From the sequence record ON568341.1: a stretch of DNA of 64,000 nt, one strand, 5' to 3'. Below, piece by piece: positions 1 through 64,000 of this stretch. Below the pieces are notes generated by a model. That model ran no database searches. It saw only the letters and a list, made by a program, of their open reading frames with translations, and was not told where the DNA came from. The translations under genes were made by a program, and so were the position numbers. Source of the stretch: Escherichia phage UE-S1. Numbering within the stretch: position 1 is the stretch's first letter; each line of letters starts with the position of its first letter.

Positions 1-1920
1 ACCACTAGTGATATTCTGTTGAATAATATCCTGAAAATGTAGAGTATAGTCTCCTTGATTAATATATATAATATTGGAGTTATATGGGTTATTTTGTAAG
101 TTAATCGGAACTTCATATGCACCTAATTCTTTATCAGGTGTTACGGTTCTACTATAAGTTCTAATTTGAATAACAGAATCATCATCTAAATCTACCGAAC
201 TATCAAGTGTGATGCTTTGTACTTGGCCTTTTGATACATTCTTTGTATATTTTGATACATTAACACCATCGACATTAACTTCAATAATATCAGAATCATT
301 ATCTAAAACTTTTTGAGCTAATTCAAACGTATGATCATATTTTAAAATCTGAATACCATCACCACTAATCTGATGCCAGTCCAAATAAGTTTCACGTTCT
401 GCTTTATAGTACTGATATGTTCTATCAACTTCAATAACATATGCATACATACCATCAACAGGTTCTTTGAACACTTCCATGTCATATACAGTACTGAATA
501 CTCGATACATGTCAGTGCGTTGGACCTGTGGAGTTTGTTTTACATATTGTTTAGAGTATTCGTTTGAACGAACCCAATCAGTTTTTAGATTCATTTTATT
601 ATTTTCATCAATAATGTTATAATAATACAATCCACCAATTTCAACTTCAACACCAAGATGATCATATGTATAACGTTGTGATTGCAAAAAGTTTTCATAG
701 GTGTAATAGTTATAATCACCAAGTTCAATGTTATACCCATATACACTATCAGTAGCGTAATTATAATTTATTTTAAAACCAAATAATTGTGAACCTTTAA
801 AGTTACTGGATGGGTATGTTGTACTATTATCTAGTTTAATCCCATTGCGATCATAAAGTTGGAATTTTGGGAAGACGTTAACACTAGGTTTAGACTGTGC
901 ACGAACCCACAAATTACCATTCCAAAACATAGAACTATTACCATATTCATTACCTTTGGTAATTAAAACAACATCTCCATCCTGTGGTTCACCACTTGGA
1001 CGAGATTCTGATTCTTCATCGGGGTCTAGTGCTAAGCCATAAACACGTGTACCATCTTGCATTTTTTTAACATATACTTTATAAATCCTATTGTTTTCAC
1101 CATCGTTACCAATACTAGTGAATAGAATACGCATACCATCTTGTGGAATAATACCATCAATACGAATACCACTATTGACATCTTTTTGGATAATATCTTC
1201 AGGTTTAATATTATCAGAAAAAAGTTCAACTGTACCACGGAATTTCGTACCGTAGTTAATTAGCTCAATGTTTTTATTATATTCAATAATTGGTGCACGA
1301 GCACGAATAAAACGAGCATCTTGCATTAATTCTTCGGTCAAGATTGAACCATCTTCCAGTGTCTCACCTAAAGTATACCAAAAGTTTTGTAATGACCAAG
1401 TATTACCATTAAGTGCACCACGTTCCATGACAATGTAGTCAGGAGTAGTAATATTATAAGAGTTTTTTGTATCCCAAAGATATGAGCTAAAATTATTCAT
1501 TTTATTTGGGTTAATTGCAGGTGTCCATGCGTAAAACTTACCGTTAAATAAGCGACTTTCATTATCGGTTAGTGCTCCATAATGACTCATGTACCCAACC
1601 AGATCATCATAAAATTGAATTGAACGAATAGTCGAATCATCATTTTTAGAGACGTAAGCAGTGGACAACTGATATAGTTGTCGAGCAACAGTACTTTCGT
1701 GTAAAAAGATATTACCAGCAGCGGCTGGAGAACCCATATCACCAATATAACCGTCAACTAATTCGTTTTCAGCCGGATTAAACCATTGTTGAATAACATC
1801 ATCACTGACTTTCTGAATATCTTCTAAGCCTTGCATCCACTCAGGCAATCTTTTAATAAAAAGCTTTTTCTGTACTGCTTCAGCCATCTGTGTAGGTTGA
1901 AACTTAAAATTATTAGTCAT
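1..1920 (-). CDS. Large virion structural protein, partial (N-terminal 640 codons; C-terminus beyond window start); baseplate wedge (gp7-like) or fibre candidate
   Basis: Open minus-strand frame from ATG at 1920 (revcomp ...GGAGTCCAGAAAATGACTAAT...) to position 1 with no stop seen on manual translation; absent from ORF track because no stop lies in window. Sits downstream of gp25-like and gp6-like genes. Function by position only. Confidence 0.5.
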   Translation of the reverse strand, partial: MTNNFKFQPTQMAEAVQKKLFIKRLPEWMQGLEDIQKVSDDVIQQWFNPAENELVDGYIGDMGSPAAAGNIFLHESTVARQLYQLSTAYVSKNDDSTIRSIQFYDDLVGYMSHYGALTDNESRLFNGKFYAWTPAINPNKMNNFSSYLWDTKNSYNITTPDYIVMERGALNGNTWSLQNFWYTLGETLEDGSILTEELMQDARFIRARAPIIEYNKNIELINYGTKFRGTVELFSDNIKPEDIIQKDVNSGIRIDGIIPQDGMRILFTSIGNDGENNRIYKVYVKKMQDGTRVYGLALDPDEESESRPSGEPQDGDVVLITKGNEYGNSSMFWNGNLWVRAQSKPSVNVFPKFQLYDRNGIKLDNSTTYPSSNFKGSQLFGFKINYNYATDSVYGYNIELGDYNYYTYENFLQSQRYTYDHLGVEVEIGGLYYYNIIDENNKMNLKTDWVRSNEYSKQYVKQTPQVQRTDMYRVFSTVYDMEVFKEPVDGMYAYVIEVDRTYQYYKAERETYLDWHQISGDGIQILKYDHTFELAQKVLDNDSDIIEVNVDGVNVSKYTKNVSKGQVQSITLDSSVDLDDDSVIQIRTYSRTVTPDKELGAYEVPINLQNNPYNSNIIYINQGDYTLHFQDIIQQNITSG

Positions 1921-1969
1921 TTTCTGGACTCCATATAATTCGTTCATTCATTTATTTTATTTATTAGAT

Positions 1970-1993
1970 AAAAAAGGCGTTCCGAAGAACGCC
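1970..1993 (-). terminator. Rho-independent terminator after the 1153-aa baseplate gene
   Basis: Hairpin ggcgttc-cgaa-gaacgcc (1976-1993); plus-strand A6 at 1970-1975 gives a U-run on the minus transcript. Confidence 0.55.
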
Positions 1994-2002
1994 AGTGTAA
2001 TA

Positions 2003-5000
2003 TTAAGAACCAATATTTATATTGCTTTTAGCTAATGAGTTAACTATTTGAACATTTTCTACTGATGCCGTACTCAAAAATATTTGGTCCGAACGTGATG
2101 GAATTTCAAATAGTGACCCAAATTTTGAATTTGGATTTTGTGCAACAATAACAATTGTACTAATATGTCTCCCCAATTGGGAATGTATATAAGTACACAA
2201 ATCAGTGTAATAGAAACTTTCACCAAAATCCCAATTATCAACATTAAAATATTCATTTGTTAATGCAATAACATTTTGACGAATTTCATCGTCACTCATA
2301 GTACTATTTGGTAATTTAACAACTTTAAAATCAGCTTTATAGTCTTCAGCAGCACTATTGCCAAACAATGGTAGGTACTCTGCACTATGCCAAATAATAC
2401 TGTCACTGATGACAATTTTTTGCTCAACATCTTTGAACATATTTTTCAATTCAACTGATGTAGGTGGTTTTGGGATACTTCCAACTGCATTATTTTTCAA
2501 CCACACATCAACTTCGGTTTTATACGAGTTAGTTAGAACATACATATCAATTAAGTTTGTTCTACTTGGATCAATGCGATTATCGTCAGGTGCATAATGT
2601 TTCCAATGGAAGTCAATACTTGTACGAGCATTTGTTTTGACTGTGTATTGTGCAGTAACATCTTTATAACCATAGTAATCCAACTTCTGATTCTCATCAG
2701 AATTAGTACCCATGTTGTTAATTGTACGATAAAATGCGAGTTCTGGTGTAACAGTTATGGTGTCATCTGAATATGTCAAATTACTAATTAATTGACCCAA
2801 ACGATCATTGTTGTTACCAACGGTTTGTTCGATGAAATAATATTTACCATCATATTTAAAACACACTAAGAATCCAGAACCTTTACTGTACAATCCACTC
2901 AATGAGTTAGAACGAATTGCATTATTTCGTACAAATTCAGTTCTTTTATATGTATTAGGTTCAGCTAATGCTTGTTCCATCGTATAAGACCAAGATGAAT
3001 CTAGAAACGTGAATGTATCATTTGGTAAAGATAGAACTGAAATAGTAAAATCATTATTTTCTTTGAATATCAAAATACCACCATATTTCAATGCATCAGT
3101 ACCTGACCATTCTGGAACAATTTCTTTAAATTGGTTTGGTTCCAATGGTATACCATTACTATCTACTTTTCTAGATGTGACAATAATACGAGAGCCATCA
3201 AGATATCCATTTTCTTGCTGTATTGTATCATAAATTTGAAAATCAATATTACTCGTCAGTCCAGAATTGTTAGTACTGGTGGTGTTCGAAGATAAAATTT
3301 CAATCTTATCGCTTTGAACAGTGCCAGTACTAATATCAGTTATTTTTTTGGATGAAACAAAGTAAAATTTCACTTTATCCCCACCAACGAATATATATTC
3401 AATACCATTAGCGTCAAATTCCCAAGTTTCTGCTGTATATTTTACATTTATAACAACCAAAACTTCATGACCATTATACATAATAGTATCATCATTCGTA
3501 CTTACTTCTACCGGAACCCATGCAGTTGTTTCTTTGTCATGCACAATGACAAAATCAGTTTTCTTATCCAACATTGCAGAAATAGATTGAACTTCAACGG
3601 AATCAAACCTAGTTCTATATGGTAATATATAATCAATTGCTTGCATTCTACTTGGTACGGATGTACTTAATACATAAAACCCATTATCTAATACACTAAC
3701 AATACTTGCCCATACTGTAGTGGTAGAGTTAGAAAATTTAATCAAAGTACCCACCTGATACGAGCCATATACAGTCCCAGATGAACCCAAAATTCTACCA
3801 TATGTATTTGTAGTATAATTTGAATTATATACAGGCGTCCATGATTGTTGGATTTCAATGCCAATCGTATTGGAAGGGTAAGCTTGATAGCGTTGTATTA
3901 CCGCATTTTCACCAATCAATGGTTGAATATTATCAATAACAATGCTGGCATTAGTTTTTGTTGTTGGTAGTAATAGTGACCTATTAAATTTAGTATTTTC
4001 TTGATATAATGCCCCGTCATCACTAAACACATCAGTGTTTTGGTATTTTCCAGTAGGATCATTGATGTCAATAAATCTAGACTGACCACTATAAATTCTA
4101 TTAATAGCTTTCGACTTAAGCACTGTATTCCCTAAACTAAGGGGTGCTATATTATAATCTTCACCATTAACAAAGCGGTTTTGTGTATAGTACATTTGTG
4201 GTGCACGTGCTTTAATCTGCTCAATTGTCTCAGCACTTTGTGCACGATCTGATTCATATTGTAATGAAAAACGTACATCCAACGTACTAGATTCATAACT
4301 TGATTGTGTTTTAGTTCGATATGTATACTTTACACTTTTATTTTGAATTTCTGATGTTTTAATGTTATACGTTTTACCATTACTGACGCGATACCACACG
4401 CGAAAAGTTCCACGCGGCACAACACCACTTCTAGAATCTGGATATTTAATTGTTATTTGGTCTTTGTCACGTGTTGAAACAGCAAAAATTGTTTTTAATT
4501 GACGGTTAACCGTATTATATGCAATACTTTCCATAGATGGTACTTTTGTCCATTTCGCACGCACAATACCATCTTCATTAATTTCTTGAACCCAAACATC
4601 AGTTTCGTTTATATTATCAACGTTTACATCTTGTATTCTATTTTCTTCACGAATATTATATTGATAATCTTGATATGTCAACGTCCCTTGTATAAAATAT
4701 ACAAAAAAACCAGTATTTGGTGAACTGAATCCATTACCATCATTTTGATAGACAATATATTTTTGTTCTTGCGGTTCTGGGTGACGTTCCTCAACACCAA
4801 CGGATGTAATGTCAGGGTTTACCACTTCAAATGTCATAGATTCACCATTTACTGTTGCAACAAATGGTATACTTGGTGCAGTCATTGGAATTGTATTCAT
4901 CCTATACAATTGTCGAGATACACCATTAACATCAATACGTTTAACTGGGTTACCAAATTGATTAGTACTAACAAATGAGCTATTCATAACAAGAATGAAG

Positions 5001-5464
5001 TTTTCATACCAATTTGCATCCATCGGGTCATTCCAACGAATAATTTTATCTTTTAGCGATTCATTGAAACTATTACGAACATCTTGGTTAGTTTTAATTT
5101 CAGTTAATTTAGCAACTGCACGACCAGGATAAGAACGGCGTGGTGCATAAGAAATCATTTTAGCTAGTTTTAGAACTGATGCACGACGTGTTGCAGTATC
5201 TAAAAAGTTTTCACGTGTGTTTAAATCCATACGAAATGCCAAGTTCTGTCCTAGCATAGAAATTGTATCCAGAATAAAAATGAATTGGTCATTTTCAATC
5301 CAGTCATTGAATGAATCAGGATACGTTTGACGCAAATAATCAATCATACTCTGGCGAATAGTATCAAAATCATATGCAGTAAGATTGATTTTATAAAAAC
5401 TTTCATAAACTTGAGTCCAATCTTCACCACTATATAAATTTGATTGCCTTTTTTGTTGTGACAT
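2003..5464 (-). CDS. Baseplate wedge protein, gp6-like (1153 aa)
   Basis: Long ORF directly downstream of gp25-like gene, as in the conserved gp25/W - gp6/J - gp7/I myovirus baseplate order; RBS AAAGGAA before ATG; ATAAATA late-promoter-like box on minus strand at about 5511-5517. Assignment by size and synteny, not by motif. Confidence 0.45.
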   Translation of the reverse strand: MSQQKRQSNLYSGEDWTQVYESFYKINLTAYDFDTIRQSMIDYLRQTYPDSFNDWIENDQFIFILDTISMLGQNLAFRMDLNTRENFLDTATRRASVLKLAKMISYAPRRSYPGRAVAKLTEIKTNQDVRNSFNESLKDKIIRWNDPMDANWYENFILVMNSSFVSTNQFGNPVKRIDVNGVSRQLYRMNTIPMTAPSIPFVATVNGESMTFEVVNPDITSVGVEERHPEPQEQKYIVYQNDGNGFSSPNTGFFVYFIQGTLTYQDYQYNIREENRIQDVNVDNINETDVWVQEINEDGIVRAKWTKVPSMESIAYNTVNRQLKTIFAVSTRDKDQITIKYPDSRSGVVPRGTFRVWYRVSNGKTYNIKTSEIQNKSVKYTYRTKTQSSYESSTLDVRFSLQYESDRAQSAETIEQIKARAPQMYYTQNRFVNGEDYNIAPLSLGNTVLKSKAINRIYSGQSRFIDINDPTGKYQNTDVFSDDGALYQENTKFNRSLLLPTTKTNASIVIDNIQPLIGENAVIQRYQAYPSNTIGIEIQQSWTPVYNSNYTTNTYGRILGSSGTVYGSYQVGTLIKFSNSTTTVWASIVSVLDNGFYVLSTSVPSRMQAIDYILPYRTRFDSVEVQSISAMLDKKTDFVIVHDKETTAWVPVEVSTNDDTIMYNGHEVLVVINVKYTAETWEFDANGIEYIFVGGDKVKFYFVSSKKITDISTGTVQSDKIEILSSNTTSTNNSGLTSNIDFQIYDTIQQENGYLDGSRIIVTSRKVDSNGIPLEPNQFKEIVPEWSGTDALKYGGILIFKENNDFTISVLSLPNDTFTFLDSSWSYTMEQALAEPNTYKRTEFVRNNAIRSNSLSGLYSKGSGFLVCFKYDGKYYFIEQTVGNNNDRLGQLISNLTYSDDTITVTPELAFYRTINNMGTNSDENQKLDYYGYKDVTAQYTVKTNARTSIDFHWKHYAPDDNRIDPSRTNLIDMYVLTNSYKTEVDVWLKNNAVGSIPKPPTSVELKNMFKDVEQKIVISDSIIWHSAEYLPLFGNSAAEDYKADFKVVKLPNSTMSDDEIRQNVIALTNEYFNVDNWDFGESFYYTDLCTYIHSQLGRHISTIVIVAQNPNSKFGSLFEIPSRSDQIFLSTASVENVQIVNSLAKSNINIGS

Positions 5465-5520
5465 AATTTATTCCTTTAAATCAGTAAAGTACTAGTTCAG
5501 TACTGGGAATTATATAGAAA

Positions 5521-5549
5521 TATTTATTCAAAAAGAAAAGCACTCAGAA
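5521..5549 (-). terminator. Hairpin terminator/attenuator between gp25-like and gp6-like genes
   Basis: Inverted repeat aaagcactc-agaa-gagtgcttt with flanking T/A run. Confidence 0.4.
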
Positions 5550-5565
5550 GAGTGCTTTTTCTTAG

Positions 5566-5961
5566 TTATAAAGACGATACAGAATATGTTGCCATTCTAT
5601 TATTACTTCTTGCATCAAAGACTATAGAAAGTTCTTCTACCGTATTCAATACAACGTATTGTAATACGATATTCATTTGGTATCCATATTCAATTCTTGA
5701 AATTTGTATGTTTTTAAGATTTAAGCGTGGATCTAAGCTAATAATCCTACGTGCATCTGCTTCTAAAAGGTTAATAGTATTATATCCTTCCAATTCAAAC
5801 AACAAATCCCATGCAATAAACCCATAGTCTGCATCGAATGCTCTTTCGCCTTTTTTTGTATTAAAATGATTCATCAAATCCTGACGAACCAATTCATTAT
5901 CATACAACGTTTCAGTTCTACCCACAACTGGTGTAGAGAAACCTTTGAAAACAACTGCCAT
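5566..5961 (-). CDS. Baseplate wedge subunit, gp25/GPW-like (131 aa)
   Basis: Size and residue pattern (…KKGERAFDADYGFIAWDLLFE…) resemble T4 gp25 / P2 gpW family; position between spike/lysozyme and wedge genes. Confidence 0.75.
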   Translation of the reverse strand: MAVVFKGFSTPVVGRTETLYDNELVRQDLMNHFNTKKGERAFDADYGFIAWDLLFELEGYNTINLLEADARRIISLDPRLNLKNIQISRIEYGYQMNIVLQYVVLNTVEELSIVFDARSNNRMATYSVSSL

Positions 5962-5974
5962 TGTCTATTTCCTT

Positions 5975-6463
5975 TTATACGGATTCGACGATACGTGCCA
6001 TCTTTTCCGCTCTAGAAGTGGTTTGTTTATACCATGTACTATCACGCAATTCTTTACCAGCAGTTTTATAATCAGCTTTACCTAATGCGGACATTGCTTT
6101 TTTGAATTTCAAAACTTTGGTTTTACCCATTTGGAATACCATCATCCACAATACACGTTGTACCTGTACTGGTGCTGTCATACCAAACTGTTCATAAATG
6201 GATTTTGCGTCATTGTACGCAGTTTGAGCATCTTTAATAAGAAGTTGGTCTGCTTGTTCTTCAGTTAAACCATTTTTGAAGTTCTCGTTGGGAAGAACTA
6301 AATGACCATAACCAATAGTATCAAGTCCGAGGCTATCTTTATATACCCAAAACTTATCATTTTTAAAATATCCAAGTTTTTTTTGATAAGAAATTGTACC
6401 TTCAAACTCTTTAATTTCTTTAAAAAACTGCTCATCTGTATTTTTAATTTCCCATTTACTCAT
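5975..6463 (-). CDS. T4-type lysozyme (GH24), stand-alone; probable endolysin (162 aa)
   Basis: Motifs EFEGT…DTIGYGH…MVFQMG…WYKQT…RA match the T4 lysozyme family; own late-type promoter on minus strand (TATAAATA at 6480-6487) and RBS GAGGA. Confidence 0.85.
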   Translation of the reverse strand: MSKWEIKNTDEQFFKEIKEFEGTISYQKKLGYFKNDKFWVYKDSLGLDTIGYGHLVLPNENFKNGLTEEQADQLLIKDAQTAYNDAKSIYEQFGMTAPVQVQRVLWMMVFQMGKTKVLKFKKAMSALGKADYKTAGKELRDSTWYKQTTSRAEKMARIVESV

Positions 6464-6499
6464 AAAGACATCCTCATTTTATTTATAGTACTGAAATAT

Positions 6500-9163
6500 T
6501 TATTGACATGCCTCCAAACGTCGAGCCATTAACTCAGCACGGCGTGTCGTTTGGCGATACCAAGCCGAATTACGGATTTGTGCTGCTGCTTGTTTATAAT
6601 TTCCTTTCGCTAATTCAGATAACATTGTTTTAAATTTAAGAACTCCACCTTTGCCCATTTGAAATACCATTTGACATAGAACTTGCTGTGCCATATAAGG
6701 AGTTTTCATGTTATATGATGCATAAATTGATTTAGCATCATAAATTGCTTTACTACTATCACGAACAAGCATATCATTTGCTTGTTGTTCAGTTATACCA
6801 GAAGAAAAGTTTTCGCCATTCACGATTAAATGACCGTAACCAATAGTTGGGTAGCCACGACTATCCAAATAACGCCAGAATTTACCATTTCGATAATACC
6901 CTTTTGCTTGTTGATATTGCATAGTACCCTCATATTCCTTTAATTCGGAAATAAATTGAGAATCACCTGGGACAATTTTCCAATCTATTGCAGTTTTATC
7001 TACATTACCGACATTATATGTTGGTTGTACAACTGGTGTAGATGATACACCACTTCTCTGTGTTCTTCTTTTACGAGGTACATGTCGTGAGCCACGCTGT
7101 GAATAACCAGTACCAATTGTTTTAATTTTGGTAGTAACGACCAATTCATCACTATCAACGGATGGTTGTACTACTGCTTGCGGTGAAGATTGATTTGTTG
7201 CTTGACCTGCAATCAATGTTTTATTAGCTGCATCTGCACCAATACCAGTTTGTGATGCATAAAATAATCCTGGGTCAACTGAACCACTAAAGCCGAGGAC
7301 GTTAGCTGACGTTACACGTATTTCAAATTGCATAACACCATTTGCTTTACCAATGACCTGTCCCTTTTGAACTACATCCTTGTTTAGTAAATTCGTTTGA
7401 ATATTATAAAATATAGATTTATAACCAGATTTATGTTGAATCAAAATCCCACCATTAGTAATTACAACAACACCACCATCTGGTGCAACAACATCTCCTT
7501 TACATTGTATTTCCCATCCAGAACGGTCAGTCTTTCCTCCATTTTGTGTTGGAATGCCTTTTCCCCAATAGCCGTATTGACGAATGGTCCCACTACACGG
7601 CATATACATATGCAAACCTTCATATGTAATGCTATACCCAGTCATTCCAGTATCAGATACCATTAAATCTTGTGTTTGAACTTGTTCGGTTTCGGGTGTA
7701 TAGTTCACAAACTGAATAGCTTCAGTTTCTTGAGCTTCAGGAATTTCTGGTGTAACATCATTTGCAGGCTGTGGCTGAACAGGGGATTCACTTGAAATCT
7801 TCCCCCCACCTTGTCTTGGTGGTTCAACATAACTACCATGGTTTTTCGCATCAACCCATGAAACAATGTCATGAATGTGTTCATTAAGACCAGCAGATGG
7901 TGTTCTGAAATTTGGTGCAGTAAATTCAGCAGTACCGCTATTACCACCACTATTAACTGTTAATGTTTGACCTCCACCACTAACAATTGCTGAAGATGAA
8001 CCAATTAAGTTTGCAGATGTAGAAGCAGAAATAGACGCATTTGAACCAGCAGTAATATCAGTACTGCTACCACTTTGCATACGTAAGGACGCAGCAGTGA
8101 CCAGTCGAAGATCAGCACCGGAATTAACCACAACTTGTCCACCAACTTTTGCATCAAGAGTTCCAATTAGATCTAATTTAGTATTGGCTCCTACGCGTGC
8201 ATTAAAATCTTGACCCGTTTCAATATTATATGAACGACCAGCAGTGATGTTAATATCTTGCCCTGCACGAATATTGATATTCTTATCACAGTGCATGTCA
8301 ATATCCCCTTCACCAGTAAATTTTATACGGGCGGTCCCATCACGATTAATTAAAAGTACATCCCCCGTTGCTTCTGATAATAAAAGTTGTGCACCACTAC
8401 GGGTTTTTATTACAACTCCTTCATTTTTACGAGAACCAACACGGGTGTCGTTTACTGGGTTATTGAATTGTGTATCTTGATATCCATCTGGGTCTTGATC
8501 CCATGTGGGTGCAGTTAATTCCTCTTCGGTATAGCCATCATCAATGATGAAACTATTTCCACGTGGGGATGACATCCCATATACAGTACTCGTTGTTTGG
8601 CGAGTACTACTTCGGTTAGCAAGGCCAGCTTCTTCATCATACAAAAGGTTTTGCTTTTTAAGACCAGCAATAATTGGAACATTTGCATATTTGTCTTGCA
8701 TATCAGTAGTGAGTGTGTTACGATCATAGTCAGTAACAGGAAGAGGCATATCTGTTCCGCTATAATTACTAACATCTGTTGCCATACCAGGGACCATAGT
8801 ATTCATGCGATGGTCATATACACAACCAATCCAATACGCTTGAAATGTACGAGCCTGTGCGAAAATCACAACAACAGTGCACCCAACATCAGGCGGCACA
8901 GCCCAGAATCCATAACCTTTAGGATACTGTCCATAAGCATCTGCACTTGGAATACCTGGTGTTTTACCAGCAAAAGGAGACATATAAGATGCCTCAATCC
9001 ATGATTCTTTTGAATTTTTATCGCTTTGTGAACCTTGTATCCAAACTTTTAACTTTCCAGATTTAGTTGGATCTCTATTATCCATAACTGTTGCTAATTG
9101 TGGATAAGCTGGGTCAAAACGACCCAACTGTTGTTGTGCATACTTTTTACTTGTATCTGCCAT
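6500..9163 (-). CDS. Baseplate central spike, gp5-like (887 aa): N-terminal gpV/OB-fold, Gly/Ser/Thr-rich beta-helix-like repeats, degenerate M23-like segment, C-terminal T4-type lysozyme domain
   Basis: N-terminus KVWIQG…GFWAVPPDVGCTVVVIF (gp5/gpV OB-fold pattern); central repeats (VGANTKLDLIGTLDAKVGGQVVVNSG…); C-terminal ~160 aa (EYEGT…TIGYGH…MVFQMGKGGVLKFK…WYRQTTRRA) about half identical by eye to the adjacent stand-alone lysozyme. Confidence 0.75.
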   Translation of the reverse strand: MADTSKKYAQQQLGRFDPAYPQLATVMDNRDPTKSGKLKVWIQGSQSDKNSKESWIEASYMSPFAGKTPGIPSADAYGQYPKGYGFWAVPPDVGCTVVVIFAQARTFQAYWIGCVYDHRMNTMVPGMATDVSNYSGTDMPLPVTDYDRNTLTTDMQDKYANVPIIAGLKKQNLLYDEEAGLANRSSTRQTTSTVYGMSSPRGNSFIIDDGYTEEELTAPTWDQDPDGYQDTQFNNPVNDTRVGSRKNEGVVIKTRSGAQLLLSEATGDVLLINRDGTARIKFTGEGDIDMHCDKNINIRAGQDINITAGRSYNIETGQDFNARVGANTKLDLIGTLDAKVGGQVVVNSGADLRLVTAASLRMQSGSSTDITAGSNASISASTSANLIGSSSAIVSGGGQTLTVNSGGNSGTAEFTAPNFRTPSAGLNEHIHDIVSWVDAKNHGSYVEPPRQGGGKISSESPVQPQPANDVTPEIPEAQETEAIQFVNYTPETEQVQTQDLMVSDTGMTGYSITYEGLHMYMPCSGTIRQYGYWGKGIPTQNGGKTDRSGWEIQCKGDVVAPDGGVVVITNGGILIQHKSGYKSIFYNIQTNLLNKDVVQKGQVIGKANGVMQFEIRVTSANVLGFSGSVDPGLFYASQTGIGADAANKTLIAGQATNQSSPQAVVQPSVDSDELVVTTKIKTIGTGYSQRGSRHVPRKRRTQRSGVSSTPVVQPTYNVGNVDKTAIDWKIVPGDSQFISELKEYEGTMQYQQAKGYYRNGKFWRYLDSRGYPTIGYGHLIVNGENFSSGITEQQANDMLVRDSSKAIYDAKSIYASYNMKTPYMAQQVLCQMVFQMGKGGVLKFKTMLSELAKGNYKQAAAQIRNSAWYRQTTRRAELMARRLEACQ

Positions 9164-9176
9164 ATTTTTTTATTCC

Positions 9177-11426
9177 TTAGTCAACTATACTATCGTGACG
9201 TTTAAGTGCACGGATTACAATTGCAGCTTGAATTTGTTGTGTAAAAGAACCACCTGCACCAAAATCATGAACGATTTTATTAACACGATAAATTGTTTGA
9301 TTAAACGTAGTTGGTGTATTAATATCCAATACACCAGTGTTATCATTAATTGACACTACTGGTTGTAATTTTAATAATAGATATGCTTCAGATGTTATGT
9401 AGTTTGCTACGTGATAATCATCTGGATTAATTTCCATATCCTCACCATTAATTACTTGCTCTAGATATTGTAAGTACGAGTAATCACTCCATCCTAACCA
9501 ATATGGATCACCAACTACACGCATATCAAGCTTGCACAAAAAAGGTCTATTGTAATAGTTGTCACGTATTTTACGTCTATCCATTTCATATGTACTACTG
9601 TTATCGTTTAGAGAAGCCGATAACGTCGTTTCATTATTGGTTGCTTCAGTAGGCATTGTGAATACTTCACCATAACGATGTCCAATCCCATCAGTTCCTT
9701 CATCGTTTTCTTCATATGTAGTGACATAATCTTCAATATATTGTGGTAACACATTTACTTGATAATTATTATAACGGTCTTGTTCTTCAGCGTTCCCGAC
9801 CTGCATTTGGTTTTTAGCCAACGTATCAATTTCTGACAATAAATCTTGTTGGTCTTTTGTTAACATTCCACCCATATCACGTGTTACACGCAAATCACTT
9901 GTTTTTGCCCATGCATCTGGTATACTATTATATTGCACACCTTGTATATTCAATTCTTGTGAGTTATGTGTACCAGAATGGTTTGCCACGTCTTGAATTG
10001 GCCCTGGGTTACGGGTAGTGGCTACGAAAAATTGTTGGTCAAATTTTAAATCCAAATCAATTATCTCACTATTAAGACCACTAAACTGATAATTATAAGT
10101 TTTTATATTCAATTTTGGTTTTTGATCGATAGGATCTACATATTTTTCCGCATTCTCAAAGAAATATTCAAATGTGAAATTTTCTGGTTGTAAATCAGAT
10201 TCATGTACAATATCACCTATCTTAAATTTAACTATATAAAAAATAACTTTATAAACTGAAGTGTTACGATAATTATCAAAACCAATATATTGTTTTATTG
10301 GTATAATATTAACAAATTGTCGTACACTGGTGCTCTCATCTGCTTGTACTGTACAAGTATCAATAACATCATCAATAATTCTGGATATAGGAGTACTTGG
10401 GTTCCATGAAAAGTTTTTAGAACCTTGGGTTCCACTTTTAGTTGTTCCAGCTTCTGCCATTTGTTTAGAATCATAATTTATAAACAAATCTTGTAAATCA
10501 GGAGCAACTTTAAATTCAAAAAATTTGCCATCAGATAATTCACCAAATTTATATCTAAGATACCCATATTGTTGGTCAGCCATCTGATTTAATTTATCTT
10601 CCAAATCAAAACAGAAATCACCAAAGTTTTCAGCCGTACAATTAAATGGTTCTTTAAGTGTCCATTCAATATTATCAACCAATGCTGCTCTATTATGAAC
10701 TAAACTCATAGAATACATCATAGTACTTCCACTTTGTGATGCACTAGCCGTTATACTATTAATTTTAACTGACCATCTTCGTGTTGTTTCAGGAATAATT
10801 TCAGGGATTCCATTCTTATTAAAACCTATGAACTTTAATTCCAATATCAAAGGTAAGTCCATGAATTTATGAAATCTAAGTTTATTACTTAACGATATTA
10901 GTTCATCATATAGACTCATACTATTATTTTCAGACATATTAAGAACAGCCGTATTGAAACAATAGTTAGTTGTCATTCCAGGTGTGGATGGTCCAGCTTG
11001 CGTCATTTGTACACTTGTGATATTATATTTTCCACTAACACCACTTTCAGATATAACATGACGCTGCACGTCGGCATCTGGATAAAGCCAAAAATTTTTA
11101 AAATCATCCTTATCCAACGCAAACAGACAAAAATGCCAAGTTGGATTATCATATTTTAATAGTTTGTTGTTGTATGGTATCACAAATTGACTTAAATCTA
11201 AATCTTCATAAACTTGTCCCATACCAGCACTCTGTGATGGCAATGACTCAACATTACTAACATTTGCTTTATAGTTATTTTTTGTAATAGCTTTCACGTC
11301 ATTTTGTAATGTATTAGCGGTAGCTTTCAAACTATCCAATGAATTAGATGCAGTTGTTTTTGTCTTCTTATTAATACTTGAAATATCATTTTGAAAATTA
11401 TCAACTGTACTTCGTAAATCTGCCAT
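9177..11426 (-). CDS. Putative baseplate hub protein (gp27-like position), 749 aa
   Basis: Immediately upstream of, and nearly abutting, the gp5-like gene on the same strand; no diagnostic motif recognised, call by synteny only. Confidence 0.3.
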   Translation of the reverse strand: MADLRSTVDNFQNDISSINKKTKTTASNSLDSLKATANTLQNDVKAITKNNYKANVSNVESLPSQSAGMGQVYEDLDLSQFVIPYNNKLLKYDNPTWHFCLFALDKDDFKNFWLYPDADVQRHVISESGVSGKYNITSVQMTQAGPSTPGMTTNYCFNTAVLNMSENNSMSLYDELISLSNKLRFHKFMDLPLILELKFIGFNKNGIPEIIPETTRRWSVKINSITASASQSGSTMMYSMSLVHNRAALVDNIEWTLKEPFNCTAENFGDFCFDLEDKLNQMADQQYGYLRYKFGELSDGKFFEFKVAPDLQDLFINYDSKQMAEAGTTKSGTQGSKNFSWNPSTPISRIIDDVIDTCTVQADESTSVRQFVNIIPIKQYIGFDNYRNTSVYKVIFYIVKFKIGDIVHESDLQPENFTFEYFFENAEKYVDPIDQKPKLNIKTYNYQFSGLNSEIIDLDLKFDQQFFVATTRNPGPIQDVANHSGTHNSQELNIQGVQYNSIPDAWAKTSDLRVTRDMGGMLTKDQQDLLSEIDTLAKNQMQVGNAEEQDRYNNYQVNVLPQYIEDYVTTYEENDEGTDGIGHRYGEVFTMPTEATNNETTLSASLNDNSSTYEMDRRKIRDNYYNRPFLCKLDMRVVGDPYWLGWSDYSYLQYLEQVINGEDMEINPDDYHVANYITSEAYLLLKLQPVVSINDNTGVLDINTPTTFNQTIYRVNKIVHDFGAGGSFTQQIQAAIVIRALKRHDSIVD

Positions 11427-11437
11427 GTGTTACTCCA

Positions 11438-11752
11438 TTAGCCTATGTTTCGAGTACCATTAAGATAGTTTTGTACTCTTTGATTTGCTGGTATTCTAAT
11501 TGTTACTCCACTTTTAAAATTATATATAGGATCTTCTCCTAATATATCTGGATTTAACAATGCAAAAATATAATATAGACGTTCATTGCCATACATCTCG
11601 TAGGCTAAACGCCAGGGTTGATATTCATACTTCAATGGGATCTCATAAAAATCATCAGTATCAGCAGGAACTATATCTCGTGGTAAATTATAACCAAGAT
11701 ACCAAGATTGTTTCACCTTAGCATAAGGTGAGTATTGACTATAGTTGGACAT
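11438..11752 (-). CDS. Hypothetical baseplate-module protein (104 aa)
   Basis: ORF in the minus-strand baseplate operon; start overlaps upstream gene stop. Confidence 0.4.
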   Translation of the reverse strand: MSNYSQYSPYAKVKQSWYLGYNLPRDIVPADTDDFYEIPLKYEYQPWRLAYEMYGNERLYYIFALLNPDILGEDPIYNFKSGVTIRIPANQRVQNYLNGTRNIG

Positions 11753-12483
11753 TAAATAAATCCTCCTTTGCGTAATAGTTCACCTCGTTTAAATGCATTG
11801 AGGTTAAACGTTTTAGTCATATAATCAGATGTCGGTTGTTCTTCAAGTTGTAACATAACTGATATTTTTTGTGGAACCCAAACTTCATCTTGTGGATTCA
11901 TATATCCAGTACTTCTAAGTTGTTCGAAGAATTTTCTACTATCCATATCGGATAAATTAAAAGTACTGTCACTACTATTCAAAGGAACTTGAATATAAGA
12001 AACATCATTAGGATATGTAAAATTATAAGATTTTAAAATTACCGGAATATCATTATATGTGTAACGACCATATCCACTTAAAAGTAAAATTGGTGGTGGT
12101 GCACCAGCAATTGCCAATTCGGGGTTATTAGCAGATGCTGCTTGTCTACCAAAATCCATCAATGAAACCGAACGTATAAAATGAACACATGCCAATGCAT
12201 ACATGGCTTCTGCTGCCGTATTAGCATAAAATTCACCCTGAATAGTGAAAACCGTATTGGTGGTGTTTTTGTAATTATTATAGTTACTATTGGTATGTAT
12301 AGGTGACTGTGTTTCATACTGAATTGACCTTTGTTCAGTAATTATTGGTGTTACAGTCCAAACCAACCCATTAGTTGGACGCAGAAACGAAAGTAGTGTT
12401 GGTTCGGAGCTATCCCCGAAATCACCATATACATAGTTAGCACCTGCGGCTTTAGGTCGTAATCGAATTCTACGATCAATCAT
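11752..12483 (-). CDS. Hypothetical baseplate/tail protein (about 244 aa from ATG at 12483; ORF track extends to a GTG at 12540)
   Basis: GGAG RBS 9 nt before ATG(12483, MIDRR…); late promoter TATAAATA on minus strand at 12518-12525. Confidence 0.4.
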   Translation of the reverse strand: MIDRRIRLRPKAAGANYVYGDFGDSSEPTLLSFLRPTNGLVWTVTPIITEQRSIQYETQSPIHTNSNYNNYKNTTNTVFTIQGEFYANTAAEAMYALACVHFIRSVSLMDFGRQAASANNPELAIAGAPPPILLLSGYGRYTYNDIPVILKSYNFTYPNDVSYIQVPLNSSDSTFNLSDMDSRKFFEQLRSTGYMNPQDEVWVPQKISVMLQLEEQPTSDYMTKTFNLNAFKRGELLRKGGFI

Positions 12484-12517
12484 CTTTTGATTCTCCATCA
12501 TAAGGGAACATTTGATG

Positions 12518-12525
12518 TATTTATA
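12518..12525 (-). promoter_or_regulatory. Late promoter (TATAAATA) for the minus-strand baseplate operon
   Basis: Exact TATAAATA on minus strand about 34 nt upstream of ATG 12483. Confidence 0.5.
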
Positions 12526-12527
12526 CG

Positions 12528-12556
12528 TGGGACAAAACACTTTTTGGTGCTATAAT
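12528..12556 (+). promoter_or_regulatory. Sigma70-like promoter with phage-specific upstream box (GTGGGACAA-N14-TGCTATAAT)
   Basis: Member of a recurrent motif family (see findings); about 57 nt upstream of gp55-like start. Confidence 0.5.
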
Positions 12557-12613
12557 AACATTGATGGTATAAGGATTGTATCTATTGGATTTAAACATGG
12601 AGAGTTGAATATA

Positions 12614-13453
12614 ATGACAAATAGACCAAAGCGTAAAAAGTATCTCAATAATGCTGATTTACTTCGTGAAATACAAAAAAGTAAGATTTCATATTGCTGG
12701 TTATTAGACAAATCATATAGTATGTATGATTATATCGTTTTTCATGAGTCAGAAATTACTGCTGAGTTACTTGAAAAAGCAAAAGCAGCACGAATTAAAC
12801 GACTTAACAATGAAATGCTTGATAGTATTCGTGCAAAGGAAAATATGAGTGCTAAAAAAGCGAAAGAATATGCAGAAGAAAATAATCTAGTTATTACTGA
12901 TGTTCCAATTGATGAAGTAGTTATTCGTGTTATTACAGATGAACACATCCCACCAGATACTAGAGTTAATTTTGAACCTTTCAAACATTATATCGTAGAT
13001 AATGAAGGTATTCTTTATGAAGTATGTCGCTCTCATTGGAAAGGTGACCTTGAATCTGGGGAATTTAGTACTGTTCATGGTAAAATAACAAATGAACTAG
13101 GGAAAATGTTCATTAAACTAGCAGAGGAAATCTCACATAAATCTAACTATAGAAACTATACATACTTAGATGAAATGATGGGTGATGCAAGAATACAATT
13201 AGTTAAAAATGCACTTCTCTTTAAAGAGAGTATTCTTTATAAAAAAGACAAACCCGCTGTACAACTAAATCCTTTCTCTTACTATACATCATTCGTAAAC
13301 AATAGTTTTCGTTCAATTTTGAATAGTGAGAAAAATGTTCGAAATATACGTGATGATTTACTTGAAATGCATGGCTTTACACCATCACATACACGTCAAA
13401 TTGAAATTGAATTGAACATGATTGAAAGGAAAAATGAAGATGGCACTGTTTGA
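12614..13453 (+). CDS. Late-transcription sigma factor, gp55-like (280 aa) with about 110-aa internal insertion
   Basis: N-terminus (RPKRKKYLNNADLLREI) and core/C-terminal segments (GKITNELGKMFIKLAEEISHKSNYRNYTYLDEMMGDARIQLVKN; NPFSYYTSFVNNSFRSIL) resemble T4 gp55 as recalled; RBS GGAGAG; adjacent to gp47/gp46 as in T4. Start taken at ATG 12614 rather than ORF-track 12512. Confidence 0.7.
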   Translation: MTNRPKRKKYLNNADLLREIQKSKISYCWLLDKSYSMYDYIVFHESEITAELLEKAKAARIKRLNNEMLDSIRAKENMSAKKAKEYAEENNLVITDVPIDEVVIRVITDEHIPPDTRVNFEPFKHYIVDNEGILYEVCRSHWKGDLESGEFSTVHGKITNELGKMFIKLAEEISHKSNYRNYTYLDEMMGDARIQLVKNALLFKESILYKKDKPAVQLNPFSYYTSFVNNSFRSILNSEKNVRNIRDDLLEMHGFTPSHTRQIEIELNMIERKNEDGTV

Positions 13454-14471
13454 TAAAGCAATTACATTCACTGATATCCATTTAGGTTTAAAGAATAACA
13501 GCAAGCAGCACAATGAAGATTGTTTAAACTTCATTAAATTTATGATTGATGTAGCTAAAAAAAATAATATTAAATTTTGTGTTTTTATGGGTGATTATTT
13601 TCACAATAGAAGTAATATAAATATCCAAACACTAAACTATGGTTTACAAATACTTCAATTACTAAATGATAATTTTGAAAAAGTTTATTTTCTAGTTGGG
13701 AACCATGATATGTATCACAAAAACAAACGTGATATAACAAGTATCAACATGGCCCAAGTTTATGAAAATATAGAATTCATAAACGAAATTACAACGATTG
13801 ATGATTGTACTTTTATTCCTTTCATGATTGAAGATGAATATAAGTTGTTACCACAACTAAAAAGTAAGTATGTTTTTGGACACCTAGAATTACCAGGTTA
13901 CTTACTTAACAAAATGGTCGAAATGCCCGACCATGGTAAAGAAACAGAGGGTTCTTTTGGTGGTTGTGAGTATGTTTTTAGTGGGCATTTTCATAAGAGA
14001 CAATCAAAAACAACATCAAAGGGAACTCGTGTAGTTTATACTGGTAATTGTTTCCCACATAATTTTTCCGATACATGGGATGATGCAAGAGGTGTGATGA
14101 TTTTAGAACATGGAAAAGAACCAATTTTCAATTCTTGGACAGAAGCACCAAAATATAGAACATTTACACTTTCAGAACTTTTGACTGACCCAAGTTATTA
14201 TCTTCAAGAGAATACAATTTCAAAGGTTCAAGTTGATATTGCGATAACTACAGATGAAATTAGTTTTATTCGTGATACTTTCACTAAACTTTATAACATA
14301 CGTGAATTTAACGTAGTTACTAGTAAACAAAGTATATCAGAATTGATTGAAGATGGTAAAAGCTTTGAAAGTACTGAGTCAGTTGATGAGATTGTTTTAC
14401 AACAAATTATGGAAATTGATTCACCAATGTTCGATAAAAATCTTCTAATCCAAATTTACAGATCGCTATAA
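13440..14471 (+). CDS. Recombination nuclease subunit gp47 (Mre11/SbcD-like phosphoesterase)
   Basis: Calcineurin-like phosphoesterase motifs FTDIHLG, GDYFHN, GNHD, GHLE, SGHFH; RBS AAAGGA; overlaps gp55-like stop. Confidence 0.9.
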   Translation: MALFDKAITFTDIHLGLKNNSKQHNEDCLNFIKFMIDVAKKNNIKFCVFMGDYFHNRSNINIQTLNYGLQILQLLNDNFEKVYFLVGNHDMYHKNKRDITSINMAQVYENIEFINEITTIDDCTFIPFMIEDEYKLLPQLKSKYVFGHLELPGYLLNKMVEMPDHGKETEGSFGGCEYVFSGHFHKRQSKTTSKGTRVVYTGNCFPHNFSDTWDDARGVMILEHGKEPIFNSWTEAPKYRTFTLSELLTDPSYYLQENTISKVQVDIAITTDEISFIRDTFTKLYNIREFNVVTSKQSISELIEDGKSFESTESVDEIVLQQIMEIDSPMFDKNLLIQIYRSL

Positions 14472-14479
14472 GGGAATAT

Positions 14480-16627
14480 ATGCTAAACATTACACGTATA
14501 TCAATGAGGAACTTCTTTTCATTTGGGAACGCACCACAATCAATAGAATTGAATAGTTCTGATATTTCATTAGTTCTTGGGCAAAATAATGATGCAGTTA
14601 TTGAAGGTGGTGATAGCACTGGACGACGAAATGGAGTAGGGAAAAGTGCTATTATTCAAGGATTAGTTTTTGGCTTATTTGGGAAAAGTATTGGTAATGA
14701 TATTAAAATTCCCAACCTAGTCAACAAAACTAATGGCAAAAATTGTGAAGTAGTTATAGAGTTTGAAAAAGATGGTGTGCAATATATAGTTGAGCGTGGG
14801 AGAAGTCCTACGTATTTCAATTTTATCACATTAGGAAAAGATAATAAGATTGAAGATGAATCGAGAGGTGAAAAAAAAGACACACAAGAAGATTTGAATG
14901 AAATTCTTGGAATATCTCAATTATTATTTGAACATATTGTAGTTCTTAATGCGAACGTAGAACCGTTTTTGGCTTTATCATCTCAAAAACAACGTGATAT
15001 GATAGAAGAACTTCTTGGAATAACACAGTTGACTGAAAAAGCTGAAATTCTAAAGGAGATGTACAAGGATACTAAACGTTTAGCCGAACAAGAAAAGTTC
15101 AAAAATGAAACTGTGGCTGCAAGCAATGAACGCATTCAAAAAAGTATTGAAGTACTTCAAGAACAGGCTAACCAATTTGAGATTGATAAAAGTAATAGAG
15201 TATCTAAGCTAAATGAAGAGTTGAATATATATAAAACTTTAGATTTCAATGATCTCTACCAAGCTGCTGAAGAGAAAGAGAAAGCTCTTATTCATAACGC
15301 AAAGCGTGGTGAAATTGAACGCCGTGTACAAGAGTTGGCTTTAAAATATGATGCTTATGAACGTGAACTTGAAACGTCCAAGCGAGTGTTAAATCTAAGC
15401 ATTGATAATTTAAAAACGATTGATATTAGTTCGGAATTGGAAAATCACAAGGAGTTGGAAATATGGAAACAGTTAGAGGCTATTCTTAAAGAGAATAATA
15501 ATCAAAAACGTTTCAAAGAACAAAAGCTCAACTCACTAAAAGTTGCGTTGAATGGATATAAATGTTCAATTAATACTGAAATCGATAAATTATCAACAGT
15601 TGAAAGCAGTAAATGTCCACTTTGTATGTCTGATTTGGAACATAACGAACATACATCTTCAATTAAAGACAAAATTCAAAGTTCTATTAGTGATCTTCAA
15701 ACCAAAATTGATAGTTCTTCTTCAGAAATTGAAACATTACTTAAAGAAATTGAGAGTATTGAGATTTTTGATATGCCACCTAAACCAGTGACATACTATA
15801 ATACACTTTCAGAAGCACAAATGCATGAACATAAGCTTCAAGAACTGATTAAAAAGAGCGAAGAAGAACCAATAAACATCTATGCTAACGAACTTATGTC
15901 ATCATATGATGAACTTAACTCATATGAACTAATGGAAGTACCAGATACATTAAACAAGTACGAAGTTAAAGAGCTAGAAATGACCGTAAGCTCGTTATCA
16001 CAGCAATTAGAACGTGAATTGAAGACTACTAACACTTTTATTAGCCAAATTAACACCCTTAAGACAGATTCTTTAGTTACAATAGACTATAGTGACTATA
16101 ATAATCTTGATAAAATGTCAAATCACCAAGATTTTTTGGTTAAATTACTATTGAACAAGGATTCTTATGTCCGTAAGCGTATTATTGAGCAAAATATCTC
16201 ATATTTGAATACACGACTTCAGTATTATATCGATATGTGCGGTTCTGAGCACAATGTTGTCTTTTTGAATGATTTGAGTGTTGAAATTGAGAAAAGTGGG
16301 CAGTACTTTGACTATAAACAGCTTAGTAGGGGTGAGCGTACAAGGGTAAACATCGCATTATCTTGTGCTTTCCGTGATACATATGAGTCATTATACCAAA
16401 GTATTAATATTCTTATCATTGATGAGATGATTGACCAAGGTCTTGACTCAAGTGGTGTTCTACGTGTGTGGTCTATCTTCCAAGATATGGCTGCTGTACG
16501 TGGTAAGAATGTTTATGCTATTTCCCACAGAGAAGAGTTACTTTCTAAGACTGAAAAAATCCTCAAAGTTGTTAAAGAGGACGGATTCAGTACTGTTGAA
16601 TATGCAACTCTTGATGATGTTTTCTAA
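14480..16627 (+). CDS. Recombination nuclease ATPase gp46 (Rad50/SbcC-like)
   Basis: Walker A GRRNGVGKS, long coiled-coil, CxxC zinc-hook (CPLCMSD), Walker B/D-loop LIIDEMIDQGLD. Confidence 0.9.
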   Translation: MLNITRISMRNFFSFGNAPQSIELNSSDISLVLGQNNDAVIEGGDSTGRRNGVGKSAIIQGLVFGLFGKSIGNDIKIPNLVNKTNGKNCEVVIEFEKDGVQYIVERGRSPTYFNFITLGKDNKIEDESRGEKKDTQEDLNEILGISQLLFEHIVVLNANVEPFLALSSQKQRDMIEELLGITQLTEKAEILKEMYKDTKRLAEQEKFKNETVAASNERIQKSIEVLQEQANQFEIDKSNRVSKLNEELNIYKTLDFNDLYQAAEEKEKALIHNAKRGEIERRVQELALKYDAYERELETSKRVLNLSIDNLKTIDISSELENHKELEIWKQLEAILKENNNQKRFKEQKLNSLKVALNGYKCSINTEIDKLSTVESSKCPLCMSDLEHNEHTSSIKDKIQSSISDLQTKIDSSSSEIETLLKEIESIEIFDMPPKPVTYYNTLSEAQMHEHKLQELIKKSEEEPINIYANELMSSYDELNSYELMEVPDTLNKYEVKELEMTVSSLSQQLERELKTTNTFISQINTLKTDSLVTIDYSDYNNLDKMSNHQDFLVKLLLNKDSYVRKRIIEQNISYLNTRLQYYIDMCGSEHNVVFLNDLSVEIEKSGQYFDYKQLSRGERTRVNIALSCAFRDTYESLYQSINILIIDEMIDQGLDSSGVLRVWSIFQDMAAVRGKNVYAISHREELLSKTEKILKVVKEDGFSTVEYATLDDVF

Positions 16628-16639
16628 TTAAAAGATAAA

Positions 16640-16662
16640 GGGAGCCTTAGCTCCCTTTTTTT
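16640..16662 (+). terminator. Rho-independent terminator after gp46 (overlaps the stop of the convergent minus-strand gene)
   Basis: gggagc-ctta-gctccc followed by T7. Confidence 0.7.
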
Positions 16663-17138
16663 ACATCAACCATATTTAATTTACCGTCCTTAATCAGCTT
16701 TCTAGCTTGTTTTGCACGAGTAGTAGTGTTACTGCCAGGGACAACTCCGAACCCTTCCAGAATCTCGTTTTGCTGCGTTGCTGGGAGCCTTTTAAATTTA
16801 TTAGTATCCACTGTTAGTGCCGTGTGATGTATAACTTGCTCTTCTGGTGGAATATTATTGTTCTTTTCAAGGTAGTCAGCAAGGTTGCGTAGTACTTCAT
16901 GCAATGGCTTATCTGTTAAATGACTAAGACAGCGTTTAAATGAATTTGCAACCCTTCCTTCCCATCCATTCACCTCATTTTGAAGAACCTGTCTACAATG
17001 TTGATTTCCACCATGATAGTGATCCAGAACTGGTTTAGTTATTTTTATGCCTATGATGGGGTCAATGCCATTTTGTTTATTTAGCAATTCAGTTCGATAG
17101 TTTGCAGCATCCTTACTATCTTTTAATCTTTTTTTCAT
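16647..17138 (-). CDS. Putative recombination endonuclease VII-like protein (163 aa)
   Basis: Segment LDHYHGGNQHCRQVLQNEVNGWEG resembles the EndoVII LDHDH…CN…EG core; size close to T4 gp49; neighbourhood of gp55 as in T4. Canonical Cys ligands not all obvious. Confidence 0.45.
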   Translation of the reverse strand: MKKRLKDSKDAANYRTELLNKQNGIDPIIGIKITKPVLDHYHGGNQHCRQVLQNEVNGWEGRVANSFKRCLSHLTDKPLHEVLRNLADYLEKNNNIPPEEQVIHHTALTVDTNKFKRLPATQQNEILEGFGVVPGSNTTTRAKQARKLIKDGKLNMVDVKKGS

Positions 17139-17227
17139 AATTCCTCACCAAACTATTTGTCATCACAATATTTATAGATTAGTTATTTGCAATATTTTAA
17201 GTACTTAATGAATATTTTATAAAAATA

Positions 17228-17257
17228 GTGAGACAACTTTAAAATTTGTGCTATAAT
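17228..17257 (+). promoter_or_regulatory. Promoter (GTGAGACAA-N15-TGCTATAAT) driving the ORF-free locus
   Basis: Same box and spacing as the primase promoter at 56742-56771. Confidence 0.5.
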
Positions 17258-17263
17258 ATTTGT

Positions 17264-17736
17264 TGTAGTAATGACAATCCTGTTGAATGCAGAAATGCAT
17301 ATAAATGAGAACCTGATCCTATCGAAAATGTAGATGGCAGATGAGCAGTTCAACAGTGCGATGAGCAGAAGAAACCCGTCAGATGTGGGCATAGTTTGAA
17401 CCCCTCACGGCAATGCGGCTCAATAAAGAACTCCGATAAGCATACAGAGAGTTCCTAGATAGACATATAAGGATCGCACCTTACCAGATTTGCTAAGGGA
17501 GTTTATTAAGTGATTTTAATAAACAGCCTGAAGTTTGATTGTATAGACTTTCAGGTGAGTGTCAGGATGATTAAGACTGACGACCGTTGCATATGACCGT
17601 GATAGGGAGAAACCGAGCAACCCGCTTCCGTTTGCGATTGATCTTTTTACAATATAGATCCGTCCAAAATTCACGATACAATAAATGCTGAAACCATCAG
17701 CGTCAAGAAATAGAGACTTCATTGTCTCTTTTTTAT
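17264..17736 (+). ncRNA. Candidate structured non-coding RNA (about 470 nt), class unknown
   Basis: Bounded by promoter 17228-17257 and terminator 17712-17736; no plus-strand ORF of 60 aa or more; visibly higher GC than flanks; several local stem-loops (e.g. cccctgcgggggg at 17748-17760 just downstream). Confidence 0.3.
17712..17736 (+). terminator. Rho-independent terminator ending the ORF-free transcript
   Basis: agagac-ttcatt-gtctct followed by T6. Confidence 0.6.
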
Positions 17737-17951
17737 TGTCTTCATTCCCCTGCGGGGGGATGAAAATGTCCTCAACAAATCCCGTCAAGTATTAAATCTT
17801 TTAAAGTTCTTTATAATTAATTTAATGAAATGAATATGAGTTACGTAGTAACGAATATTCTTCAGCTAACGAATGAAATGAGTTAGATGAATCCAATAAT
17901 ATTAAAATTAATTCTTCCATAATTCAATTCAAATAATTCTGTAGTTTAATG

Positions 17952-17979
17952 AAAAAAAAAACCAGCAACAATGTGCTGG
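17952..17979 (-). terminator. Rho-independent terminator of the minus-strand operon ending at 17991
   Basis: Hairpin ccagca-acaatg-tgctgg preceded on plus strand by A10 (U-run on minus transcript). Confidence 0.65.
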
Positions 17980-17990
17980 TCGTGTGGGAT

Positions 17991-18200
17991 TTAGTGCTTC
18001 TCGTTTTGTTTTTTAATTTTTTTATTAAAAGACTTAACTAATAAGTCTCTATCTATTAATGGCATATTAAGAAGTGTTCCGTAATCAATATTATCCATAT
18101 ACACAGAACACTCCATTAGTGCATTTTTGATTTCTGACTTATTCAGTTCTATCTCCTTCAGTACTTCTTGTATTTCTTCAGGAGATGACTGGAGAAGCAT
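17991..18200 (-). CDS. Hypothetical protein (69 aa)
   Basis: Start overlaps upstream stop (TAATG coupling); followed by terminator. Confidence 0.4.
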   Translation of the reverse strand: MLLQSSPEEIQEVLKEIELNKSEIKNALMECSVYMDNIDYGTLLNMPLIDRDLLVKSFNKKIKKQNEKH

Positions 18201-19036
18201 TACTCGAAAAAATGACTAGGATCATATTTTAGTCCATCAATTTCCCATTGATGATTACATCCATCACACTCAACTTCCATACTATGCGATACTCCAATTT
18301 CAAGTACTTCATCCATTTTTTCACGAATTAGTTTAAGAACTCCTTTTGATTGTTGTCCAAGCCACTCATTAATGAATTCTTTTTCAACTACTTCATCACC
18401 ATCTGGAGTGATGATTTTTGCAATAACTCCACCAATCATATCAAAGTTTAGTTGTGCCATATTTTCAAATACTTCAGAAAATATTTTTACTTTTTCGTCT
18501 TGTTCAATCTCAGCAGTTTCTAGAAACTTAGTTTTCTGCTGCTCACTGAACATACGCTCAGCAAACGATGAATATTCTTTCCATGTTAGTGGTCTAAACT
18601 CTAAACGTAGTCCATTATCTAAATCAATAGATGGGATTTCTTCGAATGCTTGTGCAGTTTCAAGAAGATATGATAGATTACGTTCAAAACGACCTTCTTT
18701 TTCACATTCAGGACATACAGCGTTAATATCATATGTTTCTTCTTTAGATGCAACTTTAATAGCAATAAGAAGCATTTCAACGTCATTTACATATAACTCA
18801 TCAGCATCAATAACATTAGGAACACAGTTTTCAATGACACGTGATACTGCATCGCCGTTTAGTAACATATCTGGTGTATTGAGTGTCATTTCATCACGTG
18901 CACTACGTGCACAAACGCCACATTTGACACCTTTTGGACCTAAAACTCCGTCTTTATAAGGAATAATGCCGTTAGTAACTAATTTTGTACTGATCTCTTC
19001 AATTTTAGTGTACTTAGCAAGTGGATTCATAGCCAT
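18200..19036 (-). CDS. Hypothetical zinc-ribbon protein (278 aa; CxxC pairs at N-terminal, central and C-terminal positions)
   Basis: CGVC…CPEC…CDGC cysteine pairs; divergent from the plus-strand late operon. Confidence 0.45.
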   Translation of the reverse strand: MAMNPLAKYTKIEEISTKLVTNGIIPYKDGVLGPKGVKCGVCARSARDEMTLNTPDMLLNGDAVSRVIENCVPNVIDADELYVNDVEMLLIAIKVASKEETYDINAVCPECEKEGRFERNLSYLLETAQAFEEIPSIDLDNGLRLEFRPLTWKEYSSFAERMFSEQQKTKFLETAEIEQDEKVKIFSEVFENMAQLNFDMIGGVIAKIITPDGDEVVEKEFINEWLGQQSKGVLKLIREKMDEVLEIGVSHSMEVECDGCNHQWEIDGLKYDPSHFFE

Positions 19037-19127
19037 TTTTGTTAAATCTCCATGTAATAAATGTGTTTATAGTATTTATGACCCCAATAAAAATTAAATA
19101 AACCATTTTTTATAATCACAATAGTTT

Positions 19128-19135
19128 TATAAATA
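19128..19135 (+). promoter_or_regulatory. Late promoter TATAAATA (context ATAAATATTTC)
   Basis: Exact TATAAATA 33 nt upstream of ATG 19168. Confidence 0.55.
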
Positions 19136-19167
19136 TTTCTATAATACATTTATTAAAAGGGAATGTT

Positions 19168-21372
19168 ATGGCTGGAAATACAAGTGATTACCTACTCCAG
19201 CAGTTGGTTAATCAAACTAAAGATAACAACGATAGTTTGAGTGCTATACGTGAGTTATTGGCTGAAAATATAAAAAATGACAGAAAGAAGTCTGGTTCTA
19301 AAAGTGGAAAACGCAATAGTAGCAATTCATCAAGTACTGGAAATCGTGGTTCACGAACTAGTAACAAGAGTGCTGATGGTAAAGAATTTGGTAAAATATT
19401 CAAATCATTATCATCGGAAGTATCAAATGTTGGTAAAACTATGATGAGCACTTCTGCAAATGTTAGTAATGTTGTCAATTCAATGGGAATGAGTGCATCT
19501 TCATTTGCTGGAACATTGTCAATGATTCCTGGTCCTGTTGGTGCAGCAGCAACTGCTTTTAAATTGGTCGCTGACGTTGGTATGGCAGTATATAATGTAT
19601 TAAACGCACAACTTGAAGTTTATAATAGAATAAACAGTGCTGGTGTTGCCCTATCTGAAGGTTATGGTTCCATATTAAAAGGTGCAGGTGCATCAATGAT
19701 GAGTGTTGATGCATTTGGTGAAGCATTACAAACACATAGTTCTGTTGTTGCACAATTGGATGGAGCATATGGTGATGGTGTTTCTACCTTTGGTAAATTA
19801 TTGGGTACTGTACAACAGGCACAAAATCAATTAGGCTTATATGGAGTATCACAGAAAACATTAACTGATTTAACTGCACGTAATATTAAATTCCAAAAGC
19901 AATTTGGTGGAAGAGAAATGTTACGTAGTATGGATCAAGCAAAAAGCACTGAACAGTTTATTATGAGCATGACTAAGTTCAGTAAAAGTATGGGTGAATC
20001 AGTTGATGCACTATTAAATAAAACACAAAACTTAGATAAATCATTAGACACACGTTCAATGCAAATAGCATTACAAAACTATTCTGGATTATCTGGTAAA
20101 GCAGCGGTTGAAACATCAAAAGCATTTAACGAAGCTGCTGCAAGTATGGGTGATGCGGGTGCTGATTTTCTACGTTTGATTTCACATCGTTTGACGATTG
20201 GTGGTGTACCAGATGATTTATTGACTCCAGTACTTAATCAATTCGCCGACTTAGGTGAGAACTTGGTACGTAGTGGCGTTACTGATTCACAAGAAATTCG
20301 TCGCCAGCAGATAGAATTTGTTAAAAAGAACAAAGAATTAATAAAGCAAGATTTATTACATCAGATTAATTTAGGAAACACTACTGCTGCAATCTTCAAC
20401 CAACAACTGCTTGATATGGAAGCTGCGATAAACGATCCTAAGAGTCAACCAGCAGATAAACTAACACAATTCACTGATAGATTCAATAGATGGATTAGTA
20501 AAGAATTTTCTGCACCATTTAATAAAATGTACGCAGATACTCAAAATTCTATTGCCGATTACCTTACTGATATTGCTGATCGAACCGATGGTGCATGGGA
20601 GTTTATTGGTCAGTTAGCACTTGATGGGTTTGGTTTAGTTCCAATTGCGAAAGATGCAGTTGCGTATTTGGATAGGATTGGTGGTGAGTTTGAGCAGTGG
20701 TTAGAAGGTTTAGGTACTGAAATTTTTGGTAGTGGATACAATAAAGTTTCAGAATCATTTAATAATTTCATGAATAACTTAATGGATTTACCTGGTAAAT
20801 TATGGGATTCAGTCAAAGGTTGGTTTGGTGGTTCAAGTGATAAAGTAAAAGTTGATAATAACCCTGTTACTGATGGTGCTGAAAAAGTTAACAGCTACTT
20901 CGAAGAAAAAATGAATTCATTTGGTGATTATATTTCTAATTCATTTGATCATTTTTTAAAATGGAATTCAAGCAGGAACTTCAAACAGCCCAAACCATTA
21001 GATGAATCTGTAGCAGAAAAACTTATTAGTAGTGGTCTTGAAAATAAACCAAGTGCAACTGCTAGAATAGAAAAATCTGAACATGTTGCACCTTATGTTA
21101 CTATTACTCCTAAAACATTCGATAAATCAGCATGGGGTCCGAATGAACCACCGATTCAAGCACAACCTGACGATTATGAGTCAATGAAAGCGATGATAAA
21201 TAATGGTAGTAGTATGGCAAATGCTAATAATAATGCCACAATTTCAGAAGACATGAAAGAATTACTTAAAAAACTTGCTGATGTTAACGAGCAATCCCTA
21301 TCTGCTGTACAACAGACAAATAACTATCTAAGAACTATCTCTGAAAACACTCAAGGTGAGAGAAACAGTTAA
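19168..21372 (+). CDS. Virion-associated protein, possibly tape-measure-like (734 aa)
   Basis: Late promoter; Ala/Gly/Ser/Gln-rich, helix-prone composition with hydrophobic segment (PGPVGAAATAFKLVADVGMAVY); function by composition only. Confidence 0.3.
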   Translation: MAGNTSDYLLQQLVNQTKDNNDSLSAIRELLAENIKNDRKKSGSKSGKRNSSNSSSTGNRGSRTSNKSADGKEFGKIFKSLSSEVSNVGKTMMSTSANVSNVVNSMGMSASSFAGTLSMIPGPVGAAATAFKLVADVGMAVYNVLNAQLEVYNRINSAGVALSEGYGSILKGAGASMMSVDAFGEALQTHSSVVAQLDGAYGDGVSTFGKLLGTVQQAQNQLGLYGVSQKTLTDLTARNIKFQKQFGGREMLRSMDQAKSTEQFIMSMTKFSKSMGESVDALLNKTQNLDKSLDTRSMQIALQNYSGLSGKAAVETSKAFNEAAASMGDAGADFLRLISHRLTIGGVPDDLLTPVLNQFADLGENLVRSGVTDSQEIRRQQIEFVKKNKELIKQDLLHQINLGNTTAAIFNQQLLDMEAAINDPKSQPADKLTQFTDRFNRWISKEFSAPFNKMYADTQNSIADYLTDIADRTDGAWEFIGQLALDGFGLVPIAKDAVAYLDRIGGEFEQWLEGLGTEIFGSGYNKVSESFNNFMNNLMDLPGKLWDSVKGWFGGSSDKVKVDNNPVTDGAEKVNSYFEEKMNSFGDYISNSFDHFLKWNSSRNFKQPKPLDESVAEKLISSGLENKPSATARIEKSEHVAPYVTITPKTFDKSAWGPNEPPIQAQPDDYESMKAMINNGSSMANANNNATISEDMKELLKKLADVNEQSLSAVQQTNNYLRTISENTQGERNS

Positions 21373-21383
21373 GGACGAAAATA

Positions 21384-23123
21384 ATGAGTTGGAAACGACA
21401 TATGACAGTGGGAAGGTCAAAGCTATCGACTATCCCAAATCAGTCCAATAATAGCAATAAATCAACAGGAACAAAAACCAATTTTGCTTCCTATCTTCCA
21501 GTTGTATATAATGGATTGGCAAACCGTACTGAACGTTATAGTCAGTATGAGCAAATGGACCAAGACCCTGAAATTAGAACTGCATTGAATATCATTGCTG
21601 ACTTTTGTACTCAAAGTACTGAAGATTATGGTTTACCATATAAAATAAAATACAAAGATGATATTGGGGATACTGAAGTAACAACGATTGAAGATCGTTT
21701 AGATGCATGGACTGAACAAAATGATTTTAAAACACGAATGTATGAGATTGTACGTGGTCTTTTGAAATATGGGGACCAGTTTTTTATCCGAGATCCAGAA
21801 ACATTTGATTGGTATTGGGTGAGTCCAAAAAACGTCGAACAAGTATTTGTTAATGAAGCAACTGGGAAAACACCAGTAATTTATTACATACGTGATGTAT
21901 CATTAAACTTAAAAGATAAAGTTTATAGTAATCTACAAGTTGGATTCGATAAAACCGCTTATCCTGGTGCTATTCCTACAACAATGGGTGGTGGTGGTTC
22001 TGTCGCTGCTGGCGGTGCATCTGGATTCACTAGTCAAGGTAATACTGCTGACCCTTTCAGCACTAATGGTCAATTAGATGTTATTCCTGTTGGTGCAGAA
22101 CACGTAATCCATTTGACGCTAAATACTGGACAAGATGGAGTATGGCCTTTTGGTACTAGTATACTTGAGGATGTATTCAAAGTTTATAAACAAAAAGAAC
22201 TTCTAGAAGATAGTATCATAATTTATCGTGTACAACGTGCTCCAGAACGTCGTGTTTTTAAAATCGATGTTGGTGATATGCAAGCACATCAGGCAATGGC
22301 TTATGTGGAAAGATTTAAAAATGAAATTCATCAGCGTAGAATACCTTCAAACAAAGGTGGAAGTACTTCTTTAATGGATGCAGCATATAATCCTTTAAGT
22401 ATATTAGAAGATTACTTTTTCCCACAAACTTCTGAAGGTCGTGGTTCGGATGTTCAAACTTTACCAGGTGGTGATAACTTAGGGCAAATTGATGACTTAC
22501 GCTACTTCAATAATAAATTGATACGTGGTCTTCAAATACCAGCTTCCTATCTACCACAAGGTCCAGATGATGGTGGTGTTTCATTATTTGGTGATGGTGC
22601 AACACAAGCTATGGCAAGTGAATTACGATTCAATAATCAATGTATGCGTTATCAGCGTTTAGTTGCGAAACATTTTGATGCTGAATTCAAAAGATTTATG
22701 GTAAAAAATGGATATAATATTAGTACTTCATCATTTGAAGTCATTATGAATCCACCAATTAACTTAGCTTCTTATCGTAAAGCTGAATTGGATGCTAAAT
22801 TAATTAATACATATCTACCTCTTAATGATTTACCTTATATGGCTAAACAAACAATTCTTGAGAAAATGGGCTTTTCTAAAGCAGATATTGTTAAGAATGA
22901 ACAAATGTGGTTACAAGAGAATCCACAAGATGGTTCTCAACCTTCTAGTGGTGAAGAAGATTCTGCTGGATTACAGTCTGTTGGTATTGATGCACCAAAT
23001 GACCCAGGTATGGATCTTGGTATTGACGGTGATGGTAATTTAGAAAGTGCTGATTCCGAATATCAAGAACAACAAAGTGGAAGTGATGGTTTCAATCCTA
23101 ATAATTTAGGCAATTCTTTTTAA
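21384..23123 (+). CDS. Portal vertex protein, gp20-like (579 aa)
   Basis: Size and position heading the 20-67-68-21-22-23-like head cluster; no motif-level confirmation. Confidence 0.6.
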   Translation: MSWKRHMTVGRSKLSTIPNQSNNSNKSTGTKTNFASYLPVVYNGLANRTERYSQYEQMDQDPEIRTALNIIADFCTQSTEDYGLPYKIKYKDDIGDTEVTTIEDRLDAWTEQNDFKTRMYEIVRGLLKYGDQFFIRDPETFDWYWVSPKNVEQVFVNEATGKTPVIYYIRDVSLNLKDKVYSNLQVGFDKTAYPGAIPTTMGGGGSVAAGGASGFTSQGNTADPFSTNGQLDVIPVGAEHVIHLTLNTGQDGVWPFGTSILEDVFKVYKQKELLEDSIIIYRVQRAPERRVFKIDVGDMQAHQAMAYVERFKNEIHQRRIPSNKGGSTSLMDAAYNPLSILEDYFFPQTSEGRGSDVQTLPGGDNLGQIDDLRYFNNKLIRGLQIPASYLPQGPDDGGVSLFGDGATQAMASELRFNNQCMRYQRLVAKHFDAEFKRFMVKNGYNISTSSFEVIMNPPINLASYRKAELDAKLINTYLPLNDLPYMAKQTILEKMGFSKADIVKNEQMWLQENPQDGSQPSSGEEDSAGLQSVGIDAPNDPGMDLGIDGDGNLESADSEYQEQQSGSDGFNPNNLGNSF

Positions 23124-23196
23124 ACATAAATAACAGTGTATAAGAATGAGGGTTTATATTAGCCCTCATTTATAATGCATATTTCAAGGAGATTGA

Positions 23197-23424
23197 ATGT
23201 TAAAGGACATCTTTGAATCTAGCAGTGATTCAATGTACGACCCTGAAGATGATCAGAACGTATATAAAATTACTGACTCCAGAAAACCAAAACTAACATT
23301 ACAAGTATTAAATAACTTAAGAAAGTATCGTGAATTTAAAGCACATGAGGAACAACGCCGCAAAAATGTGGTTGCTGTTGTTTATGCATCTACCCCAACA
23401 GGTGATGATTCTGGATTAATGTAA
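23197..23424 (+). CDS. Small prohead-core-like protein (gp67 position)
   Basis: Position between portal and acidic core protein; RBS AAGGAG. Confidence 0.35.
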   Translation: MLKDIFESSSDSMYDPEDDQNVYKITDSRKPKLTLQVLNNLRKYREFKAHEEQRRKNVVAVVYASTPTGDDSGLM

Positions 23425-23525
23425 ATCAAAAATCGCACTTTTTTAAGCTTTTAAAAAAGGTGATTTTATTCAGTACTAAATAATATCATACTTTATACGA
23501 ATATAATATATCTATGGAGGATATA

Positions 23526-24356
23526 ATGGCGAATTTAAAACTACTACAAGAAGCAATTGCGGCGTTTGCAAATGGTGAACAAGATATTGCTGATAAAAAA
23601 ATGCGTAAGTATTTTGTTGAGCAAGCACAAGAAATTAACAAGAAGCTAGAAGAAAGCATGGAAGATGAAGACGAGGAAGTTGAAGTCGAAGATGAAGAAC
23701 AGCTTGACGAAGATTTTGATGTGCAACCAGATGCTGGTCTAAATGCTGAAATCGAATACACACTTGGTGAAGAAGATGAAAGTGCAGAAGATGAAGTTGA
23801 GTTTTCTGCTGATGCTGATGGTGACGGTGAAGATGATGTTGATGTGGAAGTGAAGGCAGATGCTGATGTTCCTTCTGAAGATCAATGGGAATCAATTCAG
23901 GATGCTTTCCGTGGTTTACAACAAATGTTTGATGAAATTGGTGATGGCGAAGTTGACCTAGATTCCGATGAAGAAGTTGAAGATAGTGAAGAAGAAGTCG
24001 GCGTTGACGGTGAAGACGAATTTGCTGACGTTGAATTCGGTGATGAAAAAATTGGTGAATCCTTCAAACTAGAAAAAGTTGCACCTGTCGACAAGAAAGA
24101 AAAAGCTGGTACTCATACTAAATCCCCAGTAGCACCTGAAGCAAAATCCCCAGTAGCAGGAGCAGAACCAGTTAAATTTGCAAAGAAAACTGATCAAGCA
24201 CCACTAGTAGACCTAGATGATAAATCTGTTCTACCAAAAGATAACCTTGATCTTGGTAAAAATGCTCGCGGTGAAATGAAAGATGTAAAAGCACCAAAAA
24301 CTACTGCATCAAATTCTAAATCACCACTAAGTAAAGCACAACCTAAAGTAAAATAA
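23526..24356 (+). CDS. Highly acidic prohead core/scaffold-associated protein (gp68 position)
   Basis: Long Asp/Glu runs (EDEDEEVEVEDEEQLDEDFD…); GGAGG RBS 7 nt before ATG 23526; late-type leader almost identical to that of the capsid gene. Confidence 0.45.
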   Translation: MANLKLLQEAIAAFANGEQDIADKKMRKYFVEQAQEINKKLEESMEDEDEEVEVEDEEQLDEDFDVQPDAGLNAEIEYTLGEEDESAEDEVEFSADADGDGEDDVDVEVKADADVPSEDQWESIQDAFRGLQQMFDEIGDGEVDLDSDEEVEDSEEEVGVDGEDEFADVEFGDEKIGESFKLEKVAPVDKKEKAGTHTKSPVAPEAKSPVAGAEPVKFAKKTDQAPLVDLDDKSVLPKDNLDLGKNARGEMKDVKAPKTTASNSKSPLSKAQPKVK

Positions 24357-24376
24357 ATAAATGAAAGGAGATCATT

Positions 24377-25000
24377 ATGAGTAGTATGATACGTGAATGG
24401 TCTTCATTCAATGATTCTAAAGTTGTTTTGGAACATCGTGATAATGGGTTTGGTGGGCGTGATTGTTACCTTCGTGGTATTGCAATTCAAGCAGACCAAC
24501 GCAATTTGAACGAGAGAATTTACCCTTTATCTGAAATTACAAGAGCAGTAAATAATATGAATCAGCGTTTAGCTAAAGGTGAAAGTATTCTTGTTGAATG
24601 TGACCATCCAGAAACACTGACTATTAATTTAGACCGAGTAGCAGCAATGATTACTAAGGTTTGGATGGAAGGTGCAAATGGTATGGCTGAAATCAAATTA
24701 CTTGATACTGCACATGGTCAGAATATCCGTAAAATGCTAGAGGCTGGTGTAAAACTTGGTGTAAGTTCTCGCGGTTCCGGTAACGTAGATTATAATGGAA
24801 TAGTTTCTGATTTTGAAATTATCACTATTGATATTGTTGCTCAACCTAGTGCTCCAGAAGCATACCCAACAGCGGTATTTGAATCTCTGATGAGTAAGTA
24901 CGGATCACCTTGTAATGGTTCTAAAAAAATCACTGAATCTAAAAAAGTAAATAATTTAGATTCTGAAATATACGATTTTTTCAAGAAATTAAAAGGTTAA
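24377..25000 (+). CDS. Prohead core protease, gp21-like (207 aa)
   Basis: Size and synteny (immediately upstream of scaffold and major capsid genes). Confidence 0.6.
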   Translation: MSSMIREWSSFNDSKVVLEHRDNGFGGRDCYLRGIAIQADQRNLNERIYPLSEITRAVNNMNQRLAKGESILVECDHPETLTINLDRVAAMITKVWMEGANGMAEIKLLDTAHGQNIRKMLEAGVKLGVSSRGSGNVDYNGIVSDFEIITIDIVAQPSAPEAYPTAVFESLMSKYGSPCNGSKKITESKKVNNLDSEIYDFFKKLKG

Positions 25001-25011
25001 CATTTTAAAAA

Positions 25012-25019
25012 TATAAATA
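25012..25019 (+). promoter_or_regulatory. Late promoter TATAAATA upstream of scaffold gene
   Basis: Exact TATAAATA followed by hairpin and RBS AAAGGAGAG. Confidence 0.5.
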
Positions 25020-25066
25020 TCTGTATGTTGAAGTACAGATATTTCAGTACTTAAAGGAGAGAACGA

Positions 25067-26182
25067 ATGTCTAAATTAGAAAAGCTTCTAAAAGAATCAT
25101 CTCTTTCTGATGAGGCAAAACAGCTAATTCAGGAAGCATGGAATGAAGAAAAGAATACACTAGCCGCAGAGATGCGTGAAGAAATGAAAGGCCGTTATCA
25201 GCAAGATTTGGCTGAATTAACCGAAGGGTTGAACACTATGGTTACTCAAGTCATTGCTGAAGAAATGGGTGCTGTATATGAAGAGAAAAAACGTCTTGTT
25301 GAAGACCGTGTAACTCTACGTAAAACACTAAGCAATTTCTCTGCGTTTTCAAATTCTGTTTTGGCTGAAGAAGTTAAACAAATGCGTAAAGAGCGTAAGC
25401 ATCTGCATGAATGCATGGGTAAATTCGTTAATTTTTCTAACGGTATCCTAGCAGAAGAACTAAAAGAATTCCACACAGAAAAACGTCAACTGGTTGAAGC
25501 TCGTGTAAAATTACTTGCAGAAGGTTCACGTCAAATTGCTGAAGCTCGTAATAACTTCATCAAACGTACATCTGAAAGTGCTGCTAAATATATTGCAGAG
25601 ACAACACAGAAGAATCTATATGCGTTAAAACAAGATCTAGTGGAAGCGAAACAAAATATGTTTGGTCGTAAAATCTTTGAAGCATTTGCTCAAGAATTTA
25701 ATGTCAAACAATTCAATGAAAATTCATTGCTACGTTCACTAACTGAAACAATTAAATCTAAAGAAGATGAAATTGATCAAGTTAAGCAAGAACTACATGA
25801 AACTGTTAATGCGGTTAAAGCTGCTAAAACTAAACTACGTATTATGGAAGATGCACAAGCCCGTAATGCGATTATGTCAGAACTAGTAAAACCACTAACT
25901 GCACAGCAAAAACAAATTATGGAATCCCTTCTAGCAACTTCACCTACTGAAAAGCTTAAAGAAGATTTCAGTAAGTACCATAAGTCAGTACTTAACGGTA
26001 CTAAAGTAAATGAATCTGCTACCACTCGTCAAGCAGTTCAGTCTTCCGCTAAGAAAACTCTTGCAGAAGGTAAAGTGATCACTGGCAACCGTCAGGCTAT
26101 TGTTGAAAGCGAAGAAATGACCGCTGACGATATGGCATTCCTAAAAGAACTCGATGTTCTTTCGGGTATCAATAAAAAATAA
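25067..26182 (+). CDS. Prohead scaffold protein, gp22-like (371 aa, coiled-coil)
   Basis: Charged, helix-prone, Glu/Lys/Ala-rich; directly upstream of major capsid gene. Confidence 0.6.
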   Translation: MSKLEKLLKESSLSDEAKQLIQEAWNEEKNTLAAEMREEMKGRYQQDLAELTEGLNTMVTQVIAEEMGAVYEEKKRLVEDRVTLRKTLSNFSAFSNSVLAEEVKQMRKERKHLHECMGKFVNFSNGILAEELKEFHTEKRQLVEARVKLLAEGSRQIAEARNNFIKRTSESAAKYIAETTQKNLYALKQDLVEAKQNMFGRKIFEAFAQEFNVKQFNENSLLRSLTETIKSKEDEIDQVKQELHETVNAVKAAKTKLRIMEDAQARNAIMSELVKPLTAQQKQIMESLLATSPTEKLKEDFSKYHKSVLNGTKVNESATTRQAVQSSAKKTLAEGKVITGNRQAIVESEEMTADDMAFLKELDVLSGINKK

Positions 26183-26220
26183 ACATTTTAAAGCATTTTA
26201 ATAATCAATTTTTTCAGTTC

Positions 26221-26228
26221 TATAAATA
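26221..26228 (+). promoter_or_regulatory. Late promoter TATAAATA for the major capsid gene
   Basis: Exact TATAAATA 46 nt upstream of ATG 26274; RBS AAGGAG. Confidence 0.6.
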
Positions 26229-26273
26229 ATATCATACTGAAAAACGAATATAACATCTTTAAGGAGATATATA

Positions 26274-27449
26274 ATGTCACAACTACTAAATGAATCCAAA
26301 TGGGTAGCAGTAAAAGAGAAACTAGTTGAAGGTCTACAGGGTACTCGTAAGTCTGTAATGGAAACTGTTCTTGATAACCATCGTAAAGTTATGCTAACTG
26401 AATCCGCAACTTCTGGTGCAACTACCGCTGGTAATATCGCTACACTAAACAAAGTGATTCTACCAATTATGCGTCGTGTAATGCCAACTGTTATTGCTAA
26501 CGAAATTATCGGTGTTCAGCCTATGACTGGCCCAGTCGGTCAAATTCACACCCTACGTGTACAATATGCTGATAATGCACCTGGTGTTATCGCTGGTGAA
26601 GAAATGCTTTCTCCATACAAAATCGCTAAATCCTACTCTGGTGAACTAAATTCTGATAACAGCAATCCTCAAGCTGCTCCTACTAGCCAACTAGAAGGTA
26701 CTATGGGTCGTCGCGTTAACATCCGTATTCTACGTGAAACAGTTGAAGCGAAATCTCGTCGTCTATCTGCACGTTGGACTGTTGAATCTGCACAAGATGC
26801 TCAATCCCAACATGGTGTTGACGTTGAAGCAGAACTAATGGCTGCAATCGCTCAAGAAGTTACCGTAGAAATCGACCAAGAGCTACTAAGCCGTCTACGT
26901 GCACTACCTGGTGCTGCTGCTGTAACTTATGACCAATCTAAAGTTACTGGTGTTGCAACCTTCGTTGGTGATGAGCACGCTGCTCTAGCAACTCTAATTA
27001 ACCGTCAAGCAAACGAAGTTGCTCGTCGTACTAAGCGTGGTGCTGCAAACTGGGCTGTTGTTTCCCCAACTGCACTAACCATTCTACAATCTGCTACTAC
27101 TTCTAGCTTTGCACGTACCACTGAAGGTACTTTCGAAGCACCAACTAACGTTAAGTTTGTAGGTACTCTAAATAGCACTATGCGTATTTTTGTTGATACT
27201 TATGCAAGTGATTCAGAAGATATTCTAATTGGTTATAAAGGTAATGCAGAAACTGATGCTGGTGTGTTCTATTGCCCATACATCCCACTAATGGCATCCG
27301 GTACTGTAATGGACCCTAACACTGGTGAATTGGTCACAACCTTCCTCACTCGTTATGGTTACGTACAACTCACTGACTCAACCAGTAGCTTGGGTAATGC
27401 TGCGGATTACTACAGCAAAATCGCTATCAAAAACGTTACTTTCATGTAA
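26274..27449 (+). CDS. Major capsid protein, gp23-like (391 aa)
   Basis: Blocks GVQPMTGPVGQIHTLR, IEAKSRRL and GYKGNAETDAGVFYCPYIPL match T4 gp23 as recalled; strong RBS and late promoter. Confidence 0.9.
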   Translation: MSQLLNESKWVAVKEKLVEGLQGTRKSVMETVLDNHRKVMLTESATSGATTAGNIATLNKVILPIMRRVMPTVIANEIIGVQPMTGPVGQIHTLRVQYADNAPGVIAGEEMLSPYKIAKSYSGELNSDNSNPQAAPTSQLEGTMGRRVNIRILRETVEAKSRRLSARWTVESAQDAQSQHGVDVEAELMAAIAQEVTVEIDQELLSRLRALPGAAAVTYDQSKVTGVATFVGDEHAALATLINRQANEVARRTKRGAANWAVVSPTALTILQSATTSSFARTTEGTFEAPTNVKFVGTLNSTMRIFVDTYASDSEDILIGYKGNAETDAGVFYCPYIPLMASGTVMDPNTGELVTTFLTRYGYVQLTDSTSSLGNAADYYSKIAIKNVTFM

Positions 27450-27492
27450 TATTGATTTTTGTAGAATTTATAGAATAAAAAACTTTTATACT

Positions 27493-27518
27493 AGGGACTC
27501 TTCGGAGTCCCTTTTTTG
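27493..27518 (+). terminator. Rho-independent terminator after capsid gene
   Basis: agggactc-ttcg-gagtccct followed by T6. Confidence 0.75.
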
Positions 27519-27603
27519 GTTTTTATATAACTAAAAGATCTTGACAGTACTTAACAATTGTAGTATCATACGTGTAAATAAAGAAAAGAACTCGGAGAAA
27601 ATC

Positions 27604-29199
27604 GTGTTAGAAGAAATCAAGAAGTTTTTATCAGAGAAAAATGTTCGTGGTGTTAAATCTGCTCTGCAAGCAAAATCTGTATACATTGAATTCCTGCGAG
27701 AGATGTTTGGTGATATCGATCTTAATGAAATGATTTATATGGTATTGAATGATATTACTTCAGTGCCGAATGCTGAATGTGGTGACAAAGCTAAGTTTAT
27801 AAGTATTACCGAAGGATATTCTTACAAGTGCAATAAACCATTTCAAGGAAAAGGAAAATGCCTTATCTGTTGCTCCGCAGTTGCTAGGAAACGTAAAGAA
27901 ACTTACAAAGAAAAAACTGGTTATGATAACCCGGCACAGAATCCAGAAATTCAAAAGAAAATAGGGTATACCAATGAACAACGTTATGGCACTCGTATTG
28001 CTCAACAATCTGAACAAGTAAAGCAGAAATCAATAGAAACTAATATTAAAAAGTATGGTGTTGTTCATCCATCACAGTTGGAAAGTAATAAACAGCAACG
28101 TTTACAAACGGTACAAGAAAAGTATGGTATCAATAATGTATGGCAACTTAATAAAGGTCTTAGTGCACGTTATGAACAGTTTAAAACACGATTTGAACAG
28201 GATGGTAAATTTACTCTTTTAAGTGATGAATCCCATTATGATAATAGCAATGACGCAACTCATGCAATCATGCACTGGAAATGTAATGAATGTGGTAATG
28301 AGTTTGATAAAGTTGCTCTTTGCTTACGCTGCCCTAAGTGTGAACCATATTCATCCAGTACTGAAGAAGTAAATCTTTATAATTACATTACCTCTATCTA
28401 TAGTGGTGTGGTTATTCAAAACAGCCGCAACATCATCAAAGGTAATGAGATTGATATCTTCATCCCAGAATTGAAACTTGGTATTGAGTTCAATGGTGAG
28501 TATTGGCATCGTGATGAAGTTCGTGGTAAAAACTATCATCAATCCAAATACTTCAAAATGAAGGAAGCAGGATACAAACTTATCACTATCTATAGTAATG
28601 AATGGTCAAATAAAACTGAAATTGTTAAGAATCGTTTGAAAAGTTTGATTAGTGTGGATAGTAAAATCTATGCTCGTAAGTGTGAAGTTAGATTGGTTGC
28701 CCATGAAGAATGTGATAAATTTTTGTATGAACATCATATTCAAGGACCATGCCAATCATCAATCAAACTTGGACTTTACTATAATGATGATTTGGTTGCT
28801 TTGATGACATTTGGTGCACCACGATTTAACAAGCAGTATGAATATGAATTACTGCGTTATTGTTCTAAAGGAACAGTTGTTGGGGGTGCATCGAAACTGT
28901 TAAAACATTTTGAACGTATGTATCTTCCTAAATCTCTTCTTTCATACGCCGATATGAACTGGAGTACTGGTAATTTGTATGAAAAAATTGGTTTTACTTT
29001 AGAAGAAGTAACTCAACCTGGTTATTTTTACTATGATAGAAAAAACGAAGTTGTTTATTCTCGCCATCAATGCCAAAAACAAAAACTTATTAAAAAATAT
29101 AATTTTGATAGTTCTATGACAGAGAAGGAAATGACAAAAGAATTAGGATACTTTAGAATCTATGATTGTGGTAACTTAGTTTATAAAAAGATTTACTAA
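27604..29199 (+). CDS. Multidomain homing-endonuclease-like protein, paralog 1 (GTG start; Cys clusters, tandem KYGV repeats, PD-(D/E)XK-like core, conserved C-terminal domain)
   Basis: Start set at GTG 27604 (RBS GGAG) by alignment with paralog at 62121 (VLEEIKKFL vs MIIDELKKFL); repeats …QEKYGINNVWQL…; core IDIFIPELKLGIEFNGEYWH; C-terminal block YELLRYCSKGTVVGGASKLL shared with paralog. Confidence 0.5.
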   Translation: MLEEIKKFLSEKNVRGVKSALQAKSVYIEFLREMFGDIDLNEMIYMVLNDITSVPNAECGDKAKFISITEGYSYKCNKPFQGKGKCLICCSAVARKRKETYKEKTGYDNPAQNPEIQKKIGYTNEQRYGTRIAQQSEQVKQKSIETNIKKYGVVHPSQLESNKQQRLQTVQEKYGINNVWQLNKGLSARYEQFKTRFEQDGKFTLLSDESHYDNSNDATHAIMHWKCNECGNEFDKVALCLRCPKCEPYSSSTEEVNLYNYITSIYSGVVIQNSRNIIKGNEIDIFIPELKLGIEFNGEYWHRDEVRGKNYHQSKYFKMKEAGYKLITIYSNEWSNKTEIVKNRLKSLISVDSKIYARKCEVRLVAHEECDKFLYEHHIQGPCQSSIKLGLYYNDDLVALMTFGAPRFNKQYEYELLRYCSKGTVVGGASKLLKHFERMYLPKSLLSYADMNWSTGNLYEKIGFTLEEVTQPGYFYYDRKNEVVYSRHQCQKQKLIKKYNFDSSMTEKEMTKELGYFRIYDCGNLVYKKIY

Positions 29200-29216
29200 A
29201 ATACGGGAGAATACGG

Positions 29217-29567
29217 ATGTTAACTGTATACAAATTTAACAAAGAAGAGTACTTAAAGAGTCAGTACTCAAATATAGAAATAAATGTTCCTTATGGTACG
29301 TTAGTTGGATATGATGAAGCCACTGAAACATTGTATTATAATGATGATAGATTGGATTATAGTTTAGATTCTTTCATAGAAGATATACTTAATACACAAA
29401 CTGAAGATATGTTGTATGAAGAATACATCGATCATTATAGAGAACGTATGTCGGTGCTGCATTCTGATGCTCCTGTACTAAACATAGCACAAGAACCATC
29501 GGAATTTCAGCCACATAATCCTTTTCAACGTTTAATTGATATTGGTTTAAAATTCACTATTAGTTGA
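29217..29567 (+). CDS. Hypothetical protein (116 aa)
   Basis: ORF with RBS GGGAGAA. Confidence 0.4.
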   Translation: MLTVYKFNKEEYLKSQYSNIEINVPYGTLVGYDEATETLYYNDDRLDYSLDSFIEDILNTQTEDMLYEEYIDHYRERMSVLHSDAPVLNIAQEPSEFQPHNPFQRLIDIGLKFTIS

Positions 29568-29606
29568 TAGATAAATATCTCCATATTAATGATGGAGATT
29601 GAATCT

Positions 29607-29915
29607 ATGTCACAGATATGTTATGTTATAATAAACTCTGCATGGCCTGACTATGTTAAGATTGGTTTCACTTCTAAATCTGAAATGACAGAGCGTTTGA
29701 GAACGTATCAGACAGCTACCCCGTTTCGTGATTTTGAAGTTTATCATGAAGTTCACTTTGAAGACGCACGTTTAGCTGAAAAAGAGATACATAAAAGGCT
29801 TAAACAAATGAATGCAACTAGACAACCAAACACGGAGTGGTTTAAAATGTCTAAAAAAATAGCAGCAAACATCATTGATTCTGTGTGGGATGATATGGAT
29901 AACGACTTGCTATAG
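29607..29915 (+). CDS. GIY-YIG-superfamily / T5orf172-like domain protein
   Basis: Pattern CYVIINSAWPDYVKIGFTSK…RLRTYQTATPFRDFEVYH…EWF typical of T5orf172-type domains; GGAG RBS before ATG 29607 (ORF track start 29589). Confidence 0.45.
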   Translation: MSQICYVIINSAWPDYVKIGFTSKSEMTERLRTYQTATPFRDFEVYHEVHFEDARLAEKEIHKRLKQMNATRQPNTEWFKMSKKIAANIIDSVWDDMDNDLL

Positions 29916-29955
29916 GAATAAATATAGTATATATTAATCATAAAGGGATTTATAC

Positions 29956-31566
29956 ATGAGCATAAGTTTTAATAACCCATTGGATACAATGACCAGTACT
30001 GGTGCTAATGGATCTTTAGAACTAATAGTGCTTGGTGGTACACCAACTAACCCAAGACCTATTCGTTTTAATTCGTCATCAGTTATTATACCAGTAAAAA
30101 CACTACCTACTGGTGAGCAAGGTGCAATGGTTTTTGATAGAAATGAATTAGTTTTGAAGTATCATAACGGTACAAGTTGGATTGCAGTGTACGATAATGA
30201 TACTATTTTGGAGCCAATTAGGATTTCACTAGATGAAGTAAACAGAAAACTAAATTTAAAGGTAGAAAGTGTAACATATAGTAGCAGTTCTGTTCCAAGT
30301 GCAAGTATAAGTGGAACTAATTTAAATATTGTATTCCCTACTGTGTCTACGGGTGGTTCTGGCCCTACTGGACTTTATACTTCACTAAAACCTGGGGCTA
30401 TTACACAATATTCATTGACTTCTGGTCAATCGGTTGCTAGTATACGCGAACAAATGTCAGGACAATCGAATGGACAAAGTGGACGAAACGGTTCACAAGG
30501 TGCTCCGTGGAAAACGTCAGACGGTTGGTGTTTTGCTGATGGTATGTGGTGGCAATGGGAGGGGGAAAATGGTACAATTACCAAACAAGTACCAAACCTT
30601 AACCAAAACGCGTATTTAAAAGGTATATCCACATCGGGTGTAACTAAAACTGATAGTGTTATTGGTAGTAGCGGTAATATTAGCGGCACAGTATTAAGTG
30701 TTGCCCAGTTACCATCACACTCATTTAGTTTTAGTGGGACCACTAGTGCTGCTGGTCGTCACGGTCATAGTCAGGCACTAAAAGGTAATGACCGTAGTGG
30801 TCTAAATGCAATAACATCTAGTAGAGATAATGGCATCCCAACTGTAATCAGTAATATTAATGAAGCACCCGACCATGTTCACTCATTTAGTGGAAACACA
30901 AACACACTTGGTGGAAATCAGCCACATTATCATGGCATTAGTAACATTGATGTGGAACACTTAAACGTCGCCTACCTATATAACATTGCTGAATCTAACG
31001 TCGCATTGAGCGAAAAAGTTGCAAATAAACGTTATGTACTAAAAACTGGTGATACAATGACTGGTTCATTGACTATTGCAAACAGTGCATCCATACAGTC
31101 AAATGATACATCATTAGTTCTTTATTTCCGCAATGCAAGTGGTGGTGAACGTGCAGCGGTATATCATAACTCATCAAACAATACCTTGAGATTACGTTCC
31201 GGTGGTGCTGAAGTAGCTGTAAACTCTTCTGGTAACTTATCTGCTCCATCTTTAACTGTTTCTACTAACTCAGCTACTGTTGGTGGCAAAAATATTGTTC
31301 GTTCTATTAACGGAAATGCAGCAGATGGTAATGGTAATGTTACATTACAAATTAGTGCTAATAATGTACAAAGTGTACGTTTGAGTGCAAGAATTGAAAC
31401 TGGTAAAATGTCTGACAAGTCGTGGACATATACACCGGAGGGTTCCTTTATGGATGGAATATATCTTTCTGTAAATGGTAGCTCTGGTACACACGTCGAA
31501 CGCCTAAGTTATCGTTTTATTCAAGTACAAATTAATGGCAACTGGGAAACTGTACGTCCACAATAA
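29956..31566 (+). CDS. Tail-fibre-like protein with His-rich (HxH) segment (536 aa)
   Basis: Fibre hallmark KTGDTMTGSLTI; HxH boxes (GRHGHSQ, PDHVHSF, PHYHGI); Ser/Thr/Gly/Asn-rich. Confidence 0.6.
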   Translation: MSISFNNPLDTMTSTGANGSLELIVLGGTPTNPRPIRFNSSSVIIPVKTLPTGEQGAMVFDRNELVLKYHNGTSWIAVYDNDTILEPIRISLDEVNRKLNLKVESVTYSSSSVPSASISGTNLNIVFPTVSTGGSGPTGLYTSLKPGAITQYSLTSGQSVASIREQMSGQSNGQSGRNGSQGAPWKTSDGWCFADGMWWQWEGENGTITKQVPNLNQNAYLKGISTSGVTKTDSVIGSSGNISGTVLSVAQLPSHSFSFSGTTSAAGRHGHSQALKGNDRSGLNAITSSRDNGIPTVISNINEAPDHVHSFSGNTNTLGGNQPHYHGISNIDVEHLNVAYLYNIAESNVALSEKVANKRYVLKTGDTMTGSLTIANSASIQSNDTSLVLYFRNASGGERAAVYHNSSNNTLRLRSGGAEVAVNSSGNLSAPSLTVSTNSATVGGKNIVRSINGNAADGNGNVTLQISANNVQSVRLSARIETGKMSDKSWTYTPEGSFMDGIYLSVNGSSGTHVERLSYRFIQVQINGNWETVRPQ

Positions 31567-31576
31567 GGAGTGTGTG

Positions 31577-32086
31577 ATGCAATTAACAAATTTTAAGATG
31601 TATGACAAAGAAGGTGGTAATTCTAATTCATTATATATGATTTCTGATGAAGGTATGGATTGGTATGATTCTCGTGGATTGTTTGACATTAATAAAGCAA
31701 AATTTATGTATGATAATAATGGTCTGATTGTTTCAGCATCATACAACATTCACGAATTAGTACCTTTGGGTTTTAGCGTTGCTGAAATAGATTATGATGG
31801 GGATATCAATAAACTATATGGTATGGTTTATGATGGTAACACTATTAGTGAATATGTTGAAACTAAAGAAGAAAAAAATGAACGCTTAAAAAATGAATTG
31901 GCAAATTTAAAATATATGGCAATCCAAGAAATCAGCCACTTAAAAACCGCTATGGATCTTGGTTTAGCAACGGATGAAGAATCAGTATTGTTTGGGAAAT
32001 TAAAAGAATATGTAACACAATTATCTTCAATTAAACCAGCAGATATGATTAAGAAAACATTTTCATTCCCAGTTAAACCTGAATAA
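31577..32086 (+). CDS. Putative tail fibre assembly chaperone (169 aa)
   Basis: Immediately downstream of fibre gene with GGAG RBS; function by position only. Confidence 0.3.
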   Translation: MQLTNFKMYDKEGGNSNSLYMISDEGMDWYDSRGLFDINKAKFMYDNNGLIVSASYNIHELVPLGFSVAEIDYDGDINKLYGMVYDGNTISEYVETKEEKNERLKNELANLKYMAIQEISHLKTAMDLGLATDEESVLFGKLKEYVTQLSSIKPADMIKKTFSFPVKPE

Positions 32087-32123
32087 AAAATTGGGACAGT
32101 GGATATAACTGTGATACACTTAA

Positions 32124-32158
32124 GTCATCTCACTAATGGTAGTGAGATGACATTTTTT
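32124..32158 (+). terminator. Rho-independent terminator after the fibre/chaperone pair
   Basis: 11-bp stem gtcatctcact / agtgagatgac followed by T6. Confidence 0.7.
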
Positions 32159-32183
32159 CAAAACACATGGAGATATACAAAAA

Positions 32184-32486
32184 ATGGCTAAATCTAAAAA
32201 AGAAGTTAAAGTAGAAATTCGTGATCTAAACGATGAACAACGTAAACGTCTCGGTGATGCACTTAATAACATTGTTGTACAACTTACTTTCATTGATGAT
32301 ACCAAAGCATCCTTGTCAGATTTTGTTTCTAGTATTTCAGATGAACTAGGTATCAATGCATCTGATATCAAGCAAGCTGCACAGCGTATGTACAAAGGTG
32401 ATTACTTTGATAAACAAAGCAAACTAGATAACATCGAAACTATCCTAAGTGTTACTAATAATCTACCACAAGCAGATGATTACTAA
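32184..32486 (+). CDS. Hypothetical protein (100 aa)
   Basis: ORF with RBS GGAGATA upstream; followed by hairpin 32510-32536. Confidence 0.4.
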   Translation: MAKSKKEVKVEIRDLNDEQRKRLGDALNNIVVQLTFIDDTKASLSDFVSSISDELGINASDIKQAAQRMYKGDYFDKQSKLDNIETILSVTNNLPQADDY

Positions 32487-32509
32487 TTTCTAATAAAATA
32501 TATTCAATG

Positions 32510-32536
32510 GCCTCCAGTGACGGAGGCTTTCTTTTT
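32510..32536 (+). promoter_or_regulatory. Hairpin plus U-run immediately upstream of the DNA polymerase RBS (terminator and/or translational operator)
   Basis: gcctcc-agtgac-ggaggc followed by tttcttttt, ending about 30 nt before ATG 32566. Confidence 0.4.
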
Positions 32537-32565
32537 AACTTAATAAACGTAAGGGAATATAAACG

Positions 32566-35500
32566 ATGTATATCGATGCTTATATGGAACGTAAACGTAC
32601 TGGTGATATTCTTCATGTTGTGGAACGTAAAAATGGTAAACGCATTCTACGTGAATTGGACCCAGTATATGAATATTATGTTGAATCACCACAAGGAACA
32701 CATAAAACTGTTTATGGTACAATGGCTAAACATTTTGAGTTTCAAACCCAAGCTCAAATGAATAAAAGTGTAGAGAAACACAAAAGTGAAGGTCTACGTA
32801 TTTTTGAAAGTGATTGTAATATCATATTCAAAACCTTAGCTAAAGAATATATGGGGAAAGGTTCACCAGATTTGAATATCGTATTCTTCGATATTGAGAC
32901 TGACTTCCATAAGAAATTTGGTTATGCTCCACCATCGGACCCATTTAACCGCGTAACTGCTATTTCTTTATATCAATCATGGACTGGAAAAGATTATGTA
33001 CTTACTTTACCACCAGTTGATATGGAAATTTATGAAGCACAAGATATTGTTCGTAAACTAAATGAAGAAACAAATGATCCTAACAGTACTGTGATTCTAT
33101 ATACAGACGAAAAGGAAATGTTTATGGAATTCTTTAGTTTAATTGATGACTCTGATGTTATTTCAGGATGGAATAGTGAATTTTTTGATATTCCATATAT
33201 GATCAATCGAACTAAAAAAATCTTCAATGAAGCAACGACTGCTCGTTGGTGTTTATGGAATAAAAAACCAAATTCACGTGAAGCCGATAACTTTGGAAAA
33301 ACTGTACAAACTTATGATCTGGTAGGACGTGTTCATCTAGATTACTTGGCTTTGTATAAAAAACATGCTGGGCAAGTTGAACAATCTTATAAACTAGATT
33401 ATATTGCTGAAAAAGTAACAAAAGAAAATAAAGTATCTTATGAAGGTTCATTGGATAAACTTTATAGAGAAGATTACATTACTTTCTTGCGTTATTCTAA
33501 ACAGGATAGTATTCTTCTTAAAAAGATTGATGCTAAATGTGACTATATCAACCTACACAATCGTCTTGCACATAAAGAGTGTGTACTTATTAGTACAACA
33601 ATGGGTTCAGTAGCACTAATTGACACTGCTATTATTAACTTAGCACATAGCCGTGGTGAAGTTGTTTTTAACAAAGCACCTAAAGACGATGTTGAGTTTG
33701 ATCCAGAAATGGAATATTATAGTGATGATGGTGAAGATGAAGAAGAGAAAATCAGTGCAAAAGCCGCAGGTGCATGGGTACAAGATCCAGTTTTGGGACT
33801 TGTAAGTGACCTTGGATGTACTGACTTTAACTCTCTTTATCCTACAGTTCTACGTACATTGGGAATGAGCACAGAATGTATTCTTGGTCAATTACGTCAA
33901 GATTATACGGATGCGTATCTTGCAGCTAAAATTCAGGAACAGAAAAATAAATCCAAATCTAGATCATTTGAACCAGACTGGACTGCCGCATGGCATGGTT
34001 TGTTTGCTGCTGTTGAGTTCACTATGGTTCATGAAAAGTCAGAAGAAACATTGATTGTAGATTTAGAAGATGGGAGTTCTTTTAAAGCAACTGGAAAAGA
34101 ACTATATGATATTATTTTTGCAGAAGATAGTACTATTGTTCTAAGTGCAAATGGAACCTTGTTTGATAAATCAAAATCTGGTGTAATTCCAGATATTCTT
34201 ACACAATGGTATTCTGAACGTAAAGCTCAACAAAAAATGGTTATTGATTACAAACATATGTGTACTGATGGTTGGGAGTTTAATGGTCATGAAAAAGTTG
34301 AACCACTATTGACAAACTATACCCCAGGAACTATGTTTAGAACTAATATCCATGATAACGATCCTGTATACTTACTTCGCAAAGAAATTGGCAAAGGACA
34401 ATGGGATGAAGTTGCTAAGTTGATTGTAGAAAATGGATTAGTACTTAAAGATGGTCGCATTTACTGTCCTAAAGAAGAAAAAGATTACTTCAAACAACGT
34501 AGTGCTTTCTGGAAACAGAACCAACAGATTCGTAAAATTCTTCTAAACAGTCTATATGGTGCACTACTGAACAAAGGTTCTCGTTTCTTTGATAAGCGTT
34601 TGGGTCAATCTGTCACATTAACTGGTCGTTCGATGACTAAGCATATGGCAAGTCGTATCAATGAAATTACAACTGGTGTATATATTCATCACGGCGGTTC
34701 TGTGATCTATGGGGACACTGACTCTGTGTACTTTAGTGTAACGCATTATCTAAAAGAACAAGGCATTCCATATAATTTATCTAAAGAAGAAATTGTTGAT
34801 ATGTATATTAAAATTGGTGAAGAAGTTGGTGAATCTTTTCCATCATTTATGCATCAAATGTTCAACACTGGTATTGAAAAAGGTAAGATTGTTGGGGCAG
34901 ACCTTGAGATGGTTGGTTCCCGTGGATTATTCTTGAAGAAAAAACGTTATGCAATTTTGAAGTACTGGGAAGATGGATTTCGCAAAGATATTGATGGTAA
35001 ACCTGGTGAAATCAAAGCTATGGGTCTTGAAATTAAACGTTCAGATACACCAAAATACATCCAGAACTTCCTAGAAGAGACTCTAATTGCACTACTGGTA
35101 GGTGAGAATGAACAACAGTTAAAACAGCGTGTACGTGCTTTTAAGGACGTATTTAAAGATATGCCTGTGCATGAAAAAGGCTCACCAAAAACTGTAAAAA
35201 ACTACACAAATTTAGAGGCCGAATATCAACTAACAGGTAAGTGTAAGGTTGGGCACGTTCTTGCTGGTATTCAATGGAACCGCTTACGTGAAGTTTATGA
35301 TGATAAAACTGTCCCAGAAGTAACTGATGGAACAAAAGTAATTGTTTGTAACTTAAAAGATAATCCAATGGGGATTAAAGCAGTTGGTTATCCAATTGAC
35401 TGTGTTGAGTATCTACCTGAATGGTTCTTAGAACTACCATTTGACACTGAAAAAATGGAAGAGATTGTTCTAACTAAAAAATTAGAGAATATTTTTGGTA

Positions 35501-35571
35501 TTTTAGATATGGATATTGGTATTCATGAAAAAAGTACTGCATCAGTAAACAATGGATTCTTCACTTGGTAA
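32566..35571 (+). CDS. DNA polymerase, family B, gp43-like (1001 aa)
   Basis: Exo I motif FFDIETDF; Pol motif C YGDTDSVYF; Pol motif A-like LYPTVLRTLGMS; RBS AAGGGA. Confidence 0.95.
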   Translation: MYIDAYMERKRTGDILHVVERKNGKRILRELDPVYEYYVESPQGTHKTVYGTMAKHFEFQTQAQMNKSVEKHKSEGLRIFESDCNIIFKTLAKEYMGKGSPDLNIVFFDIETDFHKKFGYAPPSDPFNRVTAISLYQSWTGKDYVLTLPPVDMEIYEAQDIVRKLNEETNDPNSTVILYTDEKEMFMEFFSLIDDSDVISGWNSEFFDIPYMINRTKKIFNEATTARWCLWNKKPNSREADNFGKTVQTYDLVGRVHLDYLALYKKHAGQVEQSYKLDYIAEKVTKENKVSYEGSLDKLYREDYITFLRYSKQDSILLKKIDAKCDYINLHNRLAHKECVLISTTMGSVALIDTAIINLAHSRGEVVFNKAPKDDVEFDPEMEYYSDDGEDEEEKISAKAAGAWVQDPVLGLVSDLGCTDFNSLYPTVLRTLGMSTECILGQLRQDYTDAYLAAKIQEQKNKSKSRSFEPDWTAAWHGLFAAVEFTMVHEKSEETLIVDLEDGSSFKATGKELYDIIFAEDSTIVLSANGTLFDKSKSGVIPDILTQWYSERKAQQKMVIDYKHMCTDGWEFNGHEKVEPLLTNYTPGTMFRTNIHDNDPVYLLRKEIGKGQWDEVAKLIVENGLVLKDGRIYCPKEEKDYFKQRSAFWKQNQQIRKILLNSLYGALLNKGSRFFDKRLGQSVTLTGRSMTKHMASRINEITTGVYIHHGGSVIYGDTDSVYFSVTHYLKEQGIPYNLSKEEIVDMYIKIGEEVGESFPSFMHQMFNTGIEKGKIVGADLEMVGSRGLFLKKKRYAILKYWEDGFRKDIDGKPGEIKAMGLEIKRSDTPKYIQNFLEETLIALLVGENEQQLKQRVRAFKDVFKDMPVHEKGSPKTVKNYTNLEAEYQLTGKCKVGHVLAGIQWNRLREVYDDKTVPEVTDGTKVIVCNLKDNPMGIKAVGYPIDCVEYLPEWFLELPFDTEKMEEIVLTKKLENIFGILDMDIGIHEKSTASVNNGFFTW

Positions 35572-35726
35572 GGAGTTAGATAATATGGTTATTGTAAATG
35601 AAATCGAACTAAATTATGATGAAGTAAACGACACTTTCACCAATGCAGTATTGAACATTACTGAAGAAAGTGTAAATGATGCATGGGAAAAATATGTAGA
35701 ATGGGCTGCATTACAAGGTAAAAATA

Positions 35727-36023
35727 ATGAGTAATATATATAAGCGTATTGGAGAAGTTCTGGAAGGTAATGGTATCATTAATTCAGTTCTAGCATACGA
35801 TAATAATGAAGAGATGGTTCTAATTGGTGCTGGTTTTACCCGCACTGGTTCGGTGGAAGTTGATGGCGAAATTGCTGATATCTACACTATTGTGAAAAAG
35901 CGTAATGTTGTTTTTGTGGATGATGTGTATACATTAAAAGACTTGGCAAATTTACGTAATAAAATTGGCATGAGTTCCACTATTGATAAACCTTATCTTA
36001 AACGTTGGAACACAAAATTCTGA
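35727..36023 (+). CDS. Hypothetical protein (98 aa)
   Basis: ORF downstream of polymerase. Confidence 0.35.
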   Translation: MSNIYKRIGEVLEGNGIINSVLAYDNNEEMVLIGAGFTRTGSVEVDGEIADIYTIVKKRNVVFVDDVYTLKDLANLRNKIGMSSTIDKPYLKRWNTKF

Positions 36024-36031
36024 TAAAAAAA

Positions 36032-36062
36032 ATGAGACAAGCATCATTTTTTGAGATATAAT
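36032..36062 (+). promoter_or_regulatory. Promoter (ATGAGACAA-N16-TATAAT)
   Basis: Motif family member, about 64 nt upstream of ATG 36126. Confidence 0.45.
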
Positions 36063-36125
36063 GGTGCTTGTAGTAATCTGACATAAACACATTTTTGATT
36101 AACAAATAGAACGGAGAATTATATA

Positions 36126-36857
36126 ATGGATCTACGCAACGTATTACGTGACCTTGTAAACACAACCAGTGGTATTGACTTCTCTTGTATTGCTGTAAGT
36201 AGTGAAGACCGTGGTGAAGGGCAACGTGTATATCTAGAAGCGTACACAGATGACCGAACTCTAGTGATGCGAGCATATACTAAAGAGGATGTTCCTGAAG
36301 TTCAGGGTCGCTTTGGGTTAGGAAATCTAGGTCTTCTTCAGGGTCTAATGTCTCTAAAAACATACAGTACTGAAGGAACAACAATCACATCAAATGTCAA
36401 AGACGGTTCTGTAAAAAGTCTAGCATTTAAATCTGAAGATGCAAGCACTACATTTATGGTACAAGCTGAAAAACTTATTCCAGTACAACCACGTTTTCAT
36501 GAACAACCATATGACGTACAGGTTATTCCTAGTGCAGCAAAAGTTCAAGAACTAAAGAGTTTTTCTGGTGTATTTAAATCATTCAGTTCTCTCGTAACTC
36601 CGTATACTGATGGTGACACACTATACTTTCACGTTGGTGAGAAAAACAAAAGCAACCACGTTGGTTCACTAGCTTTTTCTAAAACTGATGGAGAATTGGG
36701 ACTTGGATTTGGATATAATATTGATCGAGTACTTCAAGCACTATCTCGTGTCTCTAATGCTGAATCTGTATCACTTGGTATCACAAAAACTGGTATGTTA
36801 AATGTCACACTAGATACTGGAATTGCTGTATACAAATTTTATGTAACTGGTTGCTAA
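36126..36857 (+). CDS. Hypothetical replication-module protein; possible sliding clamp (gp45 position), 243 aa
   Basis: Own promoter and hairpin; location after polymerase; no diagnostic motif, so function is positional guess. Confidence 0.25.
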   Translation: MDLRNVLRDLVNTTSGIDFSCIAVSSEDRGEGQRVYLEAYTDDRTLVMRAYTKEDVPEVQGRFGLGNLGLLQGLMSLKTYSTEGTTITSNVKDGSVKSLAFKSEDASTTFMVQAEKLIPVQPRFHEQPYDVQVIPSAAKVQELKSFSGVFKSFSSLVTPYTDGDTLYFHVGEKNKSNHVGSLAFSKTDGELGLGFGYNIDRVLQALSRVSNAESVSLGITKTGMLNVTLDTGIAVYKFYVTGC

Positions 36858-36922
36858 TATAAATAACGGGGAACAAGTTGTTCCCCGAATTAGTTTGATT
36901 TAAAAGTAAAGGAATACAAAAA

Positions 36923-37129
36923 ATGCCATTATATACATATCGTTGTGAAAAAGAAGAATGTAAACATAGTATGGAAAAAATTGTTAAAATTGCTAATCGT
37001 GATGAACCCCATGACTGTCCTAAATGTAATGGTAAAAAGACTATGAAGTTAGAAGTATTCACACCAGGTGATAAAGGTGCTAATCTTTATTTCCGTGGAA
37101 AATGGTTTGCAAATACTGGAGGATACTGA
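36923..37129 (+). CDS. FmdB-family zinc-ribbon protein (68 aa)
   Basis: MPLYTYRCEKEEC…HDCPKCNG arrangement typical of FmdB-type zinc ribbons. Confidence 0.55.
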   Translation: MPLYTYRCEKEECKHSMEKIVKIANRDEPHDCPKCNGKKTMKLEVFTPGDKGANLYFRGKWFANTGGY

Positions 37130-37130
37130 T

Positions 37131-37430
37131 ATGAAAATTAAAATGATTAATGATTACGTTCTTGTTCGTCAAATTGAAGCACAGAATAAAAGTTCTGGTG
37201 GTATTATTCTAGGGAATGTTGAGCCACCATGCATTGGTATGGTAATTTCCGTTGGTCCAGGTAAAGTTCTACCGAACGGACAACTAGCAGAGCATGATAT
37301 TAAAGAAGGTGATATGGTTGTATTTGGACGTTCATCTTTGAACACTCCCCTAACTGAAGATCTTGGTGGTGGAGAAGACACATACTATGTAATGAAAATC
37401 GAAGAGATTTTTGGTAAGAAAAATGGCTAA
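37131..37430 (+). CDS. GroES-like co-chaperonin (T4 gp31 functional analog), 99 aa
   Basis: Cpn10 pattern MKIKMINDYVLVRQ…GGIILGN…GMVISVGPGKVLPNGQ…IKEGDMVVFGR; GGAGGA RBS before ATG 37131 (ORF track start 37068 is upstream extension). Confidence 0.7.
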   Translation: MKIKMINDYVLVRQIEAQNKSSGGIILGNVEPPCIGMVISVGPGKVLPNGQLAEHDIKEGDMVVFGRSSLNTPLTEDLGGGEDTYYVMKIEEIFGKKNG

Positions 37431-38148
37431 AAATAAATTTATACCATTTTGGATGATCCCTGCTCACTGGGGACTTTCTGGTAAGGCAAAAGAAATAGCC
37501 AAAGCATATTACTACAATGATGATTATGAAGCTGATATGAAGATTGCAGAATTGACATATCTAACTCCATATGAAGTTGAAGTAGCACAATTGGATATCA
37601 AAAAGAAATATGGTGTAATAGAAGAGTTAGAATATCTAATTGCTATACTAGATGTAGAATTGAAATATTCCAAAATTACTCGTGAACAGTATGATGTTAA
37701 AGTTCTTGATGCAAAATTGAGTACTGGTGCAATCACTGAAAAAGAATATGATATGGAAATCATCGAGCTAATGCCAGATGGTGATGAAAAAAGACTAAAG
37801 GCTATTGAATTTGCATATCGTTATGATGAAATCACACAAAGTGAATATTCTAAGGAAATATATACACTTCGAAAAGAGCCTTGGATTGATTTGAATGTGG
37901 TTCTTGACCCTGAAACAAATGAAGTTGAGTTTGTGTTTGATTATAATGAATATTTCTGGAAAAAACTGAAAGCGGAAGGTCATCCAGGTAATGACGAAGA
38001 AGAAATTATCGATAATTTTGTTAGAGACTTAGGTCGCAAACTTGCTACAGATGATTTCAGTGATGATTATGACGCAAAGTTGGTGAGTGTGAACGAAGGA
38101 TTAGACAAGCTACCTGGTTTACCTGAAGGATTTCGTTCATATAGATAA
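37423..38148 (+). CDS. Hypothetical protein (241 aa)
   Basis: ATG 37423 overlapping GroES-like stop; followed by bidirectional terminator. Confidence 0.4.
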   Translation: MAKNKFIPFWMIPAHWGLSGKAKEIAKAYYYNDDYEADMKIAELTYLTPYEVEVAQLDIKKKYGVIEELEYLIAILDVELKYSKITREQYDVKVLDAKLSTGAITEKEYDMEIIELMPDGDEKRLKAIEFAYRYDEITQSEYSKEIYTLRKEPWIDLNVVLDPETNEVEFVFDYNEYFWKKLKAEGHPGNDEEEIIDNFVRDLGRKLATDDFSDDYDAKLVSVNEGLDKLPGLPEGFRSYR

Positions 38149-38158
38149 AATATAAAAA

Positions 38159-38186
38159 GGAGAGCGTGTGCTCTCCTTTTCTTTTG
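38159..38186. terminator. Bidirectional terminator between convergent genes
   Basis: ggagagc-gtgt-gctctcc with A-run upstream and T-run downstream. Confidence 0.7.
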
Positions 38187-38193
38187 TAATATG

Positions 38194-38883
38194 TTAAACC
38201 AATGCTGGAAGATATTGGAATAGTTTAATACCGAAATCCCCTGCTGCATCAGCGGCCTGTGAACGTAGATAAACTTCAGTGACCCCATCTTTAGCAAGTA
38301 GTGGAACACCAGTTAGATCATCAATTAGTAGGCGACCTTCTTCATATTCAGTACTTGGAACGCCTTGTGGTGATTTTAGATCTTTGTTAAAAACACTAGC
38401 ACGTTCAACTAGGAATGTGATAACAGACGCATCATCAAGACTAACTTTACCAGCACTAATAACACCATCTGGTGCGTTGGTGAAACCAGTAACTGGAAAC
38501 ACTTCACTACCATTTCCTGCAATGTTGGATGTTGCAATAACAACTGCACGTTGTTGTACAACATCTACGATGCGTTTTACGTTAGTTTGTGCCGCATAGG
38601 ATGCATTGTAATCTGATTCTAGTGATTCTAGAACGAAAGCAGAACCATCAACACGCTTGATACCTTTATCATTTAGGTATGCTAGAATTTCTTCTGGGAT
38701 ATCAGTGTTTAGAAAACGTTGTAAACCTACATAAGAGGAAACTGCTCCTGTTACAAGAACGTTCACGTCACCAAGTTTACTAATAGCAATAGATGCTAGG
38801 GCGTTAGTACCACAAAAGTAACCTAGAATACGCTCAAATGAATACCCATTGATACGTTCAAAAGAAGTATTAGTATTTGACAT
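38194..38883 (-). CDS. Late structural protein, paralog A (229 aa); tail-tube-fold candidate
   Basis: Paralogous to adjacent gene (shared LQQRAVLVTTS / VQQRAVVIATS, VFNKQ/VFNKD); beta-rich composition; ATAAATA-like boxes upstream of the pair on minus strand. Confidence 0.4.
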   Translation of the reverse strand: MSNTNTSFERINGYSFERILGYFCGTNALASIAISKLGDVNVLVTGAVSSYVGLQRFLNTDIPEEILAYLNDKGIKRVDGSAFVLESLESDYNASYAAQTNVKRIVDVVQQRAVVIATSNIAGNGSEVFPVTGFTNAPDGVISAGKVSLDDASVITFLVERASVFNKDLKSPQGVPSTEYEEGRLLIDDLTGVPLLAKDGVTEVYLRSQAADAAGDFGIKLFQYLPALV

Positions 38884-38898
38884 AATATTACCTCTCTA

Positions 38899-39498
38899 TT
38901 ATAGTTGAACTGGAAGAGCAGCACGTACTTTAATAGCTACAGCAGTAGATGCACCTGCATCACCAACACCATCAGTTCCTTGACTTACGAAAGTTTTAGT
39001 ACGAAAAACTTTAGCTTGTGCAATAGATTTAGCTAGGTCAACAGTTGGATCAACTGGAGCAGGACATGCAGAACCTGGACGAACTTCTTGTTTATTAAAT
39101 ACGTCTTGACGTTCACAGATGAAAGTCAATGCAACAGAGTTAGCACCACCTTTAACATCAGTACCGCTAGTACCAAATGCAACTACGTTTGGGTTAGCAT
39201 TTTTAAAATCTTCAGGAATAACAACTTCTGCATCAAGAGCAAGTAGTGAAGTCGTTACAAGAACAGCACGTTGCTGTAGTAGTTGAGTAACCATGAATAG
39301 GTTATATTGTGCATTGCTTAGTGCAGTTTGATATGCATCAGCTTGAGCATCAGAACCATCGGACACAACTTTAGTAGTACCGATTTCAACATCAGTTGGT
39401 AGGTCGATTACGATGGTTACAAAACCGTTGTTGCCACCCCACCATTCACGTGCAACACCAGACATACCATAGTTACGGTTAAAAGAATTAAGACTCAT
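38899..39498 (-). CDS. Late structural protein, paralog B (199 aa); tail-tube-fold candidate
   Basis: See paralog A; strong RBS (AAGGAGAT on minus strand). Confidence 0.4.
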   Translation of the reverse strand: MSLNSFNRNYGMSGVAREWWGGNNGFVTIVIDLPTDVEIGTTKVVSDGSDAQADAYQTALSNAQYNLFMVTQLLQQRAVLVTTSLLALDAEVVIPEDFKNANPNVVAFGTSGTDVKGGANSVALTFICERQDVFNKQEVRPGSACPAPVDPTVDLAKSIAQAKVFRTKTFVSQGTDGVGDAGASTAVAIKVRAALPVQL

Positions 39499-39621
39499 GA
39501 AAATCTCCTTGTCGAATTTTGTGCAGGTTCATCCTGCTTAAAGTTATTTATCAAAAAATATTCCTAGCATTTAAATTTACTGGAATAATTAATGAATTTC
39601 TATGATATTATTTATCAAAAA

Positions 39622-45897
<6,276 letters not shown>

Positions 45898-45943
45898 GAT
45901 GTTTGTCAAGGTGATGAGCCTTGACAAACAGAGTTAAAAAATA

Positions 45944-45972
45944 TGGGACAGTATAAAAACCTGTGCTATAAT
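45944..45972 (+). promoter_or_regulatory. Promoter (TGGGACAGT…TGTGCTATAAT) for gp32
   Basis: Extended -10 at 45962-45972; long A-rich leader to ATG 46061. Confidence 0.5.
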
Positions 45973-46060
45973 GTAAAACGTTGAAGGAACAATTAAGTTT
46001 CTGAAACATTGAAGCCAATTAACAAATAACAAAGAAACCCCAATATCAAGGAAGAAATAT

Positions 46061-47113
46061 ATGAAATCTCTAGCTGAAATTCGTGCACACCTAAAAGCAG
46101 AACAAGAAAAAGCAGAAGCTCAAAAGAATGGTACATTTACTGGCGAGCGTAAAGCTGATTCGTTCTTAGCTTTCTGGAACGTACCTTATAACGAACCACT
46201 AAACCTACGTTTTCTACCAGATGCAGATGAGTCTAACCCATTCTTCTGGCGTGAACGTGACATGATTAACCTAACTTTCAATGGTGTAGTCGGTATGCAC
46301 ACTGATAAAGTTACCGTTCAAGTGCCTTGTAATGAAATGTGGGTTCCTAAATCTTGTCCGGTACTGAAAGAAGTACGTCAATGGTTCCAAAGTGCGAATG
46401 AAACAGGGAATGAAGAGCTAAAAGCAATGGCTGGTCGTTACTGGAAGAAGAAAACCTATCTAATGCAATGTTTTATTGCCCCTGATAGTGTTGCAGTAAA
46501 AGACGACATTGCACCAGAAAATCCAATTCGTCGAATTCTGGCTAACAAAGATATCTTTGATAAAGTTAAATCTATCCTACTAAACCCAGGTATCAAAGAA
46601 TCACCAACTCACTACGTTCAAGGTCGTGATTTTGGTATTGTTAAAACTAAGAATGGTGGTGGTTATAATAGCTATGACATGTCACAATTCTCCATGTCAG
46701 AACGCCCACTCAACGAAGAAGAACTTGCAGCAATTGAAAAATATGGTCTATTCAATCTAAATGATTTTATGCCAAAACAACCAACTCCAGAAGAGTTAAA
46801 AGCAATTGAAGAAATGTTTGAAGCATCTGTAAATGGTGAAGCATATGATCCAGCACGTTGGGCATTTGCATATCGTCCAGCAGGTGTACCAAAACCTAAT
46901 ACTGGAACTGTTGCTGAATCAAAACCAACTCCTGCTCCAGCACAACAAGAGTCAGTACCTGCATCAGTAGCACCTACTGCACCAGTTACACCAGCACCAC
47001 AAGCTGCTCCAGTAACTCCAGCAGCTACTCCAGCAGTAACCACTCCTGAAGCACCAAAAGAACAACTATCTGCATCTGCACTAGTTGCTCGTTTGAAACA
47101 ACAAGGTAAATAA
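46061..47113 (+). CDS. Single-stranded DNA-binding protein, gp32-like (350 aa)
   Basis: LRFLPDADESNPFF block resembles the gp32 core (IRFLP…PF in T4 as recalled); position before uvsX; Pro/Ala-rich C-terminal tail. Confidence 0.65.
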   Translation: MKSLAEIRAHLKAEQEKAEAQKNGTFTGERKADSFLAFWNVPYNEPLNLRFLPDADESNPFFWRERDMINLTFNGVVGMHTDKVTVQVPCNEMWVPKSCPVLKEVRQWFQSANETGNEELKAMAGRYWKKKTYLMQCFIAPDSVAVKDDIAPENPIRRILANKDIFDKVKSILLNPGIKESPTHYVQGRDFGIVKTKNGGGYNSYDMSQFSMSERPLNEEELAAIEKYGLFNLNDFMPKQPTPEELKAIEEMFEASVNGEAYDPARWAFAYRPAGVPKPNTGTVAESKPTPAPAQQESVPASVAPTAPVTPAPQAAPVTPAATPAVTTPEAPKEQLSASALVARLKQQGK

Positions 47114-47131
47114 TAGTTTTTGAAAAGGTAA

Positions 47132-47160
47132 GGGGCAACAGAGTTTGCCCCGTTTTATTT
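47132..47160 (+). terminator. Rho-independent terminator after gp32
   Basis: ggggcaa-cagagt-ttgcccc followed by gttttattt. Confidence 0.65.
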
Positions 47161-47181
47161 CATGAAATTCAAGGAGCGAAT

Positions 47182-48301
47182 TATGAAAATGACAAGTGGT
47201 TTTGCGAACATTCTTAAAAACAGTACTGGTAGTGTTAAAAAGAATACTGGTGTTAGTGTTGGTTTTCATGATCCAGATACATGGGTTAGCACTGGTAACT
47301 ATGCACTAAACTATCGTATCAGTGGATATTTTGACCGTGGTATCCCACTAGGAAAAGTAACTATGTTTGCTGGTGAATCAGGTAGTGGTAAATCTTTTAT
47401 CGTATCTGGTAACATTGCACGTGAAGCTCAAAAACAAGGCATCTTTGTTGTTATGATTGACACAGAGAACGCATTGGATTCTGATTGGCTTCAAGCACTT
47501 GGTGTTGACACTTCTGAAGATAAACTGTTGAAAGTCAATATGGGTATGATTGGTGACGTTGCAAAATTCACCTATGAGTTCATTGAAGGCTATCGTAAAG
47601 AATACGAAAATACACCTAAAGATGAACGTCAAAAAGTATTGTTTATTATTGATTCAATTGGTATGCTAAACACTGAAGTAGCCAATGATCAAATGAAAGC
47701 GGGTAATCTTAAAGGTGATATGGGTCATAAACCCAAACAGCTTAAAGCATATATCACAAACTGTGTAAACTCTATTGGTTCATTGAACATTGGCATGGTT
47801 TGTGTGAACCATTCATACGAATCTCAGGACATGTTTAACCCAGATCCTAAAGTTTCAGGTGGTAGTGGTTTGATTTATGCTTCATCTATGGTTATCGCAA
47901 TGGGTAAATTAAAACTTAAAGAAGATGAAGATGGAAATAAAACTTCCGAAGTAAATGGTATTCGTGCTAAATGTAAAGTCATGAAGACTCGTTACAACAA
48001 GCCGTTCGAAGATGTAGAAATTAAAATTCCTTGGGATAAAGGTATGGACCCACGTAGTGGTCTACTAGATATGTTTGAAAAATACGGTCTAATCACTAAA
48101 TCAGGTAACCGTCTATTGTATGTTGATATTGTAACTGGCGAACAGATTCTAAAATATCGCAAAGAGTGGATGCGTAATGAAGATTCATGTCTTGATTTGG
48201 TAATGCATCAATTTAAAAATCATCCTTTGATTGAAGAAGTTAAAGAAGAAGAAAAAGGTGATGAAACTTTTGGTACTGATGTTGATATTAGTGAGGAATA
48301 A
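47182..48301 (+). CDS. uvsX: UvsX recombinase (RecA-like)
   Basis: Walker A GESGSGKS; blocks FIIDSIG, VCVNHSYESQDMF, DPRSGLLDMFEKYGL match T4 UvsX as recalled; RBS AAGGAG before ATG 47182. Confidence 0.9.
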
Positions 48302-48762
48302 TGAAACCTTGGCATTGGATTATCAAAGATGATAAATCTAAAATTATTGAAATGATTGAGTTCTTTAACAAAGAAATTGAAGAGGCTCGTTGTGAAGTAA
48401 AGAAGATTGGCATCATTGAAAAAATTGCTCAAGAGATTCCTGGCTGGCATGAGACGCGTCTAAGCCAGCTTCAAGAACTTGAAGCAGTATTGGAAATGTT
48501 AGAAATTGAAATGCGTCAGATACAAGCCGAGAAGTTCAAATACTTTCTCGAAGGATACCGCCGTGCACTATCTTCATCTGACTGTAAAAAGTATGTTGAG
48601 GGTGATAAAGATGTTTGTGAGTTAGCAGAACTTATAAACGAGGTATCTTATATAAGAAATACATATTCCAGTATTGTTAAATCCTTAGAGATGAAAGCTT
48701 TTCAGTTAAACAATATTGTGAGACTACGTGCCGCTGGTATTGAAGATAGCCGACTTGACTAA
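48301..48762 (+). CDS. Hypothetical protein (153 aa)
   Basis: TAATG-coupled to uvsX. Confidence 0.4.
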   Translation: MKPWHWIIKDDKSKIIEMIEFFNKEIEEARCEVKKIGIIEKIAQEIPGWHETRLSQLQELEAVLEMLEIEMRQIQAEKFKYFLEGYRRALSSSDCKKYVEGDKDVCELAELINEVSYIRNTYSSIVKSLEMKAFQLNNIVRLRAAGIEDSRLD

Positions 48763-48778
48763 TATAAATTAAATAAAA

Positions 48779-48805
48779 GACAGTTTAAATAAAACTGTCT
48801 TTTTT
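48779..48805 (+). terminator. Rho-independent terminator
   Basis: agacagtt-taaata-aactgtct followed by T5. Confidence 0.65.
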
Positions 48806-48821
48806 GTTAGGTAATACGGTT

Positions 48822-49541
48822 ATGGGTGCAAATAATAAAAAGCAAACAACAGAACAATTTATAGAAAAATCAAAATCAATTTATGGTGATATATTCTTAT
48901 ATGATAAAACAGTATATGTGAATGTAAATTCAAAAGTTATTGTAACTTGTAAAATACATGGTGATTATGAGCAATTTGTTAAAGTCCATTACAACGGTGC
49001 TGGATGTACTAAATGTTCAAGACGCTCCAAACATACAACTGAAACCTTCATTGAGGAAGCTAATAAAATACATAATGATAGATATAACTATGATAAAGTT
49101 GTATATGGCAAAAACAACAAGCAAAAACTCACTATAACTTGTAAAATACATGGTGATTTTTTACAAAGAGCAAATGATCATTTATCAGGAAAGGGTTGTA
49201 TTAAATGTGCAATATCTAATAAAATGTCCAAGGCAGTTAAAGACATACGTGACGTTTTGGATATGAAAAATGTATCGTATGAAATGGAAAAAACGTTTGA
49301 TGATTGTAAAAATATACTTCCTTTGAGATTTGATTTTTATCTTCCAACGTTTAATATGTGTATTGAATACGATGGTCTTCAACATTTTGAATCATGTGGT
49401 TGGGGCGGTGAAGAAAAACTAAAACTAACTCAGAAAAATGATAAAATAAAGAATGATTATTGTATTCAAAATAATATTAAATTGTTGAGAATAAAATACG
49501 ATGAAGATCATATTAAAATTGTTCTAGAAAATATATCATAA
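48822..49541 (+). CDS. Homing-endonuclease-like protein: duplicated Cys/His zinc-ribbon-like module plus PD-(D/E)XK/Vsr-like core
   Basis: Two repeats of CKIHGD…GxGCxKC; core LRFDFYLPTFNMCIEYDGLQHFE resembling the cores of the two large HE-like paralogs. Confidence 0.4.
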   Translation: MGANNKKQTTEQFIEKSKSIYGDIFLYDKTVYVNVNSKVIVTCKIHGDYEQFVKVHYNGAGCTKCSRRSKHTTETFIEEANKIHNDRYNYDKVVYGKNNKQKLTITCKIHGDFLQRANDHLSGKGCIKCAISNKMSKAVKDIRDVLDMKNVSYEMEKTFDDCKNILPLRFDFYLPTFNMCIEYDGLQHFESCGWGGEEKLKLTQKNDKIKNDYCIQNNIKLLRIKYDEDHIKIVLENIS

Positions 49542-49563
49542 GGACGCATATCGCGTCCTTTTT
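49541..49563 (+). terminator. Rho-independent terminator
   Basis: aggacgc-atatc-gcgtcct followed by T4. Confidence 0.6.
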
Positions 49564-49581
49564 CTATGTGAGATTAAAAAA

Positions 49582-50400
49582 ATGACAAAATTAAATGAAT
49601 TCTTATCAAATATAGCAGTTCTTGATACTGAAACCACTGGTGTTGAAAGTGATGATGATATTATTGAATTTAGTATCTCATATCCATATACTTCACATGA
49701 AAACATTGATACTATTGATAACTATACATTGCGATATAAACCACTGAAAGATATTCCACCAGAAGCATCGGCTGTTCACTTTATCAGTACTGAGGATGTA
49801 GCTAATTGTGTTGGGTATAAAGATGATTTAGATAACATAGATGCACTTATGGGATGCCGTAAGTATTTTGTTGGTCATAATGTACAATTTGACCGTAGAA
49901 TGATGGTAGATAATGAATATAAATATCGTAACTCAGTTTCACAGTACTTACTCGATGAAGATAAATGGATTTGTACTCTTCGTTTGGCTAAGAAAATGTT
50001 TGCAGAAGATACCGAATATAAAAACTTAACTCTAAGTTATTTGTGGTATAAGTTTGGATGCCATCGAGATGTTCACAGACCTATTAATGCTCACGCGGCA
50101 AAAGATGATGTATTCATGTGTTATCAGGTTCTAATCAAATTGGTTGAAATTGCCATCGAACGTGGTCATATTGATTCCAATGGGGATATTGGTGAACAAA
50201 TAGTAGCTTTTTGTAACACCCCAATGCGTTATCAATTCATGCCATTTGGTAAACATAAAGGTGAGCCAATGAATACAGTACCATTGAATTACATTGAATG
50301 GATGATCACTAATAGTGACATTTTAGATGCAAGTAACCCTAACTGTGATAAAGATTTAGTATATACATTTGAGTACGAATATAATACTCGAACTAATTAA
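49582..50400 (+). CDS. DnaQ-like 3'-5' exonuclease (DEDDh; DexA-like)
   Basis: Exo I VLDTETTG, Exo II FVGHNVQFDRRM, Exo III HRPINAHAAKDD. Confidence 0.7.
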   Translation: MTKLNEFLSNIAVLDTETTGVESDDDIIEFSISYPYTSHENIDTIDNYTLRYKPLKDIPPEASAVHFISTEDVANCVGYKDDLDNIDALMGCRKYFVGHNVQFDRRMMVDNEYKYRNSVSQYLLDEDKWICTLRLAKKMFAEDTEYKNLTLSYLWYKFGCHRDVHRPINAHAAKDDVFMCYQVLIKLVEIAIERGHIDSNGDIGEQIVAFCNTPMRYQFMPFGKHKGEPMNTVPLNYIEWMITNSDILDASNPNCDKDLVYTFEYEYNTRTN

Positions 50401-50415
50401 TAAAGGTAATCATGG

Positions 50416-51900
50416 ATGAAAACTTGTAAGTTAACCTTATTGGATGAGGTGAATTGTAAATTTGAGGGACTTGATCCCTCAATTAGACAAAAGATGATTC
50501 GTGCAACTGAATATGTGTTACCATATGCAAAGTTCACACCAGCAGGACGTATTGGACGTTGGGATGGTAAAGTTCAGTTTATGAATTTAGGTGGAACAAC
50601 TTATTATCATATGTTAGATAAGTTATTGCCTATTCTTGATGAAGCTAAGATTGACATTGAATTGGTAGATCATAGGGTAGATTATGGATTTAAATTTGAC
50701 CCTATTGATGAAGATATTTTTAGTGATGTTGTATTCGGTGCAGGACACCACATGGAAGGTAAATCCATAAAACTACGTGAACATCAAGTTAATGCGGTTA
50801 ATGCATGTTTGGCTAATCCACACGGATTACTATTGGCAGCTACTGGTGCAGGTAAAACACTCATTACTGCTGCATTGTCAAAGAAAGTGCAAGAGTATGG
50901 ACGTTCTGTTATAATAGTACCAAGTACTGACTTAGTACAACAAACATATGATGACTATATTATGTGTGGGTTGGATACTGGTATGTTCTATGGTTCACAA
51001 AAAGATTTTGGTCACCAACATACTATTACAACGTGGCAATCATTTAACTCTCTATGGAAGAAAACCAAGAAAGGTGAAATTGAATTAACTGAACAAGATG
51101 TTAATGATTTTATCGATGGAGTAGTTTGTGTTATCGTTGATGAGTGTCAAGGTGCAGGTGGTGACGCATTAGTTCAAGTACTATCTAAAGTTATGAACAA
51201 CGTACCATTACGTTGGGGTCTTACTGGTACAATTCCGAAAGATCCGGTTGTCGCCGCAAAAATCAAATGTAATGTTGGTGATGTTATATTTAAAATAACT
51301 GCAAAGGAATTACAAGATAAACAGATACTAAGTACATGTAATGTAAATTGCATAAAACTAAAAAGTAGTATGAAGTTTGCATCATATGCTGAAGAGTTGA
51401 AATACTTAGTAACTGACAGAGATAGAATGGCATATGTAGCATCATTGATATCTGCGTTATCTGAATCAGGAAACACTTTAGTTTTAGTAGATAGGCTTGA
51501 AGCGGGTGAGTTGTTATGTGAATTTTTAGGTATTCCCAAATCAGAATTTGTTCGTGGAGAAACTAAAAAGAAAGATCGAGAATCATCATATGGTGAAATT
51601 CGTTGGGCTGATAATAAAATACTTATTGCGACATACGGTGTTGCCAGTACTGGTATCAGTATTTCAAGGTTATACAATGTAGTATTGATTGAGCCAGGAA
51701 AAAGTTTTGTAAGAACTATACAATCAATCGGACGTGGATTACGCCGAGCAGAAGATAAAGACCATGTGGAAATATATGATATTAGTGGTTCTAATAAGTA
51801 TAGTGCAAAACATTTACGTGAACGTTTAGCATATTATAAGGAAGCACAATATCCGCATAGTATAATAGATGTTAAAGATTGGGAAAACACAGCGGGATAA
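50416..51900 (+). CDS. uvsW: UvsW-like SF2 DNA helicase
   Basis: Walker A LLAATGAGKT, DExQ-type VIVDECQ, C-terminal ATYGVASTGISISRLYNVVLIEPGKS…IGRGLRR matching T4 UvsW as recalled. Confidence 0.85.
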   Translation: MKTCKLTLLDEVNCKFEGLDPSIRQKMIRATEYVLPYAKFTPAGRIGRWDGKVQFMNLGGTTYYHMLDKLLPILDEAKIDIELVDHRVDYGFKFDPIDEDIFSDVVFGAGHHMEGKSIKLREHQVNAVNACLANPHGLLLAATGAGKTLITAALSKKVQEYGRSVIIVPSTDLVQQTYDDYIMCGLDTGMFYGSQKDFGHQHTITTWQSFNSLWKKTKKGEIELTEQDVNDFIDGVVCVIVDECQGAGGDALVQVLSKVMNNVPLRWGLTGTIPKDPVVAAKIKCNVGDVIFKITAKELQDKQILSTCNVNCIKLKSSMKFASYAEELKYLVTDRDRMAYVASLISALSESGNTLVLVDRLEAGELLCEFLGIPKSEFVRGETKKKDRESSYGEIRWADNKILIATYGVASTGISISRLYNVVLIEPGKSFVRTIQSIGRGLRRAEDKDHVEIYDISGSNKYSAKHLRERLAYYKEAQYPHSIIDVKDWENTAG

Positions 51901-51921
51901 ACCCGCTGTTTGTGATATAAT
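51892..51921 (+). promoter_or_regulatory. Candidate promoter (GCGGGATAA-N15-TATAAT); upstream box lies inside the UvsW terminator hairpin
   Basis: Hairpin acagcggg-ataaa-cccgctgt at 51889-51909 overlaps the box, so promoter status is uncertain. Confidence 0.3.
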
Positions 51922-51955
51922 GTGTCATATGTAAACAACAAGGATGTGGAATAAA

Positions 51956-52384
51956 ATGGAATTGAGATCTAGTATTGCTTTTGTCTGTGACCAAGAAACG
52001 TTAGAGGTTATGGATGTATTGTTGAATGATGATGGTATTATGGATGACATGGTGTCTTCTCTTGACTATATTCCTGAACTAGAAACGGATGATACTAACG
52101 TATGGAGATGTAACATTGATGGCGATTCGTGGATTAATATCTATGAATTACAAACACGAATTGATTCTAAGGTTGAATCATTGAAATATGATATCATCTA
52201 TGCAAGTACTGATACAAAAACTTTTATTGATGTAGTAAGTCTAAGTGGTAATTTTGATTCATATCTTGATACTGATGTGGATAAAATTCAAGAGATGTGT
52301 GATACATACGGACTTGAATTTTATGGTGCAGAAGATTTGGATGACGAAGACTATTACGATGATGAAGAAGAATCACAGTACTAA
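51956..52384 (+). CDS. Hypothetical acidic protein
   Basis: ORF; Asp/Glu-rich C-terminus. Confidence 0.4.
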   Translation: MELRSSIAFVCDQETLEVMDVLLNDDGIMDDMVSSLDYIPELETDDTNVWRCNIDGDSWINIYELQTRIDSKVESLKYDIIYASTDTKTFIDVVSLSGNFDSYLDTDVDKIQEMCDTYGLEFYGAEDLDDEDYYDDEEESQY

Positions 52385-52393
52385 GGAGACGAT

Positions 52394-52891
52394 ATGAACG
52401 TATTAACACCAGAAAATACATCTTTTGATATGGATTTAGTAACAGAACATATCCCTGAAGAAATGTATTGTGTTTTGGATTTAAGTCCAAATGGTGAATC
52501 TGATTTTTATTTTAGACATATTCTAAACACCGTATCATTTAATAGTATTAGTGCTGATCTTCAAATTGGTGAAAAGATTATTCAAGTGCCTTTAGGATGG
52601 CAAATTATGTTAGGGGATGAAGAAACTGGTATGGTTGAGATGTGCACAATTGAAAACATTCTCAACATGAAAGAACCAAAAGCTTTTGTTTATAATCCTA
52701 TCCGTTCGATGTATCCTAAGTTTGAGCCAGTAAAAGTACTACGTGTATTTGCTTTAACAACTAAGTGGCAAATTCCAATGCTACCGAAAAAGAATTTACT
52801 CTGTGTGCCGTTACATAGTGGTGAAAATCCACCATGTGTGTACTTTGCAGATGAAAATGAAAAAATTCAAGATTTGTATCTAGGAGTATAA
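52394..52891 (+). CDS. Hypothetical protein (165 aa)
   Basis: ORF with RBS AAGGAGA. Confidence 0.4.
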   Translation: MNVLTPENTSFDMDLVTEHIPEEMYCVLDLSPNGESDFYFRHILNTVSFNSISADLQIGEKIIQVPLGWQIMLGDEETGMVEMCTIENILNMKEPKAFVYNPIRSMYPKFEPVKVLRVFALTTKWQIPMLPKKNLLCVPLHSGENPPCVYFADENEKIQDLYLGV

Positions 52892-52895
52892 AATA

Positions 52896-53738
52896 GTGTT
52901 TGATTTCAGTGATATTAAAAATAAGTCAGTCGATGATGATAAACCAACACAGCAGTCTTTTTCTATTGCTGAATTTCTAAAACATATTGACCGTGCTGAT
53001 TATAAGTTCTATAATGACATGACAGAAAAAGAACGAAAAGAGTTTACACCTTATACTGTTTTGCGATGGGTAAGCTCTTTGGATGATTCTCTTCAAGTTA
53101 CATATCCAAGTAGTAAAGTTGAAAAAGTATTTGGTAAATGGAAAGCTGGTGGTAAGGAAACATTAACTGAACTAGTAACTGAATTGAAGTCTTCTGGGAC
53201 TAATGTTTCATCAGTAACCAAGTACTGTCACGGTGACTATGATTGGCGTATTAAATTTGCGGTTCAATCTAAAGATGCCGCACAAAAATTAATATCATCA
53301 ATGACAGAATTTGGTGTAACTGGTTCGGAAATTGTGTCATTAGTAGATACTGAAGTTGTAAAATATCAACTTATTATGCTGAATGACATGGTTAATGATG
53401 GTTTTTGGGATATGAAAGAACATCCAGAATTAGTATATCAACTTATGTGCTCAGTGCATGATATGATTGGTGGACAAGAAATGCCCCGTAATTGGTTGAA
53501 TTTTTCTAAAAATTTCAAAAAAGCAAACAATGAACTATTTGAATTAATTAAAAGTTCACAACCTGATACTATTTCTACTCAAATGAATGAAGATGAATAT
53601 AAAATTGTTTTATTACAGTATGATAAAAAATCATTTGAAACATTTCTTGACAATAATGGTTTACAAGATAATGAAAAGAAATCTATGATGAAATTGTTTA
53701 AAGATGAATGTAAAAAATATGGCAAAGAAATCAAGTAA
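52896..53738 (+). CDS. Hypothetical protein (280 aa; GTG start)
   Basis: RBS AGGAG 9 nt before GTG 52896. Confidence 0.4.
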   Translation: MFDFSDIKNKSVDDDKPTQQSFSIAEFLKHIDRADYKFYNDMTEKERKEFTPYTVLRWVSSLDDSLQVTYPSSKVEKVFGKWKAGGKETLTELVTELKSSGTNVSSVTKYCHGDYDWRIKFAVQSKDAAQKLISSMTEFGVTGSEIVSLVDTEVVKYQLIMLNDMVNDGFWDMKEHPELVYQLMCSVHDMIGGQEMPRNWLNFSKNFKKANNELFELIKSSQPDTISTQMNEDEYKIVLLQYDKKSFETFLDNNGLQDNEKKSMMKLFKDECKKYGKEIK

Positions 53739-54429
53739 TAAAGTATACACCTGTAAATTTTGTGACCGTGAATTTAAACGAGAAGAAACTGTCAGCACAC
53801 ATAAATGTATAAAACGTGACCGATACGAAGACCGCCAAAGCCGCCAGATGATGGAGGCTTTTCGTATATATATGCAATTTATGGAATTGAATAAGTTCCC
53901 ATTTAAAAAAGGCGTGGAGCCTTTTATTGCTTTTATAAAATCGAAGTACTTTAATGATTTTTATAGTTTCGCAGAATACTATTTGAATAATAGAGATATT
54001 ATAAATGTGGACGAGTTTGTAAAGAACTTGATTATCACTAACAGACCAATTACTGAATGGAGTACGTATAAAGCAAAAGATGAATGGATATTAAAAACTA
54101 TTCGTGCAGAACATCCAAAAGAAGCTATTGCACGAAGTGTAATATCATTGGTTGAATGGGCTGAAAAGTTGAATGTACAATGGAACACTTTCTTTGAAAA
54201 TGTAAGTTCTGCTCGTGCAATTGCATGGATAGAGAGTGGTAAAATTTCACCGTGGATTATATGGCTTGCTCCTAAAAAAAGTACTAATAAGTTTTTTAAA
54301 AAACTATCAAACTCAGAAATTGAATATATACTTAAATACATCGATCCAAGTTATTTTGAAATAAAAACTATAAAATACAAAAAGGATTGTGATGAAATTA
54401 AGATTATGCTATGTGAGGCAGGATTATGA
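53704..54429 (+). CDS. C2H2-type zinc-finger protein (241 aa)
   Basis: YTCKFCDREFKREETVSTHKC near N-terminus. Confidence 0.4.
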   Translation: MNVKNMAKKSSNKVYTCKFCDREFKREETVSTHKCIKRDRYEDRQSRQMMEAFRIYMQFMELNKFPFKKGVEPFIAFIKSKYFNDFYSFAEYYLNNRDIINVDEFVKNLIITNRPITEWSTYKAKDEWILKTIRAEHPKEAIARSVISLVEWAEKLNVQWNTFFENVSSARAIAWIESGKISPWIIWLAPKKSTNKFFKKLSNSEIEYILKYIDPSYFEIKTIKYKKDCDEIKIMLCEAGL

Positions 54430-54755
54430 ATGGAAAAAGTATATATAACAAAATACCAGAAGGGTATGTACCTGTACCTAAAGAACAAAAATCAAAACAA
54501 ATATCTCTACTTAGACAAGGATCTATTACTGAAATAACACTAGATGGCAAAACATTTCAAGTTCACGATCCGGCTCGTGTTGAAAAAATAATTTCTTTAG
54601 TTGAAAGACATGAAGAGCGATTTTTTAGTTTGAGTCAGGAGTTAGCAAAGACAAAACAAAATTGTAAAATATTAGAGAAACAAATATCAACGTTAGTTAA
54701 TACAGTTAAACAGTTACAGGAGCAAATAAAAAATGCAGGATTTGACCGATTCTAA
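54426..54755 (+). CDS. Hypothetical coiled-coil protein (109 aa)
   Basis: ORF, start overlaps upstream stop. Confidence 0.35.
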   Translation: MNGKSIYNKIPEGYVPVPKEQKSKQISLLRQGSITEITLDGKTFQVHDPARVEKIISLVERHEERFFSLSQELAKTKQNCKILEKQISTLVNTVKQLQEQIKNAGFDRF

Positions 54756-55371
54756 ACATTATAGAAAGGCCCGAACTGATATTGACATTGACTTCAAGGA
54801 TAGTAAAAGTGTAATTGCAAAACTTCCTTGTGTACGAAGTACTGAAAAAATTACGGAGGATGGTTTAATCCCCCATAATAGTGGTGTTCATTTTGACAAT
54901 ATACCAACTGATCCAATTACTGGTTTGGCTAGTATACAATATAAAGAAGCTGAAAGGTTAGGATATCAAAAAGTTGATATTCTTTCACAGTCAGCTTACG
55001 TGTATGTTCGTGATAGAGAACATTTAAAAGAACTAATGAATCAGGAACCAAATTGGGATTTATTGTTAGAACCCGAAATAGTAGAGCATCTCTCGCAAAT
55101 TAAAAAACATGTAACATTGTTAAATGTATGGAAGCCTAAATCAATCGACGAACTGGCAATGTTTATTGCCATGATTCGCCCAGGAAAAAGGCAGTGCCAA
55201 AGTATGAACACATGGGACGAGGTAAAAGCCACCATATGGGACTACAGTACTATTGGCACGGACCAAGCAGGAAATAAATTACGATATTTCAAAAAGCCAC
55301 ATGCTTATGCATATAGCTTAATGATTGTTGTTCAACTAAATGCTTTAGTTGAACATCTTACTTCTTCTTAA
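54733..55371 (+). CDS. Hypothetical protein (212 aa)
   Basis: ORF. Confidence 0.35.
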   Translation: MQDLTDSKHYRKARTDIDIDFKDSKSVIAKLPCVRSTEKITEDGLIPHNSGVHFDNIPTDPITGLASIQYKEAERLGYQKVDILSQSAYVYVRDREHLKELMNQEPNWDLLLEPEIVEHLSQIKKHVTLLNVWKPKSIDELAMFIAMIRPGKRQCQSMNTWDEVKATIWDYSTIGTDQAGNKLRYFKKPHAYAYSLMIVVQLNALVEHLTSS

Positions 55372-55591
55372 GTGCCACATTACGACGTTTGATGCGTTTC
55401 TGTGGCAAATTGCTTAAAGAAACTACTGGACCACATACGAAATTCACCGATTGTGTATCGAATCTCTGTGTGTACGGTTCAAATTTCTCCATCTCTTCTT
55501 GAAAGAATAGACAAACTGGAATGGTTCTATTACTTTGCCACCACCAATCATGTGCTATACTTAACAATTCGTCTTGCATTGATTCATTCAT
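55358..55591 (-). CDS. Candidate small antisense-oriented protein with basic C-terminus (77 aa)
   Basis: Only sizeable ORF in the gap 55372-55767 apart from an overlapping plus-strand ORF of similar length; protein-like composition; low confidence. Confidence 0.2.
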   Translation of the reverse strand: MNESMQDELLSIAHDWWWQSNRTIPVCLFFQEEMEKFEPYTQRFDTQSVNFVCGPVVSLSNLPQKRIKRRNVALKKK

Positions 55592-55767
55592 ATCATCGAA
55601 ACAATAAAGAGTTGTATACTGTTTGCTTTTGATTTTGATGATACCAATAAACGTTTTACCATCATACTGGATTACAGTAATGAATGGTGGGATAGTGTTA
55701 TATGATTCATATTAGTTCCATAAATATTAGTATAAATTTATACCTATTATTTATGGAAGGAAAAACT

Positions 55768-56745
55768 ATGGCTCATCACGGCGTGTTTATGTACCCTTAT
55801 AATCAGGAAGTATCATTGGGCAATTTTAATATGCCATTTAGTAATGAAAAACTAACTATCTATCGAGGGGCAAATAATAATTTATCTTTTACTGTTCACA
55901 ACGCTGATGGAAAATATACTTTATTGAAAGATAATGAATATCTTACATTTATGATTTTTGATGCACGAAATAATACTAAACTATTTGATGTTGTATTGGA
56001 AAAGCAAGAACCAAGTTGGTTATCAGAAAGTGGTCAAGCTCGTCAAACATTGGGAAATAAAAAGAAAGTATACTATGGATGTATTGTTCCAGCAGGAGTT
56101 ATTCAAGATACCAGTCCTGGTTCTAAATATAGATGGAGCATTACTAAAGTAACTATGGATGGTTCACTTATAGAACCAACACAATATCTATACACTGGAA
56201 TGAACTTTGAGGCATCAGCGGAGCTAATAATTTCAGACCAAGCAGCCCCAGTATTTGTTCCTAGTACTGAAATATCTACAGACAAAAATTCAGCCTGGAC
56301 ATCAATAAAGCGTTTATATAATGAACCAATTGGTAATGGTATGATAGGTGAGTATGATATACTCGCATCAACTCCACTTCCAGCACAAATGCAGTATGGG
56401 TTGGTTGATGGGCTAAGTAGCATTGCAATCTATTTTGATAAATTCATTGGAAGAATACAGTTACAAGGATGTTTGTGTAATAATGTACCTAATGATAATG
56501 AAAATTATAAATGGTTTATAATCAAATTAGATGGAAAGGATTATATTGAAAATGGGATTGATATTGATGGATTTCCAAAAGAACTTGATGGTATTCAAGC
56601 ATTTAATTTCAAAGGAAATTATATGTGGTTGCGAATCGTAGTAGCAATTCATCCTAAAAATGTTCCAGTACCATACGACTATGCTGCTGTGCGAAAAGTG
56701 TATGATCCTTTATTAACTGTACCTAAAATTTTGATTCGCAGGTGA
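55768..56745 (+). CDS. Hypothetical protein (about 326 aa)
   Basis: RBS GGAAGGA before ATG 55768 (ORF track start 55702). Confidence 0.4.
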   Translation: MAHHGVFMYPYNQEVSLGNFNMPFSNEKLTIYRGANNNLSFTVHNADGKYTLLKDNEYLTFMIFDARNNTKLFDVVLEKQEPSWLSESGQARQTLGNKKKVYYGCIVPAGVIQDTSPGSKYRWSITKVTMDGSLIEPTQYLYTGMNFEASAELIISDQAAPVFVPSTEISTDKNSAWTSIKRLYNEPIGNGMIGEYDILASTPLPAQMQYGLVDGLSSIAIYFDKFIGRIQLQGCLCNNVPNDNENYKWFIIKLDGKDYIENGIDIDGFPKELDGIQAFNFKGNYMWLRIVVAIHPKNVPVPYDYAAVRKVYDPLLTVPKILIRR

Positions 56746-56771
56746 GACAAAATTAGAAGGTGTGCTATAAT
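56742..56771 (+). promoter_or_regulatory. Promoter (GTGAGACAA-N15-TGTGCTATAAT) for primase/helicase operon
   Basis: Identical box and spacing to 17228-17257. Confidence 0.55.
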
Positions 56772-56800
56772 CATTTGTAAGAAAAGACAAGGATTAACTT

Positions 56801-57856
56801 ATGAACGCTGTACAAAACATAATGGCACAAATAATGAATGATCCAGTACCTTCAATTGGTACATGGTCACATCACAATTGTCCCGCTTGTGTGTTCAGAG
56901 GACATTCAAGGCCGGATACAAAGCACCGTGGTAATCATATGTTCAATGCAGATGGTTCCGTATCATATAACTGCTTTAACTGTAGTTTAAAAACGGGTTG
57001 GCAGCCTGGAAAATATATGAGCAAAGATATGGAGTCTTTGCTCATTTCTTTTGGTGCACAAGATAAAGAAATAGAATTAGTTAAGTTTTATATTAAAGAA
57101 ATGGTTGATAGTGGAGATTACGCTACACAAGAAACGGTTGTATCAAAATTATATGATAGAATAACTGTGCGTGATTTACCATCAAATGCTAAAACATTTT
57201 GGGAATGGGCTTCGTTACCAGAAGACAAAATTCCCCGAGAATTTTTGAGTGTTTTGCATAACGTCAATGAAAGAAACCCATACTTATTAGATTTAGAATT
57301 ATATTGGTCACCCAATAAAGAACATAAAATGTATGATAGATTTATTATTCCTTATTTCATGAATGGGAAAATCATTGGATACACAGCAAGACACAAATTA
57401 AAAGATCCCGGAAGTACATACAGGTTTATAAATCAAGTAAGTACAAATATACTATATAATTATGATTTATTAAAAGATGATAGAATAAAAACAATTTTAG
57501 TATGTGAAGGGCCGTTGGATGCTGCATTGATGGGTGGAGTATCTGCAAATAACTTTAAACTATCCAATGTACAAATTGATGTATTAAAAGATGCACAACA
57601 AAAAGGTAAAAAAGTAGTTATTGTTCCAGACCGAGACAAAGATGGGTTAATAACAATAGAACAAGCACTTGAAAATGGATTCAGTGTGTCGTTCCCAGAC
57701 TTTGGTGCAGTTAGAGAAGGGAGTACTATACGTCACATCAAAGATTTCGAAGAAGCGTGTTCACGTTTTGGAAGGTTATTTTGCTTGCAATTAATACACG
57801 ATAGTATAGTAGATGAGCCATTTTATATAAAAGCTCAAACAGAAAAATGGATGTAA
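56801..57856 (+). CDS. DNA primase, gp61-like (zinc-binding domain plus TOPRIM)
   Basis: Cys cluster NCPAC…YNCFNC; TOPRIM ILVCEGPLDAALMGG. Confidence 0.9.
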   Translation: MNAVQNIMAQIMNDPVPSIGTWSHHNCPACVFRGHSRPDTKHRGNHMFNADGSVSYNCFNCSLKTGWQPGKYMSKDMESLLISFGAQDKEIELVKFYIKEMVDSGDYATQETVVSKLYDRITVRDLPSNAKTFWEWASLPEDKIPREFLSVLHNVNERNPYLLDLELYWSPNKEHKMYDRFIIPYFMNGKIIGYTARHKLKDPGSTYRFINQVSTNILYNYDLLKDDRIKTILVCEGPLDAALMGGVSANNFKLSNVQIDVLKDAQQKGKKVVIVPDRDKDGLITIEQALENGFSVSFPDFGAVREGSTIRHIKDFEEACSRFGRLFCLQLIHDSIVDEPFYIKAQTEKWM

Positions 57857-57878
57857 TACATATAATGAGGGAACATAG

Positions 57879-59399
57879 ATGATTCAAAGCACAATGGATG
57901 TGAAACAATATGGGATTAATGCACAACAATACTTATTATCTCAGATTTTCAGTAATCCTGATTTATATGTACGTTGTAAAAATATCCTTAAACCTGAATA
58001 TTTTGATAAAACATTTCATGAAAGTATTAAGTACGTTCATGATTATGCAGCAAAATATAGTTCATCACCAACTTTAAAAGATATTGAAGTTAAAGGTGGT
58101 TATCAATACGACCAATATGAAGTTCAAGAATTACATAAACAATCAGTACTGGATACATGTGGTGAATTTTGCCGACACAAAGCATTAGCATTAGCTGTGG
58201 AAAAGGGAATGGAACTTGTCCATCAGAAAAAATATGGTGGGATAGAAGAACTAATTCGTGAAGCAATGCTGGTAACTGTACAGAATGAGTTAGGTTTGGA
58301 CATTTTTGAAAATCCAGAAGATACTATTCGTTCACTAAGTTCAATGCAAGGGTCATTTAAGAGTGGATGGGAAACACTTGATTACAAACTTTTCGGTGGC
58401 TTTGGGCGTAGAGAGTTAGAGATTTTTGCGGCTGCATCAGGTGGTGGTAAATCAGTAGTATTGCAAAATTTAGCAGTTAACTTTGCTAAAGCTGGAATGA
58501 ATGGTGCATACATCTCTCTAGAACTAGCTGAAGAGTTAGTTGCGGTTCGTATTTATGGTATGATGACTGAATCGAAACTCAGTAACGTAAAAAATGAAGC
58601 TGAAAAGATTGGATTTGCTGTTAAAGTTGAAGGTAAAAACAGTGGTATGTTGCGTATTAAACGCTTACCTGAATCTGTGACAACAACGGACGATATCGAA
58701 AGTTATCTACGTGAATTACAAATTAAGATGGAAATCAAACTTGATTATGTATGTGTGGACTATTTGGACCTATTAACTTCTAATCGTCTTGGACCAAATG
58801 ATAAATCCAATACATTTACTAAAGATAAATTTGTATCAGAAGAATTACGTGCTCTTGCATCAAAAATGGATTTGACTGTATTCACGGCATCTCAGTTTAA
58901 CCGTAGTGGCATGGACGAAGATAAGAAAAGTCAAAGTCAGATTGCTGGTGGTATTTCAAAAATTTATACTGCGGATAACGTAATTTATATTGAAGCAAAA
59001 AAAGACACTGGGGAATTATGGTTTGATTTTCAAAAAACACGTAACAGTAGTGCAGTAGGTTCTCGCTTACGTATGTCCTATGATATTGACTCATTGCGAG
59101 TTCTTGATCACGCAATTACAGTACAACAAATGGAAACAGAAGGTAACGGATTCCGTCACAGTGGTGTTTCTAAGATTGGTGGAGGAAATATGGCATTACC
59201 TCCTAGTACAATGCAAACATTGCGTCATACGCTTTCTGGTACATCAAATTCATTATCTACACAACCAAACAAACAAGTATTACTAAATACTGAGAGTGCT
59301 CCTAACACAACAACACAAAATGAATTACAGCCCCCGCAGCCACATGCAGGTTCTGAACGTGTTCATGCAATGAAGCAATGGTTAAATCAAAGGAAATGA
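57879..59399 (+). CDS. Replicative DNA helicase, gp41-like (DnaB family)
   Basis: Walker A AASGGGKS; DnaB-like blocks (…DYLDLL…, …SQFNRSG…). Confidence 0.85.
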   Translation: MIQSTMDVKQYGINAQQYLLSQIFSNPDLYVRCKNILKPEYFDKTFHESIKYVHDYAAKYSSSPTLKDIEVKGGYQYDQYEVQELHKQSVLDTCGEFCRHKALALAVEKGMELVHQKKYGGIEELIREAMLVTVQNELGLDIFENPEDTIRSLSSMQGSFKSGWETLDYKLFGGFGRRELEIFAAASGGGKSVVLQNLAVNFAKAGMNGAYISLELAEELVAVRIYGMMTESKLSNVKNEAEKIGFAVKVEGKNSGMLRIKRLPESVTTTDDIESYLRELQIKMEIKLDYVCVDYLDLLTSNRLGPNDKSNTFTKDKFVSEELRALASKMDLTVFTASQFNRSGMDEDKKSQSQIAGGISKIYTADNVIYIEAKKDTGELWFDFQKTRNSSAVGSRLRMSYDIDSLRVLDHAITVQQMETEGNGFRHSGVSKIGGGNMALPPSTMQTLRHTLSGTSNSLSTQPNKQVLLNTESAPNTTTQNELQPPQPHAGSERVHAMKQWLNQRK

Positions 59400-59402
59400 T
59401 AA

Positions 59403-59675
59403 ATGTCTAGTAAATCCAATAAAAAGAATCTACTTGATAGTATAGTTGACTATACCCCAGAGAAAGATACGTTACAGAGTTTTAGTAATCGTGCAGACCA
59501 TGCAATAAACTCTGTGATTCATTTGTTGGAGAGCATTGAAGATGAATTTAACCAAACTGATGCTGAAGATTTGAAAAAGCGTTTATTTCTAAGTATAAAA
59601 AACCGAGATTATAAAAAGTTTCAAAAAGGGTTAGAGAATATAGCACTTGATGAAAAACGTAATAAGGGTCATTAA
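59403..59675 (+). CDS. Hypothetical protein (90 aa)
   Basis: ORF. Confidence 0.35.
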   Translation: MSSKSNKKNLLDSIVDYTPEKDTLQSFSNRADHAINSVIHLLESIEDEFNQTDAEDLKKRLFLSIKNRDYKKFQKGLENIALDEKRNKGH

Positions 59676-59676
59676 T

Positions 59677-59841
59677 ATGAAGAAAAAGAATATTAAAGAG
59701 AATGCATCCACAGCATCTACTTCGGCAGGTGCAATTGCATCTGTCAGCACTGGTTTACATTATCCATTACATCGTAGATTGCCTCCAACTAACTTCTTTG
59801 GGTATAAAGTAGTAGAGATAAAAGATAAGGATAAAGAATGA
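59677..59841 (+). CDS. Hypothetical small protein (54 aa)
   Basis: ATG 59677 after upstream stop. Confidence 0.25.
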   Translation: MKKKNIKENASTASTSAGAIASVSTGLHYPLHRRLPPTNFFGYKVVEIKDKDKE

Positions 59842-60230
59842 AACCCTATACTTTCTACACGATACATACTGTAGTAGATATTGGTGACGGTAAAACCCCA
59901 ACAATCATAGATTCAAAATTCACTGGTGCTATGAACTTGTCTAGATTGTTGGAAGCAATTATGGTATATGATTATCCTATGATGGTAAGTGTTGTTAAAA
60001 ATGAAGTTGATTTATATAAAGATAATAATTCATCTTTTTATAATATACCAATTACATGGGGTAAATGTACAATAAGCACATTTAAATTCGCTATACCAAT
60101 GGATGTTGAACTTCGATTACATGGTATTCCATTAGTTCTACCAACTGAACTAAATGGAAAACGAATAACTAAATTTATCACATCTGGTGATGATATCAAC
60201 ATTAGCATCAGTAAACAGACCTTTTCTTAA
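59838..60230 (+). CDS. Hypothetical protein (130 aa)
   Basis: ATGA-coupled start. Confidence 0.4.
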   Translation: MKPYTFYTIHTVVDIGDGKTPTIIDSKFTGAMNLSRLLEAIMVYDYPMMVSVVKNEVDLYKDNNSSFYNIPITWGKCTISTFKFAIPMDVELRLHGIPLVLPTELNGKRITKFITSGDDINISISKQTFS

Positions 60231-60287
60231 TTGTGATAAATATCATAAAGCAAGACAGAGGTCTTTTTTATTTTTTATGGAGAAAAT

Positions 60288-61232
60288 ATGGATATAAACC
60301 AAACAGCAACAGAACTTCAAAAGTTCGCAGACGCACATAATTTGAATGTTGATGTTTCTGTCATTCTTGATAATATGGATGCAGGTGATTTCATTACTTT
60401 AAATTCTGCGATTGATAATTCCGATAATCGTGAAATATTTCAAATTTTGCAAAAATATAAAGCACAGATGAGTGAGTGTTATGAATATTTCAGTACTAAT
60501 AATTTGAATAAACATATCAATGAAAGTACTGAGCTACATAGCATTGTTGATGCAATGACTCTAAAGCAACTGGAAGAGACATACACTAAAAAATATACTT
60601 ATTCTGATACATCGAAGCTAACTACCCAAGAATTAAAAGCGATTGTATTTGAAGATTTTCAAAATCAAGCAACTCAAATGCAATCTAAGCAAATTGCTAA
60701 AATGAATGTTTCACAAGGACAACAGCAAGTTAATCCACAAACTCAAGCGAAAATAAAACAGGCTGAGTTACAAAGGAACGCTAATAATATGAAAGTTAGT
60801 GTTCCGGGAACACAAAGCGGTACTGATTCAGTAGAACCTGTTGTTGGTGTAGATCCAGGTCAAACACCAGAGCAAACATTGGTAATTACTAAAAGCGGTA
60901 CTAAACCAAATGAGTTAAATGTTTTCCCATTGAATGATGTTAATCCTATCGATAACCAAAATAATCCAATACGTGAGGAAAAATCCCCACAAGAAATTAA
61001 CAGTGAACTAATGGGAGATGCAAGCTTAGAGCCTGATAGTAATCCTGATTCACCATCACCATTATCATATCATGCACCTGGTATGGGTGAAATGATTCAT
61101 GCTATTTCTGATATTGAAAAGGAAGATGATATTTATGGTGATGAAAGTGTAATGGCAAATCAGTCGCAATCTGATAATGATGATATGGTAGATCAAATTA
61201 TTGATTATTGTCATCGTATGCGAGGTCGCTAA
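60288..61232 (+). CDS. Hypothetical Gln/Asp-rich protein (314 aa)
   Basis: ORF. Confidence 0.4.
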   Translation: MDINQTATELQKFADAHNLNVDVSVILDNMDAGDFITLNSAIDNSDNREIFQILQKYKAQMSECYEYFSTNNLNKHINESTELHSIVDAMTLKQLEETYTKKYTYSDTSKLTTQELKAIVFEDFQNQATQMQSKQIAKMNVSQGQQQVNPQTQAKIKQAELQRNANNMKVSVPGTQSGTDSVEPVVGVDPGQTPEQTLVITKSGTKPNELNVFPLNDVNPIDNQNNPIREEKSPQEINSELMGDASLEPDSNPDSPSPLSYHAPGMGEMIHAISDIEKEDDIYGDESVMANQSQSDNDDMVDQIIDYCHRMRGR

Positions 61233-61450
61233 TGAGAACAGTACTGAATGTGTATGGTCATAATACGATGGTTTCCAATGAAGAATACAAACTATTACAA
61301 AAGATAAAAGCACGTGATACTGTTCCAGTTGAAAAGGTTAATGAATATTATCAAGAACTTGCTGATAAAATGGTATCACGCGGTGTTCTAAATAAAATAG
61401 AAAATGGTGATGGTACTGAATCATATCAAACAGTTAGGAGTAGTAAATGA
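61232..61450 (+). CDS. Hypothetical small protein (72 aa)
   Basis: TAATG-coupled ATG 61232. Confidence 0.3.
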   Translation: MRTVLNVYGHNTMVSNEEYKLLQKIKARDTVPVEKVNEYYQELADKMVSRGVLNKIENGDGTESYQTVRSSK

Positions 61451-62124
61451 ATTACGAATATGATCAACAATCAGTCAATCAGATGGCTGATTTGTTAAGT
61501 GGTCTTAATGATATTGAAGCTGGTGAGACACACAATGCGGCAGGTGTACCATATAAAGCTAGTGGTGATATTGGTGCAATGACCGCTATTTTAACTTCAT
61601 TAAATGAAGCGGGTATGGACTATGGTACTGAACCCGAACCTACACATCCGAACGTAGTGCCATATAACGCACCATTTAACGAACACATGAATGGACAACC
61701 ATATGTTCAGCCTATGGTACATCGTTCACCTCCTAAACCGAAAACCAACTGGAGTTTAGTTGAAGAAAAGGTACAAGGTACGAAATCTACTAAAGTTTAT
61801 AGCATTAAGTGTAACCATAGTTCACAAATTATCATGAATAATATTATGATGTATGAAGCAGCACTTACTTTAGTTAACCTTCTTAACGAAGGGAGAATGT
61901 TGACAGATGCTAAAATTCTTGGTATAATTAGTTCGGGTTTGCAATATACAAATGTTATAAGCGAAGCATTAAAAGCAGCCCATAAACGCCAACGTGTACT
62001 TAATGAATCAAAGTATGATGAAGCAAAAGATTTAGATATAATCATTGCAGAAAAGAAAGCAGAAGCTTATAAATTAAAAGAGCGTGTGTTAAACTTTCTT
62101 AAAAATGAAGGGTATATCACTTGA
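61447..62124 (+). CDS. Hypothetical protein (225 aa)
   Basis: ORF. Confidence 0.4.
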   Translation: MNYEYDQQSVNQMADLLSGLNDIEAGETHNAAGVPYKASGDIGAMTAILTSLNEAGMDYGTEPEPTHPNVVPYNAPFNEHMNGQPYVQPMVHRSPPKPKTNWSLVEEKVQGTKSTKVYSIKCNHSSQIIMNNIMMYEAALTLVNLLNEGRMLTDAKILGIISSGLQYTNVISEALKAAHKRQRVLNESKYDEAKDLDIIIAEKKAEAYKLKERVLNFLKNEGYIT

Positions 62125-63872
62125 TTATAGATGAATTGAAGAAATTCTTAAAAAGCAAAAACAAAAAAACATGGGTTAAGTTGGTAAACAATAATGAAGT
62201 ATATTTTAAATATGTTCGTGAATTGTTCCCAACTAAACCCATGAATGAAGCATTATATCTTATAATGAACGATATGGTATGTGCACCATCTGCCCCATGT
62301 GGTTCTGAATGTAAATTTATTAATGGTTCATATGATAAGTATTGTTCTAAACCAACAAAACCAAACAAAAATCGTGATAATGGTTTTTGTGTAGTATGTA
62401 ATGAACATTGGAAGAACACCAAACTCAAAACTACTAAACAAAAATGCATTGATACTTATGGAGTCGAATACCATTGGCAAAGAAATGATGTAAAGGACAA
62501 AATAAAAAGTACTAATATGAAACGATATGGTGTTGAACACAATTCACATATCGAACATGTTCTTGAAAAACGAAAGGAAACTTTCATTAAAAGATATGGT
62601 GTTGAATCACCTTTGGCATCTGTTGAAATTCGTGATAAGATAAAAGCAACAAACATTGAAAAATATGGTGTTGAAAATTATGGAAGTACTGATGAATGTA
62701 TAGAAAAACGAAATAAAACAATGATGGATTTGTATGGTGTTAATAATGCACAACATGTAACGAAATTTTTAAATGAATCAAAGGTTACGAAAGCTAAAAT
62801 TAGGTATGATAAAATTTTATCTATTATTAACCCTTCATATAAAGAACTTTTTGAATATGATGACTTAATTGATTCTACTAATGAAAGTAAACTTCCGTAT
62901 TATTGTGAAATACACAAAGGGTTGTTTTATAGTAATTATAAATATGGTATAGTTTGTAGTGTTTGTAATCCACCCGTGTATAGTTCCATACAAAATGAAA
63001 TAAAGAATTTTGTGTCAACATTGACTGAATGTGACATTATTATGAATGATCGAAGTAATGGGTATGAATATGATATATACATCCCTGAACTTCAGATAGC
63101 AATAGAAGTTAATGGTATGTATTGGCACAAAAGTGATATGGTTGATAAGTATTATCATAGGGCAAAAACAATAAATTCAATCGAACGTGGTATTAGATTG
63201 ATACATATATTTGAAGATGAATGGTACAGTAAACAGAAAATTATTAAAAATAGATTAATGAACGTTTTTCAATGTTCTAGTAAGATTTATGCCAGAAAAT
63301 GTATTGTTAAAAAAATCAATACAAATATTTGTTATGATTTCCTAAACACTAATCATATACAAGGATATACTAGAACTGGAATAAACTATGGTTTGTTTTA
63401 TAAACAAGAACTGGTTGCAGTAATGACGTTCAGTAAAAGTCGATATGATAAAAAATTTGAATATGAGCTAATACGATACTGCTCACGTGGAACTGTTGTT
63501 GGTGGTGCTGGTAAATTATTGTCTGCATTTGAGCGTGATTACAAACCATTGTCGTTGATGAGCTACGCAGACTTGAATTGGGGTTCTGGACAGTTATACA
63601 TATCTCTTAACTTTGAAAATTTAGGATATACAGAACCAAAATATTTTTATTATGATCCAAAAACAAAACAGCGTTTTTCTAGACAAAAATTTAGAAAACA
63701 TAAATTGATTGAAATGGGATACAACTCATCTAAAACCGAAGAAGAGATATGCTTGGGTGAAATTGGATTGTATAAAATATACGATTCTGGCAATTGTAAA
63801 TTTGCTAAATATTATTACAACATAAACATTACAGGAGATATTGAAAAATGTCCAAATCGTACAAAAAACTAA
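62121..63872 (+). CDS. Multidomain homing-endonuclease-like protein, paralog 2 (TTG start)
   Basis: Same architecture as 27604-29199: KYGV repeats (…KRYGVEHNSHIEHV…KRYGVESPLASVEIR…EKYGVENYGSTDE…), core YDIYIPELQIAIEVNGMYWH, C-terminal YELIRYCSRGTVVGGAGKLL; only in-frame start near the N-terminus is TTG 62121. Confidence 0.5.
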   Translation: MIIDELKKFLKSKNKKTWVKLVNNNEVYFKYVRELFPTKPMNEALYLIMNDMVCAPSAPCGSECKFINGSYDKYCSKPTKPNKNRDNGFCVVCNEHWKNTKLKTTKQKCIDTYGVEYHWQRNDVKDKIKSTNMKRYGVEHNSHIEHVLEKRKETFIKRYGVESPLASVEIRDKIKATNIEKYGVENYGSTDECIEKRNKTMMDLYGVNNAQHVTKFLNESKVTKAKIRYDKILSIINPSYKELFEYDDLIDSTNESKLPYYCEIHKGLFYSNYKYGIVCSVCNPPVYSSIQNEIKNFVSTLTECDIIMNDRSNGYEYDIYIPELQIAIEVNGMYWHKSDMVDKYYHRAKTINSIERGIRLIHIFEDEWYSKQKIIKNRLMNVFQCSSKIYARKCIVKKINTNICYDFLNTNHIQGYTRTGINYGLFYKQELVAVMTFSKSRYDKKFEYELIRYCSRGTVVGGAGKLLSAFERDYKPLSLMSYADLNWGSGQLYISLNFENLGYTEPKYFYYDPKTKQRFSRQKFRKHKLIEMGYNSSKTEEEICLGEIGLYKIYDSGNCKFAKYYYNINITGDIEKCPNRTKN

Positions 63873-64000
63873 TGGAAACTGCTTCTCGTGCTGAAGCAAT
63901 GAAATTCATTAAATTGAATGAATCTAATATTGAAAAGGCAGAAATTGTCCTTTCAGTTAAAGGTGAAATTGTTGATAAATTACAACGTCAATCAGAGGTT
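63872..64000 (+). CDS. Hypothetical protein, partial (N-terminal 43 codons; continues beyond window)
   Basis: TAATG-coupled ATG 63872; open to window end. Confidence 0.3.
   Translation, partial: METASRAEAMKFIKLNESNIEKAEIVLSVKGEIVDKLQRQSEV

Follow-up and report, generated by a model that had tools for sequence, protein, structure and literature searches.

The stretch of DNA analysed here, 64,000 nucleotides of Escherichia phage UE-S1 (ON568341.1; hereafter the window), belongs to an Asteriusvirus genome, a PBECO4/121Q-like jumbo coliphage, and contains three genes which an initial annotation had described as homing-endonuclease-like (Table 1). The two large genes, HEG-A and HEG-C, are paralogs as had been proposed, with 37% identity over 544 aligned residues (E 7e-105), and no further paralogs were found within the window by tblastn. 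The short gene, HEG-B, has only a zinc ribbon and a nuclease core in common with them. It is too diverged to show BLAST-level similarity to HEG-A or HEG-C, and it is on the profile of the large-protein family that its zinc ribbon and nuclease core align (hhalign 94.5%, E 7.9e-8); it also matches PHROG 559 (E 2e-59). HEG-B consists of two zinc-ribbon/treble-clef modules (aa 11-140) and the nuclease core (aa 141-239), without 23-aa repeats and without a Mom domain. The duplicated zinc-ribbon-like module seen earlier is confirmed, with a length of about 64 aa and the spacing C-x2-H...C-x2-C. The gene had also been placed after uvsX, which is right in so far as it lies one gene downstream of uvsX; the gene that it directly follows is uvsY.

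Table 1. Positions of the three genes, their domains and neighbouring signals in the window.
Feature	Position	Strand	Remarks
Capsid gene 3' end, codons 351-378	27324..27407	+	silent-substitution cluster relative to HEG-less PBECO4
Terminator-like hairpin	27493..27512	+	3' of capsid gene; left edge of HEG-A insertion
Sigma-70-like promoter (putative)	27541..27569	+	TTGACA, 17 nt, TATCAT; 11/12 matches
Shine-Dalgarno GGAG	27594..27597	+	6 nt upstream of GTG 27604
HEG-A	27604..29199	+	531-aa Hef-type endonuclease, GTG start
HEG-A four-helix module (aa 1-50) and Cys knuckle (aa 51-92)	27604..27879	+	predicted secondary structure
HEG-A 23-aa basic helical repeats ('KYGV')	27880..28203	+	Pfam DUF7487, PF24308, E 1.8e-12
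HEG-A linker and Cys4 zinc ribbon (C227, C230, C243, C246)	28204..28353	+	
HEG-A Vsr-like (EDxHD-type) nuclease domain	28354..28653	+	3R3P profile match; weak PF18741 match
HEG-A Mom-like GNAT domain	28654..29196	+	two-helix insertion before last strands
Hairpin between uvsY and HEG-B	48775..48803		placed on minus strand by terminator scan
HEG-B	48822..49541	+	239 aa, ATG start, short relative
HEG-C	62121..63872	+	583-aa Hef-type endonuclease; TTG 62121 or ATT 62124 start
HEG-C five 23-aa repeats	62415..62795	+	DUF7487, E 2.9e-19
HEG-C Vsr-like nuclease domain	62991..63275	+	catalytic pattern intact
HEG-C Mom-like GNAT domain	63276..63815	+	S124 equivalent Gly, R151 equivalent Asn
HEG-C C-terminal tail	63816..63872	+	bears Shine-Dalgarno AGGAGA of downstream gene

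The mechanical open reading frame of HEG-A spans 27541-29199 (552 aa). Gene callers begin it at GTG 27604, giving 531 aa (database protein P0001, 100% identical), and the ortholog in ph0011 has ATG at the homologous codon, so the start is taken to be 27604 and not 27541. TTG 27541 was rejected as a start, being the TTGACA -35 box of a promoter-like site. In the ph0011 ortholog of HEG-C an ATG stands one codon after TTG 62121, where the window reads ATT (62124). The non-ATG starts suggested for both large genes are therefore supported, as their ph0011 orthologs start with ATG there. TTG 62121 overlaps the upstream stop (TTGA), a coupling arrangement, and at its other end HEG-C overlaps the ATG of the downstream gene (63848) by 25 nt. 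The terminator-like hairpin beyond the capsid gene is also found in PBECO4 and ph0011. The promoter-like site is not present in PBECO4 at the same position, and is a putative promoter of the HEG-A cassette, identified purely by its match to the consensus.

The architecture of HEG-A was read from an AlphaFold2 model (mean pLDDT 95), in which a helical N-terminus is followed by a Cys knuckle, helical repeats, a Cys4 zinc ribbon, the nuclease and a C-terminal alpha/beta domain. C59, C76 and C86 of the knuckle are conserved, and no analogue of the N-terminal module was found in the PDB. The repeats have a period of exactly 23 aa in both HEG-A and HEG-C, where about 30 aa had been estimated, and the supposed three to four units per protein are replaced by three clear units and one degenerate unit in HEG-A and by five in HEG-C. 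The repeat region of HEG-A has a pI of 9.8. These repeats are predicted to form a DNA-binding array, which has no solved structural analogue. Among homologs the number of units varies from 1 to 11, and for this reason the array may be a modular DNA-recognition device, making it worth structural study.

In the nuclease domain, residues E282, D284, E295, N297, H302, H312 and K315 are all there in HEG-A, and the conserved residues are equally complete in HEG-C. A family profile of 119 homologs matches the catalytic domain of I-Bth0305I (PDB 3R3P) with an E value of 1e-7, which bears out the Vsr-like PD-(D/E)XK core recognised in the initial annotation. I-Bth0305I is the prototype Vsr-like 'EDxHD' homing endonuclease, and Hef-type enzymes were put in this lineage in 2011 by the authors of the I-Bth0305I family (PMC3239194). 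Its D196, N208 and H213 align with D284, N297 and H302 of HEG-A; in the composite motif E, D, x, H, D the N-terminal Glu maps with low confidence, and the final Asp (D222) aligns with H312, a His which is invariant in the 119-homolog family. Unlike HEG-A and HEG-C, I-Bth0305I is intron-encoded and has NUMOD-type DNA-binding motifs and no Mom domain. The divergent PD-(D/E)XK fold and the His general base are also shared with E. coli Vsr (very-short-patch repair) and the DUF559/MTES_1575 nucleases, but these are repair or stand-alone nucleases without a repeat array or Mom domain.

The C-terminal domain of the window proteins has no Pfam or NCBIfam match, and a search of PDB sequences with the single sequence yielded a chance match only; it was identified through homologs, profile-profile comparison and fold search only. 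The best PDB fold is that of phage Mu Mom (8BV8; Foldseek, E 3.3e-6, target-normalised TM 0.53-0.55), with GNAT acetyltransferases next, in keeping with the GNAT-like C-terminus suggested earlier. The structural match between the HEG-A domain and Mu Mom has 13-14% identity. The lone Mu Mom sequence gives a weak match to the family profile (probability 2%, E 0.022), with the alignment shifted around H58; when a 46-sequence alignment of the Mom family took its place, the match reached hhalign 86% (E 4.8e-6). Pfam Mom (PF25680) has no match in HEG-A or HEG-C, even at E values up to 1. A Pfam scan of a 65-sequence homolog set found Mom at E up to 0.01 in 27 of 63 full-length homologs, and some of these exceed the family cut-off (e.g. 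P0075, 30.1 against 27.1 bits). HEG-A and HEG-C fall below the family threshold and are therefore regarded as distant Mom relatives, not as members of PF25680. From the profile comparison and the predicted structure, their C-terminal block is related to Mom and has a predicted GNAT fold. Searched alone, this domain matched 16,927 cluster representatives.

Mu Mom is a Gly-tRNA-dependent adenine N6-carbamoylmethylase, shown in 2026 to move glycine from charged tRNA to DNA adenine (PMC13219725). It is a stand-alone, dimeric enzyme of 241 aa, whereas in HEG-A and HEG-C the domain forms the C-terminus of a nuclease. The GNAT fold of Mom, like that of HEG-A, has inserted helices ahead of the final strands, and for the two-helix insertion of Mom a contact with the major groove of DNA has been proposed (8BV8; PMC13219725). 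In the AlphaFold2 model of HEG-A, strands are separated by helices 492-499 and 507-514, which would correspond to the insertion at 175-209 of Mom. At the positions of six key Mom residues (H58, R111, S124, D149, R151 and Y159), HEG-A has H, R, S, D, N and Y (5/6), and HEG-C has H, R, G, D, N and Y (4/6); Y59 of Mom is replaced by Ile or Leu. Neither protein has the full active-residue set, as both have Asn in place of R151 and HEG-C has in addition lost the Ser of S124, which speaks against canonical Mom chemistry in HEG-A and HEG-C. Across the 119 homologs R358, H378, R418 and Y459 (HEG-A numbering) are invariant, the D149 equivalent is Asp in 100, the S124 equivalent is Ser in 94 and Gly in 24, and the R151 equivalent is Arg in 64. 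The sequence G427-G428-A429, which we take to be the G-x-A signature of the GNAT cofactor loop, is conserved. The Mom-like GNAT domain is under strong constraint.

HEG-A matches PHROG 3339 ('homing endonuclease') at E 3.7e-132, with residues 16-551 of the 552-aa open reading frame aligned to positions 11-534 of 536, and HEG-C matches it over its full length (E 1.6e-133). Homologs in RaK2, K64-1, PA5oct, CP220 and SG1 are annotated as 'Hef-like homing endonuclease'. In Tequatrovirus F26, the 522-aa protein F26_0224, encoded between nrdA and nrdB, is built in the same way from repeats, zinc ribbon, nuclease and Mom-like domain, and aligns with 31% identity over 520 residues (E 1e-47), Mom-like block included. 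The nrdA-nrdB interval is the locus of hef in the T4-like phage U5, and nrdB is reported to be cut by Hef (Sandegren et al., 2005, as cited in PMC2988022 and PMC3296691; PMC2988022); within the group, activity is known from U5 Hef only. On this sequence evidence HEG-A and HEG-C belong to the already named Hef-like family, with the link to U5 Hef made by position, architecture and annotation. Like other members of the Hef-like group (U5 Hef and those of T4-like, ViI-like, Campylobacter and jumbo phages), the HEGs are free-standing between conserved genes, and the group often has several copies per genome. They differ from Hef in insertion site, HEG-A lying after the capsid gene and HEG-C after the replication block of Asteriusvirus, and in the number of 23-aa repeats.

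Fusions of Mom to REase-fold nucleases in jumbo phages have also been described from another direction, and were read as restriction-modification-like weapons; five 'momylating enzymes' were attributed to PA5oct (Iyer et al., 2021; PMC7824862). HEG-A has five matches in PA5oct, and these fusions are almost certainly the same proteins as the HEG-A type. Iyer et al. (2021) draw no connection to Hef or homing, and among the papers searched, none of those joining Mom, GNAT and 'homing endonuclease' deals with these phage proteins. The same proteins are thus treated in two literatures without cross-reference, as Hef-like homing endonucleases in phage biology and as Mom-nuclease fusions in comparative genomics. 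The family is not new, and its domain combination, which the initial annotation had not recognised as a described one, has been described before: it is that of the Hef-like family, whose enzymes were assigned to the Vsr-like lineage in 2011 (PMC3239194), and Mom/REase fusions have been known from 2021 (PMC7824862). For genome annotation, the HEGs are unremarkable representatives of a very large family, and the family matched is one of nucleases, not a well-characterised non-nuclease family.

Among 32 records covering at least 80% of a 20-kb query, HEG-A is present in ph0011 only, and at this site in PBECO4 the capsid gene runs directly to the next gene. HEG-C is likewise present in ph0011 only, all other matches ending at window position 62117, and HEG-B is present in TH47 only, with PBECO4 and most relatives lacking it. 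The HEG-less phages are 90-96% identical across the regions of the three genes, which sit precisely between conserved genes. The three HEGs are sporadically inserted and probably selfish nuclease genes. They are polymorphic and not fixed in relatives, and this presence/absence polymorphism at 3/3 sites, together with the full-length PHROG 3339 matches and the Hef-like annotations, upholds their original description as homing-endonuclease-like.

Upstream of HEG-A, 21 of the 28 capsid codons 351-378 have silent differences from PBECO4 and none has a non-silent one; codons 157-299 show no differences at all. In the final 300 bp ahead of HEG-A, identity to PBECO4 drops from 1.00 to 0.81; in the 750 bp right after it, identity is 0.98-1.00. 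This cluster is a candidate co-conversion tract or recoded target region. No co-conversion signal is visible in the flanks of HEG-C, and those of HEG-B have a mild identity dip in the downstream exonuclease gene only. The HEG-A protein of ph0011 is 66% identical, against 93-100% for the DNA of the upstream capsid gene, and therefore the shared site may reflect old or repeated invasion and not recent homing. The dN/dS of HEG-C relative to its ph0011 ortholog is 0.12, indicating that the genes are functional.

Together, these observations make it probable that HEG-A, HEG-B and HEG-C are free-standing Hef-type homing endonuclease genes of Asteriusvirus. The N-terminal module, the basic 23-aa repeat array and the zinc ribbon would bind a long DNA site, and the Vsr-like domain would cut near its own insertion point in a co-infecting relative lacking the gene, as family membership and the published activity of U5 Hef suggest. 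UvsX and UvsY of the phage could then mend the cut with the HEG-carrying genome as template, so that the gene is copied along with its flanks; the tract of silent substitutions in the capsid gene fits this step. Expression may be held at a low level, as is commonly seen with genes of this type, by weak initiation at GTG and TTG and, for HEG-A, by the separate promoter. The role of the Mom-like domain is the least certain step; most likely it would act on DNA adenine in or close to the target site of the enzyme. The domain could mark the carrier genome chemically and so spare it or, where catalytic residues have been lost (HEG-C), serve as a base-flipping DNA-binding module. Against this explanation stand the little or no co-conversion signal at the HEG-C and HEG-B flanks, the 66% identity of the HEG-A protein in ph0011 beside a capsid gene at 93-100%, and the His in place of Asp at the fifth EDxHD position.

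The Mom-like domain may also be non-enzymatic throughout, a former modification domain kept for DNA binding or adenine flipping which aids target recognition or positioning, and we regard this as a serious possibility, though not as the likelier one. The substitutions R151A and S124A each abolish the activity of Mu Mom (PMC13219725), and these are the positions that have become Asn in HEG-A and HEG-C and Gly in HEG-C, respectively. Family-wide, they are Arg in just 64/119 and Gly in 24/119, and the two-helix insertion with its proposed major-groove contact is retained in the AlphaFold2 model. Against this, proteins of 35-40% identity show no variation at the equivalents of H58, R111 and Y159 and have a nearly constant D149 equivalent, a degree of conservation beyond what a pure binding role would usually require. 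Conservation of the presumed GNAT cofactor loop points the same way, and the residue needs of Mu Mom may not carry over to a branch as distant as 13-14% identity.

A more speculative extension of homing, which we think rather unlikely, is that Hef-type enzymes are self-immunising elements: an adenine within the long recognition site of the enzyme in the carrier genome would receive an acyl or aminoacyl-derived mark from the Mom-like domain, leaving the nuclease to cut unmarked, HEG-less rivals only. If true, gene drive would here follow a site-specific 'restriction-modification' logic within one polypeptide, and the new tRNA-dependent DNA modification chemistry would have a second biological use. 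Since the chemistry of Mu Mom was shown in 2026, the job of a Mom-like domain on a mobile nuclease is a concrete, testable question, and the window offers natural material for it in two diverged copies differing in key Mom residues, the Mom-less HEG-B and sequenced sister phages with empty sites.

The weapon proposed by Iyer et al. (2021), in which the Mom domain would modify adenines throughout the phage genome and so protect it, and the fused nuclease would degrade unmodified host or superinfecting DNA, is an unlikely explanation of the HEGs. It accords with the conservation of most key Mom residues (H, R and Y invariant, D in 100/119, S in 94/119), and with the multiple copies common in single genomes, such as the five places in PA5oct. 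For each HEG, however, there are phages of 90-96% identity in these regions that lack it, so that basic phage defence does not depend on any of them. The insertions are precise and intergenic, one with a flanking silent-substitution tract, and the long, variable array (1-11 repeats) suggests long, rare sites and not the frequent sites of restriction. The R151 equivalent is lost in HEG-A and HEG-C and the S124 equivalent in HEG-C, and HEG-B has no Mom domain at all. Homing and use as a weapon are not mutually exclusive.

Very improbable is that the HEGs are decaying or domesticated remnants which have lost good start codons and endonuclease action: the ATG codons of ph0011 are indeed ATT in HEG-C and GTG in HEG-A, but the frames are intact (531 and 583 codons), the nuclease residues are complete, GTG 27604 follows a well-spaced Shine-Dalgarno sequence and TTG 62121 is in a coupling arrangement. 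A pseudogene reading was rejected on the intact frames and the dN/dS of 0.12 for HEG-C.

The best-supported reading of HEG-A, HEG-B and HEG-C, as far as sequence can speak, is that they are free-standing Hef-type homing endonuclease genes, on the basis of family membership, intact catalytic residues, polymorphic and precise insertions, purifying selection and a flanking tract of silent substitutions. All three ORFs named in the initial annotation were found on the plus strand, with small corrections. The two large genes, HEG-A and HEG-C, are indeed paralogs, sharing 37% of 544 aligned residues (E 7e-105). The match to PHROG 3339, 'homing endonuclease', covers the entire length of both (E about 1e-132), and tblastn found homologs in 423 phage records, many of them labelled 'Hef-like homing endonuclease', which bears out the homing-endonuclease-like nature proposed for them. 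BLAST gave no link between the shorter HEG-B and either large gene; its alignment to the profile of the 119-member family (hhalign probability 94.5%, E 7.9e-8) spans the zinc ribbon and nuclease core. No further copies were detected within the 64-kb window by tblastn.

Positions of the three genes and of signals near HEG-A
Feature	Position	Strand	Details
HEG-A	27541-29199	+	mechanical ORF; ORF scan
HEG-B	48804-49541	+	ATG at 48822; ORF scan
HEG-C	62121-63872	+	583 aa; ORF scan
Capsid-gene terminator hairpin	27493-27512		HEG-A cassette begins just 3' of hairpin
Sigma-70-like promoter match	from 27541		TTGACA, 17 nt, TATCAT; 11/12 positions

The full domain combination had been thought undescribed, but HEG-A and HEG-C belong to an already known family, and Tequatrovirus F26 encodes a 522-aa protein of the same architecture, Mom-like block included, between nrdA and nrdB. 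Tables of Hef-like genes exist for T4-related and LIMEstone phages, and hef of phage U5 is described at nrdA-nrdB, with nrdB reported as the cleaved gene (PMC2988022). In F26 (L007 1-6234) nrdA and nrdB are each annotated as two pieces with HNH endonuclease genes between; this ribonucleotide reductase region is a dense cluster of mobile nuclease genes, with the Hef-architecture gene between nrdA and nrdB. Iyer et al. (2021, PMC7824862) had noted fusions of Mom to REase-fold nucleases in jumbo phages and credit PA5oct with five 'momylating enzymes'; HEG-A as a query matched five places in PA5oct.

The window derives from an Asteriusvirus, a jumbo coliphage of the PBECO4/121Q group, and its nucleotide identity to many Asteriusvirus genomes is about 92% around HEG-A, 96% around HEG-B and 90% around HEG-C. 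Insertion sites were compared with those of relatives, a comparison set as a test in the initial annotation, and all three genes are polymorphic within the group. Among 32 records covering at least 80% of a 20-kb query, the HEG-A site is occupied in ph0011 only, by a gene whose product shares just 66% identity with HEG-A; PBECO4 has no gene between the major capsid gene and the 116-aa gene which lies downstream of HEG-A in the window. HEG-C is present in ph0011 only, with all other genome matches ending at 62117, four bases before the gene, and the empty PBECO4 site has 32 bp between gp478 and gp477. HEG-B was found in TH47 only, among the relatives compared; PBECO4 has uvsY and then a DnaQ-like exonuclease gene, with 47 bp between. 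A T5orf172/GIY-YIG-like gene of 108 aa (29589-29915, plus strand), two genes downstream of HEG-A, is kept in PBECO4 ('GIY-YIG nuclease family protein') and ph0011, and so shows no polymorphism among the phages compared. In ph0011 the CDS of the UvsW-like helicase (L008 4157-6736) spans 2580 nt, against 1407 nt in PBECO4 (L006 4224-5630), a difference suggestive of about 1.2 kb gained by insertion or fusion in ph0011.

The junctions are precise. About 50 bp of spacer gave way to the HEG-A cassette, which stops short of the ribosome-binding site of the next gene. HEG-C overlaps the stop codon of the preceding gene at its 5' end, and at its 3' end runs 25 nt into the downstream gene (ATG 63848), whose Shine-Dalgarno AGGAGA sits within the HEG-C tail (63816-63872); the native translation signals of that downstream gene have therefore been replaced by the insertion. 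Capsid codons 157-299 are identical to those of PBECO4, while 21 of the 28 codons at 351-378 differ, all synonymously. Identity to PBECO4 drops from 1.00 to 0.81 in the last 300 bp before the HEG-A insertion, and is 0.98-1.00 in the 750 bp directly after it. Such a tract is the pattern expected from co-conversion by a diverged donor, although recoding of the target site would give the same pattern. It provides good indirect evidence for homing-type transfer at HEG-A, whose target is probably in the 3' end of the capsid gene. No co-conversion signal was seen in identity to PBECO4 at the HEG-C flanks, and around HEG-B there is just a slight dip, in the gene that follows it. Most 100-bp bins of this exonuclease gene (49600-50300) have 88-93% identity to PBECO4 and one has 99%, against mostly 93-100% in surrounding DNA; the dip may be a weak trace of co-conversion.

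The GTG start proposed for HEG-A (27604) stands, as it has GGAG upstream with a 6-nt spacer, is the start of an identical database protein (P0001, 531 aa) and corresponds to the ATG start codon in the ph0011 ortholog. The TTG opening the mechanical ORF was rejected, as it begins the TTGACA of the promoter match. For HEG-C, the ATG of the ph0011 ortholog corresponds to ATT 62124, and the codon before it, TTG 62121, shares bases with the stop of the preceding gene (TTGA). Whichever of the two is used, that TTG or, by the ph0011 alignment, the ATT, initiation is non-ATG, as had been proposed. HEG-C is not decaying, judging by a dN/dS of 0.12 against the ph0011 ortholog. The ATG start of HEG-B lies directly downstream of a hairpin, and a terminator-like site comes after the gene.

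In an AlphaFold2 model of HEG-A (119 homologs as input, mean pLDDT 95), four N-terminal helices precede a Cys knuckle formed by a beta-hairpin; then come long helices, one for each repeat, a Cys4 ribbon, the nuclease domain and a C-terminal domain, the last two of alpha/beta type. No mention of the repeat, DUF7487, was found in the literature search. The Vsr-like core was recovered by matching the family profile to the catalytic domain of I-Bth0305I (PDB 3R3P, E 1e-7), prototype of the 'EDxHD' homing endonucleases, to which its authors had already added 'bacteriophage Hef type homing endonucleases' (PMC3239194). D196, N208 and H213 of I-Bth0305I align with D284, N297 and H302 of HEG-A, whereas its last motif residue, D222, lines up with an invariant His (H312). 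In the 119-sequence alignment E282, D284, E295, G298, H302, H312 and K315 show little or no variation, and HEG-A and HEG-C have every one of them. Homing would involve DNA recognition by the repeat array, cleavage close to the empty site and repair of the break by the phage recombination system.

The C-terminal block of the window proteins has no direct Pfam or NCBIfam match. Of 63 homologs, 27 match Pfam PF25680 (Mom family) with E-values of 0.01 or lower, and some of these exceed the curated threshold. Among solved structures, the model matches the DNA-modifying enzyme Mom of phage Mu best (8BV8, E 3.3e-6), with many GNAT acetyltransferases next, in line with the GNAT-like fold first suggested, and comparison with a profile of 46 Mom proteins gave E 4.8e-6 over 121 columns. 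From homolog matches, model fold and profile comparison, we identify the block as a Mom-like GNAT domain. The aligned HEG-A/Mom pairs are H378/H58, R418/R111, S430/S124, D450/D149, N452/R151 and Y459/Y159. In Mu Mom, by a structure-function study from 2026, R111, S124 and R151 are essential, H58, Y59 and Y159 are important, and a helix-turn-helix-like insertion is also required (PMC13219725); the HEG-A model has a two-helix insertion at the corresponding place. With Asn at the R151 position in both, and Gly for S124 in HEG-C too, five of the six residues remain in HEG-A and four in HEG-C. Across the family H, R and Y never vary, D occurs in 100 of 119 sequences, the S124 position is S in 94 and Gly in 24, and the R151 position is Arg in only 64. 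Together with the profile and fold matches, this conservation argues that the domain is a distant, strongly constrained relative of Mom.

The conserved Mom residues fit the main rival, a restriction-modification-like reading of these proteins (Iyer et al.), which accords poorly with the patchy occurrence of the genes among near-identical phages, with a recognition array that is long and variable, and with the loss of the R151 equivalent in HEG-A and HEG-C. Homing and this rival are compatible; combined, they would have the Mom-like domain mark the target site of the carrier itself. A serious alternative is that the domain is non-catalytic and DNA-binding in both large proteins, especially HEG-C. 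The literature search found no paper tying a Mom domain to Hef or homing, and none of the papers combining Mom, GNAT and 'homing endonuclease' concerned these phage proteins; the HEG locus and its sister phages are good material for probing the role of a Mom-like domain in a mobile nuclease. With the domain alone as query, 16,927 cluster representatives were retrieved, most carrying it at the C-terminus of 450-700-aa proteins and a few as a stand-alone protein. Some proteins of about 215 aa consist of it alone, and one of 1039 aa carries it twice (P0241, P0286, P0334, P0363), so it is a movable module with no single architecture.

Follow-up and report, generated by a model that had tools for sequence, protein, structure and literature searches.

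Homing endonuclease genes cluster beside capsid and other essential genes (PMC10448857), and the Hef-type nucleases of T4-related phages are members of the EDxHD/Vsr-like homing family, whose prototype is I-Bth0305I (PMC3239194). Among tail fibres of jumbo phages, RaK2 gp098 has been described as a baseplate secondary receptor-binding protein that is present in virions; the baseplate of contracted particles is labelled by immunogold, and antiserum to the protein lowers plating efficiency (PMC10253068). For CBB_260, mass spectrometry of virions yielded 11 peptides, its chaperone CBB_261 not being listed (PMC5259590), and short baseplate fibres are visible by electron microscopy in CBB (PMC5259590) and phAPEC6. 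A third reference point is the gpS/gpU pair of phage Mu (PDB 5YVQ, 8JU3), in which the fibre gene is followed directly by that of the chaperone, a member of the family that includes lambda Tfa, P2 gpG and P1 U (PF02413).

The window, the 64,000-nucleotide stretch of DNA analysed here, comes from an Asteriusvirus-like member of the 121Q/PBECO4 group of jumbo myoviruses. Five plus-strand genes lie at 27604-32086, after the capsid terminator and before the DNA polymerase gene (start at 32566); an earlier note had correctly listed them as an endonuclease-like gene, a small open reading frame (ORF), a T5orf172 gene, a 536-aa fibre and a chaperone, and had read them as a single variable island. We ran the comparison of presence, absence and divergence proposed there. 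The order major capsid gene, slot, hyp116, T5orf172, fibre, chaperone, hyp100, polymerase is collinear in all 17 Asteriusvirus genomes examined and in the Mimasvirus phages GAP32 and CBB, and the order from capsid to polymerase is largely kept in Klebsiella phage K64-1; what varies is the slot, the fibre tip and the chaperone. The GC content of the block (0.31-0.39, against about 0.34 for the window) is not anomalous, and the search for repeats at its flanks or a shift in composition found neither. Because gene order is collinear across Asteriusvirus, GAP32 and CBB, the 27.5-32.1 kb stretch is an ordinary conserved jumbo-phage gene block; the note had named a conserved, collinear block as evidence against its own view, and this is what we found for the block overall, so the island reading is only partly right. 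The block consists of three adjacent units, and we put at roughly 0.8 the probability that it is best explained as a whole by an endonuclease slot cassette, a fixed core pair (hyp116 and T5orf172) and a late operon encoding a baseplate fibre and its chaperone.

The first unit and its left flank comprise:

27156..27449, plus strand: 3'-terminal part (nt 883-1176) of the major capsid gene, recombinant patch adjoining the endonuclease slot

27493..27522, plus strand: intrinsic terminator after the capsid gene, from a terminator scan (GGGACTC-TTCG-GAGTCCC hairpin and T tract)

27541..27569, plus strand: sigma70-like promoter of the endonuclease cassette (TTGACA-17-TATCAT, 11/12 matches)

27604..29199, plus strand: free-standing Hef-like (EDxHD/Vsr-like) homing endonuclease gene, 531 aa, GTG start (phrog_3339)

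The start at 27604 was rightly chosen in the earlier note: the GTG lies 6 nt after GGAG, alignments with homologues begin at residue 22 of the TTG-initiated, longer ORF, and the TTG at 27541 belongs to the -35 hexamer of the promoter-like site. [quoted passage not shown] In that alignment the Asp, Asn and His of the I-Bth0305I-type core are kept, while the last Asp of EDxHD aligns to a His, or the alignment is shifted. As with the Hef-type enzymes (PMC3239194), the gene is a free-standing one between conserved neighbours and is present in some genomes only; in contrast to them, the protein, at 531 aa, is much longer, carries a DUF7487 region at its N-terminus and leaves the last motif Asp unaligned. 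At only 30-37% identity, it is homologous to proteins of RaK2, K64-1, PA5oct, Campylobacter and T4-like phages that carry the annotation 'Hef-like homing endonuclease'.

Across 18 genomes the post-capsid slot is empty in four, carries a Hef-like gene in two and in the remaining 12 holds nucleases of 307-408 aa that fall into at least four sequence groups and combine DUF4379/DUF723/CapR-like zinc fingers with T5orf172, the type of endonuclease described beside the capsid gene by Barth, Dunham and Seed in 2023 (PMC10448857). The window's gene is absent from PBECO4, SD-6_S16, fEgEco12 and CMSTMSU, and its sole same-site relative is the ph0011 copy (66% aa identity). All relatives keep the terminator hairpin (27493-27512), and each slot cassette starts right past its T tract, making the terminator the left edge of the slot; the other cassettes have their own -10-like elements, which empty-slot genomes lack. 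These comparisons point to the site directly after the capsid terminator as a hot spot for mobile endonuclease cassettes. In the mechanism that we propose, a cassette of ~1.7 kb, comprising its own sigma70-like promoter and the 531-aa Hef-like nuclease with its Vsr-type core, would cut endonuclease-free relatives near the slot during co-infection and would be copied in through recombinational repair, carrying along flanking capsid-gene sequence.

The capsid gene itself is mosaic. It is 100% identical to that of PBECO4 over nt 491-882 and then 80-90% identical over the last ~300 nt, with 21 codons differing in the last ~175 nt, every change synonymous; EC.P1, from a different clade, is 99-100% identical to the window across the last ~196 nt. 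This pattern, with its purely synonymous differences, marks a recombination breakpoint in the 3' end of the gene. The 3' haplotypes do not strictly follow the type of slot occupant (G17 has that of fEgEco12, SHEFM2K that of PBECO4 and EC.P1 that of the window), so ordinary recombination could also yield the mosaic. A decaying or domesticated endonuclease that no longer homes, beside a capsid patch made by ordinary homologous recombination between co-infecting jumbo phages, is an alternative that we consider unlikely. The 66% identity of the nearest same-site copy suggests long residence, the capsid haplotype is shared with a phage carrying a different nuclease, and one motif residue could not be aligned. 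Against decay, the ORF is full length relative to its PHROG profile (positions 11-534 of 536) and is preceded by a Shine-Dalgarno sequence and by a promoter close to consensus; in addition, the gene is present in some and absent from other genomes that are otherwise 97-100% identical, which favours a recent gain or loss.

The second unit is the core pair:

29217..29567, plus strand: hyp116, a conserved acidic 116-aa protein (phrog_15724, annotated as function unknown, E=9e-57)

29607..29915, plus strand: stand-alone T5orf172 (GIY-YIG-related) protein, 102 aa (PF10544, phrog_15085)

Hyp116 always occupies the same position, at 72-99% identity in Asteriusvirus, 47% in K64-1 and 32-33% in GAP32 and CBB; it has no match in Pfam or NCBIfam, and its AF2 model is unreliable (pLDDT 53). 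The T5orf172 gene (PF10544, 50.3 bits; cut-off 20) keeps its position in each of the 17 Asteriusvirus loci, at 83-100% identity, and likewise in GAP32 and CBB, at 68%. Alternative ATG starts for it lie at 29589 and 29592. The T5orf172 domain fills the whole protein, which accordingly has no zinc-finger or other DNA-binding domain. Unlike the zinc-finger/T5orf172 homing endonucleases (PMC10448857), it is fixed rather than polymorphic, a misfit with the pattern of a mobile gene. Both genes are 97-100% identical to those of the nearest relatives and are core genes fixed across genera that do not behave as selfish or mobile elements; the label 'selfish elements', which the earlier note had given to both nuclease-like genes, thus suits the first gene of the block and not the T5orf172 gene.

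The third unit is the late operon:

29917..29924, plus strand: T4-type late-promoter-like motif AATAAATA, 32 nt before the fibre start codon

29956..31566, plus strand: 536-aa tail fibre, orthologue of RaK2 gp098, K64-1 S2-8 and CBB_260 (phrog_13229)

residues 1-420 of the fibre, plus strand: conserved N-terminal part

30760-30768, 30874-30882 and 30925-30933, plus strand: fibre HxH boxes (residues 269-271, 307-309 and 324-326)

31048-31065, plus strand: fibre GDTMTG (residues 365-370)

31216-31563, plus strand: variable C-terminal fibre tip (residues 421-536)

31577..32086, plus strand: tail fibre assembly chaperone of the lambda Tfa/Mu gpU/P2 gpG family, 169 aa (PF02413)

32124..32151, plus strand: intrinsic terminator closing the fibre-chaperone operon (12-bp stem, then T tract)

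ATAAATA, which the CBB paper (PMC5259590) predicts to be the late promoter in this group of phages, is kept at equal distance 5' of the fibre gene in every Asteriusvirus locus. A4 and K64-1 have the exact TATAAATA there, CBB and GAP32 have CATAAATA, so that the motif is conserved in three genera, and the exact TATAAATA also precedes the scaffold and capsid genes within the window. Phage G17 has an annotated terminator at the place equivalent to 32124..32151. The predicted late operon would run from the T4-type late promoter motif through fibre and chaperone to this terminator.

The fibre matches phrog_13229 'tail fiber protein' (E=1e-263), the family of RaK2 gp098 and S2-8 (100% identical to each other) and of CBB_260 and GAP32_254, at 48-51% identity over residues 1-464 (48% for S2-8) or, for the Mimasvirus proteins, over the full length. 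All share the interval between capsid gene and DNA polymerase, and G-D-x-M-x-G and H324/H326 are invariant between the window's fibre and these orthologues. RaK2 and K64-1 differ in ending in Gp53-like_C without a separate chaperone gene, where the window has a Mu-gpS-like tip and a Caudo_TAP chaperone. Extrapolating from RaK2 gp098 (48% identical, with that different C-terminus), the fibre would sit at the baseplate and bind a receptor. It would form a trimer whose N-terminal two thirds attaches to the baseplate and builds the shaft, with the C-terminal ~115 residues as receptor-binding tip.

The three HxH boxes and GDTMTG reported for the fibre were confirmed (residues 269-326 and 365-370), and three or more HxH arise in only 0.075% of shuffles of the protein. 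H324 and H326 are invariant among 79 homologues, the other two boxes are missing in about 40%, and AF2 confidence is below 50 for residues 266-304. HxH metal sites are known in the T4 gp37 and gp12 fibres and in the P2 and phi92 spike tips. As in those proteins, HxH recurs here in a presumably trimeric beta-structured fibre, with one box invariant in the family; unlike them, the boxes lie mid-shaft, before GDTMTG and the ~115-residue variable C-terminal domain, and not at the receptor-recognition tip where they had tentatively been placed. Comparison by sequence, profile and fold showed no similarity to T4 gp37 or gp12, nor to the P2 and phi92 spikes. The invariant H324-x-H326, together with the two less conserved boxes, would probably staple the trimer via a metal ion.

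Instead of a short baseplate fibre, the protein might be a capsid or sheath 'hairy' whisker fibre or might form the distal portion of a longer one, which we regard as improbable. Its gene adjoins the capsid module, phAPEC6 and CBB bear trimeric hairs, as yet unassigned, on capsid and tail, and the protein is missing from the phAPEC6 virion list; however, that absence is uninformative, since phAPEC6 has the ORF intact (93% identity across all 536 aa) but its GenBank record leaves it unannotated. The immunogold placement of the RaK2 orthologue at the baseplate, and the fact that a Mu-gpS-like tip with a gpU-type chaperone is characteristic of baseplate fibres, also speak against a whisker.

Mu gpS, the partner of gpU, is the best structural match for the C-terminal part of the fibre model, and the gene immediately downstream encodes a gpU homologue: PF02413 Caudo_TAP at 40.6 bits (cut-off 22.1), phrog_136 at E=1e-37, aligning from residue 15 of the longer ORF, and Mu gpU (5YVQ_B) at E=1e-10. 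Its start is most likely the ATG at 31577, with AAGGAG upstream, rather than 31535, which leaves no overlap with the fibre gene. Tip and chaperone diverge together: 77% and 86% identical to those of PBECO4, where the flanks are 97-100% identical, 53% and 48% in fEgEco12, and 27% and 34% in A4. Some relatives replace both by a Gp53-like_C tip without a chaperone gene, or by an S74 intramolecular chaperone.

That the whole 4.5-kb stretch is one exchanged host-range island, with selfish nucleases mobilising fibre and chaperone as cargo, is very improbable: the fibre gene does have a mobile endonuclease 750 bp upstream, no part of the region diverges more than tip and chaperone, and nuclease genes have been reported at boundaries of genetic exchange (PMC10448857), but hyp116, T5orf172 and the N-terminal ~420 fibre residues separate endonuclease from tip and are conserved like the flanks or better (97-100% aa identity to the nearest relatives, and 97-100% nt identity at 29377-30000), gene order is conserved across genera, repeats and compositional shift are lacking as noted above, and tip and chaperone divergence is unrelated to the slot, empty PBECO4 and occupied 121Q giving the same 93% and 86% identities.

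Variation among relatives is thus restricted to the slot endonuclease cassette and to the fibre tip with its chaperone. Within the late operon, the last ~70-115 fibre residues and the chaperone are the only parts that diverge or are swapped, and the term 'host-range cassette', proposed for the entire block, fits this 3' end of the fibre gene and the chaperone and not the rest. There, the neighbouring Mu-gpU-like chaperone would fold the fibre tip and may co-evolve with it.

Three units make up the stretch at 27604-32086 (+) of Escherichia phage UE-S1: a cassette with a mobile endonuclease gene, a pair of core genes fixed in position, and a fibre-chaperone operon, conserved and predicted to be transcribed late, in which the fibre tip and the chaperone together are the exchangeable specificity module. 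All five genes anticipated on the + strand were confirmed, and every component belongs to known kinds; what is new in the window is the endonuclease allele and a moderately divergent tip/chaperone allele. The block and its neighbours are arranged as follows:

24377-25000, prohead protease, upstream of the block
25067-26182, scaffold-like protein, upstream of the block
26274-27449, gp23-type major capsid protein (PF07068, E=5.5e-90)
27493-27512, capsid terminator, from the terminator scan
27604-29199, +, Hef-like homing endonuclease
29217-29567, +, hyp116, a 116-aa ORF
29607-29915, +, resident T5orf172 gene
29917-29924, +, conserved AATAAATA motif preceding the gene of the 536-aa fibre
31577 (likely start), +, Caudo_TAP chaperone
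32566-35571, family-B DNA polymerase, downstream of the block

At the DNA level, the window is ~90-92% identical to the Asteriusvirus jumbo phages (121Q, PBECO4, phAPEC6, G17, and others), with weaker matches to Mimasvirus and Alcyoneusvirus phages of Cronobacter, Pectobacterium, and Klebsiella. We compared the locus in 17 Asteriusvirus genomes, in the Mimasvirus phages GAP32 and CBB, and in K64-1. The order capsid gene, slot (the site between the capsid terminator and hyp116), hyp116, T5orf172, fibre, chaperone, hyp100 (a 100-aa ORF), and polymerase is kept throughout Asteriusvirus and in GAP32 and CBB. K64-1 retains the capsid gene, a slot ORF, hyp116, the fibre, hyp100, and the polymerase, and a search of its locus for T5orf172 and chaperone matches found neither. 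Amino-acid identity to the nearest relatives is 97-100% in the flanks, 96-99% for hyp116, 98-100% for T5orf172, 93% for the fibre, and 86% for the chaperone. Against PBECO4, nucleotide identity over 29377-30000 is 97-100%, exceeding that of the polymerase gene, and the drop is confined to the final 400 nt of the fibre gene (79-86%) and to the chaperone gene (82-90%). The block has no compositional anomaly, and no meaningful direct or inverted repeats were found flanking either the block or the cassette. Because gene order is kept, identity is high, and neither anomaly nor repeats mark the borders, the block as a whole is conserved and collinear, and the earlier note's view of it as one variable island of selfish elements and host-range genes is only partly right. 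The selfish-element part stands for the Hef-like gene, which is present in some genomes and absent from others at one fixed position whose flanks are 97-100% identical, but not for the T5orf172 gene, which is fixed and lacks a DNA-binding module. Likewise, the idea of a host-range cassette survives for fibre residues ~421-536 with the chaperone, the only part found replaced or strongly diverged, but not for hyp116, T5orf172, or fibre residues 1-420, none of which behaves as an exchangeable module.

Presence/absence variation in the block is confined to the slot, directly 3' of the capsid terminator, which we surveyed in 18 genomes: four are empty, two (including the window) carry a Hef-like gene, and 12 carry other nuclease cassettes. 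The distance from the capsid stop to hyp116 is 73-118 nt in the empty slots of PBECO4, SD-6_S16, fEgEco12, and CMSTMSU, and ~1.77 kb with the Hef-like gene in the window and in ph0011, whose protein, the nearest same-site relative, is 66% identical to that of the window. In the remaining 12 genomes, the interval measures 1.03-1.35 kb, and its products, 307-408 aa long, fall into at least four sequence groups. DUF4379 accompanies T5orf172 in slot nucleases of relatives; a C-terminal T5orf172 domain is present in all eight slot proteins sampled (five by Pfam, the rest by alignment), and treble-clef zinc fingers are present in the Pfam-checked proteins of the 305-368-aa groups. Each cassette starts right after the T tract of the terminator and carries a promoter-like element, of which the empty-slot genomes have none. 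Outside the 121Q group, the slot of K64-1 is filled by a 408-aa ORF (2578-3804 of its extracted locus, L018). The Turkey5 slot ORF (L016 2065-3285) is annotated with 406 aa, its longest ATG ORF being 408 aa; neither of these two slot ORFs is matched in NCBIfam. GAP32 has a 77-aa ORF at this site (L020 3406-3639), for which its record notes similarity to the C-terminal end of a protein from phage JSE. Occupation of the slot in K64-1, Turkey5, and GAP32 suggests that the hot spot is older than the genera. Clusters of phage homing endonuclease genes are found next to essential genes, those for capsids included (PMC10448857), and the slot, lying beside the capsid gene in the same manner, is a hot spot of this known kind.

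The product of the window cassette is a Hef-like homing endonuclease that matches phrog_3339 (E=3.7e-132) and DUF7487. Its match to REase_MTES_1575 lies under the Pfam cut-off, and its core matches the catalytic domain of I-Bth0305I (3R3P, E=5e-3). Phage Hef-type enzymes are counted within the EDxHD/Vsr-like family of I-Bth0305I (PMC3239194). The Hef-like core retains aligned equivalents of Asp, Asn, and His (eiDifip, efNg, and ywH), and the final Asp of the EDxHD motif aligns to a His, or else the alignment is shifted. The start at 27604, a GTG preceded by GGAG, is upheld by homologues that align only from residue 22 of a longer TTG-initiated ORF. The TTG at 27541 was rejected as the start, as it forms the -35 hexamer of a promoter-like site (TTGACA-17-TATCAT) and all homologues begin at residue 22. 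A second Hef-like paralogue lies at 62199-63815 (+) within an ORF at 62121-63872 (37% identical, tblastn E=5e-97), and relatives carry three to five Hef-like copies per genome.

The 3' end of the capsid gene, next to the slot, is mosaic. Relative to PBECO4, the window gene is 100% identical over nt 491-882 and 80-90% identical over the last ~300 nt, and the 21 codons that differ in the last ~175 nt are all synonymous. Identity between EC.P1 and the window is 91-97% along most of the capsid gene and rises to 99-100% over the last ~196 nt, a shift that places a recombination breakpoint in the capsid gene adjoining the slot. The pattern is what homing co-conversion would leave, a causal link that we only infer because the haplotype fails to track the type of occupant: a strict association between the two looked promising with eight genomes and was rejected with 18, leaving the breakpoint alone. 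On a bolder reading, which we consider unlikely though worth stating, the junction between the capsid terminator and hyp116 would be a shared landing pad, on which at least six endonuclease lineages of two superfamilies (Hef/Vsr-like and zinc-finger/T5orf172) replace each other, with targets in the capsid gene's final ~100 bp and the dense, exclusively synonymous recoding of codons ~350-380 reflecting an arms race over target-site immunity.

Downstream of the slot, hyp116 and T5orf172 hold fixed positions across Asteriusvirus and Mimasvirus. Hyp116 is a member of phrog_15724; it has no family match in Pfam or NCBIfam, a homologue search returned Asteriusvirus proteins only, with no distant homologues, and its AF2 model is unreliable (pLDDT 53). 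The resident T5orf172 protein scores 50.3 bits against PF10544, above the curated threshold (cut-off 20), and consists of the domain alone (102-108 aa, domain at residues 10-97); profile searches detected no CapR, DUF723, or zinc-finger DNA-binding module. The gene is found at the same position in 17/17 Asteriusvirus loci (83-100% identity) and in GAP32/CBB (68%), so its distribution is not patchy. Mobile T5orf172 genes, in contrast, are patchily distributed and fuse the nuclease to a DNA-binding module (PMC10448857). Lacking such a module and fixed in position, the resident gene belongs to the domain family but does not qualify as a mobile endonuclease gene. A close kinship of its domain to those of the slot nucleases was also dismissed, as just general domain motifs are common to both. 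A second, weaker possibility is domestication: the fixed stand-alone T5orf172 protein, perhaps jointly with hyp116, may be a former mobile nuclease that now benefits the phage.

The fibre and chaperone genes form a predicted late operon separate from the endonuclease cassette, as a late-promoter motif precedes the fibre gene and a strong terminator (32124-32151) follows the chaperone gene. ATAAATA, which the CBB paper (PMC5259590) predicts to be this phage group's late promoter, lies 32 nt before the fibre start, a distance kept in all Asteriusvirus loci, K64-1, CBB, and GAP32; the + strand of the window contains 16 copies of the motif. Exact TATAAATA T4-type late promoter motifs at 25012-25019 and 26221-26228 (+) stand 55 and 53 nt before the scaffold and capsid starts, suggesting that late transcription in this phage group may be gp55-like. 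Transcripts of hyp116 and T5orf172 may arise by read-through at the capsid terminator or, in this phage, from the promoter of the cassette.

Over residues 1-534, the 536-aa fibre aligns to phrog_13229 'tail fiber protein' (E=1e-263), and it is 48-51% identical to K64-1 S2-8 (48%, residues 1-464), GAP32_254, and CBB_260, a family whose position between the capsid and DNA polymerase genes is kept. S2-8 is 100% identical to RaK2 gp098, a virion component that immunogold places on the baseplate of contracted RaK2 particles; anti-gp098C serum reduces plating efficiency, and the authors propose a secondary receptor-binding role (PMC10253068). CBB_260, encoded at the same genomic position in a Pectobacterium phage and 50% identical to the window fibre, was found in virions by 11 peptides, whereas the chaperone CBB_261 is not listed; CBB bears six short fibres beneath its baseplate (PMC5259590). 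Baseplate location and a role in infection, shown for RaK2, and virion presence, shown for CBB, are predicted for the window protein. In phAPEC6 (MK817115.1), an intact orthologue (L009 3951-5558, 93% over 536 aa) is unannotated, and a 49-aa ORF, gp221c, is listed inside it. Absence from the phAPEC6 virion proteome was considered as an argument against a structural role and set aside, since the intact ORF is missing from the GenBank annotation and the proteome could not have identified it. No solved structure is related to the fibre by sequence or profile.

Variation in the fibre is concentrated at its C-terminus. Identity to PBECO4 is 97-100% over residues 1-260 and 77% over residues 471-536; to fEgEco12, it is 83-95% in the N-terminal part and 53% at the end, and the end is only 27% identical to A4 and GAP32. 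Three C-terminal architectures occur among the 120 homologues listed: the window-type tip with a separate chaperone gene; Gp53-like_C (PF21882) with no chaperone gene (Turkey3, WPEC5, Turkey5, and K64-1); and a Peptidase_S74 intramolecular chaperone. The chaperone is of the Caudo_TAP family (PF02413, 40.6 bits against a cut-off of 22.1; phrog_136, E=1e-37; Mu gpU 5YVQ_B, E=1e-10). As expected of a relative of lambda Tfa, Mu gpU, and P2 gpG, it lies directly downstream of the fibre gene and co-varies with the tip: tip and chaperone identities fall together, from 77/86% in PBECO4 to 53/48% in fEgEco12 and 27/34% in A4, and the chaperone gene is missing where the tip is Gp53-like_C. Its start is likely at 31577, 10 nt past the fibre stop and without overlap; the ATG at 31535, which would overlap the fibre gene, was rejected, as AAGGAG precedes 31577, where the profile alignments begin. 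In A4, a strongly divergent fibre (51% identical) is followed by two chaperone-like genes (L005 7055-7510 and 7711-8208), the first resembling the window chaperone only over its first 85 residues (41%), as if another tip/chaperone module occupied this locus. Myoviruses with genomes of ~140-150 kb, for example 4MG and PVPSE1, have fibres that distantly share the window-type tip (residues ~422-533; 38-44%), and residues 254-321 are 47-51% identical to phages of ~86-90 kb such as EC6 and HY02.

Three HxH boxes (residues 269-271, 307-309, and 324-326), a number reached in only 0.075% of shuffles (p about 7.5e-4), had been read as a possible receptor-recognition tip, a placement contradicted by their position upstream of both GDTMTG (365-370) and the variable tip. 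All 79 homologues keep H324 and H326, whereas ~60% have the remaining two boxes. By analogy with T4 fibres, the boxes are probably structural metal sites of a trimeric shaft; no homology to T4 gp37 or gp12 domains was found. The region was modelled as a monomer with pLDDT <50.

Several observations concern the surroundings. Hyp100 (phrog_12534, 32184-32486, +) stands alone between terminators at 32124-32151 and 32509-32528, and the DNA polymerase gene follows directly; hyp100 is weakly similar to phrog_639 'transcriptional regulator' and 84-98% identical within Asteriusvirus, 73% to K64-1, and 52% to GAP32/CBB. Near 12 kb, both GC skew and coding strand change: long ORFs occupy the - strand up to 12.5 kb and the + strand beyond it, and a short - strand stretch lies at ~16.6-19 kb (16600-19100), a pattern consistent with a structural region organised in divergent transcription modules. 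No Rfam RNA families and no tRNAs were found in the window, and NCBIfam matched none of six proteins.

The value of these results is mostly practical, and the current understanding of phage biology is unchanged. The slot offers a clean natural case of a multi-occupant homing-endonuclease hot spot adjoining an essential capsid gene and, were the landing-pad reading true, an arms race would drive capsid-gene mosaicism in jumbo coliphages. The 536-aa protein of the 121Q/PBECO4-like therapeutic jumbo coliphages is assigned to the family of the RaK2 gp098 baseplate receptor-binder, and the exchangeable module is placed at residues ~421-536 plus the chaperone, an aid to host-range engineering.

Follow-up and report, generated by a model that had tools for sequence, protein, structure and literature searches.

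A predicted leaky intrinsic terminator ahead of the DNA polymerase gene of the RaK2/121Q-type phage UE-S1

Internal terminators can act as attenuators in operons that include a replication enzyme of low abundance. In the rpsU-dnaG-rpoD operon of Escherichia coli an internal terminator, T1, lies between rpsU and dnaG, and its partial termination has been demonstrated. The DNA polymerase of phage T4, gp43, is regulated through its own leader, the operator consisting of a hairpin upstream of the start codon and of sequence that overlaps the RBS (Uzan and Miller, PMC3014915). The operator hairpin-loop measures 18 nt in T4 and 16 nt in RB69, with the top 10 nt identical, and carries the loop motif UAAC (UAAA in RB49), of which the 3' AC or AA bases matter for gp43 binding; autoregulation is absent from the polymerases of some T4 relatives (PMC3014915). 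In the T4 genome (NC_000866) we find two hairpins in the spacer between regA and 43. The first, AAGGGGC-UUCG-GCCCCUU followed by AUUU, stands 4 nt past the regA stop codon (4447-4472, minus strand) and folds with −12.9 kcal/mol. The second is the operator, AGCCU-AAUAACUC-GGGCU, with a 5-bp stem, an 8-nt loop and −6.3 kcal/mol. About 24 nt containing a TATAAT separate it from the GC hairpin, and from its end to the SD there are 8 nt.

Among the RaK2-like phages, the tables published for CBB list a terminator, Torf262, at 187,863-187,892 (TGCCCCAGGATTGGGGCGTTTTGTTTTAAG, −11.6 kcal/mol; Table S8 of PMC5259590). The same authors describe a divergent RpoD-like promoter class that is found mainly before DNA-synthesis genes, including the polymerase block, and their tables give no promoter for orf263, the polymerase gene (PMC5259590). 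Promoters and terminators are not discussed in the RaK2 paper, and we found no transcriptome of Asteriusvirus or RaK2-like phages in the literature searched.

Here we analyse the equivalent locus in a stretch of 64,000 nt from Escherichia phage UE-S1 (record ON568341.1), called the window, to which all positions refer unless another record is named. The region is about 91% identical to the Escherichia jumbo myophages of the 121Q/PBECO4/G17 group (Asteriusvirus) and shares 65-85% identity with other RaK2-like phages, which infect Klebsiella, Salmonella, Erwinia, Pectobacterium, Cronobacter, Serratia, Yersinia and Xanthomonas; the window belongs to a RaK2/121Q-type jumbo phage. Phages of the RaK2/121Q kind have a use in phage-therapy work. 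In all relatives compared, a tail fibre gene is followed by those for the tail-fibre assembly protein, the 100-aa ORF and the DNA polymerase, in this order. Two hairpins are considered, hp1 and hp2 (Table 1), of which hp2 immediately precedes the polymerase leader. A sequence-only reading of the window had proposed that this hairpin could be a translational operator of the T4 kind or, as a fallback, that it could simply terminate the preceding gene, with the polymerase being expressed by read-through.

Table 1. Features of the polymerase locus and related promoter-like sites in the window
Feature	Position	Strand	Basis or remark
Phage-type promoter-like site TGGGAC, 17-nt spacer, (TGA)TACACT	32092-32120	+	Motif family; equivalent of CBB Porf_262
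Hairpin hp1 (12-bp stem 32124-32151) and T6 (32153-32158)	32124-32158	+	Fold; orthologues annotated as terminators
100-aa ORF	32184-32486	+	ORF list; directly 5' of the polymerase gene in RaK2-like phages
Hairpin hp2, GGCCUCC-AGUGAC-GGAGGCU	32509-32528	+	Fold, terminator scan, conservation, annotations of orthologues
U-tract of hp2, TTTCTTTTT, 8/9 T	32528-32536	+	Sequence; T-rich tail in every relative
Unstructured leader with SD-like UAAGGGA (32550-32556)	32537-32565	+	Fold and motif scans; without promoter motif or second hairpin
Family-B (T4 gp43-like) DNA polymerase gene, 1001 aa	32566-35571	+	Pfam, phrog_262
Other sites of the promoter-like family	12528-12556, 17229-17257, 39622-39650, 45944-45972, 56743-56771	+	Motif search

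Anatomy and conservation of hp2

The stem of hp2 has 7 bp (32509-32515 with 32522-32528), of which five are G-C, one is A-U and one, at the end, is G.U, and it closes a loop of 6 nt (32516-32521). It is followed directly by UUCUUUUU, which runs to 32536, and the U-tract counted from the last stem position, UUUCUUUUU, has U at eight of nine positions. Folded alone (32506-32537), the hairpin reaches −12.7 kcal/mol with z = −3.34, a stability that was not equalled in any of 200 dinucleotide shuffles. It is also one of 15 terminator-like sites returned by a consensus scan of 26000-40000, a scan that gave 6.4 ± 2.3 sites in shuffled sequence. A search of 31900-32900 with Rfam 15 at a permissive threshold gave sub-threshold chance matches only, and the best of these, rseX (30.8 bits where the family requires 50, E = 0.12), is driven by the terminator hairpin.

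Between 32484 and 32568 the sequence consists of the TAA of the 100-aa ORF, a 22-nt AT-rich spacer, the hp2 stem-loop, TTCTTTTT (to 32536), AACTTAATAAACG, the SD-like TAAGGGA, 9 nt and the ATG of the polymerase gene. The stem begins 23 nt past the TAA, in intergenic DNA and on the sense strand, and leaves 37 nt to the polymerase ATG. Between the end of the T-tract and this ATG there are 29 nt, in agreement with the sequence-only reading, which had described a GC-rich hairpin with a U-tract about 30 nt from the start codon. The same reading had placed the hairpin immediately 5' of the RBS, a description that has to be corrected, as 22 nt separate the stem from the SD (32529-32550, T-tract included). 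The ATG at 32507, which would open an 84-aa ORF across hp2, was rejected as a gene start, since it is ATA in G17.

The hairpin is an ordinary element and already known, its orthologues being annotated as Rho-independent terminators in four public sources. In the G17 record (MK327931, 162036-162055, 20 nt) the orthologue is a 'putative transcriptional terminator' predicted by ARNOLD with a value of −12.50, the Munch and Muenster records carry unnamed terminator features at this place, and the fourth source is the CBB list cited above. These predicted terminators share with the window their position and the GC stem with a T-tract, and the energies lie between −11.6 and −12.7 kcal/mol. The G17 hairpin differs from that of the window by two substitutions, the window having a G.U closing pair instead of A-U and one change in the loop. 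By itself, hp2 is of little consequence, being probably an ordinary intrinsic terminator, with orthologues already annotated in relatives.

The layout is found elsewhere too. One rule set applied to the whole window gave about 11 intergenic sense-strand sites with a hairpin and a T-run, and a hairpin with a T-tract and the next gene on the same strand 22-38 nt further on is also present at 32124, 47132 and 49540; it recurs before other genes and is therefore not specific to the polymerase. Terminator-like hairpins of a bidirectional kind, with A-runs and T-runs on both sides, are present at 16637-16658 and 38154-38181, where convergent gene blocks meet. In Sinorhizobium phage Phosso a homologue of the small ORF is followed by a hairpin and a T-run, and another gene stands between it and the polymerase gene; the hairpin goes with the 3' end of the small ORF and not with the start of the polymerase gene.

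The spacers that separate the 100-aa ORF from the polymerase gene were extracted from 17 relatives (Asterius-, Alcyoneus-, Mimas- and Eneladusvirus and unclassified phages), and a GC-cored hairpin with a T-rich tail was present at this position in every one of them. It starts 2-24 nt past the stop codon of the small ORF, and its stem leaves 30-44 nt to the polymerase ATG. Asterius- and Alcyoneusvirus, Munch and Hallingskeid have the stem core GCCUCC/GGAGGC, and vB_Ec-M-J and EJP2 have GCCUCC/GGGGGC, which contains a U.G intermediate. The core reads GCCCCA/UGGGGC in CBB, XbC2 and Serratia BF and GCCUCA/UGAGGC in the Yersinia phages. Pairs were counted in the 14 sequences of equal length without gaps, with the loops trimmed to 4 nt because MAFFT had put the 5' arms of Mimas and Eneladus one column out of register. 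Pair 4 is U-A in eight sequences, U-G in two and C-G in four, pair 6 is C-G (9) or A-U (4), and the closing pair is A-U or U-A. In this alignment 90% of the cells are paired, compared with 78.5 ± 2.1% in column shuffles (0/500 as high), and at most 61% when the 3' partners are slid along. The covariation score is 0.321 against 0.129 in shuffles (0/500). All these values corroborate rather than prove the structure, as the independent events are few, the genomes are related and the structure was derived from the same sequences.

The loops of the relatives measure 4-8 nt and vary in sequence (AGUGAC, AAUGAC, UAGUAU, UUUUCU, GGAU, UUAAUU, AUGGA and others), and it is the structure of hp2 that is conserved rather than its sequence. 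Eight stem positions are nevertheless invariant among the 14 sequences (core GCC.C/G.GGC), which exceeds what structure alone would demand, although the base of the hp1 stem is similarly conserved. In several relatives the stem is lengthened by A-U pairs between an upstream A-run and the T-tract, an extension common to many intrinsic terminators. The hairpin combines the features of an intrinsic terminator, namely a stable GC stem-loop, an adjoining U-tract, a position after a stop codon and selection on pairing. Outside the group, a terminator-like hairpin occurs within 150 nt upstream in 2 of 74 distant T4-like polymerase loci (IMG/VR, about 40% identity), and hp2 is therefore a trait of the RaK2-like clade and not of gp43-type genes in general; this rarity neither supports nor refutes an operator role.

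Flanking genes, polymerase leader and predicted upstream promoter

The polymerase ORF contains the Pfam domains DNA_pol_B_exo1 and DNA_pol_B, matches phrog_262 at 3e-217 and is annotated as DNA polymerase in the relatives, whose N-terminal identity (MYID.YMERKR) confirms the start codon. The 100-aa ORF has a match to phrog_12534 (1e-44) and a weak one to phrog_639, 'transcriptional regulator' (7e-7); it has no Pfam family and no significant sequence match in the PDB, and its single-sequence AlphaFold model is poor (pLDDT 57). The protein is acidic-tailed and helical. Homologues are present in 72 phage records, always of the RaK2-like group with the addition of Phosso, the most distant carrier, in which the gene lies two genes upstream of the polymerase and is annotated 'DNA binding protein'. 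By tblastn the small ORF was not detected in PA5oct, a phage for which an RNA-seq paper exists. The fENko-Kae01 record reports detection of both the 100-aa protein and the polymerase by LC-MS/MS.

From the T-tract to the start region (32529-32575) the leader is unstructured (−2.6 kcal/mol, z = +0.56), and the fold of the whole 94-nt leader is unremarkable (z = −1.57). A TTAAGT box between the T-tract and the SD of most distant relatives was considered as a promoter or operator and dropped because it is not clearly enriched in the intergenic DNA of the window (4 against 1.5 expected) and stands at a variable distance from the SD. Where the distant relatives have TTAAGT, the window has ACTTAA (32538-32543), and a palindrome, ACTTAAGT, lies between the −10 of the upstream promoter and hp1 (32118-32125).

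The motif scans gave no sigma-70-like match on the + strand of 32463-32566 and no phage-type promoter motif in 32463-32565, and the earlier observation that the 80 nt before the polymerase gene contain no recognisable promoter is upheld on both counts. Two weak sigma-70-like sites inside the small ORF, at 32407-32434 and 32434-32462 (9/12 matches), were set aside, as they are inseparable from coding constraint and lie upstream of hp2. Conservation of the peptide ETIL fixes the −35-like GAAAC in this ORF, Turkey5 has lost the −10, and in fHe-Yen9-03 a promoter is auto-annotated at the homologous place. Sigma-70-like sites are no commoner than expected by chance (50 found, 59 expected).

The nearest promoter-like site of phage type is found upstream of the small ORF. 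With a motif modelled on the 'divergent RpoD-like' promoters of the CBB and GAP32 papers (TGAAACG ... TATAAT) we found a promoter-like family, TG(G/A)GACA-N12-TGTGCTATAAT, with six sites in the window, all on the + strand and mostly in front of + strand gene blocks. The site at 32092-32120, a weaker copy of the family, falls in the spacer that separates the tail-fibre assembly gene from the 100-aa ORF and is the counterpart of Porf_262 of CBB (Table S6 of PMC5259590). All 14 relatives compared have such a site at the equivalent position. The site at 32092-32120 is probably the promoter of a unit made up of the 100-aa ORF and the polymerase gene.

This putative promoter is set against hp1, which folds with −18.6 to −18.8 kcal/mol (z about −6) and is kept, with stem changes, in 14 relatives; orthologues of hp1 carry terminator annotations in G17, Munch, Muenster and CBB ('Torf261'). 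It is the predicted terminator of the tail-fibre and tail-fibre-assembly genes. In the window hp1 starts 3 nt past the −10, and in the 14 relatives the gap is 0-4 nt; in the CBB tables Porf_262 ends at 187,500 and Torf261 starts at 187,504, an adjacency that is not commented on (PMC5259590). A start about 7 nt past the −10 would fall in the 5' arm of hp1, although this is a prediction only. In an RNA starting at 32127 the remnant of hp1 folds with −10.6 kcal/mol and leaves 4 unpaired nt before the U-tract, while in one starting at 32129 these values are −8.0 kcal/mol and 6 nt; for the truncated-start equivalent in CBB the energy falls from −17.1 to −8.9 kcal/mol. A start inside the arm would remove the base of the stem, and thus tail-fibre transcripts would be stopped and the promoter's own transcripts spared. 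The arrangement of the promoter against hp1 is a more unusual feature of the locus than hp2.

Proposed read-through of hp2 and alternative explanations

Anatomy, covariation, existing annotations and the lack of a promoter motif downstream favour the fallback of the sequence-only reading, a terminator of the preceding gene with read-through. We consider it probable that hp2 is an intrinsic (Rho-independent) terminator of the 100-aa ORF, leaky and placed inside the transcription unit of the polymerase. Such a unit would run from the promoter at 32092-32120 through the 100-aa ORF and hp2 to the polymerase gene. The GC stem would form on the nascent RNA and the U-tract would then let the host RNA polymerase release, leaving a short transcript with a 3' hairpin, and the polymerase gene would be carried only by the transcripts that read through. 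In this role hp2 would be a leaky attenuator, which would keep the mRNA of the polymerase scarcer than that of the small gene before it.

At the level of motifs, the layout is that of an intra-operon attenuator, with a promoter upstream of the small ORF and none between hp2 and the gene. As the interval from hp2 to its gene contains no promoter, the polymerase most likely owes its expression to read-through. From the sequence we infer termination at hp2, its partial nature and the dependence of the polymerase on read-through. Gene-timing models of RaK2/121Q-like phages should accordingly expect polymerase mRNA by way of terminator read-through, the polymerase gene of the RaK2-like group being apparently without its own promoter and behind two conserved hairpins.

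If hp2 were efficient, the polymerase would need a promoter that the motif scans miss, and we regard as unlikely the explanation that hp2 ends the small-ORF transcript completely and that an unrecognised phage promoter overlaps the hairpin or lies in the 37 nt after it, in which case the polymerase mRNA would lack the hairpin or carry a truncated one. A precedent is given by hp1, where 0-4 nt separate the −10 of a predicted promoter from the stem, and in some relatives, the XbC2 group among them, a T4-late-like (T)ATAAATA stands 2-4 nt before the hp2 orthologue (TATAAATAAAAGCC in RaK2 and Muenster, AATAAATAAAGCC in XbC2, AATAAATAATGCC in Serratia BF), ATAAATA being the consensus of the 'third promoter' of CBB. 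The window and its Asteriusvirus relatives, however, have no ATAAATA before hp2. What the window has is a −10-like TATATT at 32499-32504, 4 nt before the start of the stem, but this has no TG extension and no −35 resembling TGGGAC or TTGACA. Against a promoter here also stand the lack of a motif common to all relatives upstream of hp2, the CBB tables, which give none for orf263, and the 29 nt from the T-tract to the ATG, too short for a promoter and an SD leader. In the relatives with (T)ATAAATA, a start from this element, if active, would fall in the 5' arm of hp2, as proposed for hp1.

It is also conceivable, if speculative and in our view not likely, that hp1, the promoter embedded in it and hp2 form one conserved control cassette for the polymerase, in which the promoter fires inside hp1, its transcripts, lacking the base of the stem, escape a terminator that halts late tail-fibre transcription, and the polymerase is dosed by read-through of hp2 alone, possibly modulated by the 100-aa protein, by coupled translation or by the polymerase.

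A further explanation, which we find quite improbable, makes hp2 mainly an element of RNA stability or processing that protects the 3' end of the small-ORF mRNA or uncouples the decay of the cistrons, with termination as a secondary effect. It agrees with the hairpin being kept beside the small ORF even in Phosso, and RNA that ends at an intrinsic terminator always carries a protective hairpin. The T-rich tail present in every relative speaks against it, being needed for termination and not for 3' protection. A role in stability is compatible with the terminator reading and not really exclusive of it.

Comparison with T4 and with the rpsU-dnaG operon

The likeness between hp2 and the T4/RB69 operator is one of place, as hp2 also lies upstream of a gp43-type gene and would be part of its mRNA leader if read-through occurs. 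The T4 operator has a weak stem, a conserved loop and no U-tract and abuts the RBS, and the window hairpin is the opposite on each point. It precedes a family-B polymerase gene but is not contiguous with the RBS and has no conserved 8-nt loop, and the operator reading therefore fails on both features that can be tested here. That the polymerase binds hp2 in its own leader and represses translation, as in T4 and RB69, is very improbable: the polymerase is of the gp43 type, the loop of hp2 ends in AC, like the UAAC of T4, and the stem core is invariant in 14 relatives, but hp2 is a strong GC stem, twice as stable as that of the T4 operator, it carries a U-tract, stands 22 nt from the SD (30-44 nt from stem to ATG in relatives) where the T4 operator abuts or overlaps the RBS, and has a loop conserved neither in sequence nor in length, T4 has an hp2-like hairpin past regA that is distinct from the real operator and precedes it, no second, operator-like hairpin lies between the T-tract and the SD, and some T4-related polymerases are without autoregulation (PMC3014915). 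The T4-like operator of the sequence-only reading is thus not borne out, and position alone gives no ground for transferring the T4 gp43 autoregulation paradigm to RaK2-like polymerases.

The closer T4 counterpart of hp2 is the GC hairpin after regA, which resembles it in stability, in its position after a stop codon and in its U tail. In T4 this hairpin is followed by the TATAAT and the operator hairpin, whereas nothing comparable follows in the window, and between regA and the 100-aa ORF no relation can be detected.

The arrangement that we propose for the polymerase gene most resembles that of T1 between rpsU and dnaG. This is a functional analogy with no sequence relationship, and partial termination, demonstrated for T1, is in the window deduced from the sequence. 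In both cases a terminator, leaky in the one and predicted to be so in the other, stands between a small gene and a gene for a replication enzyme that has no promoter of its own, and the enzyme would be expressed by read-through.

Follow-up and report, generated by a model that had tools for sequence, protein, structure and literature searches.

Conserved promoters with an unusual box in the place of the -35 element in a Rak2-like Escherichia phage, and a phage sigma70-family factor as the candidate reader of the box

The locus ahead of the DNA primase-helicase operon raises the question of what a short box, recurring at a fixed distance upstream of a near-consensus -10 element before replication and regulatory genes, represents in the phage genome, and which factor reads it. 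The window, i.e., the whole stretch of 64,000 nt that was analysed, is DNA of a Rak2-like jumbo myovirus with ~92% identity to the Escherichia phage 121Q group, and it contains nine sites of this class on the plus strand and none on the minus strand. Their common layout is an A-tract, the box TG(G/A)GA(C/T/A)A, a spacer of 16 nt at eight of the nine sites and of 17 nt at one, and (TG)TGnTATAAT. All motif sites listed in the initial annotation were found in the sequence at the positions it gave, and the predicted promoters, together with the late sigma gene served by one of them, are as follows:

12528-12556, plus strand: promoter of the gp55-like late sigma gene (TGGGACAA, 14 nt, TGCTATAAT)
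12614-13453, plus strand: gp55-like late sigma gene (PHROG match E = 8e-154; phrog_12791 and phrog_234, late sigma factor)
17228-17257, plus strand: promoter of an ORF-free RNA locus (GTGAGACAA, 12 nt, TGTGCTATAAT)
32092-32120, plus strand: promoter before a regulator-like ORF and the DNA polymerase (TGGGACAGT, 9 nt, TGTGATACACT)
36032-36062, plus strand: promoter before a conserved unknown gene at 36126-36857, phrog_12062 (ATGAGACAA, 17-nt spacer, GATATAAT)
39622-39650, plus strand: promoter before the rnh-like 5'-3' exonuclease (TGGGAAAGT, 9 nt, TGTGCTATAAT)
45868-45897, plus strand: ssb promoter P1 (GCGGGACAA, 12 nt, TGATATAAT)
45944-45972, plus strand: ssb promoter P2 (TGGGACAGT, 9 nt, TGTGCTATAAT)
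51892-51921, plus strand: promoter before a conserved unknown gene at 51944 (GCGGGATAA, 10 nt, TGTGATATAAT)
56742-56771, plus strand: promoter of the DNA primase-helicase operon (GTGAGACAA, 10 nt, TGTGCTATAAT)

Every site is on the coding strand, at a distance of 5-165 nt from the plus-strand ORF start that follows; the distance of 5 nt is that of rnh, whose true ATG, as judged from the relatives, stands at ~39710, some 60 nt further downstream. Back to back with the promoter at 12528, on the minus strand, is a TATAAATA late promoter (12518-12525); the box and -10 element of the 12528 promoter are identical in the relatives ELP-22 and vB_Ec-M-J, with a different spacer. The gene behind it is annotated in ELP-22 as 'sigma factor for late transcription', and its place among the targets of the class links the middle tier of transcription to the late one. 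The ORF-free locus encodes a conserved structured RNA of ~470 nt ending at a terminator near 17712-17735; Rfam and ARAGORN searches of the window found nothing. The site at 32092 has the weaker -10 element TACACT, preceded by TGTGA, and is followed by the small regulator-like ORF (32184) and then by the DNA polymerase (32566); its orthologues are present in ELP-22, vB_Ec-M-J, 7t3, EJP2, RaK2, and CBB. The tandem layout of the ssb promoters P1 and P2 is retained in every lineage examined. At four sites, the box extends over the stop codon or the final codons of the gene before it; the P1 box overlaps the end of a structural gene, the helicase stop codon is inside the box of the 51892 promoter, and the TGA stop codon of the preceding gene is inside that of the 56742 promoter. 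Late elements TATAAATA are found before the structural genes on the plus (19128, 25012, 26221) and minus (17176, 12525, 6487) strands; when the nine sites were compared with the T4 late type, in which TATAAATA occupies the -10 position with no -35 element, none of them had TATAAATA.

The class stands far above chance expectation, as modelled by 300 order-2 Markov simulations of the window on both strands. The strict expression GNGRGACAA-N15-17-TATAAT has four matches in the window, all on the plus strand, and G[AG]GA[CT]AA-N13-19-TATAAT has six on the plus strand and none on the minus strand; G[AG]GA[CT]A-N15-17-TATAAT was observed seven times versus a simulated mean of 0.17 and a maximum of 2, and G[AG]GANA-N13-TGNTATAAT seven times versus a mean of 0.003. 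Relaxing the -10 element to TAnnnT added only scattered matches in coding regions, all without an extended -10, and therefore the real set is the nine sites of the initial annotation. A full-length position weight matrix trained on eight ELP-22 sites from beyond the window region fitted the spacer too closely and retrieved only four of the nine sites, and anchored regular expressions with register analysis were used in its place. Likewise, a crude ORF-based coding mask labelled the gp55 and RNA-locus promoters wrongly as coding, via spurious ORFs, and the coding or non-coding calls were taken from the annotation of the syntenic relative ELP-22. By this annotation, the -10 elements of all nine sites are outside the genes, in a window of which only ~7.6% is non-coding. 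The agreement of statistics and gene placement upholds the view that a real, phage-specific promoter class precedes replication and regulatory genes, and on sequence comparison the nine sites are confirmed as real, conserved promoters with an unusual box in the place of the -35 element.

The anatomy of the sites was compared with that of sigma70 promoters. The -10 element is TATAAT at eight of the nine sites (TACACT at one), and TGn is also present at eight; TATAAT with a 17 +/- 1-nt spacer and an optional TGn is what sigma70 promoters have in this half. The core of the box starts 22 nt before the -10 element, except for 23 nt at 36032, and the box occupies exactly the -35 register, the same as in the TTGACA or TTGCAA early promoters of ELP-22, which is 92% identical. 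The consensus hexamer TTGACA is absent, with G at -35 and G or A at -34 at all the sites, and only GACA is common to both; GGGACA versus TTGACA gives four matches of six. The initial annotation was right that the box differs in sequence from the sigma70 -35 element, but it is not a separate upstream element: it takes the -35 register and shares GACA. The 'TGGGAMAGT' sites set apart as a related type (39622 and 45944, with a copy at 32092) merge with the others, having the same GGGA(C/A)A core at the same position. UP-like A-tracts accompany the boxes. The motif and its register are direct observations, and so are the substitution counts from the comparison of the window with ELP-22 and vB_Ec-M-J, in which the box differs at 4 of 91 positions and TGn plus -10 at 0 of 117, versus 36 of 182 in the spacer and ~10-12% in the flanks. 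This pattern shows purifying selection on the box and the extended -10 while the spacer drifts.

Genome-wide, ELP-22 has 19 sites of the class on the plus strand and none on the minus strand, located between 59 and 319 kb, and 16 of the 19 have the 16-nt spacer and the same TG(G/A)GACA at the same spacing. Their targets include the gp55-like gene, ssb, primase, exonuclease, a nudix hydrolase, tRNA-Gly, and tRNA-Ser. The same genome has 93 TTGACA or TTGCAA promoters, concentrated in the terminal-repeat and early regions. In the more distant relatives, the orthologous promoters directly show a kept position and TGnTATAAT, and a box that changes by lineage: TG[GA]GACA in Asteriusvirus, TGAGACA in EJP2, GGGACA in 7t3, TTGAACA in RaK2, and TGAAACG (as published) or TGGAATG in CBB. 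The promoters aligned with CBB sites are those of the ORF upstream of pol, hyp0394, rnh, ssb (two), hyp0411, and primase, while that of exonuclease-0429 was aligned only in ELP-22 and other relatives, its window counterpart being past the window end. The hosts of the compared lineages are all Enterobacterales. Region 4.2 of sigma70 is taken here as identical among Enterobacterales hosts; on that premise, a box that varies between phage lineages means that the specificity factor is phage-encoded, as had been proposed from the window alone. In the related phage PA5oct, the primase and ssb orthologues are preceded by the canonical TTGACA-N17-TATAAT, the -10 element before primase being extended by TGn, and no Pseudomonas record was found by organism tally among the 90 sigma matches (90 kb of this genome were scanned for promoters). 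The RNA-seq-supported promoters of PA5oct were reported as TTGAC plus TATAATA, and in the PA5oct paper the equivalent TTGACA/TATAAT sites fall on start sites seen by RNA-seq. Vibrio phage 2.275.O, considered as a sixth lineage, proved too distant to inform the comparison; at its replication-gene promoters, AATGTTATAAT is all that is shared and the -35 box is absent, and the sigma of this phage, of ~400 aa, is truly RpoD-like.

The architecture itself has a precedent: for Pectobacterium phage CBB and Cronobacter phage GAP32, orthologous 'divergent RpoD-like promoters' had already been predicted (Buttimer et al. 2017, PMC5259590, citing Abbasifar et al. 2014), with a classic -10 and TGAAACG for TTGACA before DNA-synthesis and gp55-like genes. 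The window sites share with that class the clade, the -10 type, a non-canonical -35 box, the targets and, as shown for CBB, the orthologous positions, but have TG(G/A)GACA versus TGAAACG. They are, thus, a member of an already predicted promoter class with a different box. The passages of PMC5259590 consulted neither assign the recognising factor nor compare the box variation between lineages, and the RaK2 genome paper discusses neither promoters nor sigma.

The best candidate for reading the box is the early sigma70-family factor of the clade (gp167 in 121Q, ELP22_0564 in ELP-22), which carries regions 2, 3, and 4 and whose gene is outside the window. It was found in every Enterobacterales-infecting Rak2-like lineage examined, which is a direct observation; that the phage of the window encodes it too is extrapolated from these relatives. 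The gene is located in the early-gene region of ELP-22 and, in 7t3, behind a TTGACA-N17-TATTAT promoter. Phage Ecwhy_1, for which the published list gives sigma as absent, was considered as a natural knockout; tblastn revealed an intact gene of 99% identity, and no sigma-less Asteriusvirus was found in the genome collection examined.

The positions responsible for -35 specificity in sigma70 are R584, E585, R586, R588, and Q589 (PMC2613000; PMC12262734). In an AlphaFold2 model of the phage sigma (region 4 pLDDT ~85; whole-model mean pLDDT 62, pTM 0.36), the recognition helix begins at R293, and R293, S294, S295, H297, and R298 align with these positions. The HMMER alignment of region 4.2 is confident only to the start of the helix-turn-helix, and the residue equivalences hinge on a 7-residue insertion in the turn, supported by the model and by the A(M/L)xKL pattern. 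The residues at sigma70 584-589 are RSSIHR in ELP-22, RSSVHR in ph0011, RSSLHR in vB_Ec-M-J, RTSLHR in 7t3, and RCTIHR in EJP2, all with an xGACA box, and RGTLHY in RaK2 and KATLSR in CBB. Helix and box are shared by 7t3 and ELP-22 though their sigmas are only 38% identical overall, and both differ in RaK2, at 46% identity. Across 12 Asteriusvirus-type homologues, the most divergent at 48% identity, R293, S294, H297, R298, and Y300 never vary. The arginine aligned with R584, which contacts -31, is retained wherever the box has C at the -31-equivalent position, and the residues tied to -33 to -35 are altered, with the box departing from TTGACA at -35 and -34. The predicted DNA-reading residues of the helix change in step with the box, a correlation that comprises about three independent box states and that any lineage-specific phage protein would show likewise.

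The sigma70-family factors of other phages that direct middle or late promoters, namely Bacillus phage SPO1 gp28, phiEco32 gp36, and that of phage 7-11 (PMC8948821), offer a parallel, in which an early sigma binds the host core and redirects it to phage promoters of its own consensus within a sigma cascade. Here, in contrast, the -10 element is that of the host and the departure is confined to the -35, and the clade sigma keeps regions 2-4 with a beta-hairpin insert in the turn of region 4.2.

A less probable reading, still to be taken seriously, is that host sigma70 acts on the extended -10 while a phage activator binds the box, with or without a partner remodelling sigma70 region 4, i.e., appropriation of the MotA/AsiA kind, as the initial annotation suggested. 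The consensus TGnTATAAT holds without deviation in every lineage and matches what regions 2.4 and 3.0 of sigma70 recognise, while the phage sigma lacks several of the corresponding -10-reading residues, namely the W433/W434 pair (sigma70 positions), and in the 121Q type R436 and Q437 are replaced by Y and M, and H455 and E458 by Y and V; therefore, host sigma70 would be at least as good a fit to the -10 half. The layout also resembles the T4 middle promoters, which likewise serve replication genes in a tier between sigma70 early and gp55 late transcription and have a good -10, often TGn-extended, with a phage-specific box replacing the -35, and hundreds of early genes of unknown function could supply such a factor. 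However, the T4 box (a/t)(a/t)(a/t)TGCTTtA is centred at -30, whereas TGRGACA is here in the -35 register and no TGCTT-like element is present at any site, which bears out the distinction from the MotA box drawn in the initial annotation. The exact register, the 16-17-nt spacing, and the kept GACA look sigma region-4-like rather than MotA-like. T4 has MotA/AsiA and no RpoD-like sigma, whereas this clade has an RpoD-like sigma, and a limited search for MotA/AsiA-like genes yielded no homologue in ELP-22: its 751-feature record has no such annotation, and local tblastn with approximate query sequences gave no match better than E = 1. An activator would, moreover, leave a universally conserved early phage sigma without a promoter class. 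Of the proposed activator or appropriation factor, then, the phage-encoded specificity stands, and the phage sigma is the better candidate because the clade encodes one with regions 2-4 and a recognition helix that varies with the box.

It is considerably less probable that the sites are ordinary extended -10 promoters of host sigma70, with a weak -35 (GACA) tuning their strength and no phage factor involved. Extended -10 promoters depend only slightly on the -35 (PMC2613000), and those of E. coli share with the window sites TGnTATAAT, the 16-17-nt spacer, the UP-like A-tract, and GACA, the last leaving GGGACA with its four matches to TTGACA. But TT, the two -35 bases that are otherwise best conserved, gives way to G(G/A), which is itself conserved and lineage-specific; an unread -35 should decay differently at each site, whereas 16 of the 19 ELP-22 sites hold one box at one spacing. 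The box also evolves slower than the flanks, the promoters of a whole lineage shift together (to TTGAACA or TGAAACG) with host region 4.2 taken as the same, and PA5oct, without a detectable RpoD-like sigma, has TTGACA at the same promoters. That the motif is not a promoter at all, i.e., a repeat arisen by chance or a signal for processing, termination, or replication, would suit the several sites overlapping hairpins or gene ends, yet is highly improbable for a motif ~40-fold above chance, strictly on the coding strand, at a fixed distance to a consensus -10 and ahead of Shine-Dalgarno sequences and start codons, orthologous across five lineages, and with PA5oct equivalents at RNA-seq start sites.

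The balance inclines, by a modest measure, to the nine sites being middle-tier promoters of the Rak2-like (121Q/Asteriusvirus) type, with the box read by the early phage sigma. In the cascade proposed, host sigma70 holoenzyme would first transcribe the early regions, which are outside the window, from the TTGACA/TTGCAA promoters, and one early product would be the phage sigma70-family factor of ~321 aa, with regions 2 and 3 and a region 4 bearing the beta-hairpin insert in its helix-turn-helix. This sigma would then act on the host core RNA polymerase, the region 4.2 helix R293-S-S-I-H-R298 (121Q type) reading the box, and would switch on the replication and recombination genes, the ORF-free RNA, the tRNAs (in ELP-22), and the gp55-like late sigma gene, whose product would finally drive the structural genes from their T4-like TATAAATA late promoters. 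The start sites and timing, and the choice of the phage sigma over another phage factor as the reader, we infer from sequence. Co-evolving sigma-promoter pairs within the clade are an evenly balanced proposition: the R-S-S-x-H-R helix with the beta-hairpin would read TG(G/A)GACA, the host-type extended -10 remaining unchanged, and the sister helices (RGTLHY, KATLSR) and middle promoters (TTGAACA, TGAAACG) would have been re-tuned together.

Transcription of the 121Q/PBECO4 group is essentially undescribed in the literature searched, and the sites would define the middle tier in these coliphages, which are now isolated often and are under consideration for phage therapy. Annotation gains from the promoter list, which corrects start codons, such as that of rnh, and exposes a conserved non-coding RNA unit where gene callers place spurious small ORFs. 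It offers concrete promoter-sigma pairs, and the residue-to-base predictions for a non-canonical -35 could inform orthogonal sigma design. If the proposed reading is true, the clade would be a natural collection of orthogonal -35 specificities, and a third way of switching to the middle genes would stand beside T4 MotA/AsiA and SPO1 gp28.

Over a 3.7-kb stretch of primase and helicase genes the window is ~92% identical to Escherichia phages 121Q, PBECO4, slurp01, G17 and ELP-22, which form the genus Asteriusvirus of Rak2-like jumbo myoviruses (~350 kb), and its primase protein is 96% identical to that of 121Q, 95% to ph0011 and 90% to vB_Ec-M-J, with ~64-66% for RaK2, 7t3, EJP2, CBB and GAP32; these identities suggest a species related to the Asteriusvirus group. 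The window is syntenic with ~176-240 kb of ELP-22 and carries baseplate genes, a gp55-like late sigma gene, sbcCD, head genes, and the genes for DNA polymerase, terminase, ssb, uvsX, primase and helicase. All the plus-strand sites at which the initial annotation had placed a recurrent phage box before a near-consensus -10 are found in the sequence (12528, 17228, 36032, 39622, 45868, 45944, 51892 and 56742), and the copy at 32092, left unassigned there, has TGTGATACACT at the correct distance downstream and counts as the ninth predicted promoter, its -10 being weaker. The pattern G[AG]GA[CT]AA-N13-19-TATAAT has six matches on the window's plus strand and none on its minus strand. The three sites noted for a TGGGAMAGT box (39622, 45944 and 32092) share the core GGGA(C/A)A, 22 nt 5' of the -10, and belong to the same class as the other sites. 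By 300 order-2 Markov simulations of the window, G[AG]GA[CT]A-N15-17-TATAAT is expected 0.17 times (both strands together) and its version requiring the extended -10 part TGn 0.003 times, against seven observed for each; a relaxed -10 scan of the window gained only noise. All nine -10 elements fall in non-coding DNA, which by the annotation of the syntenic relative makes up ~8% of the window; at four sites the box runs into the final codons of the preceding gene, an example being the TGA of GTGAGACAA, the stop codon of the gene preceding primase.

An unbiased tabulation of 5-mers upstream of every TATAAT in the complete ELP-22 genome brings out three prominent plus-strand promoter classes that share one register.

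Promoter classes of ELP-22
Early class: GTACTTGCAa-N16-GTATAATGtTTTACAT; 38 copies, plus strand; terminal repeats
Canonical class: TTGACA-N16-18-TATAAT; 55 copies, plus strand; mostly small-early-gene regions, 0-20 kb and 276-373 kb
Box class: TG(G/A)GACA-N16-TGnTATAAT; 19 copies on the plus strand, 0 on the minus strand; 59-319 kb

The highly stereotyped early promoter, AAAAAGTACTTGCAa-N16-GTATAATGtTTTACATcaaGaGGgG (n = 38), stands upstream of the small early ORFs, one for each, nearly all in the terminal repeats (1-23 kb and 353-373 kb). The box class, with a spacer of 16 nt in 16 of its 19 sites, has among its targets the genes for the gp55-like sigma, ssb (two promoters), primase, an exonuclease, a nudix hydrolase, tRNA-Gly and tRNA-Ser. 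Because its register is that of the TTGACA and TTGCA classes, the box occupies the -35 position. The initial annotation was right about a box lying upstream at a fixed distance; its supposed difference from the -35 hexamer holds for the TT, replaced by G(G/A), but not for the position itself or for GACA, common to both. Among the sites aligning gap-free in the window, ELP-22 and vB_Ec-M-J, substitutions affect 4/91 positions of the box, 0/117 of the TGn and -10, 36/182 of the spacer and ~10-12% of the flanks.

Other features of the window
19128, 25012 and 26221, plus strand; 17176, 12525 and 6487, minus strand: T4-like late promoters TATAAATA, before structural genes and endonuclease VII
17258-17740, plus strand: ORF-free unit from the putative middle promoter (box class) 17228-17257 to an intrinsic terminator AGAGACttcatTGTCTCTTTTTT, ~17712-17735
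17741-17764, plus strand: GC-rich hairpin TTCATTCCCCTGCGGGGGGATGAA directly 3' of that terminator, near-invariant in 5/5 aligned lineages
27541-29199 and 62121-63872, plus strand: paralogous ORFs with DUF7487 and an MTES_1575-like endonuclease domain
32124-32158, plus strand: hairpin with T-run, GTCATCTCAC...GTGAGATGAC ATTTTTT, starting 3 nt past the -10 of the promoter that precedes DNA polymerase
32184-32486, plus strand: 100-aa protein just 5' of DNA polymerase, with a weak match to PHROG 639 'transcriptional regulator'
36037-36071, plus strand: inverted repeat ACAAGCATC ... GGTGCTTGT flanking the spacer and -10 of promoter 36032
41889-44549, plus strand: large terminase ORF of 886 aa (ELP-22: 546 aa)
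45903-45927, plus strand: hairpin TTGTCAAGG...CCTTGACAA in the leader of ssb promoter P1

The gp55-like sigma gene matches phrog_12791 (E = 8e-154), and its middle promoter lies back to back with the minus-strand late promoter at 12518-12525; such a layout fits three putative tiers, of host-sigma70 early, middle-class and gp55-like-sigma late promoters. Several promoters are intertwined with hairpins kept via compensatory changes. The hairpin before DNA polymerase, retained in this way in six lineages, may be the terminator of the upstream late operon, and middle-promoter transcripts, without part of its 5' arm, could read through; the ssb leader hairpin, whose structure is kept in ELP-22, vB_Ec-M-J and RaK2, may act as an operator through which ssb regulates itself, or else as an RNA stability element; equivalents of the repeat at promoter 36032 in EJP2, 7t3, CBB and RaK2 keep the complementarity and not the sequence. 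The ORF-free unit contains long nucleotide blocks invariant in the window, ELP-22, vB_Ec-M-J, 7t3 and CBB, lineages whose primase proteins are only ~64% identical; it has a fold z-score of -3.7 and compensatory changes at 25/110 pairs (RNAalifold), and matched no Rfam family, tRNA or tmRNA. It is probably an undescribed structured non-coding RNA, ~470 nt, of Rak2-like phages, at a locus where public annotations place tiny hypothetical ORFs. The extra terminase segment, with matches to the LAGLIDADG_3 and Hom_end homing-endonuclease domains, is a LAGLIDADG intein, which RaK2 and EJP2 also carry (~880 aa) and ELP-22 and CBB lack. The paralogous ORFs are likely mobile homing endonucleases, since no ELP-22 gene occupies the second one's position. 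The position of the small ORF before DNA polymerase recalls that of T4 regA, located before gene 43.

The replication modules of RaK2, CBB, vB_Ec-M-J, 7t3 and EJP2 were compared by alignment upstream of seven orthologous genes. Promoter position and TGnTATAAT are constant in every lineage compared, whereas the box is lineage-specific.

Box, and residues of the phage sigma at sigma70 positions 584-589
Asteriusvirus (ELP-22, ph0011, vB_Ec-M-J): TG(G/A)GACA; RSSIHR, RSSVHR and RSSLHR, respectively
EJP2: TGAGACA; RCTIHR
Salmonella phage 7t3: GGGACA, spacer mostly 17 nt; RTSLHR
RaK2: (C/T)TGAACA; RGTLHY
CBB: TGAAACG or TGGAATG; KATLSR

Since the box changes lineage-wide and in concert, while sigma70 region 4.2 is taken as identical in the hosts, E. 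coli, Salmonella, Klebsiella and Pectobacterium, its specificity calls for a phage-encoded determinant. Passages of Buttimer et al. (PMC5259590) describe in CBB a 'divergent RpoD-like promoter' whose -10 is classic, with TGAAACG replacing TTGACA, in 18 copies, of which 11 precede genes of DNA synthesis and one precedes the gp55-like gene, a motif also noted there in GAP32. The CBB box found here is exactly that motif, so that the window motif can be regarded as the Asteriusvirus member of a promoter class already predicted bioinformatically; a literature search found no description of it in the 121Q group.

A candidate reader is the 321-aa sigma70-family protein encoded among the early genes of ELP-22, outside the window, with Pfam matches to regions 2, 3 and 4 and matches to RpoD and SigA structures (E ~1e-17 by single sequence, ~1e-30 by profile). 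Every Enterobacterales-infecting Rak2-like lineage examined has a homologue, Ecwhy_1 included, which rules out that phage as sigma-less, a published listing having put the factor among its absent gene products; the 7t3 gene is preceded by a TTGACA-N17-TATTAT promoter. The AlphaFold2 model, built from 12 homologues, is of low overall quality (mean pLDDT 62) and confident in region 4 (~85), which consists of helix 274-280, beta-hairpin 282-290 and long helix 293-313; by this model and the A(M/L)xKL pattern, R293, S294, S295, I296, H297 and R298 would align with sigma70 R584, E585, R586, I587, R588 and Q589. These sigma70 positions determine the -35 specificity, R584 with -31, E585 with -33 and -34 and, genetically, R588 with -33 (PMC2613000; PMC12262734). 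Across about three independent box states, the xGACA box accompanies an R..HR helix: 7t3 has helix and box in common with ELP-22 despite a sigma only 38% identical overall, and RaK2, with a sigma 46% identical, differs in both. Homologues down to 48% identity show no variation at R293, S294, H297, R298 and Y300. The R584-aligned arginine is retained wherever the box retains C at the -31-equivalent position, and the residues linked with -33 to -35 are changed, the box departing from TTGACA at -35 and -34. Pseudomonas records are absent among the 90 sigma matches, and in the more distant relative PA5oct the primase and ssb orthologues have canonical TTGACA-N17-TATAAT upstream, the primase site with a TGn-extended -10 (TGCTATAAT), in agreement with the TTGAC and TATAATA promoters reported at RNA-seq start sites of PA5oct.

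Host sigma70 with a phage-encoded activator is a serious rival reader, because in their -10 half the middle promoters match the host-type extended -10 perfectly and the phage sigma has lost residues: it is without the W433/W434 pair and, in the 121Q type, has Y and M in place of R436 and Q437, and Y and V in place of H455 and E458, with IRQ and H455 retained in some other lineages. A MotA/AsiA-like system is unlikely for these promoters; homologues are neither annotated in ELP-22 nor found there by a weak local search. The interpretation in the initial annotation is supported in part: a phage-encoded specificity factor is needed, and the phage sigma is its more probable identity. What is added to the earlier prediction is a lineage-specific drift of the box that follows the sigma recognition helix.
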